Source of the DNA: Chrysomallon squamiferum | Taxonomy: Eukaryota > Animalia > Mollusca | Assembly (NCBI GenBank): GCA_012295275.1 | Contig: CM022672.1 | Location: 15,066,001 to 15,130,000 of the forward strand | Length of the DNA stretch: 64,000 nucleotides | Reading direction: 5' to 3' | Shown: piece by piece, positions 1 through 64,000 of the stretch | Layout of the letters: every line of letters starts with the position of its first letter | Position numbering within the stretch: position 1 is the first letter of the stretch | Translations under genes and position numbers: made by a program | Notes under the pieces: model-generated | What the model saw: the letters and a program-made list of their open reading frames with translations, nothing else | What the model was told of the DNA's origin: nothing | Database searches by the model: none

Positions 1-208
1 CCATTCCCAATCTTTATCCTATGTTTGTTCTTTATTGCTACCCTATAGTAAATTTTCATTAGAAAGGTAAAAGTTTTTAAATTCTATTATCTTTCTAATG
101 AATACTTTCATATTACATTATGAAATTAATGACTGCAGATATCTAAACATAGTCTAAAATTAGATATACATATAAAAAATAAAAAAAGTGTTTTGCTTTT
201 CATTTCAG

Positions 209-1659
<1,451 letters not shown>

Positions 1660-1775
1660 ATGTATCACAAAGATTTCTGACTGAAATAAAATTCTGTTTC
1701 TCGATTAATAAAAATGTGTTATCACATTGAATAATTTTATTTTTATGTAGTTGGATAATTCACCAAACACAAATA

Positions 1776-1777
1776 CA

Positions 1778-1833
<56 letters not shown>

Positions 1834-1965
1834 TAATAATAATAATAATAATAACAATGATAATGATGATAATGCTGATGATTAGGGTGGTGGTAATGAT
1901 GGTCATAATCATAATGATGATGTCGACACAACAAACAACAACAACGATTATTATGATTTTTATTA
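1776..1965. repeat. (AAT)n/(GAT)n/(AAC)n compound microsatellite downstream of Hog copy 1
   Basis: Visible triplet runs. A homologous compound run lies at ~6132-6235 after copy 2, so it belongs to the duplicated unit. Confidence 0.9.
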
Positions 1966-3145
1966 TTATAATTGTTTTGTTTTTTTTGTTTTTTTTGAAA
2001 GGCCTCCTCAGATCTGAAAGTCCTAAATTTTACGTCTAGAATTATTTTTTTTTCAGCCTAAATAACTAACACTCTCTCTCTCTCTCTCTGTCTCTGTCTG
2101 TCTGTGTGCGTATATGTCTCATACTGACATAATCTCAGTCGTAAAAACTGTAGGGTCGTCTACTACTATTACTCCTTCATCGTCCACAACTACTTGTACC
2201 ACTAGCACGACCAATGCCATTGCAACCAACTACACGTGTTACTTCAGCTACTCTTTAACACAGTAAGATCACCTACTTTGAGTGAGAGATATTAAGATCA
2301 TCCGGGCAATTTTCTGTGTTGAATATATATATAATCAGTCACCTGGTTTAACAGATCCAGAAGATTCGAGGAAGAAAAATCATATTAAATAAATTTAAAT
2401 TATGTTCTGCTGAACGATGTTTCATACTGAAAAGAGACGACAAGCACATTATAATATTCAAATTAGAGAATAGATAACAGAGAACTGTAAATAAAAAAAA
2501 AAAGGCAAAACATAGCCTGCTTTTGGATATTTTATTTTGAGTAATAAACTTACAGCGTATGATGATGTGAACACACATCTGTCTGAAACTCGTGACAGAT
2601 AAAGAGACATCTTGCGTGTATCAAAGCATGTGATATACATGCATAACGTATAAAATACACACGTATGTCCTTAAAATACATACATATGTATTTGAAATTA
2701 CAATAGTATTTTGATTCTGTATAAATACATATATGTACATATTTTGAATTAATACAAGAGATTTGTAATTTTACAAACTTTTGTTTAGCAATATTTCCTC
2801 TGTATCAAAGACAGTTATACTAAATAGTGTAAATATGTGTCTCAAGAACATAAATATCGCTGCTCATAATTAACATGGGGAATACGCACACATACACCCA
2901 TACCCACGCACACATATATAAAACATATTTGCAATACAAATAATAAATTTTCAAAAATCTGCAAAACCTTTCCCGTTATATAACTAATTATGACAATATG
3001 GTAATGCTGCGCGACCCAAAATGGAAATATTCAACCAAAGTCAGGTACCACAAATATGTGCAAACTTTTTAAGATTAATATTAAAAATAACACTGCATGA
3101 AATATTTCTTATTACAGAATAAAAATGATCCAGATTATAGCATAT

Positions 3146-3181
<36 letters not shown>

Positions 3182-3613
3182 CCTTTTAAAACACTTGCGG
3201 TTATTATAGCCATCGTAACAATCTGTTGAATATTTGTTAATTATTTCTAGATAATGGTAAAACGATAAATTATTTTAAAAATAAAATTATAAATGAAATA
3301 TTTCACAACATTAATTTAAATATTTCCATATTCAGAAATAGAAAAAAAAAAATGTCGTAGCGACTTTTTTTTTTTATGTATTTAAAATATTATATATATA
3401 TATATATATAAATCGTGTACGCCAGTGATCATCAGAACTACTACAGGCATTTATTATTAGAATAAAACAATAACGAGATCTTCTCACTCTTCGTTTTGCG
3501 GTAGAGGTTAAACACTTTTGTATTTTTATAAATTAGTTCGACGACTTTATTACGGATAGAATTTATTAAATAACTGTCACGTTATTTATCGAAGAAAGAA
3601 GCGCAGCTGCTAC

Positions 3614-5987
3614 ATGGAAGCTAAATTCATCACCCTTTTTGTTATCACGAGTCAATTTTTCTTTGTTCTTTGTTTCCTTCTTTTCGTGGGAGGTTACGGT
3701 AAGACTGTGAATTCGTTTTTATCTTCAGCTGAAATATAATTAATGTTTAGATCTATTTCTTTTGAGTATAAGGAATGGAAGTATATAGACTGAATAGTCA
3801 ATCTATTCTGATGTGATCCTGGGGTGAGTTTGTAATGAAATACTGTGTAACAAATATTAAATTTTCGTTCTCTGTTTTGTCGAATATAAATTATAATCAA
3901 AGAAAACAAAACTGAACTTTACCTGAACGATAATTTTATTTACTTCAGTACCAAATAAAAAATATAAAAAATTGCAGGTATAAATATTTCGTAGGTTGAT
4001 ATAAAGAATTGAACTTTTTGCAGATTACAGCAGAACAAATACGTTTCGTTACCCGATTAGTTACAAATCTACCGACAAGCGCTTGATGCCCGAAACTGGA
4101 AAATGTTTTCCTGGGGATGCCACTGTTCTTCTGGACACAGGGAAATCCGTGCAGATGAAAAATCTTATTGCAGGGCAAAGGGTTCTCACTGGTAAGTCAA
4201 CTTTTGAATTTCCTTTCACTGTTTATAACACGTCTGTTTTCTGACTGAACGAAAGTTTGTATTAATGTCATATACACCTTATTAATTAGCAGCACCATTT
4301 CATCCTCCTAGCAAAATAGCAACTCTTTGCCACTTGCGACTGTCGTTAAAAAGGAAAACATTTTTAATTGTACAGGTATTATCCTTTTAATGAATACTTT
4401 CATATTACATTATGCTCTGCTACAGATATCTAAACATAGTCTAAAGATAAAGATACATACCAAAAAAAAAATGTGTTTTGCTTTTCATTTCAGTACAAAA
4501 TGGGAAGCGAACATTTTCTGAAGTCAGAACATTTCTTCATCGCCAACCAGAATTAAATACAACATATTTGACAATGATTACAGAACAAGGCCGTCGACTT
4601 ACTCTTTCAGAATCTCATGTTCTATTTGTTTCAGAAAATAGGTCAAGCGACATGGAACCTAGGTTTGTTTTCCCCAATTTTCCCCTCGGACGTACATTTA
4701 TCATTAAGGCTTTCCTAAATAATGTTCGTACAGCTTATGTATGAACGATTTCGTCACGGGAAAGTATACATGGTAAATCTAAGGCAAAGAATTACTAACA
4801 TTTTAGTAATAAAAACAATCCTGAACATTGTATTAACGAACTAGTGGATATAGTAAGTGGATAAATAAATGTGTAACAACTTTTCCTCTTTAAAATATGT
4901 ACGTCATCTCAGAGCCCAAGGTCGGACATTTAGCTGGTTACCGATACTGAACAAAATTCTTGTTTTTACTATTTACATCATTAACAAAAAGTGCAACATC
5001 AAATTCACAACGTTAAAACATCAACGAGTAGCCTGTATAATTTTATTTTTTATATAAAACACTAATTAGTTAAATATTATTAAAATACAATATGTAGAAC
5101 TGCAAATATAGATACCTTGACACGTTAAATAATGTTATATTGTGATCATTGTATTTAAACTTTGTTTTGAAAAAAAAAAAAATTAATAGAAAATCACAAT
5201 ATAATGTTTTAAGTGTCTTTCACATTAACATTGGAAGCAGCTAGAAAATACACGAATATCATACTTAATTTGTCTTCAGACTTATAGGAACATATCTCAT
5301 AAAATTCGATCAGGTAAATAATCTGGCAGGAAAGAAATACGATGTGCTGTTACTTTTGTTTTAAATAATATCTTTCCTTCTTCAGATTTGCTGGATCTGT
5401 GAAACCTGGTGATTATTTATTCAACGTGGAAAACTGCCCAAATGATCTCTGTTCAGAACGAGTTGTACAAATCACTGTTTCTTTAAAACAAGGTAAATCT
5501 GGTAGTGTGTGTCTGTGTGTGCGCACGGTGAGATGACGAATAAAACAGTTAATTTCATTTAGTTTTTATTTTATTTTATTTAGGACTGCAAGATGAAAAT
5601 AATAAGTGGTTACTGTCTTAAGACATCAGTTTTATCCTGCACAGCTATCATTTCTGCAGAATAAAGCTGGTATTATCTTAAAATATGAGTGCGTGTGAGT
5701 GCGTGTGAAATGTGTGTGTGTATGTGTCGATCTGACTACAAATTTGGATTATTTATACATTTATAGGTTTGTACGGTCCACTGACAGAAACGGGAACAGT
5801 TGTTGTTAATGGGATTCTGGCATCTTGCTTCGCACATTTTGTTGAACAAGACTGGCTTCAGATCACTACATTTCCATATCGACGATTTCCTTGGTTGTTA
5901 CAGCCTTGGCAAGAAGACGGTATGAGTCCTATATTGCTTATGGCAAAAAACCTGCTGCATGTTTTGTCGGTGACAGTTCACAATTAA
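3614..5987 (+). CDS. Hedgehog-related secreted Hog/Hint protein, tandem copy 2 (complete, ~249 aa): signal peptide + ~28-aa N-peptide + Hint + SRR-like tail
   Basis: Exons 3614-3698 (MEAKFITLFVITSQFFFVLCFLLFVGGY, donor GTAAGA), 4024-4191 (DYSRTNTFRYPISYKSTDKRLMPETGK|CFPGDATVLLDTGKSVQMKNLIAGQRVLT), 4494-4662, 5386-5492 and 5767-5987. They total 750 nt in one open frame. Hint Cys1 codon at 4104-4106. Exon 1 is the least certain part. Confidence 0.85.
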
Positions 5988-6339
5988 TGTAGATGGTACA
6001 TAAAGATTTCTGACTGAAGTAAAATTCTTGATCAATACAAATGTCCTTTTATAACACGCTGAATAGTATGCTGAAGTTTGTTGTTGTATTTTAATGTAGT
6101 TGTGTTACACCAAAATATAAATCACCAAACATAAATAATAATAACAATAATAATAATAATAATAATAATAATGATGATGATGATGATGATGCAATGGTGA
6201 TGATGATGTCGCACGAGAACAACAGCAATGATTATCATTTTGTTTTTGGGAAAAGCATCATCAGCTCTGAAAGACGATTGCTGTTATTTTTTGTATCGAT
6301 TATATTCAACTTTTTTTCTCTCTCCAGTAATCCTTTTTC

Positions 6340-7310
6340 TCCCTTATATGTTAATGATGGATGGAGGTCTTGTCTCAAGATAACATGCAAACATCATGAC
6401 CACCACCTGTATCTAAACCGCCAACGATTAAGACTAAAATATCTTCCGTAGTTCCTCCATAATGGCAAATACATTTAATCACTGGAACTGTCGTGGGTTT
6501 AGGTTCAACTTTTTAGAGAATAATGGTCGGCGTCACTTGAAAGAGTTCAGAGATGGATGCATCTTTGAGTTTAAGCATCTGTGAAGCAGTTTAAGCATCT
6601 TTTAAGCATCTTTGATGCAGTTGAGTGCAACAATTGTCGATGCTGACGATCCCATATCTTTTTATACTTCATACTCGAGAGGTTCACCTACGAAAGCCTA
6701 CGACGCATAACCTGCATAACTATCACCTTGATAGGACTGAAGCTCATTAAGAGATGAGACAGAATAAGAAGTCATCTTGAGAAATTATTTCTCCAACTCC
6801 ACGTAAATCTATATGGAATAGGATCCGTAAGGTCAAGGGGAAATAATTCAGTATTACTATCCATCACTTGTCTAGCAATTATCACAAATATTGCGATGTG
6901 ACATAGCCAATGCTTTGGCTGATAATTTTTGTTACAATTCGTCTTCTGCGATTTATAAAGATGATGTTCTGTTAGTTAAAAAAGAAAGAAAGGGAAAAAA
7001 AAAGAAAAAGAAAAAACTTAAAAACAGCCTATTAACTTCAAATGTGGAAATACTGAGATGTACAATTTTTTCTCTCTCTAGAAAAGCTATGGAATGTTCT
7101 TCGCAGATTTCATGATACTGCAGTAGGTCCAGCTGACATTCACTATCCACTTATTAAACACTTGCCTGAATCTTCTTTCCGATACATTTAATATAATCCA
7201 GGTTTCTGTAACTTTCCTTCCGATTGGTGGAAAGCTATTATCATTCCTATTCCGAAGCCTGGAAAATGGTTGTAAAACACTTAAAACAGTATGCTTTATC
7301 AAAATGTTCC
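6340..7310 (+). mobile_element. Degenerate, internally deleted non-LTR retrotransposon (I/Nimb-like LINE)
   Basis: ATG at 6462 is followed by HWNCRGFR (APE endonuclease start). Further fragments IWNRIRKVKGK, DIANALADNF, LLKHLPE and NFPSDWWKAIIIPIPKPGK (RT N-terminal region) carry stops and frameshifts. Confidence 0.8.
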
Positions 7311-8094
7311 TATTCTTTCCCAGACTCCTTAGTCGTACCCTGTAGGAAGTAATGCCAATCTACTCCAGCACTAATGATCATGTATTGTCAGTGTTAGTAA
7401 CTCTGCATCCATCTCTTACTCAGAATAACATTAAATATTATTATTGTCGGAAGTTAAATTTTATTATGTAAAAAGTACAGCAGCTATATTAAATCATTCC
7501 AACACAGTTTATAGAATAGGCAGAGTAAATTGAAATAAAAGGAACAAATACGAAATTTGGTTTTGAACAGACGATTCCAAGACAACTACTGCTGGTGAGA
7601 TTTGATACAGCATAAAGGATTAGTTCAGCATGGTGGCGATGTTCACACAGCTCTGGTAATAGTATTAGACAGAAGAAAGTGAATTTATCTATGGCAATAG
7701 ATTTTTATTACCGTTTTTATACAAAAAATGATTGCAAACAAAGGAATTCTCACTTGACATATAGTATGTATACAAGTATTTAATTCACAAGCTCAAATAT
7801 TGCAAGACTATAGTTAATAATTCAAGTGTACAGAATTTTGAATTGGTGCTTTTTGTATATAAAAAAATAATAAGATAAACAATTGCTAGAAAACGTTTTG
7901 CTTTAATTGACGTGCCATTTCTTTTTTTTTTTTTTATAAATGAAATTGTTCCAATGCTTCACAAGCTTTTTACACCATACTAAATTTGTTTTGTTTCATA
8001 ATTTCAGCTTTCTTTTGCAACACAAATATATAATTAACAAAAATTTATTCCACACATTTTACTTACTGTTATGTTACTAGCAGTTTTGTTCTTC

Positions 8095-8262
8095 TTTATG
8101 CCCATCTATACAGGATGGTAAATAACATGACCTCAATTTCACAAGTTGTGGTTATTTGCTACAACAAGAAATAACTCAATGGTTCACCCAAGATCAATCG
8201 CTTGCAAAACACAAAACCTTGAGCAAACGTCTACCTCTGAACTGAAGCTTAGTCCTCAGCTA
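8095..8262 (-). mobile_element. Probable degenerate tRNA-derived SINE remnant in CCT7 3' UTR
   Basis: Resembles, from memory, a common gastropod SINE-like repeat (acagg...gaaatarcycaatggktcacc...gatc...). Related fragments occur at ~54285-54370 and ~58015-58155. Not database-verified. Confidence 0.35.
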
Positions 8263-8605
8263 AACAATCTGTAGCTGAAATTTGTCTGAAGGGATTTCTT
8301 ACAGTTACATTTAATTTGTTACACTCCTAATCAGTTTTTAACAACGAAGAAAAAAAAAAAAAGAGACATTTCAATGAAAATTTATTAGAAAAAGTATTAC
8401 AAATGCATGAAGTCAGGTGCTTAGTTAAATCTTCATTTTTGTTTTATTTTTTTCACCATGGGACTAGTTGCTTTTAATGAATGGAAATGTCACAGAGCAA
8501 ATTTTATAAGTGCATATCCTTACAATACAAAGCAGCATTAGACCACAGTTTAAACAGATAACATGAAGATAGTAAACAAAATTTTAAATTAAATACAGCT
8601 GTCTA

Positions 8606-11600
8606 TTATAGTGGTCGACCATAACCCCTACCCCTGGGACCCTTAGCCGAGGATGCCCCACCACTCTCTTCTCCGCCAGACTTGGGGTTACGAATAGTTT
8701 CATCAACAGATATTACTAGACATGTAGCTTCCGCTGCTGCAGTTAAAGCGTTGATTTTAACAACGGCTGGTTCCCATACAAATGCTTCTAAGTTGTCTGT
8801 GATGTCTTCCTTCAAGATGTTTACTCCCTGCCATACTCCACCTGAAACGTAATTGACAAACTATTCAGACTGGGCATTAAGTTTTAATATGAAATTTAAA
8901 TTTAAAAAATATATGTATATACACACATGCACAGACACACACACACACACACGCAGATATTTATTAAATATGTAGTTAAATCAGCAGATTATTAGGAGTT
9001 CAGATGCAGAAAAATTAAGTTAGAAAATAAGATTTAAACATAATGAAAATGGTGTAAAAGAATGGGTAACTGGTCAACTTGTACAGATCTGCTGTGAATT
9101 TATATAATATCTGAAAAAATGGCCTTTCAAAGAACAGCACAATGAGTATAACTGTTTTCAGTGAATAATGAATAATTCTGTCCATTTGAAAAATACCTAA
9201 CATGTTAACAAAATACACATCAAAAAGATATACATCTTAAATTAATGCAATGCTACATACCTTGTGCATGGCTTTGTCTGAGTTTGTTGAGAATGTTGGT
9301 GGCATCAAAGCCTGCGTTGTCACACAACTGCCTGGGAATAATCTCCAGAGCTTTGGCAAAAGCAGCAATAAGTAATTGTTCTTTACCAGCTATGGTGTGG
9401 GAGTAATCTCTGAGATATTTGCTTAGTTCCATCTCTATAGCTCCACCACCTACACACAGACAAAAAAAACAAAACAAAAAAAACCCTATTAATTTCAATT
9501 TGTATACTAAATCTTAAAAACTAAGCCACCATGTAGAATACAAATCTACATCTATCTATGTGCATATGTATGTATATGTTTTAATAAAACATACAAATTT
9601 CAAAAAATCCACTAGAACAATAACTTCAATAAGATATTAACCTAAATAAACAAACTATTTACTTCTTAAAGAATTTGGATTAAATTTCATTAACCTCCAC
9701 AGAACATCAATGAACAATTTTCAAAAATCACATTTTACAATTACATTAGGTACCAATTAACAGCATTTCACAAACCTTCAGCTTCCATCCCTCTGGTGAG
9801 TATTAACAACAGAAAAAATGACTAATGATACACATTTTATAAGATCAAAGAAGATTGGTACAGAATTCCTGACATATAAGAAAATGGGTAAATACCTGCA
9901 ACTACAGCGTCGTTTTTCAGAGCTCTTCGTACAATCATAATAGCATCATGTAATGACCTCTCTGTCTCATCCATGAACTGCTCAGCACCACCTCGCAGTA
10001 TCAGGGTGCATGTTTTAGCTTTCGGGCAACCTTTGAAGAAGTTAAATCTGCAAGGCAATAGTTTAAAAATTGTGAAAGGACAGTTTATTTACTGATAAAA
10101 ATGTTTCTATGTTGATTTCAATGGAATTTTAAAATGCTCAAAAATAACAATGAACAAAAAAAAATAAAACCACAAATATTTTAAATCAATTACATTTCTG
10201 AAAATTACAACTCCTTTAGACAGAGAAATTAGTCCTAAAATATATAATATGAATCAGTAAGAACCAAATTTATAAATTTTGCTATCGATATTTCAGCTGT
10301 TTAAAAAACAATGATCATAATTAATGAAACTGCTGGTATTTATATACAAAATTTCAACAATAACAAAAATGACAAAATCAGAAACAAAATAAATTACATG
10401 GATTTCTCATACAGATTAACATTTGTCACTCTAAATTGTGAAACTTATTTCAAACAGTAATATATGAGCTGGAAGAATAAAACAAATTACCCATCACACC
10501 CCAACCGAAACTACTGCCAGCAATTTTCAAAGTAGACACGACAGTTAAATTTCTGAGATTCTGATAAAGTAAGAAAAGTACCTTTCTCCACCAACTTGGG
10601 TTTCTTCAAACACTTCACAGGTTCCTAGGACATCATCAGTAAGTTGTTGCACGGTGGTCTGTATGGACCCCCCGCAGGCCTTCATTGTTCTTTTGAGATC
10701 CTCCTCAGGTACTCGGCCAGCACAAAACATGTCTCTTTAACCAAAATTAGTAATTTAAAACACCATGCTATAAAACTGATGTAAATAATTATATGCCAGC
10801 TGGATGGTTAATTGAAAATTTAACTAACTGTGGGAAAATTTTATTTCTTTTTAGTGAATTTCATTTATTGTGAAAAGTTGTTTAAAAAAACTTATTTCTG
10901 AAATTGTAGATCAACCTGTAACACATTCTAACATACTGATTGAACTTATCTGAATTAAGGTTATAATCATTATTTCTTTGTTTTCTTTACCTAACTGTAA
11001 TTGATATATAGTTTAATATACTTTGAGAAATGCTTTAACACACTGAAAACAGTTTAAAATTAACAATTATAGGGCTCCATAAAAATGGTTAAAGGTGATA
11101 CTGATCATGACAAAGGAATGCTCCCATGAAACTGGATTTTTATATATATTGTAGGAAAATAATTTGCTTTATCAAAGCACAGTGCTTCATCAACAGACTG
11201 TGGAGGCATTTTTGAAAAGAATCAGGAGCAATTTCCTGCATTTATAAGTGAAAGGGTTTCTACTAGTAACACATCATATCCTGTCTGTCCATTTATTTCA
11301 TTGGTTAAATCTTCCAGTGAAGTATTCATCTTCATAACAATTTTTCCTACTTGTTTTTAAAAAGAAATTATTTTTAACAGTTTTCTGTTTTTAATGAAGT
11401 GGGCTCATGGACTATGCATAGTCAACAATTTCTAACACACAATGCACAATGCAATACTCAAACAAAGTGACCAAGCACAAATTACCATTTTCCAAGTTAC
11501 TTTTTCTGTTTTTATCCAATTGCATCTAATTTTATTCCTACCAACTGTGCTCAAGCAAACAGCCCAGTTGGAATGAAAGAAAACACAAATCAAATAAAAC

Positions 11601-14600
11601 ATGCTGAATGCATCAACTTGGAACACAAACCAAAACTTACTGGGTGTTTGTATCTTTCCTAGAAAAGATCCAAATGAAGTCAAATTTGAGGAAATCTGTG
11701 AAATATTCACATGTCTGAAGACAGGAATACAAAAAACCATGTTCATAAAAGTATTATGGAGCTTCCTATAAACTGATCAGGAGCATTTGCAAGTGAGTTT
11801 TTCTATTAATAATACATCCATAAATACAACATGTGGAAAAAGATCAAGGGTGAAGTAAAGAAAAGTTATCCTGCAACCCATGAATGCCAGCCATTATGTA
11901 GTATACACACCTGTCAGCAAAGTACTGAGTTGCTACGTCTCCAATAGGCAGTTTAGAGAGAACCACTTTGGCTCCACTATTACAAATCTTGTCAAGTTTG
12001 TCATATAGAATCTTCCATTCAGCATCTACAATAGACTGGTATTCCTGAAATTAGAAATAACATTATGTAATAAAGTTGTAATGTTTAAAGAAAAGAAAGA
12101 TACTAAAAACTGTTTTAAAAACCAGAGATTCAGTTTCTTCTTAACTGTATTATCAGTTTCCCATTTCTGGCTGGTTGATGGGTTTATTTCACTTCTTCGT
12201 TTATGCAATGATATTACATGAAAAGAAATTAGTCAGCCTTCATGTATTTGATGGTTGGAAAAAGAATTAAACAATAATTCGAAGTAATAAAAGGTATTTA
12301 GAACATTTGATTGTACAGTCGTAAACCAACTAACCATTTGTCTCAATAAATTACTTATTGAATGCATAAAAGCAAAAGACAGAATTTGGTAACTTTTTCA
12401 GACCTCAACAGTATCAACTCTGACTTCTGCATTATCTTTTTCAGCTTTCAGTTCAAGCTCCACGTTCAGAAGGGCTATCTTAGGTTTCTCATACTGCTTC
12501 CTCTGCATCTCAAACCCAGCATAACTGAAAGTCTTCTTAAATGCAACTCCAGCAACTAGGAAGGAATCCTGCACATATAAAATAATATATTCAAGCAACA
12601 GGTGAATGAATGTATCATGTCAAAAATATTATTCACAATCAAAACCAAACAAATAATTTAAAAAAAAAAAAAAAAAACTGTCTGAAATAATGGTAAAGAT
12701 TATTAATGATTAAAGAAAATAAATGGAAGTAGTGCATTTTGCCTTAATGGTTTAAACAAGCTATCACCAAGCTCTAACAAGAGTGCTAACCTCAAGAGCT
12801 CCACCCTGTACTTTCTTTATTCCTATCATATTGAGAGGCAGCAGATCATCTAGCATCATGACAGCATCACACACCATGTTAGAAAAGAATCCTTTCTGTG
12901 AGGCAACCAGTTTTGAACTCAGAGCAGTAGCAGCACATTTCTCTAACAACTTTCTCTGTTCTCTACAATTATGAATAAAAACAGGTCAGTTATCTTCTTT
13001 TTTGTTCACATCTACATCTCTGTACTGTGGACAGAAAGCCATTGTGTATCTTCTACTGCAGTTTCATTTGTTGTATAATTATTTCATAAGACTATTCATA
13101 CACTTTACACCAGGCAATACTAATCACAATTGGGATATATCTACTAACATCACAGCTCACTGCTTAATTGCAGAAAATGACTATGCAAAAATTGTACATC
13201 AAGCACATAGCATGAAAGGTCTAACATCTAAGGTAAGACTAGGCATAAGGAAAGCTTACTACGAGTAAGAAGAAAAAATCAGTATTATGTAGACTTGTGG
13301 ACATAGGCATATACAATCCACTGTGCACGATCATTAAAAATCATTAATGCTGATGAAAGTATTTGATGAACTTGTAAAAATAAGCCTACATGTACATTAA
13401 AAATGTGCAGTGTTCGACAAATTGTACATACAGAGTTTGTTAGGTAAACACTGAATAGAACTTAACATGATTACACCTGTAACAGTTCCTTGATTTCAGA
13501 CAAACATATTTTATTTCAAATAGTAGACTGTTAATCTGAATTTGTTTGAATATATAACTATGCAGTTTATTCAGTGTTCACACAAGAAAATTAATATAAC
13601 CATTTAAACATCCTACTGAAAATAATTTTTCAAAAGTATCATTAGAACATTTTGTTTTAACACTTTCCTTTTTTCCTGAAAACATAATTTTTAGCAAGTA
13701 AGAACTAGGCAGAGTAAAACTTACTTCATATCACTTTTCTTTGTTTTTACAGAAATTTCTTTTGTTTTTTCCACAGCCTGAAAAATAAACATGATTTTTG
13801 CCAAATAAAAAATCAAGAATTTGGTCCATTAGGCAAATGTGCAAAACATTTAAAAGACAAAATATTTAATCAGATGAATGTGACAAAATATAATTATACA
13901 GTTTCAGTTGTTAATCATTATTATTTTGCCAAATAAAAAAATTTGTTTTTACAGATTTTCCATTTGTTTTTGTCACTGCAGTGGTGAAACATTTAAAAGA
14001 CAAAATATTTAATCAGATGAATGTGACAAAATATAATTATACAGTTTCAAATCGTATGATTTTTGCCAAATAAAAAATCATGGTTGCGAGGAATTTGGTC
14101 CATTAGTGCCAAATGTCACTGCAGTGGTGAAACATTTAAAAGACAAAATATTTAATCAGATGAATGTGACAAAATATAATTATACAGTTTCAGTTGTTAA
14201 TCGTATTATTTTGCAGACTTCAGATGAATTGTAATTACTAAAAATTTGCAGTTGTTCACATTAGAAACCACTTGATATATTATTCTGTTTAAGTAAACGT
14301 GTATTATGTCCACTGCATATCAAGATCAGATTTCAGTTCAACAGATAATAACCTCCTAAATGTAGCAACTGTTTCTTCAGGTTCTTTTTGTGACTTAATA
14401 CTTACTAAATTTAATGCTTTTCTATATGCCCTGATAATGATTTGTGGGTGAACTCCTTCCTCGACATAAGGTTTGGCCTGTTTTAGAAATTCCCCTGCAA
14501 GCAATGTTACAGTAGTCGTACCATCTCCAACCTTTCAGAAAATACAACAGAAGAAAATTAGAACAGAAAATCTATGCCTGCAAAAGTTCACCAATAACAA

Positions 14601-16020
14601 ATGTAAATTTAACAAGTCAGTGCTGTGTACAGAAAGGAATCAAGAACTTACTTCATCTTTTTGTAAATTTACGTTCAAACTGAAATATTGATAACTGTGT
14701 CTGTAAATCACTGCAGTGTATGTATTTAGTGAGGAATTAAAAGGAAATGATGAAAGAATATTGATTTAATAAAGTTTTGCTACATACCTCAGCATCTTGA
14801 GATTTAGCAATGTCTACAAGAGTTCTTGCAGCAGGATGTATAACGTCTAAGGTCTTTAAAATAGTAGCTCCATCATTAGATATTGTGGCTTTTCCTATAA
14901 TTAAAATATAACATGGAACATGTATACTTCAGGTAATCATTTTTTTTTTTTTTTTTTTTTGAAAACTTGTCATAATTGTACTCAACTACCTAAGTAAGAA
15001 AAATAAAAGAATTGTAGCATGTATTTATGAATCCAGATATTACCTCCAGAATCCACTATAAGTTTGTCCATCCCACGAGGACCAAGAGTTGTACGTACAG
15101 CATCAGAAACAGCCAGACATGCACTTATGTTGCTGACAATTTGTGGGACACCCTGGGAGGTGTCTGTTCCCTCCTTCAGCAAGATGATTGGTGCTTGCTG
15201 AAGTTAAAATTAAAAATATCAAGTGTTTATTTTACATTATTATTCCATACACATCATGTAGGTGTGTAAAAGCTAAGAATTTGGAAACATTTTCATAACT
15301 ATATAAATACATTTCAATCCTAAATGTGATTCTCAATAACATTCTTCCATTTTATTAGTCATTCTCCTTAATGTTTTAGGTCTCATGTATTTGAAAACTG
15401 GTTTCTCCTTTAACAAACTCTACTTTGGAGTTTGGGTTTCTTTATGAATTCTTATCCTAGCTGGTGTGCATATTCGTTGGCTTATCTAAAGTCGTAAAGA
15501 ACAGATAACTTTTGTGGAATTTTATTCAGTTTACATAAGCATTAGTTTGGCTTAACATATTTCCTAAATATGTATGGCATGTTATAAAATAAGTTTATTT
15601 CATATATATATATGATATAGATTTTCACAGCTAACATTAGACTAGTGGGGAGAACTTTCTTTGGGCTCTGTCAAACACAACTTCTGTAAATTACTGATGT
15701 TTAAAATATCAGATTTATATTACGGGTGTGTTACTATAAATCTGATGGAAAGACAAAAGTATTCTTAAGATGATTAATTCTTACGTACAAACTGTCATTG
15801 TGTCAAGTAAGTACGACGAATATTTTATTGATATTTGGCAGTTGCTATGATACTTTTAAAAAATAATATAATTTGAATGAACCATCAGTGTAAAAAAATA
15901 AAACATTGTCTATTTTAAAAAATAATAACTGTTTCTGTTTATTTTTTGCATCATGAAAATTGTTATGAATTAATAGTCAGATTGAAGAGATTAAAATCCG
16001 AACACATTTCTACTCACCAT
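8606..16020 (-). CDS. CCT7: T-complex protein 1 subunit eta (CCT7), 12 coding exons, ~547 aa
   Basis: Minus-strand exons 16018-16020 (ATG only), 15044-15197, 14788-14894, 14406-14531, 13725-13777, 12791-12962, 12404-12568, 11911-12044, 10582-10734, 9896-10047, 9261-9449 and 8606-8841 total 1644 nt in frame. Eta-diagnostic motifs: [75 protein letters not shown]. Confidence 0.97.
13790..14215. repeat. Three-copy tandem repeat (period 143 bp) in CCT7 intron
   Basis: Identical core aaacatttaaaagacaaaatatttaatcagatgaatgtgacaaaatataattatacagtttca starts at 13844, 13987 and 14130. Confidence 0.9.
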
Positions 16021-16036
16021 TTTGTCGGAATGTTTC

Positions 16037-16051
16037 TTTCTGGAAAATTCC
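16037..16051. promoter_or_regulatory. Heat-shock element just upstream of CCT7 ATG
   Basis: tTTCtgGAAaaTTCc is a perfect three-unit nGAAn inverted array, 17-31 nt upstream of the start codon. CCT genes are established HSF targets. Confidence 0.6.
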
Positions 16052-16370
16052 GATACGGGCGATAACTCTAACGCATTTCATCAAATAATAATTAATGACA
16101 TTGTTATTTACGTTTCGTCTTTATTTATTTACTTATTATGAATGAATGAATGAATTTTTAAATGTCTCATCTATGATGCACCAGAAGCAGTTGTTATCCA
16201 TAATTAAAGGGCTATTATGTTAATATTATGATCGTTAATTAGACATAATTTCATTAAACTATTTTTAAAATTTTAGAATTAATTTATGGGATATGATGTT
16301 TTTGAATCTATTTGCCCGCATACATATATATAGATATAGATATTATTTATTTCAGTTTTACGTTGCAATA

Positions 16371-16406
<36 letters not shown>

Positions 16407-16435
16407 CTCTCTTTATTTTATTTATTTGTTTATTC

Positions 16436-16501
<66 letters not shown>

Positions 16502-17213
16502 TTTATTTATTGCATACCATGAAGGCACAAAGTCGAATGAAATTTAAAAATAGGAATTCGAGATCAATGTAAGAGTTTATGTGCATGAGCGAGCGCCTAT
16601 ATCATAATGTGTTTTGTTCTTTAATATTAAATGCTTTTCGAACATAATACCCTGGTAAGTAGCGTGCAGTGTTTGAATATCTAACAATGCTTATATATTC
16701 AACTGTCACATACTGATTAGATTTACGTGACTGCCTTGAAAGAAGTCAAAACGAAACCAGGTTCAATAACAGCCTGACAAATCGTATTATATATATATAC
16801 ACTTGTAATACTCAACTCTGGTTGATAACAGTAAACTCAGGCTATATTTCTCGCGGTTGTTATGTTTTGTTCAGACTTGCATTAATCGAAGCGAGAATTG
16901 CCAACATTTGCGTCAGTGGTAACAATAAGGCGTAAGTTATATATTGTTTGTTCTGGATTTTATTTTGTGGATGGATAACGAATGTATTTGAAAATGTTCT
17001 TCATGAATATGTCTGTTTAACAGAATCAGATTGGTAAGATAATTCAGAATTAAGGACATAAGAAAGTGCACGGCCGGCATTATAAATTGATCACAAAGAG
17101 AAATTGCTGTTAATAATACTAATAATAATTCACTGAGCTATTACCGAAACATAAATACTATCAGGTCGGGAATAAAAGAGAAATATTAATTTGACCTCTA
17201 ATACTATATCAAA

Positions 17214-18750
17214 ATGGATTTTTCGAAATTTCGACAGTCAGGTGATCTATCTGATATCACAGTAACCGTCGATGACTCGGAGTTCAAACTTCACAAATTC
17301 CCGTTATTTGCGAAGTCGGATTACTTCTGCAGTTTGGCCCGGTCTGGATCGACGGATTCTACGGTTGAACTAGAATCATTTCCAGGAGGACCGCAAGTAT
17401 TTAGTCTTGTAGCTGACTTCTGCTATAACATGCCGGTTGACTTTACCAAGAACAATATCGTATACATAAGATGCGGAGCCGAGTACTTACGAATGAATGG
17501 GCTTGATAACTTGGCAGAAATATCCGAAAAATTCCTCCACGACACAATTACATCAGCAAAGATGAGTAGATCAACTGCAGGAATAATAACCCTTTTACTC
17601 TACTGCAGCACTGTAGAGAAATTAGCAGAGAAAACAGGAATTGTATCCCACTGCATTGAAGCACTGGTTGACTGTTGGCTAAAACCGCCAACAAAATTCA
17701 GTCCTACATTCAGAAAGCCTCAACTAGATATTCACACTGACGATCTGGCTTTGAAGAACTTGTGTTCACTTCCAAGTATTTGGTTTGTTAATATTCTTGC
17801 ACTGGGACGTGATAAGGGTGTTAAGTTGTCTGACTTAGCAGAGATGGCAGTAAAATATGTGTCATCTGTTCTTGAACGTGCAGAAACCGAAGACCCGAAG
17901 AGCAGATCCGAACAAGGAATAGCTAAAGCTATCGAAATCAAATCAACATCAACAATCGACGACAGTGACATCGATTTAAGCACTATATCAAAGAGTCCAT
18001 CTATTATTACGCCACTAAGTCCGTCGCTTACGTCATCAGAAACACGTAGTTCATTAGTGAGTTCACCAGCTTCTAAAATCATCGACTGCAGCTTCAAAGA
18101 GAGTAAAAGAGAACCTGCTGCAGTCAGAGATCCAGGGAAAATTTTGGACGCTGTGTTGATGAGTCTACCAGAGGAGGCTTACTCTGGACCATTCATGACA
18201 ACTGAATGGTTGACGAAGGTTCTGCGAGTTGCTACAGTTCGTGGGTGTTCGTGCCGAAGATTTTTAGTAAAGATAGCAAGTGAAATGCTAAACACGCTTT
18301 CGCCTGAAGATCTGTGCATTATATCGCCCTCGGTGCTTCACGACATAGTGGTGGAGTCGTCTGGTCAGGATGGAGTGAATGCGGAAAAAGCTGCAAAACT
18401 TGTAGACACTTACATGTCAGAAATGGCGAAAAAAGGAGTACTGACAGCCGAGACGTTCAAACTTCTTGCTTCGGCAGCGCCACCTGATTGCAGAAGCAGT
18501 CACGATAAAATATATGATGCTTTGGAATACATCTTGAAATCAGGTTGGTATTACAATATATCCAAATTTCCATCACCACCCCAAAAGGTTTTAGATCCCA
18601 ATCAATCCCAGTATGACTGATAAATATTATCACCATTTCAATCAGTTCTTTTCTCTTTGATGAAACTGTGATCTGTTACTAGTCATTATTACTGGGATCC
18701 AAAAGTTCAACTTGCTTTAAATATAAATAAATAAATAAATATTATTTTAA

Positions 18751-18808
<58 letters not shown>

Positions 18809-19781
18809 AGAAAGACAAAATTAGCTCGGACCAGAGGCAGGAATTGCTGGACATTGTGAACTTTAACCTAATGAGTGAAGCAGGCCTTCAGAGGGCGTGC
18901 GATTCTCAGCTCGTGCCACCGTCTTACGTGGCCAGAGGAGCCCTCAGTCTTTGTGCCAGACTGAGAGCGGAACTCGATTCGGTTAAGTATATCGCTCAGA
19001 TGCAGGAGCAGGAACTCCAGAAGTATCATCGGCAAAAGTCGGACACGTCACCCCCGGGAAACGAACTCACTAACATGAAGAACCGATCAGATTCAGGTGG
19101 GTGTTTTTTTTTTTTTTTTTTTTTTTTGTTCCACTGAGTTTATATTTCTCTAGAAATCTAGAAAGAAAGAAAACAAAAATTATCATATATATTACATAAT
19201 TTTTGTTTTATTTATCAAATATGTTTTAAATTCAGTCTTTTAAGCGATGAACCAGAAATTTTAAAATTTATAATTATAAAATATATTGAATGGTTTCCTA
19301 CGATTACATCATAATATAACATTCATTTGTTAGATAAATAATAATGTGTTCTGTTCTTTTGAGTTATTTTAAAATATACATCTGTTCGTTTTTCGTATCA
19401 ACGTAGTAAATGTAATCTGACAGTGACTTGAACATTTATTTCTACACAGGTTTCTCTGAGATTCCTGCTAAAATCAGTCCCACATCAACCGACGCTGTCA
19501 AGGCTGCTCATGACGTTCTCTCTGCAGCTAGAACTAAACTGGCCACCCAGGATATTTCGAATTTCAGGCCTGTTCATCGATACCCTCCACAGTCCACTGC
19601 GTACGGCTACGTGGGAACAGTCGAACATGACATCACTTTCGAGGATGAGATGGAATTCAAATTTGATCGATCTTTCAGAAGCCTCGACCAGAGAATCAGA
19701 CAAAGGCCAACCTTTACAAGTTCCAGTTCATCAAACCATTCCACACCTCGGTCTTATTTCCCTTATTCTTACCGATACTAA
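17214..19781 (+). CDS. BTB/POZ + NPH3-domain + coiled-coil protein (NPH3/RPT2-like, NRL family), ~649 aa
   Basis: Exons 17214-18543, 18809-19096 and 19450-19781 total 1950 nt in frame. NRL-type BTB: SDITVTV..FKLHKFPL..KS...FPGGPQVFSLVADFCY...NIVYIRCGAEYLRM..NL..SEKFL. NPH3-domain motifs: LCSLPSIWFVNIL...GV, ILDAVLMSLP, LTKVLRVA..GCSCRRFL, AAKLVDTYMSEMA..LTAETFKLLASAAPPDCRSSHDKIYDALEYILK, then ISSDQRQELLDIVNFNLMSEA..RACDSQLVP and LRAELDSVKYIAQMQEQELQK. Confidence 0.85.
18749..18805. repeat. (TAT)n microsatellite abutting a splice acceptor
   Basis: TAT run directly before CAG (18806-18808) of NPH3-like exon 2. Confidence 0.9.
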
Positions 19782-20184
19782 CTATAAACGATGCGTAGAT
19801 TTTGTTATATTTACCGATATTGGTTCGTATATATACTTCTATATAATAATAATTAATAATATTACTTTAAAACCTGAGCATTGTATTTAAGAAAGAAAGA
19901 AAAGAAAAAAAAAAAAAAAAAAAAAAATTGAAAATAAAAAAACCCCAAAACAACAACAGAAAACAAATGAAGAATAAGAAAAATTTCAAACTGAGTTTAT
20001 AATTTTTGAAGAATCAACAAAAGTGTGGCTTTTATTTATTTTTATTATTTTAAATTTACAAACTGTAACAGTCAAACATTCAAGTCTACGCACTTATCTA
20101 TTTACCTTTTATGGACATACATATTCTGACATGCCACTGTAAACGTACTGATGGCATTATATCCATCTATCTATTTATCTATCT

Positions 20185-20222
<38 letters not shown>

Positions 20223-22394
20223 AAAGACAGTTTCTTAATCATTATTTACAAATTATTTTTATACTAATATTTCTTTTAATGACCGAAATTCGATCTGGCT
20301 CTTCAAACAAAAGCCTATTTTCAAAATATCCTAAAACTTTGAATTGTTGCATTTCTAATCTTACACGGTAAAACTAAAATTGATAAATCAAAAGCATATA
20401 CGCTTTAATGAAATAAATTACTGTATAATTATAACCATTTTATTCCAGTAATTATACTTGTATTTAACTATCGTGTTTAATTATAGTAGTTTTAAATTGT
20501 GATAGAAATACGCTTTCGTAAGTTTTCTTCTGGTCTTTTTAATGTGTTTTATGTAATATAAAATAACTACACAAAATAGTATTAATACACTGGGTCCTTT
20601 TATGGCTGTGTTTTACTGTCTGTGATACAATTTTTAATTCAACTTGCTTTAAACGTCTTTTACATTGCATGTTTTGGTTTTGTTGTTGATTGTTTTTTTT
20701 TTTTTTTAAACTGTAATTCATTAACGCATATGGACGCACAATACAAAATGACAAGATTTATTTTTCTTTAACGTTTTTCGGTTTCAATAAAATCATCGTC
20801 TCTGAGGAAACTACTACCTTTGGTCTGAGCAACGTATTCACTTTCGTTCAAATACTAACCCAGCTACAGGCAGTGAGACTGAGGATCAGTTTCATAAGAA
20901 ACTTCAAAAAAAAAATTAAGAAATAGAACTTTAAATACTGGAGACAGGGAACCCAGTGAATGAACTAGTAGATGAAAATCTAAGGTCTGTGCTAAAGGTT
21001 ACAAGATCGCATTTATGATACAGGCAGTCAGCACTGGACATCTAAGAACTTACATGACCATGTAAAGTGTTAAAGCGTTAAAGTAGAGAACAGTGTTTTG
21101 AGTCAAAAACCAGTATGTTTGAAAATATCTGTTGTGTATTTGTGTCTTTAAATATTTATATTCCTATTTTTCTATTTCTGGGACACCCATTATATTACTT
21201 GTTCATACATATCATAATTACACATTCACCTTCGTTAATTTATTATATGCTGTGGTTGTACAAGACTAAATAAAAAATAGCCTAAATGGCATATTCAAAA
21301 TCTTTCTTTCTTTCTTTTTTTTTTAAATACTCCGTCATCGTGATAATAGTCTTGCAGAATGGAATGAATTTCAAAATAAACTAGGCATAGGGTCAAAAGT
21401 GTATACCTGACTACGTTCACTGACTATTCAGCATAGTCTAACTGGATATAAACAGTTATATAATCTAGGCTTTCGGTGAAATTTTCTTAATTCCTTTCTC
21501 TAAACAGTTCAAAAGTTCTTGTTTATCACCTCCATTAACCTTTTCTTTCGTTCGTTATCTTTAGAATAACTCTCTGAAAGGCTTTACGCGTAACAAGGTC
21601 ATATTAAAAGGATTGGGGAAAAAATGGTTTGCAGAATTTCGCATAAACAGTATTTTGAAACCAATTTACATCGAAGATATTTTCCACATTGAAAACATAA
21701 AATAAACTATAATATAAAATTAATAACAACAAAGTAACTTGAAGAACATGTATTTACGTTTAAAAAAATGATGTTTAGTTACTGAATATTTTTATTATTA
21801 TTTTGTTAATCTCTTTTTCTCACTGTCAATGTATGCGTTTAATTATCAGTGTTCTGTTTATTGCACGGTGTCAGAGAACAGATATATATTAGTAAAAAAA
21901 ATAACTCAATAAGTAAAGACAGTAAATCATAAACTTTTGAATGCCAAGATTCAAATTAACTGTTGTGTTTGCGATATTTAAACACCACTGTTAAACATCT
22001 CGGTGGCTAGAGACGACCACCAATTAAAATTTCCTATTCTCGTATCGTGTTATTAATTAATATTTTCAGATGTTATCAAAGTAACGGAATACTGCGAAGT
22101 TTTAGAAAACTCACTTCCTATAAAGAAATAACTTACAGGTTAAAAATTAAAACGAATATAATTATTACAAAAACAGTATATCGGTAGAATTTTTAATATT
22201 ATTATTATTTTTATCATGAATCGATACTTTGATGTCAAGAACAGAAGCTGAAACTGAGCTGAAACAAATAAATAAATAAACCTAGTGTACATATTAGTAG
22301 TATAAACACAGGTGGAGACAAGTTGTTGGTGAAACCGATGACTCACAAAACGAGTGAGGTCCCTTCCTCAAACTAAACATGTACAGGAATGACG

Positions 22395-22520
22395 GGTAAT
22401 TTTAAACTCTCCAATCAAAATAGAGCTTTCATTGAGTCCTTTCAAATGAAAAGCGGCAATAAGAAGAGCAACTTAGAGTATTTAAAAATATTTTTTGTTT
22501 TTGTTGTTTTGCGGAAGCCA
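22395..22520 (+). promoter_or_regulatory. PRC1 promoter with G2/M-type elements
   Basis: CHR-like TTTAAA at 22401, CCAAT at 22411, reverse CHR TTCAAA at 22441 and ETS-like CGGAAG at 22512, all within ~135 nt of the ATG. These short motifs can arise by chance in AT-rich DNA. Confidence 0.4.
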
Positions 22521-22533
22521 GCGCATATAAACT

Positions 22534-25500
22534 ATGGCGAGTTTTAGGTAAGTATTTAAAATACTAAATGTAGGATGTAAATTTAGTCATTTAATTTATA
22601 ATTAAATAATTGGATTGTGTTTGCAGTTCGAAAATTATAAACTTAACCGTAGGCGTATACAGCTGAGGATTCCAAAATATACGGGGTATACCAACGTTTA
22701 TTTTCCAAACAAAAACAAAGAAAGAAAAGAAATCAGCTGTATCAGTTATAATCCTAGTGTTAATCTATTTATTATTATCTAAAATATGTAAAACAGCAAT
22801 ACATTGATTATTTAGATAGTTATGACTCTCTGATTCATTAAATTTACAATTGAATATCATGAATTTGAATATTTGTGTCTTGTCTATCCGCGGGCACCAG
22901 AACTCGGCTTGTGCTTATTATAATATTAATTATTAGTTATAATATCAGTTTTGATATACTGCTATCAGATAATAATAATGACTGACAGCATACAAGAACT
23001 GAACAAATCGAATTGTACTGTATAGTGAAGATAAACAATTGAATTACTAAATTAGATTTGACAAATTGTATTATTCTGTTAACACAATAACAGTATTTTA
23101 AGCAAATTAATGCCATTTATAAATAACAATTCATACTCGTCTTATTCATTGAACTGTTGTAGTAGTGGTAGTAGTAGTAATAATAAATTTGTATGGATGT
23201 AAATTGAACTGTGAACAAATTTCCATAATTATTGTCAAGTCCAGCAGCTTCGACAAACAATATATTTGACTGCAGTAGCAAGAGATTTTAATGTTTCCTT
23301 TTTGATGTAGATGATAATAACACATATACAGTATTAGCTCTATATTTTTCTTATTAATATAATATAAACATTTTTACCTTTCAGTCCGGAAACAATCCGG
23401 CTAGGAGTGGTAGAAAAACTTGATGTTGTTTTTGGTAAACTGTATGAGATATGGACTGATATTGGGATCTGCGAGAGTCAGATGGAAGAACGAGCAGGAG
23501 CAGTTCTAAAACATCTTGACAATCTGCTTGATGAGATGGTTGAGGAAGAGAGTGTACTGAGAAATGAGATTCAGCAGAATATTCAAGAACATTCAGCAGA
23601 AGTTGCTGCACTCTGTACAGAATTGCATTTACCACAGTATAAGGTATTATTATTAAATTCTCTTCCTAAAGCTGTTATAACACACAGCAATCTATACCAA
23701 ATTATATTTTCATGTATATAAGATATTTCATGAAGATTTCACATTGGTTTCTCATCCTAAAATTGTATTAGTGCATTCACCATTGTACAAGGATTTATTA
23801 TTTCAGAACTGTTTCTTCTTACCCTAAAAGTATTCTAACCTGAAAATATGTCAAGAATGCTTAGAAAAGATGTCTGCACTACAGAATTACATTTACCACA
23901 GTTAAATGTTTTAATTACAGTTAATGAATGAATGAACAGAATATGTCAATAGCAAAATTTAAAGAGCTACTTTGTGATGAGTTGAATTGAACTGAACTTT
24001 ATTCATACTCAGGCTGTAGTCTGTGGCAAGTGAGGACACATTCATGTAGAATTTAATATAATTATTGCAGTTATAATAGGATTGTGGATTTACAGTAATG
24101 TGCATAATAATAAAAAAATATATCAGCTAGAGGATTTACAAAAAATGTTCACGATTAGATTACAGAAAATAGAATGTTTTCTAAGGACACCAGCTTTTTT
24201 AGAGTTAAATAATTTACAAAACAAGAATATACTTGATTTACATTGACAAAAAAACATTCTTAAAAACATATATATAAATATATAATGAAACTGTTGTCAT
24301 GGACATACTGGGCACAATGGACATATTCTGTTTTCTAATGGTATATATTACCATCTTCTGCTTTCAATAGGAAGATTACCATTTGAATGTCTAAACTGTA
24401 ACAGTGGGCATCAGTATTTTTTCTCTGTAAAGTATAACATTGAAATATGTCTCAGATGCAACTGTATCTTTAAATAGTTTATAAATACTGATCTATAAGC
24501 CTTGAGTTAATGCATGATTCTAACATGATTTAGAAGCACTAGTGATAATCACATATATGTACAGCCAACATCATTGAGAACAGATTTAGCATGTAATATC
24601 AATATGTGGTTTAAAATATTGGTGATATTATATTCAGTAATAGTCTGTACACTAGACGACTAGTAATGATAAGTACTTTCCCATGATTAATTAAAACCAG
24701 AAAACAATTATTTTTACTTTTATAATAATATACACTGAATAAAGTACAAGTTCTCCATTTAATAAGTTCATTGGAGTAGATTTCCTCACAGGTAATAACA
24801 ATTTCATAACCTGGTTACATAATTTTTCCAAAATCCCCAGATTTTCCTACCATATAGAAAAACTGGTAAAACCATGTCAATTAACTTAGGTTGACACTGG
24901 ATGGACATCTTTCTTGTGTCATGTCAAAGCAGACAGTGCAGGCATCTTTGACCTGACTTAGCATATCATAAAATAATAAAAATGGCTGCATCTGTCTGCT
25001 TCTTGGCTTCCATCACATTTCGATTCTTCATCCTAAGTTGGTACTTTGCACACGCAGCTCAGGTATCTGTGGCAGGAGATCCAAACCTAAGATTGAACTT
25101 TGTAGTGGAACACTGAGTAGTAGAGCGAATAACTGACATGGTTCTTGAATAACTCGTATTTTTTTTGATTCTGATGTCACTTGGCAAGTACTTCCAGCCT
25201 GGTGTCCCTCTACGACCATAGTGGCTGGCTCTGCAGGTAAACATCTGGAAGTGGGCCATGACTAGCTCTTCCTTTGCCAACTTTACAAGAACCACCCCTG
25301 CTTTCTGGATGTGCATTAATGTAATTAGTAATAATTAACCAAATGAACTTTGAACTTAAAACAAATAACACTAATTCTACAATCTTTCAGTGAATTCCAT
25401 TCTACCAAGATTCATATTAAATCACTTTAAATAGTTTCTATCAGCCTTTGAGTTGTTTTTTGAGCACATCTAGGATATCTCGGGGTTGATGTATTGGTAG

Positions 25501-28500
25501 TTGCAGTACATCGTCAACAGTATCATTAATGGCATTAGAAGCATCCTTGATGGCATTAGAAGTAACTGTTCTGTTTTTCATCTCGGTCTCTACCTGAACA
25601 GTTCATTCAACAAATTCCATTTCAGATTGAGTACCAACTGCCGACAGTTCTGTGGAAGCATTCCTATTATCCTCGGAATACGCACATTTACAAAGTTGAT
25701 CCACATGTCTTTTACACACAAAATCTCCAACTTTCACTCTGTAGGTAACAGGCCCTAGCTGACACAGTACTTTTCTACTCAACCACTTGTCAGATCCTCT
25801 GTAGTTCTTCACTTGAACTGAATCTCCAATATTGAACACTCATGTTTTACTTACTTTTGGAATAGTTCTCTTTTTAACAGTTCTCCAAACAGAACGCAAG
25901 CTATTCAATCTTGTTTTTTCTGCTTTCCACATTTAACAATCACCTCAATTTGCCCAAGGACTGGTACCACTTCATCTGTATAAGTTTTCAACACAATTGA
26001 TGTTGATTTCAATACACTGTTTTCTTCAATTTTTCCTGATAACTCTTATTAGAAATTATCGAAACAGAAGCACCAGTATCTACTTCCATTTTGAATGGCA
26101 CACCATTGAGTTCCAATGAAATTTGAATTTCTTTCACTTTCATAGATTTTGCTGAGAAAATCATTGTCATTACTTTCCATTGCAACCTCTTTATTTTCTA
26201 GAACAGCTTTTGTAATTTCTGATTCAGTTTTGTTACTTCCACTTTCTTCATGAACAACATGAATTTTGAAACCTGTTTCAGATTCAGTATTTTCACTTTC
26301 CAAATCATTGGTACCACTTTCTGATTCCGTTAGGTCCCTATCAGAATCTTAATTCACAACATGAAATTTAGAGTTTTTCTTTTTCAACTTTTCAAATTTC
26401 TTTTTTTCTTTTTCCATCTGTTTATGTTCCTGTCTTTCTACTTTTTTCTTTTAATTTTGACATTTTCTACTCTAATGTCCTGTTTCATTACACTTTTTGC
26501 CTTTTTATAAAACCATGCATCATGATGGTGATTAGTTTTACCACACCGGAAGCATTCAATGACAGAAACTTTGTGGAACTTTTCTGTTTCTGACTTAATT
26601 CCAATTTTCAGCATGCCAGTTTCTCTAGCTGCCATTTCCATACTAACAGCTATTTGCAAGGCTTTCCTCAGTGATAAGTCATGTTCAGAGAGAAGTTTTT
26701 TCTGTATTGACTTTTCAGACAGACCACAGACAAAAATGTCTCTTAATGCTTCAGTCAAAAATGCATCAAATTCACAATGTTCTGTCAGTTTTCTTAATTC
26801 AGCCAAAAATCCACTTACAGTCTCTCCAGGCTCTTGTTTCTGTTGATAGAATTTGAACCGTTCCGCAGTCACCAAAGGTTTTGGTTTGAGATAATTTCCT
26901 ATCAAGGTTTTCAATTGTTTGTAAGTCTTACTTGCCGGGTTCTCAGGCCAAGTCAGATTTTGAATCAACCTGTAAGTCTTGACACCAGATACAGACAACA
27001 AAATGGAACGTTTCTTTTCAGCATCGTCTACATCATTCGCCAACAGATACTGTTCCAAATGTTCAATGTATTCATCCCAGTGGGAACTTTTTATGTCAAA
27101 CTCTTCAACCTTACTACAGGTAGCCATATTTCATAAAGAGTTAATTTCAGGAAACAGTTCATCTCATCCTCGTTGGCAATTGTTATGTTTTAGCATTAAA
27201 ATGTAAAGTTCATTTCAGTTTCCAAACAATTTATTTCATTTCAAAATGGCTACGTACAAAAACTAACATACATTCACGATGATGTCATATAATTATATCT
27301 CCCTTGTTCCATTTCCCCTAAACATTATAAACTGTAACAGTGTTAACCATAACACCATTTAGATACAGCAAATCCTGCTTAAACTTCAAATAGTAATATC
27401 ATGTGTTTCAAGATACAGCTTTAATCTATTATTTAACACAGTGGTTTAGAGTTTACCAAGGCATCTAAGTAATGTAATATGTATGTCATTTTCTAGAGTA
27501 TTTTTATCACCACTTTTATACATTGGCTTGATTATACCTGACTAACCATGAGTCAAGGAAGATATCCATTTCAAACACTAAATTAAAAGGTTTGACATAA
27601 ACATATATCATCAACAGTTTGCTTAATAAATTAATTAATTATATTATCTAGACCTGAAGCTTTGTTGTTCTTTGCATGAAGCTAACTAATGGTGTAGCAT
27701 GTGTAATTTGTTTATTCACTCTTGTTACACTGTGCCTGCGACTGTGCCATGTTGGGCCTGTAGTTTCCACTGCATGTCTGGTGTGTACCTGTCAGTACCA
27801 TAGTTCTTACAATTAATGCACTTCACATCAACAGTTTGCTTAATACATTTATTAATTATATTGTCTGGACCTGAAGCTTTGTTGTTCTTGAGATATTTAA
27901 CAACTATAAATATTTCACTTTCTCAAACTGTGGTAAAATCTGCTTCTGGAGTGGGATCATCACTAATGTTTACATCTTTAAAGTCTTGGTACAGTGCTTC
28001 TAAAGGTGGTAAATTACAGTCAAGTTTGTTGTGTTTTTAGGAGTGTACAAAAAGCTCTCATGCCATATCTGCTAAAATCTTTAATTTAATTTTTTTATTT
28101 TCCAGTTACGTCTTAATATTATATTCTTGTACTGTTTACTTGCCTTTAGAAGTCATTGCTTGTTATTTATTGTTTTCCTATTTTTGTAATCTGTTCTGGT
28201 TTCTCTGTGTTGCATTGACTACCTAACTATGCCTTATTTCTGCAGTTGGGGATAGATCTGCTTCTAGTATATCCAAATATATTTACTGCAGTGTTCACGA
28301 ATAAGCGACTGACACTGTTCACCATGGTATTAAGCTACCATACAACCGAATCTTTAAACTTAAACCATAATATGTATTCAGATGTGTTTTGATAAACTAG
28401 GTATGTGCTTCTCAGTTTAACATGTGATTTTTCATTTCTGTTGTTTGTATATACTGTATAACCTGGTATTTCTACATTATCAATATCTTCAAGTTTGGCA

Positions 28501-31500
28501 TCTACTAGGCACAAAATATCATACTGATTAAACATTTTTTTTATAAATTCTGGTATATGCAGTTTTGTTTCCAAGCCACAAGCATGAAAAATAAAATATT
28601 TACAGAATCAGAAGTGTTGACTGTATTTGTGTAACCATGGTTGTTCGATACTTCAGTCATTTCATTTTGATTGTCACCAGTGTCAATCTTCCGGCTGTCT
28701 TAAGCATGGTCTTCTGTCGGTGAGGTGTAATTGCAGGCACACTTGTTCGGATTTATAATTTGTGGGATGTATTATGGCTTGTATCTGAATAAAAAGTTGG
28801 TCATACCACTAATGTCACACGGATTCAATAAATCTAGCCTCAATAAATGTTTCTGTGTTCCACAGACTCATGATTTACTGACACCAAAATGAATTCTTTC
28901 AAAACTTCAGAATTTCTTCTGAGAATTTCTCTGACTTTCAGTCTTGGTATTTGGTGGCATAGTGGTGTTTGCATATGATCAAATGCAAAAGTGTTTTCAT
29001 GTTTCATTTGTTCTTTAAGCAATTAATTTAGTACTTGCTCTGCATCCTTGTTGTCTTTTTCTAGAATTCAGTTAAAAATCAGGTTGTGTATGAATATGTA
29101 ACACATTTTCACAAAGATCTTCATAATAATGTTAGAAACTGTCAGTATCATTATAACATTTGGCTTACTTTTTCCTTCATAATTTCAACCACATCTGCTA
29201 TTTTCTTTCTTTCTACACAGGATTCTTCAAAGCTAGTATTTACAAACTTTATGGATTTTTCTGGATAAAACAGACTGGCTTTTAAATAATTATTACTGTT
29301 AGGAAAAGTAATCATATTTATTTATAATTCAGCAAAAGGATGGCATGTCCATGATACAAAGAGAGAAGGATCTCAGAGCCAAACTGGATAGCTTGAAAGC
29401 TGAAAAATCGGAGAGATTGAGGATTTATAAAAACTTCAAACTTCAAGACCAGCATCTGTGTGACGTCCTTCAGATGACTCCCTACTACATCCCATCAGGA
29501 ACAATCCCCACCAAGGAGCAGTTAACTGAACTGGAAAAACACATAGCAGCAAGGAATGTTGAAAAGGTTTGTTAAAATACAGCACAGATGATTTCATGTT
29601 AAAAACTTAAAGGAATGGAAGGCAGTTCAGTGGTCAAAAGTGTTGATGTAAAGCATAATTTCACATGATTGGACTGTTTTAGTTAGACTTTTTATGTCAG
29701 AGTGAGACAGAAAGGTTTCCTAATACGTTTTATAAATGTACGTGTGACTTTTTTCTTTTTAGTCAAACTGTCAGCATTAGCTTTTTTTCAATTTTAAAGT
29801 AACTATTCAAGTCCAAACTAAAAATTTATTTTTATTTAAATATTATAGATTGATTTGTTTGACAGCATATGCATATTCATTAATAAAGAGTCAGATTACA
29901 TTAATTAAATCAAAGGTTTGATGTTATTTTAACTTGTAATATGTATTTTGTTTTTGTTTTTGTAATAGCGTGAAAGACAAGCTAAGTTTACATCGACCAA
30001 GAAAAAGATTATTGAGCTGTTTAACTTACTGGAGTGCAACCCAGACACATCGTTTGAGAGGGAAATTGTCTGTGAAGATGATGATTCTTTTATACTGTCA
30101 ACAGAAAACATGACGGCACTGAAGAGTCTGCATGAAGAGGTACAAGGGATGATTTACAGTGTCCATTTACAGCACATTAGTTATAACAAAATCTTTGGTT
30201 TATCAGACCAGCACAGTGTTTATTTATCGTCTATTTCTACCTTAGTTCTGATTTTTTAAATATTAAATGATAGTACCTAACTTGATAGTGAAGAGCTTAA
30301 ATATAAATATGTATTATCTTATGTCAGTAAGAAAACGAAACAGTTATATTTAAAACAGTGGTGAAATTTTTAAATTTAACTCTTTTAATTTAAACTTTAA
30401 TTTTAATTTTTCCAGTATTGTTGCTGATTTCTCTAACAACGTTTTGTATTCTCAAAAAAATAACATACAGCAAATATGAATGCTGCCATTTATTCTGTTT
30501 AACCATAATAGACATAAAAGTTTCAATGAATTAGCACTATATTTAATTATATATATTTTGTTATCCTGTTTGTTTAATTACATCTGTATGATAGCCAATG
30601 TAATTTCATGTGTGGGTATCATTAAACATTCATTCATTCATTCATTGAATTTTATTCTCTGTAACTTCTTTTGTTTTGAGTATATGGTGTATGGTAGAGG
30701 TATATGCTAAGCACACTTGTGTGGGTAAATAAGCAAAATCTAGTAATGGCAGATGCAAAAAGTAAAAACAAATTTGTACAGTATTTGCTAAATAGACATT
30801 CTCATCTCGAAAATTATGATTTGCGTTATTTTCTAAAATTATAATTTGCGTTATGTTATATTCAGTTAAAATATTGTGCACATTTTACTAACATATTAAA
30901 ACTTATCATACTGAACCTGCTCTGCTGTGATATTTGGAAAGGGATATTTAGCAACCACATATTTTCTCCAAAAAGTAGTTAGAAAAAAAATTGGTGAATT
31001 ATGGTAAGTTGTAAATACATTTTGTGTTCAGAAATTTATAAGGATATTTTTTTTCTCTTTATTTTTAAGCTTGAAAATAAGTATGAGAACTTAAAACAGG
31101 CCACAATGACACTGTGGTCAGATCTGTATGCTCTCTGGAACAGGCTTGATGTATCAGATGAAGAGAGAGAAAAATTCAAAGAAGGCAAAGATGGACATAA
31201 ACCATTAGTTCTGGATGCCTTGCGAAAAGAAATCGCTAGGTGTGAACAACTTAAATTTCAAAACATCCAGCGTTTTGTTGATGGCATCAGGAGTGAACTT
31301 GAGGTGTTGTGGAACAAGTGTTACTTCAGCAAAGAGCAGCGAGAATTGTTTAAATTTATGCATGAAGGTTTGTTTTTTTAGACATTGTTTAAACATTTGA
31401 CCTTTCTTCATTTCTGTTTCTGTAAGAAAGTGAATTGTAGAAGAAGAAAAAACCCCATATCTGTTAACCTCAAAAACTCAATCAAAAGGATTCCAATGAT

Positions 31501-34500
31501 TTCATTATTTATAAATTAAATGTAAAATGTATAAAATGATATAAGAATTCAGAATGTTGTCTTTGCAGATCGATACACAGAGGAACTTCTCAAAGTACAT
31601 GAGAATGAACTGGAAGAGGTGAAGAGTTACTACAACACATACAAACAGCTGTTCATCAAGTTAGAAAAATGGGAATCTTTGTTCCAAGACAAATTGGAAC
31701 TGGAGGTTATTTGATAACAATATTGATATATTTATATTCCTCACATTGCTTTTCAAGATTTAAACGAAAGAAAGAAATATTTCTGTAATCTGTTTTTGCT
31801 GTCGTTACTCTGTTATTCAAATTAGAAAAATTGAAATTTTTGCTTCAAGACTAGGTTTTTTAATAATTTTATTTTTATTTTCTTCACATCACATTAAAAA
31901 GATTGAAGCAAAGAGATGCTTGTCTTATGAAATGTGTTTTTGAGGTCAATCATGGTGATATTAAATGTAAAATTGAATATATTCTGGTTGTATCAAAATG
32001 GTTTTTGCTTATGGGAAGATGTTTTAACTTTTAAAAAAGAAGAAATGCTGGTTTTTTATTAAATGTAATGAGGTAAAATTTGTTGTGAATTTAATATTTA
32101 TCATCATGGTCCTTTTTTATGCAGAAATTGTTAATTTATGTATATTTTTTATTGTGCAGCGAAAAGCTATGGATCCTAATCGTTACAAAAACAGACGTCA
32201 TAACTATATATTACAAGATGAAAAGGCAATGAGGAAAATTTCAAAAGAACTTCCAAGGGTATGTAAATATCTGAACAGTGAAACATAGCAATTGTAATAT
32301 ACCAAAGATATGCTGTGTTGTAAACATGTTTACAATCTATTTATGGTCCTTAATCATGTATTTTAGAACATGTTAAATATCTTATTTGTTCCTCGCATAA
32401 CATCACTGCAGTGTTATAAAATAAAATATAATTTTGGCCATAAACTTAACAACACAGCATCTATAATTTACGAAAAATACTCAATGTTACCTTTTTACAA
32501 TTGGTATGGTCCATAATCATTAAAGCATCATATACTTTTACATATAAGAATATGATAAAATATATTTAATACATTCTAAAACTGTTATGTATCTTAACAG
32601 GCACAACAGGGCAGAAGAAGTTGTAAAATAGCAACAACAATTTACAGAAAAAAATGCACTGTTATAAACATTTTTTAATTTTCAATCTCATTATCATGAT
32701 TATGGCATCAAATACCTGTGAATTTAAAACTATTTTAATCCATTTTTAATGCCTCTACAGAATAATGCATTAATTGTGGATACTGAATGTTACAGGCAGA
32801 GGAAGATGTAAAGGAAGCAGTGACTAAGTGGGAAAAAGATCACCAGAAAACCTTTCTGGTAGAAGGAATGTCTTTTGTAGATTATGTTAAAAAGAGGTGG
32901 GATGATTACCATGAAGAGAAAATCAGAGAAAAGGAACAAAGGGTAAAATCAGCATATCTGTGTGTGTGGAGAGAGAGAGAGAGATAGACAGACAGATAAC
33001 CAGTTTGTGAAAGCTGGATTAATTAAATAATTCATGTCTTATTTACAACCATTTACATGAGATATGTCTTAGGTATCAGTGAAAGTTCAAATATTTTTGT
33101 CTGTCTTGATGAATTTCTTTTTCATACACACACCCATGTGCAATTTAGGCAGAAATTTTTATTTCAAAATACATTATTCTTTTAAAACTAAATCCCAGTG
33201 TCTAAACAGTAAAATATGTTATTTGAGTTGAATCAGCAAATTAGCAATATCAACATATGTCAAGATAAGCAGTTTTTCATCCATGTAGAAATAGTTTCTT
33301 ATAATCACAGTCCTTAAGTTATGCAAAGATAAAAGTAATACTGTATATTAAAAATACTTTTGTTATGATGTTAATTTCCTGAAGTGTAAGTTAATGCTGC
33401 TAGTGAATTTTGAATGTTAAGTGCTTAGATGTAGTGCAACATTTGTTCTTTGTTCTTCAACAAGTAAGCATACACATCAAATATTTTATAGCAAAAAGCC
33501 AAGGCTAAATTAATTCAAGACGAGATGGCATTCGGCAGTAAACCAACGACACCAGCAAAAAGAGCCATGTGTGTTACTCCAACAAAAACCCCAAGCAAAT
33601 TTAGAAAGGTAAGTTAAAATTAATTATTTTTAACCATATATACTGTACATGAAAATAAATTAAAAACATACAGAGCATGCCTTTTAATGTAAATTAAGAT
33701 TATGATTATGATTTTATTTTTACATTTAGTCCAGTAAAAGAAGTGCAATCTTAAAGACTTGCATATTTTCATTTGTATTTGTCTGATTTATTGACTCATA
33801 AAATATTAAATGTGTAAGGTTAGGATTTAGTTAAATGATTTACTGTCTTATTGGTAACAGATTACCTCAGATATGTCTCAGATGTCGGTGAAAGTTCGAA
33901 TCAACTACAGCATGAAGGTATCATTCTTCAGGACTGTGGATTTTAACAATACTTCTAATAACTTCACAACAATTTGTCACTTACCACTTGTTTCTGGGAA
34001 TGTACCAGCTGGAAATTAATTTATGACTGCTATCATCTAGTTAATTTTCATTTTATTAAAGTGCAAAATAATATTGTATTCTTCCAAATGATTTATTTGT
34101 TTGTTATGAACAGACTTTGCTAAAATAACAACATTGAGATTAACATTTACTGGGACATTTCATTAAAAAAGATACATTAATGTCAAAATTTTGTAAAGAC
34201 GTCTTCAGTCTGTTTGCTTTTTTTTCTCATTCCTCCATACAAAATATACTGACATTCAGCAAAGACTGGTAAAATAAAATTAAAAAAAAAAAAATTATTT
34301 ATATTGTTCTTAGTAGAGCCAATTAAATACTTTAAACATTTATATATCATTGATAAATTTACCTCTGGTTAATTCCCAGCTGTACACTTTTTGCACATTC
34401 ACAGTTAATTATGTTAAACTAATGATTTTGCATGTTGACACAGTTGAATGAAACAAAAACACCTGGTTCTGTAAGCCGTATTCAGCACTCCAGCATTTTT

Positions 34501-35037
34501 GCTTCACCATGTGGTCGAGCTCCTTTGTCATCAAGTAAGGTAACCGACATATGAAATACGTTTTAAACCTTTTTTTTAATAAATAGGAAATGTACATATA
34601 AAATAAAATAAAAATTACAAAGATATTTCACTTTACAAAGATAAGCATAACATTATGGTGTTTACAAAAAGAAAATGATAATATTAGTTTTAACTGTCTA
34701 AGATACAAGATACATCACATTTAAAATTTCTATTTTGCGGATAGACCATCATCTGCAGAACTAATCTCTTTTTTGTTTGAATTTTGAATCAGATTTTCTT
34801 GTTATTATTTCAGGCACCAAACAGGTCGTTACGGAGGCGATCAAAGCGCCTTGCACGCCAGGTGCTAGCAGAGTGTAAGGCTAACAACACCAAGTCAAAC
34901 AACACAATATTCAGCCAGACCACGGTAAGCAGCAACGAAGGGAATAGCATCAACATGAGCCTAGCGTCCACCGGGTCATATCAAGATTTTGCTGTGTGTA
35001 TCATTCGTAAATTTTTCTTTTAGTCTATACCAGAATG

Positions 35038-35068
<31 letters not shown>

Positions 35069-36228
35069 GTTCTATTAACATCACCAAACATTGTTGGCAT
35101 GAACGGTGCACTGTTTTACCCTGATTAATAATACCTGCATCCTTTCCTCACACTATAATGTTTAAAAAAAGAAAATGAATCAGTTTATTTGTCTCTTCTG
35201 TTTTTTGATTTATGAAATAATAGGCAAATAAAATTTGATTTTTTAATTCCTAATTACTGATCTTGCCATCTTTGTGAAAATGGAAAAACAATGTTAAAAC
35301 CCTGGTATATATATATATAAAGTATTGCAATATAATAAATTTATTTAGTGTTGCCAGCAGACAAACCATGACCCAGTGACACCAGTCTGATTGTTGACAG
35401 GAATTTTTATAATTTTATTTTGAAATATATAAATTTATACTTATCTTTTCTCACCATTGCTAAATAATTTCTGGAACATCTGTGAAATAATTTAGAAAAA
35501 TGGAAAATAAGAAATTAGAAGGTATCAACATGTTGGTATTTACCAACCAGTTGGTACAACTGTTATATTAGAATATTAAAAGCATCTGATAATTGGAAGA
35601 GCATAATAATGTGTGTATGTGTGTTTGTAAATGTATGTATGGACATATGTGTCTTTGTGTCTGTGTATATTATATGTGTGTGCGTGTGTGCACACGCATG
35701 CATACACACACACACACATAATTTGTTTTATTAATTCAAAGTATAGTGCATGTTCACATTGTTATATGTTTCACACTAATATTCTGATTTCTGTATCAGA
35801 AATAAATGTTTTGAAGTTATTAACTTTGGTCTTACAATAACAACAATAGTTGTCATGCATGTTTAAGTATAAACCCTTTGTTTTGTGGCACATTTGGTTT
35901 GTTGGTTATTGTTTTTTTAGTTGATACAACTGATAGTTTCAGCACACATTGCAGGACTGCAAAACAAGAAAACATGATATGTATATATTTTTTTAAAAAT
36001 GGAATTATTCAAATATTTGTTAGTAATTTAAATCTACAGCAACAGTTTTTGATTTCTGATGTTTTAATGTGAATGTTACGGATATGAAAATTGTTGATAG
36101 ATTGTGATTCATGCATTAAAAAGAGGCTTTTTCACAAATTCAGTCAAATATGGTATAATTATAGGTTTAGGAAAATTGTATCCTTCTGCTGCTGCTACTC
36201 AATTACAACTTCACAAAAAATAACAATT

Positions 36229-36261
<33 letters not shown>

Positions 36262-38359
36262 AAAAAAGAAAAGGATAAAAATTTAGGATTATTAGTTTGA
36301 AAATTTCTTGACTGTGAAAATCATTGTAGTTATGTATTTATTAACACCAACAGGTGCCCAAGCTAGTGCCACGGGAAAACATTTCACATCCGACTGTCGC
36401 CAATTAGTAAGAGACAGTTTGTCCAGGTAACAGAATGCTGAAATGACTGTCTGGCCTTGACTGGCTTATATTTAAATGCATGTTCTAGAATTGTCTATCC
36501 TAAGAAAAAATCTGTTTAGTAATCAAATAATCTACTTTCTGCATGATATCATTTAAAGATGACCATGAACCAAAATTTAACCAAGAGGGATATATATGCA
36601 CCAAGATTATTTTCATTTATTTTGTCTTTCATTGCTATAAGTTGTGTTAGACCTTAAGTAATACAAACAAAAGCACAAAGGTTTAGTGAATGAAACAAGA
36701 TCACACAATAATAACAACAATTAAATGTGTGTTTTTTTAATATATATATATATATATAATGAAAACTGGAATAGATTTTTATTGGAAGTAAAAATTAAAA
36801 ATGATTTACAAACTAAAATGTTTAGTTATTAAGCAGTCCTGTTGTGTGTCTGTAATAAATATTTATCTGTTTGTAATCAGAATATTAGTTTCTGCTTTTT
36901 ATTCTTGTTGACAAAAATAATTTTTTAAAAACCATTGTTTTAATTTACATTAAAATTTGTTATATGAAGTTTTGTTTTATCTGAATAAGTTTCTTAAACT
37001 TGAGATACAAATAAATATCTTTCCCTGCTTTACACTGCTTACAGCATGAATCTGAATGATTTGTGTAATAATTATTTTAGAAAATGTTAGGTAAATAACA
37101 TTGTTTTTATGAGAGTTCATTTTCCTGTGCTGATGTCATTGCAATCCATTACTTGTTGGGAATAAAATCCCACATACTGTAATTTGTCCCAAAAAGTAAA
37201 AAATAGACTTTAAAAATAAAAATTTAAAAGTTTTGTTTAGCTTGAAAATTATAAACTTGTCATTTGTTTTAGTTAAATTTACCATTTTCAGTTCATGTAT
37301 GTTTTTATTTCTACATTATGCATTATATCTGCTTTGTATTAACTTGCTTCATTATAATTAATAAAACACTATAGTGTTTTTGTCTTGATATGATCAGGTA
37401 CTGTTTCATTTATAATTTTGTTACATATAAATATTAGCACAGGTTGTATTTGTCAGCTGTTTGCATTATCTTAGGAACAGTCCATCTAAAAAGTTGAAAT
37501 ATAATTTATAAAATTGCAATAATAGTTTATTTGTTTAAATAATGATAAAATTCAGACATGAAAGAGAAGAAAAAAAAATGTTTATAAAAAGTAAATGAAA
37601 TTCTATTAAATATTGATTATAAAATTGCTATATATTTTTATATACATTTATTGATGTTGTCCAGAAATGAAAGAAAAACAATAAACAAAAAACAACTTAT
37701 CCCTATAAAGATAAATGAAATATTTGTTATTACGTTGTTTTTTTGATTTGTGATCTGCAGTTATGAAATTGTCAAAATAATGCTCTATCTGTTTCAAATG
37801 TGGTTTAGAAACCAAAAAATATTGTTGCAGGAAACTTATTTGGCGATATTGCATGCCATAAAGAATCAAATACAGAGCACAGTGCTTGTGTGCATGATAG
37901 TAATTCATTTAAATAAATGACAACATCAGCTTCTTCTAAAAGAATCAAAATCAACAGATGTTACATAAAAGAATTTTACAACTTTTGTAAAAATAATAAT
38001 AAAATTCCTGCTATATCAGTGTAACACAAGAGAATATACAAAATTTGTTATTGGGATTTTGATATTTAAAATTTTATTCAGTTCTTAAACGAAGTGATGC
38101 CTTTTCTTTTTTATTTTCTTCTCCAGTGTTAGACCAAATAAATATATAAATAAAATAAAAATTTAAACAATAAATGTTTAATAAATTTTTCATACCAAAA
38201 ATGATTTAGTTGATACAAAAATATTACATATTATTTCACCCTTGTTTGCATTTTAAATATTAATAATCTTATTTATATTTTTAGGTTGGACTGAATCCAG
38301 CATCTCGCCCATATTGTCGAAGTAGTACCATCTTCCACAGTCCAGCAAAGCCACACTGA
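22534..38359 (+). CDS. PRC1: Protein regulator of cytokinesis 1 (PRC1/Ase1/MAP65), ~627 aa
   Basis: Exons 22534-22547, 23385-23643, 29333-29566, 29969-30139, 31070-31367, 31569-31705, 32160-32258, 32796-32942, 33492-33608, 33861-33917 (less certain), 34444-34539, 34814-34993 and 38285-38359 total 1884 nt in frame. Motifs: LYEIWTDIGI, PDTSFEREIVCEDDDSFILSTENM, LWNRL, LWNKCYFSKEQR, YTEELLKVHE, DPNR, FGSKP.TP.KR, SLASTGSYQDFA. Confidence 0.92.
24880..25316 (-). mobile_element. DNA transposase fragment (Sola-like; SHY..YLP..FNL.F..P.D.C..C..FD type)
   Basis: Minus translation ASHYGRRGTPGWKYLPSDIRIKK...KFNLRFGSPATDT*AACAK...FYDML..TVCFD with an internal stop. Superfamily assigned from memory of motifs. 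Confidence 0.55.
25320..27354 (-). mobile_element. Ty3/Gypsy (Mag-like) LTR retrotransposon, internally deleted, 3' LTR absent
   Basis: 5' LTR 27181-27354 has TGTTATG...CATAACA termini and an internal AATAAA. PBS-like ttgccaacgaggatg (cf. TGGCGACGAGGATG) follows. Gag ORF 26438-27127 reads WDEYIEHLEQYLLAND..LRDIFVCGL..CFRCGKTNH. Protease LNGVPFKMEVDTGASVSIIS at ~26050-26110. Integrase C-terminus GPVTYRVKV..KRHVDQL at 25603-25839. RT, RNase H and IN core are missing. Confidence 0.88.
36354..36426 (+). CDS. PRC1: Candidate PRC1 alternative cassette exon encoding an alternative C-terminus VPKLVPRENISHPTVAN*
   Basis: CAG acceptor ends at 36353 and GTAACA donor starts at 36427. Phase 0 matches the upstream exon; TAG at 36405-36407. 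The block is GC-richer than the surrounding intron. Confidence 0.5.
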
Positions 38360-38375
38360 ACCTGACAAATGATTC

Positions 38376-38538
38376 CACACTATCTGATTTTGAAAAACAG
38401 TTCATCAGGCATTAGTTGACGTTGAGGAATAATTTATCGAACACACTAGCTGATTTTGATGAACAGTTCATAAGACATTAATTGATTTTAATAATTGATC
38501 ATACATACTAGCCAATTTTGAGGAACTGTTCATCAAAG
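38376..38538. repeat. Degenerate ~32-bp minisatellite (5 units) at start of PRC1 3' UTR
   Basis: Units: acactatctgattttgaaaaacagttcatcag / gcattagttgacgttgaggaataatttatcga / acactagctgattttgatgaacagttcataag / acattaattgatttt.. / atactagccaattttgaggaactgttcatcaa. Confidence 0.7.
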
Positions 38539-40849
38539 AAACATGTATTTGTACAGCTTAAGAAACCATCTTGCTGTTGCTGTAACCTAAACCCGTAATT
38601 GACAGATTGAATTATATTCTGATATACTAATGTATCAAGACCATCAGATATTACAAAAATCATTTTTAATTTGGGCCACCAAATTGGCAGTCACTGAATA
38701 GACTTTGATATTTATAAGATGAGAATTCAGAGCAGTGGTAGATGGATTATTACTTTTCTTAAAACACTAAAACTAGAATGGGCTGCATTTTCCGCCTGTA
38801 CTATTGCTTTTAATTACAAAAAAAAAAAATTAAATTAAATATGCTATGATGTGTCTAAAATTGTACTTGCTTTTATAAATTAAAAATTATAAATGGATGT
38901 GGAGGCAATGAATGCTTTATTGTAAATGCTAGCTGTGTAAAATGTAAACTGACTTTTTTCTTTCTTTTTTTTGTCAAAATGACAATGTGGACCTGTGATG
39001 GCAGACAGTGTTTTTTTTTTAATAAAACCCAGCAAAGACTGAAATACTTTCAGGTTTTTAAGCGCCATTCTGCCTGTTGAAGCTTTTAATAATCTTATTA
39101 ATGTAGTCTTTCAGTGTAAATACATTGTATCAGATTGTATTATGATTTATAATGTAGTGTATTTTATAATTATTTATATTACTGTTTTGTCTAGTATGTG
39201 CATGCGATTACAAATTTTCTATATTCCTCTGAGAATAAATGTATCATTTTTATCAGTTCATACAAAAAACAAAAAATGTCTATCCCTTCAGTGAACAACA
39301 AAATCTGCAGATTTTACTCATTCTTTAATTCCTATTTACATTTCACCAATCTCTGAACACGAGATGCACATTCAGCAAGTTGCACATATTTATCATGATT
39401 ATATCAAGAGCAAGTTTATTTGTGTTGATCAAAACAGATTAATGCTTTTTATTATTTTTTAAACCAGTTACTAAGTAATTTTTAGTAATAACAGAAAATG
39501 AGATTTAAAAGTATTAAATTGTAAAAGTTTCTTGTGCATAAATTAAGTTTATATTGAAGTTGTACAAATAACAAAATTCCTTTGCAATAACCGACAGTTG
39601 GGAAAGTGTACATATTCATTTATTTAAAAAAAAAAAATCTCTTCTTGCTTTAGTTCTGTATTTTATTAAAAATATGGATTATGAAAGTAAAATATTAAAT
39701 TCTTATTTATTTGTTTTGTTCTTAATGTGCTATAAATATATGAATATATTTGTTTTGAAGACTTAAAATTGGATATTAAACAAGTTATTATTTGCAGTGG
39801 TTCTTTTACCAAAACTTTTCATATATACCAGACATACAGAGCCTTTGTCAAATCAGTTTAGAAAGGCAGAAGTAACACATTCCTAGAAAACATTATTACC
39901 CATTTATGCAATTTTGAATTTTTTTAGTTAAAAACTGTTACTAGTTAAAATAATTATTTAAAATCAATAAATTAAAAAGACAAAAAGACATTGTTAAATA
40001 AATACAAATTTATTGTAAAAAGATGACAAAACATCCTGTTTCCCAAAATGAGAACAATTATAAAAATACATAATTGTATAAAAACATTGAATTAACAGCA
40101 GTTTTATAAAACATGGGTTGCTGAATACAGCTTGCTTCAGCACTGGCAGTTAAATACACTCAGCTATGCACCTCTGATTATTTTCTCTGTATAGTTTGAA
40201 TCTGAAAATATCAAGAAAAAATTTCAACTGTAATTTAAATTATTTAATTTATTATATATATGACAATAAAAGAGGAAATAGAAAAAGAATGAATTCTCAG
40301 AAGACTAGCACTTGCTATTGTTACTTGTTTTTTGTATAAACCAGCTTTTACTTTTTAATACATCATAATGCAATTATTTACTGAAGATATCACTAAATTT
40401 GTCACATACACACAAACAAAAAGAAGTAGAAATTACTTTACCTTTGAATTAATCACATACTTTACCACCATTTCCTGTGCCAGACATTTGCTGAAAAAAA
40501 AATAACTAAACATACCAGTTTTTTAATATTAATCTGTGATATTTTATAATTAATTAAAAAAATTCACAAAATTCATTTAATTTTATATGTTTGTGGAGCT
40601 GGTTTTAGTCATTTTGTACATTTATTTAGATCCATCTTAATTTCCCTTTTAAAACAAAAGTTTTGGAATGTTTAAAAAAGAAAGTTATCATACACAGTAG
40701 ATTAGCTACTATGTCATAAAATTTATTAGAGATCAGTAAAGCAGTATATTAAAACAATACATAAATCCCTACTGGTTTTCATTTATCACAATGCCCTGAT
40801 TATTGGGTAATCATCTTTTGTAACTTTGAACATTTATATTTAAATGCTC

Positions 40850-41045
40850 AGTTCAACAGATTCACATTCCAGTATTCTTTCAGTAACAAGATCCACACTT
40901 GCAGCATTTATTCCACAGATTCATACTTCTATAATGCATTCAGCAATTATATTTATACTTTCAGCATTTACCAATCATAATTCATTCTTTCAAATTGCAT
41001 TCAACAATCATATTCCCTCTTTCAAAATGAATTTGACAATCATAC
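40850..41045. repeat. Degenerate ~30-bp minisatellite
   Basis: Recurring attcayactttcarMattkcattcarcaatc-like units (e.g. gattcatacttctataatgcattcagcaatta, aattcattctttcaaattgcattcaacaatca). Confidence 0.55.
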
Positions 41046-44000
41046 ATTTAGTATTGCACTCAATTAAATAAAACTCATACAGACTTCCATATTCACTTCT
41101 GTATAATGTAATGTGCAAAATTCATCTTCGAGAGATTTGTGGGTTCTAAAGAGAACCCGAAAAAAAAAAAAGTAAAAATAAATTAAAATAAAAAAAAAAA
41201 AAAAAAAAAATCTGAAAGAAAAGTGAATTAATGATGTACAGTTCTATGTTCTAACAAGCCCATGTGAGTAGCAATTACATTTGTGTAATAAATTCTAACC
41301 ATTAGTGGAAAACTCTGTCCACATGATGCTTCATGTATGTATATATATATATATATTTAAAAAAATAAAAATAAAAAAAATGAAAGAAAACAAAAAACAA
41401 AACAATCCCTGCAAAAACAAAACAGTAAACAAAAAATAAAAAAATAAAAAAAAACACAATATGAATAATGTCTTGATGGGTAAAAATATTCAGGAATAAT
41501 CATTCTGGAACAATTTTACGTATGAAAGATGACATTCTAAATCAAGGTCTCACAATTTTTCTTTTTCAATCACAAAAATACTCTTGTATAAACTAACAAA
41601 TACATATTTCTCTAAACCTGTTGTTCCATGATAAAAGTGTTATGAAAAGTATCATTCATGATTCCTTTCACATACCAAAGTATCAGGGCTGCACAAATAT
41701 TGAACTGTAACATTACATTTTTAATTTTTTGTGCCATAATCACCAAATAAAATTAATGTCCAACAAGTTAAAATATGATAAACAACTCTTAACAGAAATT
41801 CAAATAAATGTGCCTGCCTGTAATATGATAAAGTGAGTACATCATATGCAAATGCGGTAGCTCCACTTCAAATGACAGAATCAGAATTAATATTCACTAT
41901 AATGAATGCTATTTTATTTTAAAAAAAAGAAAAAAAAAAAGGTTAATTTTTATCTATTAGTACAGTATTTGTAAGAAAAACAAAACAATATTAATTGGAA
42001 AACATCAATACTGGGTATAGTTTTTTCATCTTCATTCATTGCTGGGGAAAAATAAAATAAAAAAGAACCTAAATAAAATTATGAGTTTTCCCCATCATTT
42101 ATTTCTTAAAAAGTTATGTATAGTTCTCCTTTTTTAATATATATATTACAAGCAGAATACAAATCTCATTATCTTAACTTTCAAATATAAACTTGTTACA
42201 CAATTATTTTGTGCAGCTCTGATTAGACATTTTGGTAAACAAGTAGTAATCACAGTATAAACATCAAGACAAAGCACTTTCCAAACTATATATATCATAA
42301 TGTAAATGTACATAATGCAAAAGTGGCGTATCTACTAATGAAGCATCAAAATCATAGATGGGAATGCATTGGCAGAAAATAGCAAATTGTCACAACAAAT
42401 GAATAAATAAAATAATTACAATTTGAACTTTTAGAATTATTACTAGGTATGTATTCAAAACATCCAACAAGTTATTTTAATGTCTGTGAAATCAGTTTGA
42501 AAAACAAAGAAATGTCTATATAAAACATAACAAAATAAATGTAAACAATGAAAAGATTATTCAAGGAAAAAGGATGAATGAATTTCAAGTACAAGATTAT
42601 TAATTCAAATGGCCGAGTTTAGTACTTTCATTCAATTTCAAGATGAATGTTATTAAAAGTGACATTACTTAGTGGATGCCATTACATGGCCCATGTGATA
42701 ATGGATGGATGTAAATTTTAGAACATGATAAGGATAATTATAAAAATTAAATAGCTATGTGATTAACAAAATGCCTGTTTTGGATTAAGCTTTCTCATCT
42801 TTCTAATACAATATATTAATTCTATATCATCAATTTCTGACAAACAATCCAGGAATTATCAAAGTTATGTTGGAACAAATGTTATTGCAATGACAATTTG
42901 CTATTTTAAGTAAAATGGAAATAAATGAGCAATAAAATAATTACATCCACCCCACAAATACAACATTGGTACATAACTGTGTAAAATATCACAAATTATA
43001 AATTTACAATACCCAAAATGTTGTTCATTGCACATTTCTGTGAAGTGCTAATATGGCTTCTAATAAAACTGGTCCATAAAAAAATGAATTAAAAAATCCA
43101 CATACACATTATCAAACATTTGAGAATTTATTTTATAATCAGTTACTTTATGCTCATTTATTCTTTAGGGGTTTCTTTCTGAAGTTAAGGTGCAAAATTT
43201 TGCAGAAGCAGATAAATATTAAAAATGTTTTAATTACAATTAATTTATATTAAAAATAATAATTTAAAAAAAAAAATTATGAAATTTAAAGCATAAAACT
43301 GTGGAATCTTTAAATGAAAACATGTATCATCGTATAAATGTATGTAAAGTCATTAAGAAAAAGAAACCCCTCATACTCATTAAAACAATTTACATTAAAA
43401 CTAGTAATGACATTTTTACACTCATCATTGATTACAGGATAATTTTAATTAATCAGAAAACATTTCTTAGATATGTATGCCAAGCATTTCTCATTGTTCT
43501 GACAGAGCTTTCAACTAAAACAACACTATGTAAATAAAATACATTAACTTAATAAATATTTAATAATACCCCAATATTGCACTATGCCTAAAATATGGCA
43601 TAAAATATCACATGAGCTTGTTATTTGCATATACATATATTACTATATACAATCTACAAAAATATCAAGAACTGTACATCATTTAATTATTATTACAATT
43701 TTAAGTAAATAAAAAAATAAATAAATACATTTGAAAAAAAAAGTCAGCAGGTGCTATTGTCTGAATATTGTAATAAAAAAAAATTTAGGAAGAAAAATTT
43801 TCTTAAGCTGCTGACAGATCAAATAATTCAAGAAGAAAGGCAAGGATATCCTGAAGACATACAATGAACATGTATATTGATATGCCACACAATGAATATG
43901 AAAGATAAAAATCTGATGGTTTATATAAATGATATTCATGATGAAGTGTGACGTTGTCAATACTGAAATGACAGTTAGAAAAATAAACTGGAATGACTTG

Positions 44001-44046
44001 ATTCTGAGACCTCTGTTAAATCAAGAAATGCACTGAATATCGAGTT

Positions 44047-44496
44047 CTATGCTTGCACCTGGACCTTGAGTAACATCTTCAAATGACAAGTCATATCATC
44101 ACACTTTGCTGGTTCATGATTGGTACTGCCAGGCATCCAGTGTGATGGAGGTTTAGGAAGTACTTTAGGTGAAGGTGGATCACTGAATTTGGCACCAGCA
44201 TAGGCAACAACAGACTTCTCTTCAAGGCTGGGTTCAATCGTTATTGATGGGCAGCGAGCTCTTTTCTTAGCCCTTTCTCCTTCCATCATAACTTGATGCT
44301 GACGATTGCGATTTGACACCAATGTTTTATTTGGATGCTGCGATTTTGTCGATGCATTTCTCATGTCATTCTCTTTGGACCCAGAATATCTTTTCTGCTT
44401 CAAATGATTAAAAGGTCCTTTTAACTGATGCCCCATTTTGACATTTGACCTCTTTTTGTCCTTGATATTTGGCATAGCCAGTGTAGACAAAACCAT
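44047..44496 (-). CDS. PNRC: Proline-rich nuclear receptor coactivator (PNRC family), 149 aa, single coding exon
   Basis: C-terminal [22 protein letters not shown] (PNRC signature) followed by [12 protein letters not shown] (LxxLL). First ATG at 44494-44496; a possible acceptor lies at 44505-44507 and a 5'-UTR donor near 44844. Confidence 0.93.
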
Positions 44497-44924
44497 TTGA
44501 AATTCTAACAAGCACCACACCAAATATTTGACTAAATATTTGAAAACACACAATTACTCGATGTTCGTTCTTGTAATCCACAAAAAATACCGTTTTCTGG
44601 TTGTTGTTTTGTTTTTTCAAAGCTTTTTCACAAATTATTCGAATAAGCTTTGTTTACATTTACAAATGAAAGATGGCGTCTTCGTCTTGTTCTTCTTTCC
44701 GATATTATCGTCGGTAATTGAACAAAATTCTCAAAAACGTCAACTTTTTCTTCAACGAATTAAGTCTTTAAATAATTCCTAGCGTCTTTACAAGAAAAAT
44801 AATTCGAATCAAAGATTTTTAAATTAAAAAAGTCATAAAAATACCTGGGCTTTACCCTCTCTACTCTTCAAAACTAATCTCCTTCCGTCTACGTTTCTAC
44901 TCCTGCTGATGTCAGCCAGTCATA

Positions 44925-44975
44925 TCTACCAATGGGCACCTGCTAGAGGCGCCACGTGATGAACCCAGCCAATGA
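44925..44975 (-). promoter_or_regulatory. PNRC promoter: two CCAAT boxes flanking an E-box
   Basis: CCAAT at 44929 and 44969, CACGTG at 44953, in a locally GC-richer patch upstream of the putative 5'-UTR exon. Confidence 0.5.
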
Positions 44976-45720
44976 TTACTGTGCTAAGTTTAGAATTGTC
45001 GTCAAGCTCTACAAATAGCTAGTTTCGACATGAGATAAACGAAGAGGGTAATAAAAGTTTGTTCGATCCCAATGTCTTTGTGAAACTGATTTTAAAACAA
45101 TATTACAGATAGGCTGTTAGTTTTACTGATGTTGTTATTATTTCATAAAGTGATTAAAGTCCAAGCATTTCCATTCGTTAAGAAACAACACTACGTTAAA
45201 TTGCACTTGACTAAAATATTAGTTGTTTTATCGTTGTGTTTATTGCAGTTTTTGAATTCATGATGATGTACCTGATAAATGAATACAGAATATATTTAAA
45301 ACCATTCTGCCATGATTAATTATATAAAATATATTCAAATTTAAACTATGTTCAGACTATATAGCAAATAGCGAACAAACAGCATTTTCTTTGCAGGGAT
45401 AATTGACCTTTTAGACGACAAACATCAACCGATAACAAACTAATAAATAAGACTACATTTAATACTGGTGTTGTTTCAACTTTAACAACGAAAATAAATT
45501 ATCTTACATAAATTTTCATAACCCTTCACCCTCGAAGCGCTTGCAGAAGCAGAAAGAAAATTTTTAATGCTTTTGTGTGTTTTTTCTTTATTTCTTTCAT
45601 TTTGATCATAATCTGACGTCAGTGCTGCTTTTGCACATATATTCAGTTTTGAAATAAAATATGAGCGACTTTTTATTATTAATATTTATTTATTTATTTA
45701 TTTTTTTAAGGTAAAAGAAA

Positions 45721-45821
45721 TGATTTTCGTTTCCTTTTAGTAACCATGATTAAAAGTTTAATTTTATTTAAAGTGATTTTCGTTTACTTTTAGTACCAAG
45801 ATCAAAAGTTTAATTTTATTT
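45721..45821. repeat. Imperfect ~50-bp tandem duplication
   Basis: tgattttcgtttccttttagtaaccatgattaaaagtttaattttattt vs tgattttcgtttacttttagtaccaagatcaaaagtttaattttattt. Confidence 0.8.
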
Positions 45822-46379
45822 GTGTGCAGATATTTTGTACAAAAAGGAGGAATTCAGTTGTCCTTTACCATGATAATGGGTGGATAGTTCTGTGCCGCTT
45901 AAGAAATTAACAAATATAAAAATGAGGCAGAGAAATATTTAAAACTATTTTCCTCTTAAATTAAATATTTTTGATAATTTAAAGATAATTGAAAGTAAAA
46001 CGCCGACATGATGTGGATAGATGTCGGAGTCCTTTAATGGTAAAAGGTATTCCTTTGCAAATATAGAGGACTTGTAAATTCAGAGATGATAAATAAAAGC
46101 TAGGGTGCACTGCAAATTTATCCCATGCAGGCATATATGCATGTACGCACTTAGGTTTGTGATAATAATTTTAAGTAGTATATTTAAATAATTTTTGGCA
46201 GCTAATTTCTTTAATGCTATTTTATGTTTTGTACCTAAGGTGAACTAGCCTATTATTCCAGTATTAGCTAACGTTCTGGCCAGTGTGAGATTCCATATCG
46301 TCACTCGCAGGATGCCTCTTCGTGGCTGCATTTAAAATATAGTTTAATAAATAATGGTGAAAAATAATTTTACAAATTC

Positions 46380-46426
<47 letters not shown>

Positions 46427-47279
46427 CTTATTATATTGGAACAAGTATTAATTTATTTGTGACAAATTTTGAAGTTTGTTCTGCAGAAACGTTGCTCATT
46501 GAAAATAAAACCTTAATTTCATGCGATAATTAACAATCTAATTAAGCAGACAGTTAATAAGGAACGATGATAATTCACACATGGAATAATCTTTTAGAAA
46601 TGGAAGCCATTTTTATTATTTCGTTTTGTTTCACTATATTCTTCGGTTTATGAAAACAGATATTTACAGAACATTGTGCATTTGTGTGAATTTCAAATAA
46701 CTGATTGATTAAATTTAACGAATGAACTTAAAAAATATGTGCCAAGTTTTACACTTCTGCATTTCTTTCTTTTTTTAAATTTTCTCTACCAACAGTATTT
46801 AGATGGTCGTGCCTTGGTGTTTTTGTTTTCGAGTTTTACTCCTTTTATAGACGGTCAGATTCTTAATTAGATTTCGTTTACCAAAACCAGATGGATAGAT
46901 AGATAGATAGATAGATAGATACACACATTTATTTTAATGAAAAACGATGGGGATAAAATAAAGAATTTCTTTAGGTTTCAGTTGGCACTTGCTTCAGTCT
47001 TAGCCCGATATTAATAATACTAATACTAATACTAAGAATAATACCTATTTTATGAATTAAATTTTAAAAAGCCTGTCCAATAATATTTATTTTTTTCATT
47101 TTCGACAATTAACTTTAAAATCAAATTGCAATTGATTTTGTTATCTAAGGCTGTAAATTTCAATTTCACATTCTAAAGAAGAAAAGACTGTTTCAAAGTC
47201 AACAAAATTAATTTCAAGACTTTATTTTCTTTTTCCTTTTCGTTATTGTTAGAAATGTTTAATGTATATTTCAGAGACC

Positions 47280-47526
47280 GACAATCCGGGGTGATATTCA
47301 TATACTGTGTTTATTTCCCGCCAAATACTATTTTTCGACCGGAAGATGGCGCTGTGAGCCGGGGCATTCGTTTGAAAATATTGTAAGGAATTTCTTGCTG
47401 ATGACGTAATTTGTAGGCGGGGAATCCTTTATTTGATAATCGGAAACGACACGAATATCGACTCTTGCTGACGATAAATCAGAGAAGATTTTGTGGAAAA
47501 GTAACCTACAAAGAAAAGCTACAAGG
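47280..47526 (+). promoter_or_regulatory. CpG-rich promoter and non-coding first exon of the downstream unidentified gene
   Basis: E2F-type TTTCCCGCCAAA at 47314-47325, ETS CCGGAAG at 47339, YY1 AAGATGGCG at 47343, CHR TTTGAA at 47371, CRE-like TGACGTAA at 47402, GC-box-like GGCGGGG at 47416. Donor GTAAGG at 47527. Confidence 0.65.
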
Positions 47527-49144
47527 GTAAGGTTTTATTATTTGTAATTTAGTTAAAGTATATCTGGAGTCGGTCGTTACAAATTAAATGAACTTTAAAG
47601 CACGTATTTCTGGTTTTTAATCCACCATAGTAAGATAGTTCGCAAGGTTCTCGTTTCGCACTTCCGCGGATAAGTTATGGCCGGCCCTCGTGAATTTTAG
47701 CGTGAAAACCACTAAACAGTTTTCTCTTCTGGATTTGTATGTATATTACCAATATATATTATAAAAGTAATACTATGAGAATATTATTTCCAGGGATACA
47801 ATTGCTACGTTAATTTACCACATATATTTCGCAATTCCTGTCAGTGTCAACAAAATGGTGGCAATGAATTAGCTCGTGAGGCATTGTTGGGAGACGAGAG
47901 ATCTTTTTCGCGAATTTTACAGTAATATATATTTTTTATTACGTCATTAATTATTGAAGAGGAATATAATCTTTAAACTTTTTAATTTTAAATTTTTTAA
48001 ATTTACCAAATAGGAATTATTTCCCGAAATAATTCGTAAAAGGGTAGTGCACAAGAAAATCGGACGATATGACGGATATCATGTAGGGCGTGTTGTCTAC
48101 CACAACAGCAAAAGGCAACATGTTTTAAAGACGATGCTGCTTTTGAATGTAGATATAGTAGAAAATAAAACATTGTCATTAAATTTTACATTTAGTTTTT
48201 TGTTTGTATATAAGAAAACATAAAGACATTTAGTATGTTCAAAGCTAGCTCATAAATGATAATATTCATCAGAATAGTGTGATACATTCAGGCTGTGTTA
48301 CATTTATATGTTTCATTAAACTTACAAATGCTAAAGTGTATTAATTCTTTTATTTGTGGTTTGTTACACTTGAAATTGATTATGTAAAGCATTTTCTTCA
48401 TAGGAATATATACTACAAGTGCATATACAGTTTAATTTATTCAGAGGCATAGACTTTTAGCAGCATATACTTTACTTCGAGAAAGAAATAACTACATGTT
48501 AAATTTCAGTATTCATATAGTAATTGTTTCAGCATAAGAAATTAATTATATTTGAAAAGGTATTTATTTGAAAGTGTGTAGATAGATAGAAAGATTGAAT
48601 AAAAAATAAAAAAGCCATATTTTATATAGATATAAACTTATTATAAGATTTAAAAAAAAAATAATAGAAGGAAACAACAGACATGTTTATTAAGATCAGA
48701 AAATGTTGAGAACTTACTCTATTAAATTTTTTGGTTAATTATTAACATGAAAATTATAATTAGTGCAAATATTTTGTATAATGAAATTATATTGCTTGCC
48801 TCAAATGGATTTTATACTTTAAAAAGTCAAATGTATTTGTATAAGTTATGTTTTGATTATTAATATTATTATTTTCTCAAATCTTATCATTTTTATACCG
48901 ATTTTTGTTAAATAATTCAAATTTTACCATGAATGATTGAAATAAGCATAGTTTTCATAAGTTATTGGCAATGATTTTGCTACAAGCTTCAGGAGACTCC
49001 GTCACCTCCATGAAATCTTAAAAAAATTAAGTTGCCTTGATGAACCCATGGCAACACTTTAAAAAAATTAAAAAAAACATTTTCTCCCGGTTAATAGTAA
49101 ATACATTTTTTTAATTTCAGAGACAGATTCAAGTTACTCAAGAT

Positions 49145-49463
49145 ATGCCAGTAGCACCATCTCAGAAAGAACCTTCAATTGTACGCTATCGTCGCCTTTT
49201 GTCGAAATCCCCCACCTTCCATTTGACATCATCAGGAGTAAATGAGGACAATCTATGTGTTGCAGACTCAGGTACTGTGTTAATTCCTGACAATCACAAT
49301 CAGAACATAACTGATGCTTCTATGTTGGACCAGCAAGGACAATACATTAGCACTCGCAGTCCACCCATATTAAATCTTAGTCCGAATCTCAGCCCGACAG
49401 AACCACAGAGAACATCACCTTTCTATGACCTCAGAGAAAGTACTAGAAGACGAGGCCAACAAG
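49145..49463 (+). CDS. First coding exon of an unidentified gene (S/P-rich N-terminus); rest of gene probably beyond the window
   Basis: Acceptor TTTCAG ends at 49120, ATG at 49145, 106 codons MPVAPSQKEPSIVRYRRLLSKSP...TSPFYDLRESTRRRGQQ, phase-1 donor GTAAAG at 49464. No further confident exon up to 64000. Confidence 0.7.
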
Positions 49464-49475
49464 GTAAAGTTTTTA

Positions 49476-49518
<43 letters not shown>

Positions 49519-50322
49519 TGAATTTAAAATGTTAGGGATTAAAAAATATTTGCATATTGTGAAATAATAAAACTTGTTCATTGGATATGAACCATTGATA
49601 CAAAAAGCAGAATTATTTTATGTTCTGGAATGAATTGGCATTTGTGAATTTTGTATAAGTATGTCATAGGATCAATGCAAAGACCACTGTTCATTAAAAC
49701 TGGGAAGAAATGTTTCATTGTCATCCAGTGATTTAAAAAAAAAAAAAATTTGTTTGTTTAAATATTACAAAATTTTAAGTGTTTCTTTAGTCTTCTGATT
49801 GTTGAAACTATAAAAGCATTGAATCCAGTCTTTTAATTGTTTATGATTATTAGCTTGAATAGAAATATATTTATAGAACTTTGTCCTTAAAGCAAATACG
49901 TTAACACGTATTATATAAATATGGATACATTTATCTAACAGATTTTTTCAACAAAAGAAACAACCGTGTTTTATCAACTGTTTCCATTATCACAGTCAAA
50001 TAAGTCTGCAGCATAGGGATAACCTAAATACAAACTTATTTATCAATGAAACTGGAACATAGCTGTTATTTAGTACTTAATGTCTAGCACCAGTATCTTT
50101 TTTCTTTTTAATGGGACTAGAATAATAGTTTTCTTTTACCTTCTTTCACATAGATGTTTATTAAATTTATTGGTTAATTTCTACAGAACTGAGAAAATGT
50201 TTATTAATATGATGATTAAGAAACAATGACAAAAAAAAAAGACATTCCAAAAAACTTCATTATCTTGGTATTAGTTCTGTAAACATATTGTGTCATGTGA
50301 CCATCAGTGGTGAATTGTTAAG

Positions 50323-51445
50323 GGTGTCATCCCATTTGGTCAGATTCCCAGTTGATCAAAATACCTGATTACCTCTGTATGCAACAAACATGACCTTTTC
50401 ATGTTCATAAAAGTTTTGATTATAGACGGACAATGGTTTATTTACCAATGTACATAAATCTGATTATTTGTTTATGTAATGAACATGGCCTCTTCACAGT
50501 TTTTTTTTTATAGTTTTTCCGTAGCTTTTTGTTAAAAAATCTCTATATACAAACTTTCATTAGAGATGGACAGTAGTGTATTTCCAATACATGTTTTCCG
50601 TGGCTTCTTGAGTATATTGAAAAACAAAAAAAATCACACTTACCATTCCAAGAATGGCTGTTTTAAGCAAAATAGAATTAGATGGTTATACGTACAGTTG
50701 AAATTGTGTTAATGAAGAAACCACATACTGGAGATGAACCAAACAACCCTGTGTTAGCAAGATCCTACAGTTGATGGTTTTGTCAGAAACAGCTTTGGTC
50801 GTGACCATACTCTGAGTAATGAACCTACTGTCAAGTTTGTTAGTATAATGAGAAAGAGAGCAGTACCTAGAGTTGTTGAATTCAACAATTGCAGAGTGAT
50901 GACATGGGTGGATGATGACACAATATTTCCTCTTTGCATGTGGAATCACTTCACCGTTGCTGTCCCAAAAACAAACATCTGGGAGGTTTCTATTCGTGAC
51001 TCAACAGGCTGCTTCCTCATCCACACGATCAAGGAGATAGAGATGTGCAAAAGAGCAAAGTTGGTGCATCTGAATGCTGCAGCTGTACCACCACAATAGT
51101 CAGTTGTTTCAAGTAGCAACTCACTAATGAAGACACCTCTGCAGTACATGGACTCTATTGGTTACCTCATGAAGCTGCAGTGATTGCTTTTTGTGAAATT
51201 ATTTTGTTTTAGACGAATACCCTCTTTTTTTGTTATTTATAGACATTCACTACATTCAGTACATGGATTATTTTCATATTTGTCATATTTGTATACTTTA
51301 TGCAATAAGTGACATCCATACCATCTCTACAATAATAATCGGTTTCCAAATAATCTGGAACAGCTCATTATAATGACTGAGGTAACAACATGTTGTTGTT
51401 TTAGCAGTTCAACCAACTGGGAATTTGACCAAATGGGAATATGCC
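50323..51445 (+). mobile_element. Mutator-like (MULE) DNA transposon, degenerate
   Basis: TIRs ggtgtcatcccatttggtcagattcccagttg (from 50323) and caactgggaatttgaccaaatgggaatatgcc (to 51445). Exact 8-bp TSD TTGTTAAG at 50315-50322 and 51446-51453. Transposase relic TWVDDDTIFPLCMWNHFTVAVPKTN (cf. MULE W..FP..WN.F...PRTNN). Confidence 0.85.
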
Positions 51446-52666
51446 TTGTTAAGCATCAACAATTCAGTTTGGGTTAAACTTGAACCATCTTGAGAAATCT
51501 TACTTCTGTTGAACAAATCTTGATATATATATACTTTGAACTTAACATATAAAGAAGAAAATATATTAGTAAGGATTTAAAACAAAATAAAACATCCACA
51601 ACAAAAATAGCCCCACAAAAACAAAGCAAGTGACTTGGTCCGTCAATTGTCAACTTCTAAACTGACATTGTTTGAAAGTCATATATTCCTTTTTGACAGT
51701 TTATATATTATTATATTTTATCCCAGTATAAATATTAATTCAGTAAACATCATATATGAACATGATTACTAACAATGTGTGTGTGTGTGGGATAATTGTC
51801 AGGAAATGCATTGTGATTCTCTTTTAAATAAGAAAACCCCCAAAGGATCAGGCATTAAGAGGTTCTTTCCCATTATGTGCAGATTTGGAAAAAATGCATG
51901 AATAGTCCATTTTTTTTTAAACGTACATATATGTATGAGAGAGAGATACCACAAAATTGAAAACAATATTTTTAGCACAAATTTTTATCAAAACTGCAGG
52001 AAGCTTGCTGTGTGGCCAAATTTTAAACTGGTGTTCACCTACATATAGATAAATCTCAAGACAAAATCCTGCCCTATTTAAAGTTTGACCTCTTTTTAAC
52101 TAATCATCTGCTATAACAAGGAAATGGAATACGAATATGAACAAACAGTTAAATGTACTCATTGCTTTCCTGTAGCTAAACTGCACTGCACTAAACAACC
52201 CTAGGCTCATTTAGTGTAGTACTTTTTCCCATATTCTCCTGTCATGCGATTTTTCATTATTCTTAATGTGGGCAGGTCAGACCCACTTGTCATTAGTTTT
52301 GTTTATGAGATTTGCACTGAGTTTAGAAAAAAACAAAACAATAACCGTTAAATTGGGATATAGTCGTCATCATCATTATTCACACATATAAGTTGACCAG
52401 GTAATTTGACACAAGTTCGGTAGACTAGGGTATATCACATTCATCAAGGTGAGTTGAAATTTTGGAAGCATATCTGGATATTTTCAATATTAATATTATT
52501 TTTCAATAATTATCTTAGCTTTTTACTTAGGATTAAAAAAAAAAAAAAAAAAAACAGTTGTTATAAAAAGTAGTATCCAGTATAGTTTAAAAACACATAC
52601 TGTAAATACGACTTAGGTAGTTTTATGTTTTTGCTTTATGGTGATCGTGAGTGCTATTCTTTCACC

Positions 52667-52672
<6 letters not shown>

Positions 52673-52739
<67 letters not shown>
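52673..52739. repeat. (GA)n microsatellite
   Basis: Perfect GA run. Other simple repeats: (ATT)n ~16440-16486, (AAT)n ~46379-46424, (CT)n ~55170-55226, (AC)n ~56722-56751, (TG)n ~57909-57937, (TG)n(TA)n ~59817-59874. Confidence 0.95.
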
Positions 52740-52744
<5 letters not shown>

Positions 52745-55165
52745 AAAGAGAAAGTATGCTGTTCCTTTGGAAGGATTTGAGCCTAGTACTTCTTAAATTG
52801 TGACATTCCTTCATGATTGTTAGAAAACTACTAATATTGTTATAAGTTACAAGTACTTTGAATGGTCTGTGAAGCTGTTTACCAAAAAGGTTACACGCAC
52901 TGTTATCTGCATTTAAAAGTACATGCCTCTAGATTTCACCCAGCAGTGTTTTTGTTTTACAGTCAACTTCTGATTAGTAATGTAACAGTTGAACTAGAAA
53001 TGTAGGTTATTATTTTTTTTAAATATTAATAGGAAAATCTTTTATAATATTATAATATGTATGTATTATATCATATGAATGTGATTAACAGTCATAGATT
53101 TATTGATTCTGAGTGAAAATTTGCCTTTATTTTTAAATTTCTGTTTCTTATTTTTACAATATTTTCTTATTTAAGTCAATGGTTACCAAAGGTTTAATTT
53201 CTTGTTTTCTGATCCCCCCCCCATTTTTGAAATAAATAGTAATATAAAATAAAATTAGAAATACACATGTATTATATATGTATGCATTTCCCTGTGTATT
53301 CTTGATAAACCTGTCATTAGAGCACTGGCTGGAATATATAACACAACTTTTTCTCATGAACATGTAACTGGTTTGCCAGTTTTGGAAGCAGTAGTATATA
53401 CTGCCATTTTAATACTGAAGAAAAAAACACATGTGAAAACCCAACCGGTTTAACATTCAGAACGTTAAGCGCAGTGTGCTTACTTTAACCCAGTGGTGTT
53501 ATTTCCAAGCTGTGACTGTCGCCTTGTTCATAGTACTTGTCTGCAGCTGGCTTTGTGCACCAGTGTGGAGGTTTTCCCAAACACATTCAACATTCAACAG
53601 CCAGCAGGCTGGTTGGAAAACCCACATGTTATTGTACGATGTAGTTTTATCCAACACTAGCAGAATTTTCTATGCTTTTCTCTTCAACAAAATAAACAGC
53701 TTGGGCAGGCTAGGTTTTATAGGTTACAGTGTGTTTCTGTGTATATTGTATAGCCAGCCATACAGGCAGATTTGGAACACTGGCATTCAGTTAAACATTT
53801 TTATTTATTTAAAAAAAAAATTAAATTTATTTTTTAAATGAAATAAAAAAGAAGTGAAAGAAAATTTAGTATATGCTGTTATCTAGAAAAAACATTTTGT
53901 TAAAAGCTGATGTCATTTGTGTTAAAAAATAAAAATAAAATTACTGAATTAGTGGCATCAGATTAATGATTCATGTGCAGTTACTATGCTTGGATTTTAA
54001 AAATATATATTAATAAGTAAAATGAATGTACACTACGTTTAAAGATGTGTTTTTATAAATCAGTAATTTTGAATTGCAGTATGTTTTCATTTGGCAGTCA
54101 GACATTTATATACTAATTATAATACTTCAGACATACACTGATCTTTACAATACAAATTTTATCTATATTACAAAATCATTTTTTATTTTAATTTTTTTTA
54201 TTAATGTTTTTGTTATTTTATTTCCTTTAATATTTGTAAAAATATGTTTAAAATTATTATGTGAAAGATAAACTCAGTGGCATCACACATGGTCTACTCT
54301 TTCCAATAGCAAGAATCTTTCTTTGTTTATGCATCTTCCCATAGGCAGGAAAGATAATACATTGGCTGAAACTTGACTGGATAAAGAACTGCATAACAGA
54401 CTAATCTATAAAGTTAGTTTTAATTTTAATAATGTTAAAAATGGCTTCAGCTCAGTGACCTAACTTTTGATATATTCAGTAGATACTTTTAATGAGTTAC
54501 ATTTTTGTTTTTTTACCTTACACATATGCTCCAGTCACTGAATTTGAGGCAATTAGTTTTATTTTAATGTGATAAAATGAGAGAAATATATGTCAGCAGA
54601 AATAAAAAAAAGTGTTACAATGAAATGCCTGAATTTAAATAGATCAAACATATGCAGATATTTTAACAGGGAAGAAATAAAAAAACAAAGAACTCAAAAA
54701 TATTTCACATCATAAAATGAATTTAAAGAGAAATAAATGAATTGAAAGAAGTACAAACTGGTACTTTAAAAACAGGAAAACATTCCTTTTTGTTTAATAG
54801 AGAAGAAACTGAAAGAAAGAAGAATTGATTTTGATGGATTTTTATATCTCCTTTTATTCCATTTTAACACACACTGCCAATGGGGCCTGTAGCAAAATGT
54901 TACTCAGTTTCCATAGAGACAGTATTGGCTTTGGTTGTAGCCAAGCCTTGTGGCTGCCAAGTGAAATTCATATTTGCCAGCTGATAAGACATACTGGTAG
55001 TGGTTCCAAGCTAAAATCAGACTCTTGGCTCTCTAGAACACTGAGAAAATTATCATTATCCAAACAATTAAAACTAATAGCATACAGACTAATTAAAAAT
55101 CAATCTACAATTCTCTATGCTAATTTGTAGGTGCAGTTAGACTGAGTCAAAAATAACTTGTCATT

Positions 55166-55231
<66 letters not shown>

Positions 55232-56719
55232 TGTGTATGTGTATAGGTGTGTGCATGTGTGTTGGTTTTCAGTTGCTTATATTTGGTTTCTAAACTGAGA
55301 TGAGGGGCTCTTTACTTTGTTTCTTTGTGTTCAGTACATTCATAAAATGTTAACTGATATTTACTTATTTAAATGTGAAGGATTTGATTTCAGGTTAGAA
55401 GATATATATCCCAAGTGTTTTGAGAATAATAAAAGTTTACATACTGTTTTATGAACTAAAATATTAATATGCACACACATACACAAATACACCTACTACT
55501 CATATAACACATGCAGTGATATACATATAATGCATATTATGCACCAGTTCAAACATAGTTATCAAATAAAAATGCTGGAGTTTCACCTTTTAAAAAAAAC
55601 ACTTTATGATATTATTTATTTATTTATTTATTTATTTTGATTATGGGATAGAGTAAATCTTTTTAATACCAATACACTTTGTATTAATATTCAGTTAACC
55701 ACTGATTAAAAAAATTAATTTCATAAATCATTTTAATTTGAAATCCAAATACATACACACAAAATTTAAGCTTTCTTTTATCAGTTATCAGCTGTCACCC
55801 ATCTATAAGTTAATCACCATATTTACAGGATTCAGGATGTTGGTTGATCACAGGTTTTCCAGATGACTTTTCAACAGCTACCTTCTTTGTACCTTTTTTC
55901 TCATTCTAAGTCGTGGCTGTGGCCACAAATTGATGCTTTAATTATCCAGGTTGTGACCATTGCTGAAGCTGTATGCTTTTATTACCCAGCCTGACACTCA
56001 GCACCTGACCACTGACCACTCCTTTAGAGGGGATCAGTGATCTGGCCCAGTTTGATGTCCTGCCATGGTATGGGAACTTTACAACTCTTAATTCAGCAGA
56101 TTTTGGTTTATAAAAAACAATAAAATAAAGATGTTGCAACAGTTTGCAAACTGTTTGGTTTGTAATCATTTTCATCATTAGGTTGATATAACTGTTTATG
56201 TTTTTTCTTCACAGTTTATGGTCCTAATTTGGTTTTATTTTCATTTATTTTTCCTAATTTCATTTTATTTTCATTTATTTTTCTTTCTTAAGAGTCTTCC
56301 ATATCTGGAGCAATCAAATACCAGGTTGACCTTTATCCCATTTGAAATTCCTTATTCATGTGTTTATCCCTGATCAGTAACAAATGTAGAAATAGAAAAC
56401 CATTTTGGAAGTATAATATGAAATTTAAAAAAATAAACAAAAGCAATTCTATAGCTCTGCATTATGAAAAATTTCAAGAAAAACAAAATAATAATAAATA
56501 AAAGTTTCTTGAACAGAGTTTATAGATATATAAACATTTATTGTCAAACTGCATATCACTGAGAGTAAATGCAGATGGTGCATGAATATAGGATGTATTA
56601 CACACGGTATTTCATTTGTTACCTGGCATAGTTTAAATCATTAATTTATTACTCTTATTACTGTTTTTGTCTGGCTGTTCAGAACCTTTACTTCATTTTT
56701 TTTGAAATCTCAAAGCATG

Positions 56720-56754
<35 letters not shown>

Positions 56755-57906
56755 CACATGGACAGAGAGAGAAAAAAAATTATATAAAACATGGCTTTGC
56801 CATTCATTTAGTTAAATACGGTATCTGTAAAAATAGTGTATATTGAACTTTTATCTAGAAAAGTAGGATATTAACAAAAACATGACTGATTTTTTTATAC
56901 ATTTATTTAGATAAGTATAGTATTTGTACAAATGAGTTTGCTGAGAATTTGCTGTTAATTTTTATACATTCATTTAGATAAATATAGTGTGTATAATGAC
57001 TATACTCAGAGCATTACTGTCTACATGAGTTGTGATAAGAACGTGGATTATAATTCTACAGCATTTGGTAGATAAAAATGGCTTTGATATGAAAACAGAT
57101 GTATATATTATGAATGCATTTGTGAAGATTAACATGGCATCTAAAAACAGCTTTGCTATCAATAGAACATATATAAAATAACTTTAATGATAACATGGAC
57201 CATTTATTTAATTTTAATATGGTGTCTTTGAAATTAATTTACTGAAATCAGATCACATTTATTAAATTATGCAAGGTATCTGCATGCAAAAGTTGTAAAA
57301 AAGATACAACAGTAATGTTGAATTTATAGTGTGTTTACTATGTTAAATACAGTACCCAGCAAAAATGGCTGTGCTGTTAACAAAACTGTGTTACTGGTCT
57401 GGTAACAAATGTTGATTCTGTTAGCTGGGCTGTCTGCCAGAACTAGTGATAACACTTGGTGCTTGTTGATGTATTTTATTTAATGTCACAGCCAGGCTGG
57501 TCCCTTGCACTTCTTTGGATGAATTTTACTTCATGGGGTACGTCATCATTTATGAGTTTTCCAGAACACCTTATGGATTGTTTTATGACAGTTCTTACAT
57601 TCATTTACATTTTCAAATATTGTTAGATGTAGAAAATATGTCAGTGACAGAAAATTCTATAAAAACACGTATGTTATTGTGTAATCAATAGTCAGGGGAA
57701 AAAAAATTGCACACCTAACTTTAATTTATATTACGATATTGTTTTATGTAAAGGTTTTCAGTTGTTACTCGGAGGGAATACATTTTTAAATATGTTTTAG
57801 ATAATTATTATTATCAGTCCAAGTAAAACTGATTAAAATGTTTGTTTGAATTTAAATGAATATTTAATCAATGTTCAGTACATTTTATTGTTAAAACAAT
57901 ATCGGA

Positions 57907-57942
<36 letters not shown>

Positions 57943-58869
57943 GAGGATGCTACAAAAAAAACTCAGTGCAGCCATTATAGCTTGTACAACTCTTATTAAT
58001 TAGCAACAAGAAATCACCTTCTCATAGACAGGGGAACGTATATCAATTACAATAGGTCTAGTGACACTTCTTAAATAACCAACTGCAGGTGCTGAGAAGT
58101 ATTGATCTCATGACTCACCACTCCTTAGCCAAGCACTTTAAGTTACAGTCCATTCTGAGTTATTTTAAACAGAAATTTTAAATAGTTTTCTTCACCCACC
58201 ACAATATCTTTCACTGTATATAACTGTAACATCTGTTTCCCATTTCTTGATTTTATTCCACTGTATAATCTTTTTTTTTTTTTTGTAAATAGCTTTCTTG
58301 TTGAGTTCAAATTATTTAAATTAAATATTAGACATAATATTAATAGTTACTAACATATAGATAAAAGTTTTAAAATTGTTCTTAATCTTCATATATCGAA
58401 TATGAAATAAAACAGCTACATAAACAATGGTGTAAACAGACACAAACACAAAATACACTTGACAACATAGCCATAAACATATACAACATACACACAATAA
58501 AAAATTTAATAACACTAAATTTAATTGTAAAATTGTTGAATTATTTTATACCATACCCCCCAAAAAAACAAAAACAAAAACAAAAAACAATTGAATAATA
58601 ATAATTTTCATTTGCTGATTTAATGTTTTTAAGATTGAAAACTAAAACTAAAAGCTGTTTTTAACAGGCTGCATGTGTATAGTATTTTTAACTACACCGA
58701 ACGTCTGATAAAAGTGGGTTGACAGTAAGACGGAATTTTCGATCTTGCCTATCCTTGGAATGTAGCCAGTAGCACGGTCATATAGAATTCACCAGGCTAG
58801 CTGCTTTCATTGCAGCTTCAACACACTGGGAGACAGTGTCCTTGTATACTGCTGTAAAAAAATTATTTC

Positions 58870-59400
58870 CTTTAATGCCGTCATTGGAGGACACTAATTA
58901 ATATTCCATATTGGCTGTTTAATAGTTGTTTGACATTACCAAAGCCTATTGATTTATTGAATGTCAAATGTTTTTGTCATGACACTGCAAGAGTTTTGGT
59001 TGTTTAATGTGGGTTTTTTCAGTGACACTACTAGAGCATGTTGATCTTTTGAACATCAAACATTTGTTTAAACTAAGCATTGTTGAATTATTGAATGTAA
59101 ACATTTGTTTTATTTAACTGTTAAAGCATTTTAATTGTTTTTTTTTTGTTTTTTTTGTATACAAATATTTATTTCATTTTAGCAGTGTTCAATGACATCA
59201 CTAGAGCATATTGATTAATCTTCCATTACTGGCTGCTTAATGTCAGAAATTTATTTAATGTCACCACTTGATTTAATCATTTGTTCATGCTGTATCGAAT
59301 ACTTGTGTAACAAATTCACCATAGCTTATTAATCTGGATGTCAAACATTTAACTGGCACCATTAAAACATTGATATTTTAATAAGAAAAAAACCCATTTG
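58870..59400. repeat. Cluster of degenerate copies of one short repeat module (probably SINE-associated)
   Basis: tgacactactagagcatgttgat (59023), tgacatcactagagcatattgat (59193) and recurring (g)atgtcaaacatt-like motifs (~58961, 59054, 59096, 59337). Confidence 0.5.
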
Positions 59401-59813
59401 AAGATCTGATTATATAGTTTTGTTTTTATTGAAATGAAAATTAGAAAATGAATTATATAAATTAACATTTTTATTCATTAAATTAGTATTATTTTGTTAA
59501 TATTATATTTTCTTTTTAAATGTATGGAATATTTTATTAAATTTTCAGATACATCTGAGATCTAATTAACATTTAAAATCATTCTTGAACAATTAAGACA
59601 AATTAAAATCCTTATTGTCAGTTGCTTAGAAGAATTAATATTGAAATTCAAACATTTGCAAGAATTCTGCAAAGATAGATCCCCAAAACAACCCATAATA
59701 TTTTGATTTATAACTGTCAAACATAATTTAATGAATCTTAAATAGGTATTTTATTTTTCATTGGTGATACAGATGTTGCTTTATTACATCTTATTTTAAT
59801 CTTTGTGAGTGTG

Positions 59814-59874
<61 letters not shown>

Positions 59875-61187
59875 CTTTTTTGTTGTTTCTGTTTAGTGAT
59901 AGTAAATTTTTTTTATTTTTTTTATGTTGGTTAAAAAGGTAAATCAGTAGCTTTTGGTTTTACAACACCTTTTACCTAGTGTATTATTCCTGTTATGGTT
60001 CATAATTTTTTTTATACAGTTTCTTCTTTTGTGCAGTATATAACAACATTTCTTAAATACTATACTTTAGTATACTATACTTTGCTTTTTTTTTTTTAAG
60101 TCACCAGATCAGGTATATTCAAATTTTATATGGCTTATGTATGATTAGCCATTTCATATTTTTTGATTCACTGCTTGAGTCTTGCCTAGGCTGTTCTTTC
60201 GTTATTCAGTAATGAGTCATTTCTTTTTTTTGTTCAGTGTATGTCATTGTCTGCCCTTACATAACCTAGGCTTATACTTCCAGATTTGCCTGAAGCTCAC
60301 TGCTTCAGACATTTGAGAAGAAAACCAACATAAAAGTTTTCTCGTGTCCTTGGTGTACCATTTAGATCTGTTTATGGCCTTTCCCCTTCAAGCAGACATT
60401 TTTCCCCTTTTCATGTTTTATGTGGACAAGCCCACATTATTTTGCGCAGTTCCTTGGCAAGCTGGCTCTACCCGCATAAAAGTATTGGCGTCATCAGAAT
60501 CAATCTGCCTCCGCATTGATTCAAACTCCCAGCACACCAGCCAGATCTGGTGAACTAGCAAAACCTTGTTAAAGTTGTAAAGGCTTTATTGAAAGCTGCC
60601 AGTGGAAAGAGCGTGCATAGTATCTCATGTAGCTGTAGTTTTCCAACTAGTCTTTTGTGTATCATCAACACAGCATGGATTTCCATTGCTTGCAGTATTT
60701 TTCAAGTTTTCCACAGTTAGCAGGTGGCTCGCTGTCCTGACTATTATTGTAGTCCTGGAATTGAACTAAAAAATTCCAAGGATTTTGTCATAATGTTTAG
60801 AAGCTGGAGAGAGAGACAGAGAGAAAAATAAGCCAGCCTAAACCTGTTTTGAGGTACCGTAAATATCTGTGTATAAAGTGGCTGTATTAATTTTTATTAA
60901 TTTTTTTTATCTGACGTTTTATTGATCTATTCTTCATTGTGTAATAAAATAATTATTTGGCCACCTGTATCACATAACCCAATATGCTATTATTATTACT
61001 ATTATAATGTCTGAATTTCAAGACTGCCAAATTGAAAGAAATTATCTTTATTCCTTCTTTTTAAAAAACAAAATCACAAAAAAAGAGAGAAGAAATAATA
61101 AGAAATAAAAAATTATATTTTATATAGTTAATTGCTTTCAGTTTATTTTAATATATCTTTTATTTCTGTAAATATCAATGTTAATGT

Positions 61188-61264
61188 AATTTCTTATATT
61201 TTAAATTAATCAAATGTTTACAATTTCTTATATTTTAAATTAATCAAATGTTTACAATTTCTTA
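61188..61264. repeat. Perfect 34-bp tandem duplication
   Basis: aatttcttatattttaaattaatcaaatgtttac twice plus a partial third unit. Confidence 0.85.
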
Positions 61265-63693
61265 ATTTTATTTTCAAAACAAATAAAACATGTTTTATAT
61301 TTGTTCACTGTTTGGCATGCACACTTCCATTTCTTATTACTGGAAATGTTTATTATTTTCATTTCTTTGTTTATAAATAATAAATAAAAATAAATAATAA
61401 TATAAAAGAGAGTAAAAAAAAAAAAAAAAAAAATAAAGTAATAAAAAAAAAAAAAAAAAAAATAACTATTTTAAATTGTAATAATTTGTACTGTTGTGTG
61501 AAATAAATTGATGGTATTTCATTTTCATAATGCACCAGTACCTACACAATTATATCATGGCCACTTGGTTGTTGAACACTGTGACCAAATGACACAAAGC
61601 TAGTATTTGACAAACCATTTTATCAGTTTTTGTTGCCTGGTAACTTGTATAAAATTGGTAATAAGTTAAATTAGACATCTAGGTTTGTTTCAGATCACTT
61701 GAAAACTGTCTTCAGTTGATTGTGTAATTTTTTGCATGGACTCTCTTAATAATACATTGCAACTAACATAGCAAAGATGTTGGTTGGAATATATTGAGTA
61801 AAATGTAAAACTGACCGAATTGTTTTTTTTTTTTTGTGTTTTTTTTTACTGATTATTGAAAATCATTTAAAAGAAATCCCCAAACAATCTCACCTGTCTT
61901 TCTCATCATCATCATCATCATCATAATTAACCTGTTTTGTTGTATTATTAACATTACATTACGATGAAATACACATGGACTAAAATTGAAATATTGCACA
62001 GTAGTAAATGAATAAAATAAGTGATCAATAACTGTTTTGACATCAGACTGGGATGACAAAAAGTCTGCACACCAGTTGTTGGCACAGGTAAATCATTTTG
62101 GGTTTGAATTTTCCAGCGAGGCCAGATTTAAATTTGACCAGCTGTGACCTCCCGGCTGTTTGTTTATGTGCTAACTAAACAGGGGACTTGAACAAAGGGA
62201 CGACAGCTTGCTATAAATACTGTTATGCAGTGTGGTCATCAACCAGGAACTGACAAGTGGACACATGCAACTTCGCCCGATTAAGACAAGGTTCAGATGG
62301 CAATTGCTAAAATAAGTGATATGTATTTGTTTTGGTTCACTAAACCAAATGGTGCGAAGTTGAGGGAAGTGATGGGGAGTATGTTGATATTTTTAAAAAC
62401 ATTTTTGTTTGGAATATAAAAAAAATAAAAACCTAATTTAATTATAGATGCAGTGTATATTATTTTGTTACTTGTTGTTTTGTGTCAAATGTGAGCGTGA
62501 ATTAAAGAGCGACAGATCTAAGAGAATACCAAATAACTTGGGTTAATCAGGTGTGTATGTGTTTGTGTATGTCAGAGAAAGAATGAGAGAGGATTGTTTT
62601 GGACATGTTAATTAGTTTAATTTTAATTAACTGTAGGCAAATATGGATTTATTTCACAGAAATAAAATGAATAAATAAAATAATTATAATTATAATAATA
62701 ATTAAAAAATGGACTGTTCGGCATTAAAAAAAAAATGATTTGAATTTTAATTTTAACATTGAGTATATTCATACATTTGTTATTATTCACATGTGTAATA
62801 AATAAAAAGATGATATCAATGAGGTGAATAAACATTTTCACTAGTTTTGACAGGCTGTGCATTAAAATTTTCTCTAAATATATAAAATAAATAAATTAAT
62901 ACAAAGTACTGCTAAATAAAAAAATTCGGATAATCAATCAAGAGAAAAAGTTACTACAGACTAAGTCACAGTGCACTTTTAGACAGCTCAGCATGGTATT
63001 GCATTGATAGGTGAATAATCAGTGATTTGTATGCATTTAGTTCATTCACAAGATCAATTTTTTCTTTTTGTCTTTTTTCTCCTTTTTTTCTTTTTTTCTT
63101 CTTCTTAATATAAGAAAGTAAAAAGTGCATTGATGCGAGAAAAAGGAAATTTAATTCATGATCTTTAACTATTTTTCTACATTGCATATTGGGGCATATT
63201 TCCATTTTCCTTCTTTTTTTCACTCAGTGTACAAGCTACTATTACCATTCATAAATCAAAGTGGAACAAATATTTTAATAAAAACAAAGGATTGAAACTG
63301 AAAATGATTTCTGCTTTAATTTATTAAAATGTTTTCTTTTGTACTTTATTCATTCTTTGCATGTTCAGGTTGGAAAGAAAGAAAAAAAAGAGAAAGATAC
63401 TCATTCATATTTACATTTTGCCTTGCAAAATATCCAATATTCATTCACTCACTGCTTGCTCACAGAGCTAGGTCTTTTTTCCGTTATATAAAATCTTCAT
63501 CGAAAACAGAAACAGAATTAAAACTCTTAATTATTTATTTATTCATTCATCCAGTGTTTTTCTTACTCTATCCTACCTACATCACTCATGTAGGAGTATA
63601 TTTATTTCAACCAGTTTCCTGAAAGTTTCTTTGTGTCAGACTTTTCCTTCATTTCATCATCCTCTTGTCCAGCTCTATCAGCTAGCCAATTAT

Positions 63694-63728
<35 letters not shown>

Positions 63729-64000
63729 TACATGTGTGAATTAAATTTAGTTGCTGCTGGATTTTCTGGCCTGGGATCATGTTTGGCTGGGACAGTGTGT
63801 TTGCATGACCAGGTTTGTAAAACTTTGCTGGTAGGCTAAAAACATCAGATCCCAACTGCCACAGCATACTTGGTCTGTCACACTGTTTGAGTCGGAAGTT
63901 TGAAAAATTGTTGCAGGAATTTTTCAGCTTTGCCTGTGATGTTTTTAAAATGTTACAAGAACTTCTTGTCCCTGCTCTGTCAACTCAGCTCTGAATGTCC

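Follow-up and report, generated by a model that had tools for sequence, protein, structure and literature searches.

A probably Lophohog-derived gene predicted to join a short cysteine-free peptide to a Hedgehog autoprocessing domain in the vent snail Chrysomallon squamiferum

Hedgehog (Hh) proteins process themselves through a Hint-fold domain. Its C1, together with a TxxH motif, makes a thioester that is then passed to C143, and cholesterol is activated by D46; C1, His72 and C143 are required residues (PMC12054796, PMC9163320). Related proteins place other N-terminal sequences before this domain. Burglin described in 2008 the 'Short-hog' proteins of enoplean nematodes, which consist of a signal peptide, a predicted N-peptide of 15, 25 or 34 residues and a Hog domain, and that paper treats the addition of a sterol or another adduct as unproven for hh-related proteins, including those of C. 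elegans (PMC2362128). In lophotrochozoans, Lophohog was described by De Oliveira in 2016 (PMC5103448; 11 limpet genes) and in PMC9695228, where it is characterized by a unique N-terminal domain.

We analyzed a 64,000-nucleotide stretch of Chrysomallon squamiferum DNA (the window), for which the original prediction was a tiny secreted peptide released by a Hog domain and carrying a C-terminal lipid or other adduct. As an idea, the tiny peptide was anticipated by the Short-hog layout (PMC2362128). The window gene resembles Xiphinema Shog1 and Shog2 and Trichinella Xhog3 in carrying a leader, a short N-peptide (28 versus 15-34 residues) and a Hog domain, a likeness that is conditional on the splice between exons 1 and 2, but it belongs to another phylum. 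Since its Hog domain nests in a gastropod clade, an origin independent of the nematode Short-hogs is likely. The layout is known from nematodes, and the cysteine-free, Lophohog-derived molluscan form would be a variant of it. A literature search, which reached a minority of subscription journals, turned up neither a cysteine-free molluscan short-hog nor the Lys/His46 state, an astacin-Hog fusion or an adduct test on a molluscan hedgehog-related protein. A separate metagenome scan reduced 388 pattern matches to three loci, all of 12 residues; of these, L002 was followed up and, being antisense to an unrelated ATPase-like ORF, rejected as a chance match.

Gene model, transcription and tandem duplication

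The gene, referred to as copy 2, occupies 3614-5987 on the + strand and has five exons, all with GT-AG ends, which form one open frame of 249 amino acids with its stop at 5985-5987. Exon 1 (3614-3698) provides the start codon, a hydrophobic leader predicted to be a signal peptide (residues 1-27) and a phase-1 donor. The mean 19-residue hydropathy over residues 5-23 is 2.43; the signal peptide call is based on hydropathy and Pfam, and the cut after Gly27 was placed by eye. The 5' part of exon 2 (4024-4103) encodes residues 29-55 and is contiguous in RNA contigs with the start of the Hint domain, while the 3' part (4104-4191) encodes Hint block A, which aligns to SHH 7E2I and includes the catalytic Cys1 as Cys56 (4104-4106). 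The predicted N-peptide comprises residues 28-55, 28 amino acids directly before Cys56 with no cysteine, and contains a Lys-Arg pair (4077-4082) followed by seven residues up to C1, the last of which, Lys55, is the -1 residue. Exon 3 (4494-4662) carries a His at the D46 general-base position (4538-4540) and the block B Ser-x-x-His motif (4607-4618). Exon 4 (5386-5492) covers the central Hint strands, with a Cys pair that the alignment shows to be common to gastropod relatives. The end of the Hint domain, the C143 equivalent (Cys197, 5826-5828) and an SRR-like tail followed by the stop lie in exon 5 (5767-5987); within the tail, helix 1 starts at 5853 and helix 2, in which the HWY motif is replaced, is at 5919-5933. 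The original prediction of a leader, a peptide of about 28 residues, a Hint domain and an SRR-like tail is thus borne out by the frame.

The Pfam Hint family (PF01079) matched three of the four scanned Hint-coding exon pieces (E 4e-6, 8e-11 and 5e-11), the first of which, from exon 2 (E 4.4e-6), does not reach the curated threshold. Exon 4, scanned as a 35-aa piece, had no Pfam match. The predicted lack of a Hedge domain also held, as the exon pieces gave no Pfam match to the Hedge family and only 55 residues precede C1. Between the stop of the upstream copy and position 4000, 3614-3698 is the sole exon of at least 10 aa that starts with ATG, has phase 1 and ends in GTRAG. Four candidates of the same type were found on the + strand of 6000-64000, none as hydrophobic as 3614-3698. 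A tblastn search of 1660-4023 with the N-terminal regions of 20 relatives, either Cys-rich or astacin, yielded no match at E<=1.

RNA was evaluated as assembled contigs from four runs of one study, compared over 3430-4690. The splice between exons 2 and 3 (4190/4493) was present in all four runs, whereas the splice between exons 1 and 2 (3698/4024), for which RNA confirmation had been sought, was present in none. The junction of exons 3 and 4 appeared as a loose end in three runs, and the fourth continued into intron 3. The exon-3 pieces differed from copy 2 by no more than one letter, while the two copies differ there at five positions, and the transcript was therefore assigned to copy 2. Copy 2 is a real gene that is transcribed and spliced. 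Exon 1 was partly covered in two of the four runs, by contigs at 3461-3651 (run X2) and 3570-3622 (run X1), neither of which joins exon 2; 3652-3973 had no contig cover, with a filter that drops some records. The exon-2 contig of X1 begins exactly at 4023. Such a start is expected when the preceding exon terminates in G without an A before it; exon 1 has this kind of end, which is indirect support for the joint. Another contig starts within intron 1. Separately, an X1 contig (3406-3622) joins 3435 to 3570, skipping 134 bases (3436-3569) with non-GT-AG ends and reaching further upstream; set beside the X2 cover of 3461-3651, this could reflect an allelic deletion or the 5' region of a paralog. 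The searchable text of four supplementary files (one scanned) of the vent-snail scleritome proteome contained no match for hedgehog, Hint or PF01079.

Of the predicted tandem array, the window holds two copies, one of them upstream of copy 2, with no further copy in 6000-64000. Copy 1 is represented on the + strand by exons at 209-377, 813-919 and 1433-1659, and its 5' exons lie beyond the window edge. The copies differ at 12 nucleotides across 156 codons, both retain open frames and the catalytic residues, and both have Ser-Pro-Ile at the HWY position. Their exons are about 97% identical, versus 79-90% for the aligned intron pieces. At 0.44, the dN/dS between them is not significantly lower than 1 (Fisher p 0.16). 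Copy 2 has one base fewer than copy 1 in a T run, which puts the last few residues in different frames (5961-5987 versus 1627-1659); the shorter run may be real or an assembly error in the homopolymer. The synonymous divergence (0.046) is smaller than the intron divergence (10-21%; 209-1659 versus 4494-5987), a pattern that hints at gene conversion over the exons.

Elsewhere in the window we noted a gene with BTB/POZ and NPH3-like domains at 17202-19781 (+; Pfam E 1e-13 and 2e-15), NPH3 being best known from plants; exons of a MAP65/ASE1 (PRC1-like) gene at 23368-31381 (+; Pfam E 7e-11 for 23368-23718); and a Pfam motif of the proline-rich nuclear receptor coactivator (PNRC) at 44047-44553 (-). 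By motif, 26438-27130 (-) resembles a retrotransposon gag ORF, and 6480-7270 (+), shortly after the end of copy 2, looks like the remains of LINEs.

Relatives of the Hog domain

Searching exon 5 against cluster representatives gave 38 matches, the best named of which were gastropod proteins of Gigantopelta, Haliotis and Patella, while a word-indexed search of the same exon among longer proteins left all 30 candidates without a score. From profile searches (32 and 68 matches) came also the named Lophohogs of Acanthochitona and Lottia cf. kogamogai, together with roughly twelve Gigantopelta models whose N-termini vary and include astacin fusions. Over the Hog domain, identity of the window protein to the Gigantopelta paralogs is 50-59%; Lophohogs of abalone, limpet and chiton reach 42-48%, and three sequences of Hh type 32-35%.

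An overview was taken from a quick tree of 51 rows, and a careful tree was built from 21 of them after long-branch, unnamed and near-duplicate rows were dropped. In the careful tree, the window Hog, on a long end branch of 0.8, was nested among Gigantopelta aegis paralogs (96/95, 95/96), and the window pair grouped with the only two relatives bearing His46 (92/87). The molluscan Lophohog clade of 13 rows, which includes the chiton Lophohog, had moderate support (91/89). The whole group was split from Hh at 100/99, the Hh rows being vertebrate and insect sequences, with molluscan true Hh and the nematode Shog1, Shog2 and Xhog3 left out. AU tests rejected both a grouping with Hh (p 0.027) and a placement outside the molluscan clade (p 0.042). 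The suspected Lophohog link was therefore upheld by the Hint phylogeny. The suggestion of Lophohog as a short-N group did not hold: a pro-region and a peptide with six cysteines are present in the named members and in the proteins closest to them. In the alignment of named Lophohog members, from which this motif was read, six Cys lie within the last 45 residues before C1, as they do in all nine non-Gigantopelta molluscan-clade rows that reach C1; the window N-peptide has none. The gene thus appears, from these comparisons, to be Lophohog-derived rather than a canonical Lophohog, with the six-cysteine N-domain missing.

Compared with the Lophohogs of Acanthochitona crinita (APD15680.1), Lottia cf. 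kogamogai (APD15678.1) and Lottia gigantea (LOTGIDRAFT_236513), the window protein likewise has a leader and a Hog domain of the same clade without Hedge, and shares Ser or Thr at T69, the absence of HWY and, with most members, a non-Gly -1 residue. It differs in lacking the six-cysteine N-peptide, in having His rather than Lys at D46 and Gln at the His374 position, in its shorter C-tail and in a peptide with no detected homolog. Among its nearest relatives, the Gigantopelta aegis Hog paralogs, all RefSeq models that were produced automatically and called 'hedgehog-like' or 'metalloproteinase-like', His46 is shared by XP_041360543.1 and XP_041372238.1; unlike the window protein, these two keep Cys-rich N-peptides with 6-8 Cys in the last 45 residues. 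XP_041356210.1 has an equally short N-region, and XP_041355650.1 is an astacin-Hog fusion.

Two further observations concern the wider family. Five G. aegis RefSeq models (P0009, P0015, P0053, P0054 and P0059) fuse astacin (PF01400) to a Lophohog-type Hog domain and could possibly be self-releasing proteases. Moreover, P0090, P0030 (Centruroides) and P0094 (Macrobrachium), from scorpion and shrimp, have a Hog domain with a six-Cys N-peptide, retain Asp46 and Tyr435 and fall on the molluscan Lophohog side of the split from Hh (100/99). Lophohog may thus be older than Lophotrochozoa, against its description as lophotrochozoan-specific.

Active site, tail and predicted processing

The window Hog shares with the Hedgehog autoprocessing domain (Drosophila 1AT0, 6TYY and human SHH) the Hint fold, C1, His72, C143, the two-helix tail, Pro379 and Arg381. 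It differs in having no Hedge, Lys at -1 (Gly in seven of eight Hh), Ser at T69, a replaced HWY and Thr at F377. The Thr69-to-Ser exchange occurs in 15 of the 21 clade relatives; in Drosophila, T326A greatly lowers activity (PMC12054796, PMC9163320). With C1, His72 and C143 kept, self-cleavage of the predicted precursor is fairly likely.

At the D46 position, 19 of the 21 clade relatives have Lys and two have His, as does the window protein, and none has Asp; His46 also occurs in one of eight true Hh (Trichuris). An unnamed exon fragment, P0068, has Asp there. Among PDB sequences, exon 3 matched 6TYY most closely, an engineered D46H mutant; the window protein has the same His naturally. A structure model of the His46 relative P0052 (mean pLDDT 77), standing in for the window protein, matched 6TYY best and then 1AT0 (E 1e-13 and 1e-12; rmsd 1.7-1.8 A); its Hint strands are followed by helices. 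D46H SHH autoprocesses in cells (PMC12054796, PMC9163320), and the exchange widens the sterol range, with faster transfer to coprostanol and epicoprostanol (>200-fold for coprostanol; PMC9163320, PMC8529194). PMC13738340 yielded nothing on D46H or on the -1 residue. As a speculation on the Lys46 relatives, a lysine beside the thioester could permit an isopeptide cross-link.

For the tail, SHH mutants H374A, F377A, R381A, H433A and Y435A lose cholesterolysis in vitro with DTT cleavage intact (PMC7242414); in the window protein these positions are Gln, Thr, Arg, Ser and Ile. Pro379 and Arg381 are kept, and Gln at His374 also occurs in one of eight true Hh. All eight Hedge-bearing Hh have the HWY motif. 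In the window protein it is replaced and no aromatic residue is left in it, whereas a Tyr or Phe directly ahead of the motif is retained in most clade relatives. Because His433 and Tyr435 of HWY are replaced by Ser and Ile, canonical cholesterol transfer by the window Hog is doubtful, and the N-peptide would probably carry no lipid tag. The conservation of the SRR-like two-helix tail across the clade suggests that it still binds something, which makes a different adduct conceivable.

Taken together, the reading that we rate somewhat above even is that of a Lophohog-derived gene without the Cys-rich N-domain, whose precursor likely cuts between Lys55 and Cys56 to give a peptide of about 28 residues, likely with no canonical cholesterol tag. 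The leader would be taken off in the ER; Cys1, aided by Ser-x-x-His, would then form a thioester that is handed to the C143 equivalent, as in Hh. Given cleavage, hydrolysis to a free peptide would be the leading way of resolving this thioester, at somewhat less than even chances, a sterol-type ester would be a serious contender, and a different kind of adduct, for instance an amine cross-link, would be improbable. Trimming by a convertase at the Lys-Arg pair may follow and would leave the last seven residues as a C-terminal piece.

Competing readings and significance

A somewhat unlikely reading is that the peptide is a vestige, a pro-peptide plus linker left in a recent, decaying duplicate that lacks the N-domain, and that its cleavage product has no role. 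The basic site of Lophohogs often precedes the six-Cys peptide, while the Lys-Arg pair of the window protein is followed by seven residues only, and in Gigantopelta P0056 an astacin-Hog leader sits almost directly on the Hog domain; this layout, which is possibly a mis-prediction, suggests that short forms arise through loss of the N-domain. The end branch of 0.8 and the shifted tail of copy 2 point the same way, as does the peptide itself, for which profile searches returned no homolog and an ESM Atlas look-up of exon 2 gave generic Hint clusters only. Decay is nevertheless at odds with the open frames and intact catalytic residues of both copies, with exons that are better conserved than introns, and with the transcription and splicing of copy 2. 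We regard as unlikely the lipopeptide version of the original prediction, in which the cleaving precursor esterifies the 28-aa peptide, or its trimmed 7-aa form, to cholesterol or another sterol and so yields a ribosomally made lipopeptide. His46 supports sterol transfer in engineered Hh (PMC9163320), the window pair clusters with the two relatives that alone have His46, and the two-helix tail is conserved in the clade; on the other hand, HWY has lost its aromatic residues, sterol addition was unproven in 2008 even for the hh-related proteins of C. elegans (PMC2362128), and neither a receptor nor a conserved peptide came to light. A signalling role for the peptide is rather unlikely.

That the gene model is incomplete, with other exons upstream of exon 2, or that the leader is an uncleaved membrane anchor, so that no tiny free peptide forms, is very unlikely, although the missing exon 1-2 joint in the RNA runs, the X1 contig that reaches upstream and a hydrophobic stretch of about 23 residues would all accommodate it. 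The 2.3 kb between the copy 1 stop and exon 2 of copy 2 hold a single first-exon candidate and no N-domain match, and intron 1 has no stop-free frame beyond 32 aa.

For the family, attachment of adducts by hedgehog-related proteins was an open question in 2008 (PMC2362128), and the gene offers a convenient test case, with a cargo short enough for direct mass spectrometry, a natural D46H and Lys46 relatives to compare it with. Should it do no more than hydrolyse, it would be one more Short-hog, and loss of the N-domain would recur in the gastropod gene expansion. A broader and distinctly unlikely reading is that molluscan Lophohog-type Hogs are rewired ligases, without Asp46 and HWY, that attach some adduct other than cholesterol, whether a non-canonical sterol, a different lipid or an amine cross-link, to N-terminal cargoes that can be exchanged, namely disulfide peptides, astacin proteases and a linear peptide of 7-28 residues. 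If this were true, the gene would be a natural D46H ligase producing an animal ribosomal lipopeptide.

Follow-up and report, generated by a model that had tools for sequence, protein, structure and literature searches.

Background

The NPH3/RPT2-like (NRL) family counts over 30 proteins in Arabidopsis, and the biochemical job of its NPH3 domain is in dispute, the contending views being that it is a scaffold, a CUL3 adaptor or a GTPase. Phototropin and PIN, the partners of plant NRLs, are themselves plant proteins. In the literature the family is called plant-specific (PMC1257465, PMC4327156, PMC11313873, PMC12201645) and described as confined to algae and land plants (PMC9491448), with a 2005 survey recording BTB-NPH3 proteins only in Arabidopsis among 17 genomes (PMC1257465), and a 2024 paper states that the NPH3 domain is not found in metazoans. 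In plant NRLs a C-terminal RxS phosphosite is reported to bind 14-3-3 (PMC8531357), lipid binding is reported for NPH3 (PMC8531446), the proteins are repeatedly described as cortical or polar (PMC12201645, PMC11313873, 10.64898/2026.08.17.745269), and a trimer formed through the LIP and coiled-coil motifs has been proposed for Arabidopsis NPH3 (10.1101/2024.06.17.598829).

We describe here an NRL gene of the mollusc Chrysomallon squamiferum, found in a window of 64,000 nucleotides (contig CM022672.1, positions 15,066,001 to 15,130,000), the window being the whole stretch of DNA that was analysed and the one to which our coordinates refer. We found no published description of animal NPH3 proteins in the open-access literature, supplements aside, and transcriptome or domain tables may list such genes. 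What is new is a branch in animals, old and widely distributed, of a family regarded as plant-only; what was already public is a set of automatically labelled sequences that have seemingly gone undiscussed. The branch extends across nine phyla and contradicts the plant-only view. That animal NRLs went unnoticed is probably because the animal genomes of the 2005 survey, those of vertebrates, insects and a worm, are without the gene.

The gene and its locus

A first-pass annotation of the window, made from the sequence alone, had proposed an intact 3-exon reading frame of about 649 aa between animal CCT7 and PRC1 genes, and had named RNA-seq as a check on it. Both structure and position hold. 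The coding exons, all on the forward strand, lie at 17214..18543 (1330 nt, aa 1-443), 18809..19096 (288 nt, aa 444-540) and 19450..19781 (332 nt, aa 540-649 and the stop), giving 1950 nt for 649 aa plus stop, and both introns are GT..AG. One RNA contig of 2330 nt (X2 record 7) aligned at 16888-18543, 18816-19092 and 19447-19835, with record positions that fit the exon joins precisely, and a second (X3) also runs from exon 1 to exon 3. Contigs covering the coding region came from two of the three RNA runs aligned to the window, and transcripts of CCT7 and PRC1 are present in the same runs. From these public contigs the transcript extends over at least 16888..19879. The 5' untranslated part of exon 1 (16888..17213, +) is a minimum extent, as X2 record 7 starts at 16888 and X3 record 10 at 16897 and contigs cannot show the true start; the 3' untranslated part (19782..19879, +) is likewise a minimum, X3 record 12 ending at 19879. 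Among the coding differences from other runs 12 of the 14 classified are synonymous, the classification being based on the 40 of 66 rows listed.

CCT7 (TCP-1 eta; 8606..16030, reverse strand) is head-to-head with the NRL gene, and the mapped transcript ends of the two (16030-16888) are less than 0.9 kb apart. The first exon of CCT7 stops right at its ATG (16020-16018), with a GT donor directly after it. PRC1 (22452..34980, forward strand, 3' end approximate) belongs to the MAP65/ASE1 family. Among the contigs aligned to the window none bridges the whole CCT7-NRL-PRC1 stretch, so physical linkage rests on the window assembly. None of 20 metagenome loci has a CCT7 or PRC1 match beside its NRL gene, but most of them, at under 5 kb, are too short to bear on synteny.

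Elsewhere in the window there are a Hint-module (hedgehog-like) gene segment that occurs twice in tandem in almost the same form (133-1659 and 4005-5987), a Gag-like reading frame with a weak PNMA match (25441-27130, reverse strand) together with other retrotransposon-like fragments within a PRC1 intron, and a PNRC-motif gene (44047-44553, reverse strand).

Domains and conservation

Exon 1 alone passes the curated Pfam cut-offs for both BTB and NPH3, the profile search that the first-pass annotation had suggested. The BTB/POZ domain (aa 3-102; 17220..17519, +) matches PF00651 at 51.9 bits (E 1e-13), with a model pLDDT mostly above 90. It is followed by a helical extension (aa ~100-155; 17511..17678, +), recognised from model helices, which is equivalent to the alpha6-alpha8 extension of NRLs and would occupy the 3-box place of BTB-BACK proteins. 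The NPH3 domain (aa 178-442; 17745..18539, +, running on into exon 2) matches PF03000 at 57.7 bits (E 1.9e-15, cut-off 27) over profile positions 2-231 of 258; it is all-helical in models and has a poorly conserved disordered insert at aa ~221-300. In exon 2 a long C-terminal helix with coiled coil (aa 481-516; 18919..19026, +) falls, by alignment, at the position of the LIP and coiled-coil motifs of NPH3, and coincides with a predicted trimer interface in the Gigantopelta orthologue. The BTB and NPH3 homology runs along the folded length of the protein, in agreement with the colinear match over BTB, NPH3 domain and coiled coil claimed earlier. Exon 3 encodes a tail of low conservation with conserved islands, among them a candidate basic amphipathic stretch (aa 610-624), and ends in an aromatic/Arg C-terminus without the terminal RxSxS.

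The LHKFP, PGG and FCY motifs of the BTB are invariant in the alignment between the window protein and plants. There are 44 positions at which residues are kept in both kingdoms, the thresholds being 70% or more of 53 plants, 80% or more of 36 molluscs and 60% or more of the 26 remaining animals. One of the 44 is P30, which corresponds to P46 of ENP, and Y434 aligns with the tyrosine of the plant DGLY motif (ENP Y409); mutation of P46 or Y409 is reported to harm ENP (PMC12201645). The polar residues D14, H27, R427 and D431 are also conserved across plants and animals. The tail is another matter, as it has no sequence in common with plant tails: a terminal RxSxS/A is present in 31 of 50 plant proteins and 0 of 36 mollusc proteins, and in 35 of the 36 molluscs the C-terminus is Arg plus an aromatic or other bulky residue.

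A post-BTB profile built from 50 land-plant sequences scores the window protein at 84.9 bits, with 7.3 for the best shuffled control in five rounds, so the likeness to plants is not a BTB artefact. In profile-profile comparison of post-BTB regions, with profiles cut from one joint alignment, animals match land plants at 99.7% probability and sponges match land plants at 98.5%.

Distribution in animals

The first search gave 93 proteins, about 70 of them of the animal clade at 30-78% identity, followed by plants at about 25% over the full length. The closest relative comes from another gastropod, Gigantopelta aegis, with 79.5% identity along the whole protein. Sequence searches and name look-ups together gave named relatives in Mollusca (gastropods, bivalves and Octopus), Annelida (Capitella, Owenia), Nemertea, Bryozoa (Bugula), Platyhelminthes (Macrostomum, flukes and the monogenean Cichlidogyrus), Rotifera (Adineta), Hemichordata (Ptychodera), Cnidaria (the octocoral Dendronephthya) and homoscleromorph Porifera (Corticium, Oscarella). 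The first-pass annotation had envisaged an ancient horizontal transfer or an old eukaryotic family lost in model animals; the antiquity stands, but the spread, which reaches beyond molluscs to nine phyla, was understated. The Pfam NPH3 cut-off was passed by 12 of 27 relatives scanned, eight of them from the animal clade and four from the charophyte clade. The copies of sponges, octocorals, flukes and bryozoans score under it, and custom profiles detect most of them. In Macrostomum, Capitella and the schistosomes these searches returned one gene or near-identical copies, and such animals offer a route to the core function of NRLs without phototropin or PINs.

No named match from vertebrates, arthropods, nematodes, echinoderms or fungi was among the matches listed (150 of 701 for phmmer, about 8,000 candidates per word search, 30 proteins named), a result that does not of itself show absence. 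Of the 17 proteins that a profile search seeded with deep members gave, most are Oscarella-like paralogues and none is a named member from protists or fungi. None of 69 pattern matches in viral contigs and none of 15 in prokaryote genomes was confirmed as an NRL relative, and at this sensitivity nothing points to a viral or bacterial vector. The Atlas search returned plant-dominated NPH3 clusters only, and nothing when PF03000 was skipped.

Six NRL clusters of Oscarella lobularis (P0162, P0278, P0282, P0284, P0287 and P0288) have one 3.31-Mb longest contig in common, which suggests that the gene has expanded in tandem in homoscleromorph sponges. Several copies are present in Corticium as well. 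The Ptychodera protein P0102 and the octocoral-clade P0116 and P0110 have in common a C-terminal domain in the last 110 aa, without a Pfam match and absent from spiralian copies. Several sponge copies carry a separate conserved C-terminal domain, and homology between the two is unsupported (hhalign probability 0.3%).

Phylogeny and origin

In a FastTree tree of 220 rows the mollusc sequences largely follow known groups and the animals fall outside the land plants. An unrooted IQ-TREE tree of 30 chosen rows has land plants (99/98) and streptophytes (95/89) as groups without animal sequences, and so places the window gene outside the land-plant NRL clade. All 17 animal rows are on one side of a branch supported at 94/90, which is moderate support for animal monophyly, with sponges sister to the other animals (81/90), and the quick version of a 57-row tree agrees. 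Ptychodera groups with octocorals in the trees, apart from other bilaterians. In AU tests a grouping of animals with the NPY clade, which includes many of the top plant matches and was the sole land-plant subclade so tested, was rejected (p-AU 0.009); constraints joining animals with land plants (p 0.053) and molluscs with greens (p 0.093) were not. The first-pass annotation had proposed a phylogeny to choose between nesting within green NRLs and a deep sister clade, and it is the latter that is favoured.

The orphan pair of P0194 and the metagenome locus L012 forms a third NRL lineage. In L012 (1-1937, GC 54%) a BTB-NPH3 gene is fused to LRRK2-type ARM repeats and is disrupted by two frame breaks and one internal stop; repeats of this type are known from choanoflagellates and stramenopiles. 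In the tree that includes this pair a long stem with 100/100 support separates the streptophytes, with the third lineage nearer the animals, and this lineage may be the key to rooting the family. P0094 and P0095, putatively chlorophyte-like, were left out of the last tree on account of weak post-BTB scores (16 and 8 bits).

The introns add some detail. Intron 1 is in phase 1, after LKS. Two bivalve loci and a further locus of spiralian type have it at the identical point, and many spiralian DNA-derived open frames stop fitting there. Heterobranch- and rotifer-type copies have extra introns, and an octocoral-like locus is a single 570-codon frame. The scarcity of introns, which the first-pass annotation had set against the intron-rich neighbours, is not a signal of transfer here and no sign of a recent event, because the place of intron 1 is common to bivalve and other spiralian loci and other animal copies have more introns. 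Plant NRL frames break 4 nt upstream of the spiralian intron 1 (window 18543-18544), presumably at a phase-0 intron. The two positions are near each other and we do not count them as common; coincidence or intron sliding could account for them.

The absence of an aligned contig joining the NRL gene to its neighbours is what could be said for plant contamination or mis-assembly, an explanation that is refuted by orthologues on chromosome-scale mollusc scaffolds and to which we give practically no credence. The Gigantopelta protein, on a scaffold of 91.7 Mb, is 79.5% identical as against about 25% for plants, and the spliced RNA contigs were in two of three runs together with CCT7 and PRC1 transcripts; the earlier judgement against contamination was therefore sound. 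A late horizontal transfer from a plant or alga, specific to molluscs or spiralians, is largely refuted too and is very improbable. It could draw on the higher scores of mollusc copies on the land-plant profile (58-96 bits, with 9-41 for sponge or octocoral copies) and on the failure of the AU test to reject molluscs with greens, but there are members in sponges, octocorals and a hemichordate, and these outscore plants on the animal profile (which was built in part from octocoral and hemichordate rows but without those of sponges). The AU test described above rejects a place next to NPY, and the exon GC of 0.45 resembles that of the neighbours (0.43 and 0.41).

We infer that the last ancestor common to sponges and eumetazoans very probably already had the family. 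Ancient inheritance followed by many losses and one very early cross-kingdom transfer, in either direction, are about equally probable, the trees being unrooted, and animal NRLs thus pose a clean question of ancient transfer between plants and animals versus loss. One form of such a transfer, in which a BTB-BACK-like adaptor gave rise to the NPH3 family on the animal side, with a single move into the green lineage, we consider unlikely. It is argued for by the more canonical BTB of animals (in 20 animal-clade sequences the Pfam match begins at position 1-3, with E 1e-6 to 1e-14, and in four charophyte-clade sequences it begins at position 7-11, with E 1e-3 to 1e-7), by the hydrophobic-x-D loop retained in sponge and octocoral copies, and by the long streptophyte stem with the BTB-NPH3-ARM third lineage nearer the animals. 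Against it, the tree is without a root and the Pfam BTB model is likely to be animal-biased. Were it true, the plant scaffolds for phototropism and PIN polarity would descend from a holozoan gene.

Structure models and self-association

There is no solved NRL structure among the 57 PDB sequence matches, all of which are BTB-only. The exon-1 model (mean pLDDT 83) has the BTB, the helical extension and a helical NPH3 domain with its disordered insert. Residues 1-155 align with the SPOP BTB/3-box at Z 14.9 (rmsd 3.3, 138 aligned), and the N-terminal half aligns with KBTBD2 at Z 14.9 (rmsd 3.7, 230 aligned) and with the A55 BTB-BACK at Z 14.6 (rmsd 2.9, 184 aligned). Foldseek agrees on CUL3 adaptors as the closest folds, and BCL6 and ZBTB, which are non-CUL3 BTBs, align nearly as well. 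The NPH3 domain of the Gigantopelta orthologue is modelled as all-helical with no strands (pLDDT 89). Taken alone the NPH3 domain gave no Foldseek match at E <= 0.001, and its best VIA Z, 8.8, is within the helical background, as is the alignment of KLHL11 with the NPH3 model (Z 6.6, rmsd 8.6, 183 aligned). A Pfam BACK match was found in 1 of 27 relatives, a fluke member, where it is weak and below cut-off (E 7.5e-4, in the C-terminal half of NPH3).

The Gigantopelta model has a 35-residue C-terminal helix of high pLDDT. The C-terminal half of its NPH3 domain with the coiled coil, modelled as a trimer, scored 0.68 (pLDDT 81) with 0.00 for the best of three controls, and runs agree in at least 96% of contacts; the score is for an orthologue fragment, and coiled coils self-pair readily. 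Calibration of this score, for two copies only, had 21 of 30 microbial pairs and 17 of 29 eukaryotic pairs reach the mark, with 0 of 23 and 0 of 30 single chains respectively; among the seven eukaryotic pairs that have no older solved relative just one reached it. The interface coincides with the equivalent of the LIP and coiled coil described for NPH3, and the helix and coiled coil at aa 481-516 are predicted to form a trimer.

Possible functions

The best explanation of the data is that this is an NRL of an animal branch probably dating from before the split of sponges from other animals, and that it would oligomerise with itself into a scaffold, placed either at the cortex of the cell or on trafficking membranes. 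We put the probability of this at about 0.5. In such a scaffold the helix at aa 481-516 would, on the models, self-assemble as a trimer, and by analogy with plant NRLs the BTB-NPH3 core would set position and cross-link the oligomers while the disordered tail would bind acidic lipid or a membrane client, so as to hold or sort membrane proteins. Membrane binding is thus a prediction carried over from plants. The plant trigger, phosphorylation of the terminal RxS by phototropin followed by 14-3-3, is absent, so the regulation and clients in animals must differ, and a scaffold role is more likely than a role in light sensing.

We rank the membrane-associated scaffold ahead of two other functions, and the three are not exclusive. 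As a CUL3 substrate adaptor the protein would bind CUL3 by the BTB and helical extension and recruit substrates for ubiquitylation by the NPH3 domain or tail. The fold of the N-terminal half is nearest to CUL3 adaptors, but BCL6 and ZBTB come close to them. The hydrophobic-x-D/E loop motif, which is the CUL3 contact of SPOP/KLHL adaptors, occurs in most sequences of the sponge clade (10 of 12) and in all of the octocoral/hemichordate clade (4 of 4), but in just 4 of 36 molluscs, and the window loop, S-T-D, is degenerate. NPH3 is reported to bind CUL3a (PMC3439871), but the role of CUL3 is disputed even for plant NPH3, with CUL3 reported as not recovered with NPH3 in transgenic plants (10.1101/2024.06.17.598829). 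An adaptor role is possible but doubtful for the window protein. Less probable again is that the NPH3 domain works as an atypical GTPase and an effector of the RAB/VAMP kind, as described for Arabidopsis NRL5, with the animal protein acting in vesicle trafficking by that activity. NRL5, NPH3 and six further NRLs are reported to hydrolyse GTP (PMC11313873), and D14, H27, R427 and D431 are kept in both kingdoms; however the window protein has no P-loop GxxxxGK[ST] or NKxD motif, the NPH3 domain models as all-helical rather than alpha/beta, and the available text of PMC11313873 does not name the catalytic residues.

Comparison with known systems

With regard to plant NRLs (NPH3, RPT2, NCH1, NPY/MAB4/ENP/MEL and NRL5), the window protein has the same order of BTB, helical extension, NPH3 domain, C-terminal coiled coil and disordered tail, colinear over about 500 aa, with the LHKFP, PGG, FCY, DxY and P motifs conserved and a predicted trimer at the LIP/coiled-coil position. 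It differs in being only about 25% identical, in lacking the N-terminal extension of the plant proteins, its BTB beginning at residue 3, in having PSYVARGAL for the plant LIP sequence LRVVVQVLF, in the terminal RxSxS (0/36 molluscs, 31/50 plants) and in the last NPH3-domain intron, which is 4 nt away and in a different phase. From the phototropin-regulated NRLs in particular (the NPH3, RPT2, NCH1 and NPY clades) it is set apart by the absence of the terminal RxS 14-3-3 site.

The BTB-BACK CUL3 adaptors (KLHL11, KBTBD2, SPOP and poxvirus A55) also have a BTB fold followed by a helical extension, with structural alignments of 184-243 residues. However the window protein has no kelch or MATH domain, the sequence likeness is limited to the BTB, and the NPH3 domain alone gives no match above background.

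Orthologues in other animals are annotated as 'root phototropism protein 2-like' (Gigantopelta), 'phototropism 2-like' (Octopus) and 'BTB/POZ At3g08660' (Dendronephthya), names that were transferred automatically. By both of its defining domains, BTB and NPH3, and by its coiled coil the window gene is an NRL, and it belongs outside the phototropin-regulated and land-plant clades.
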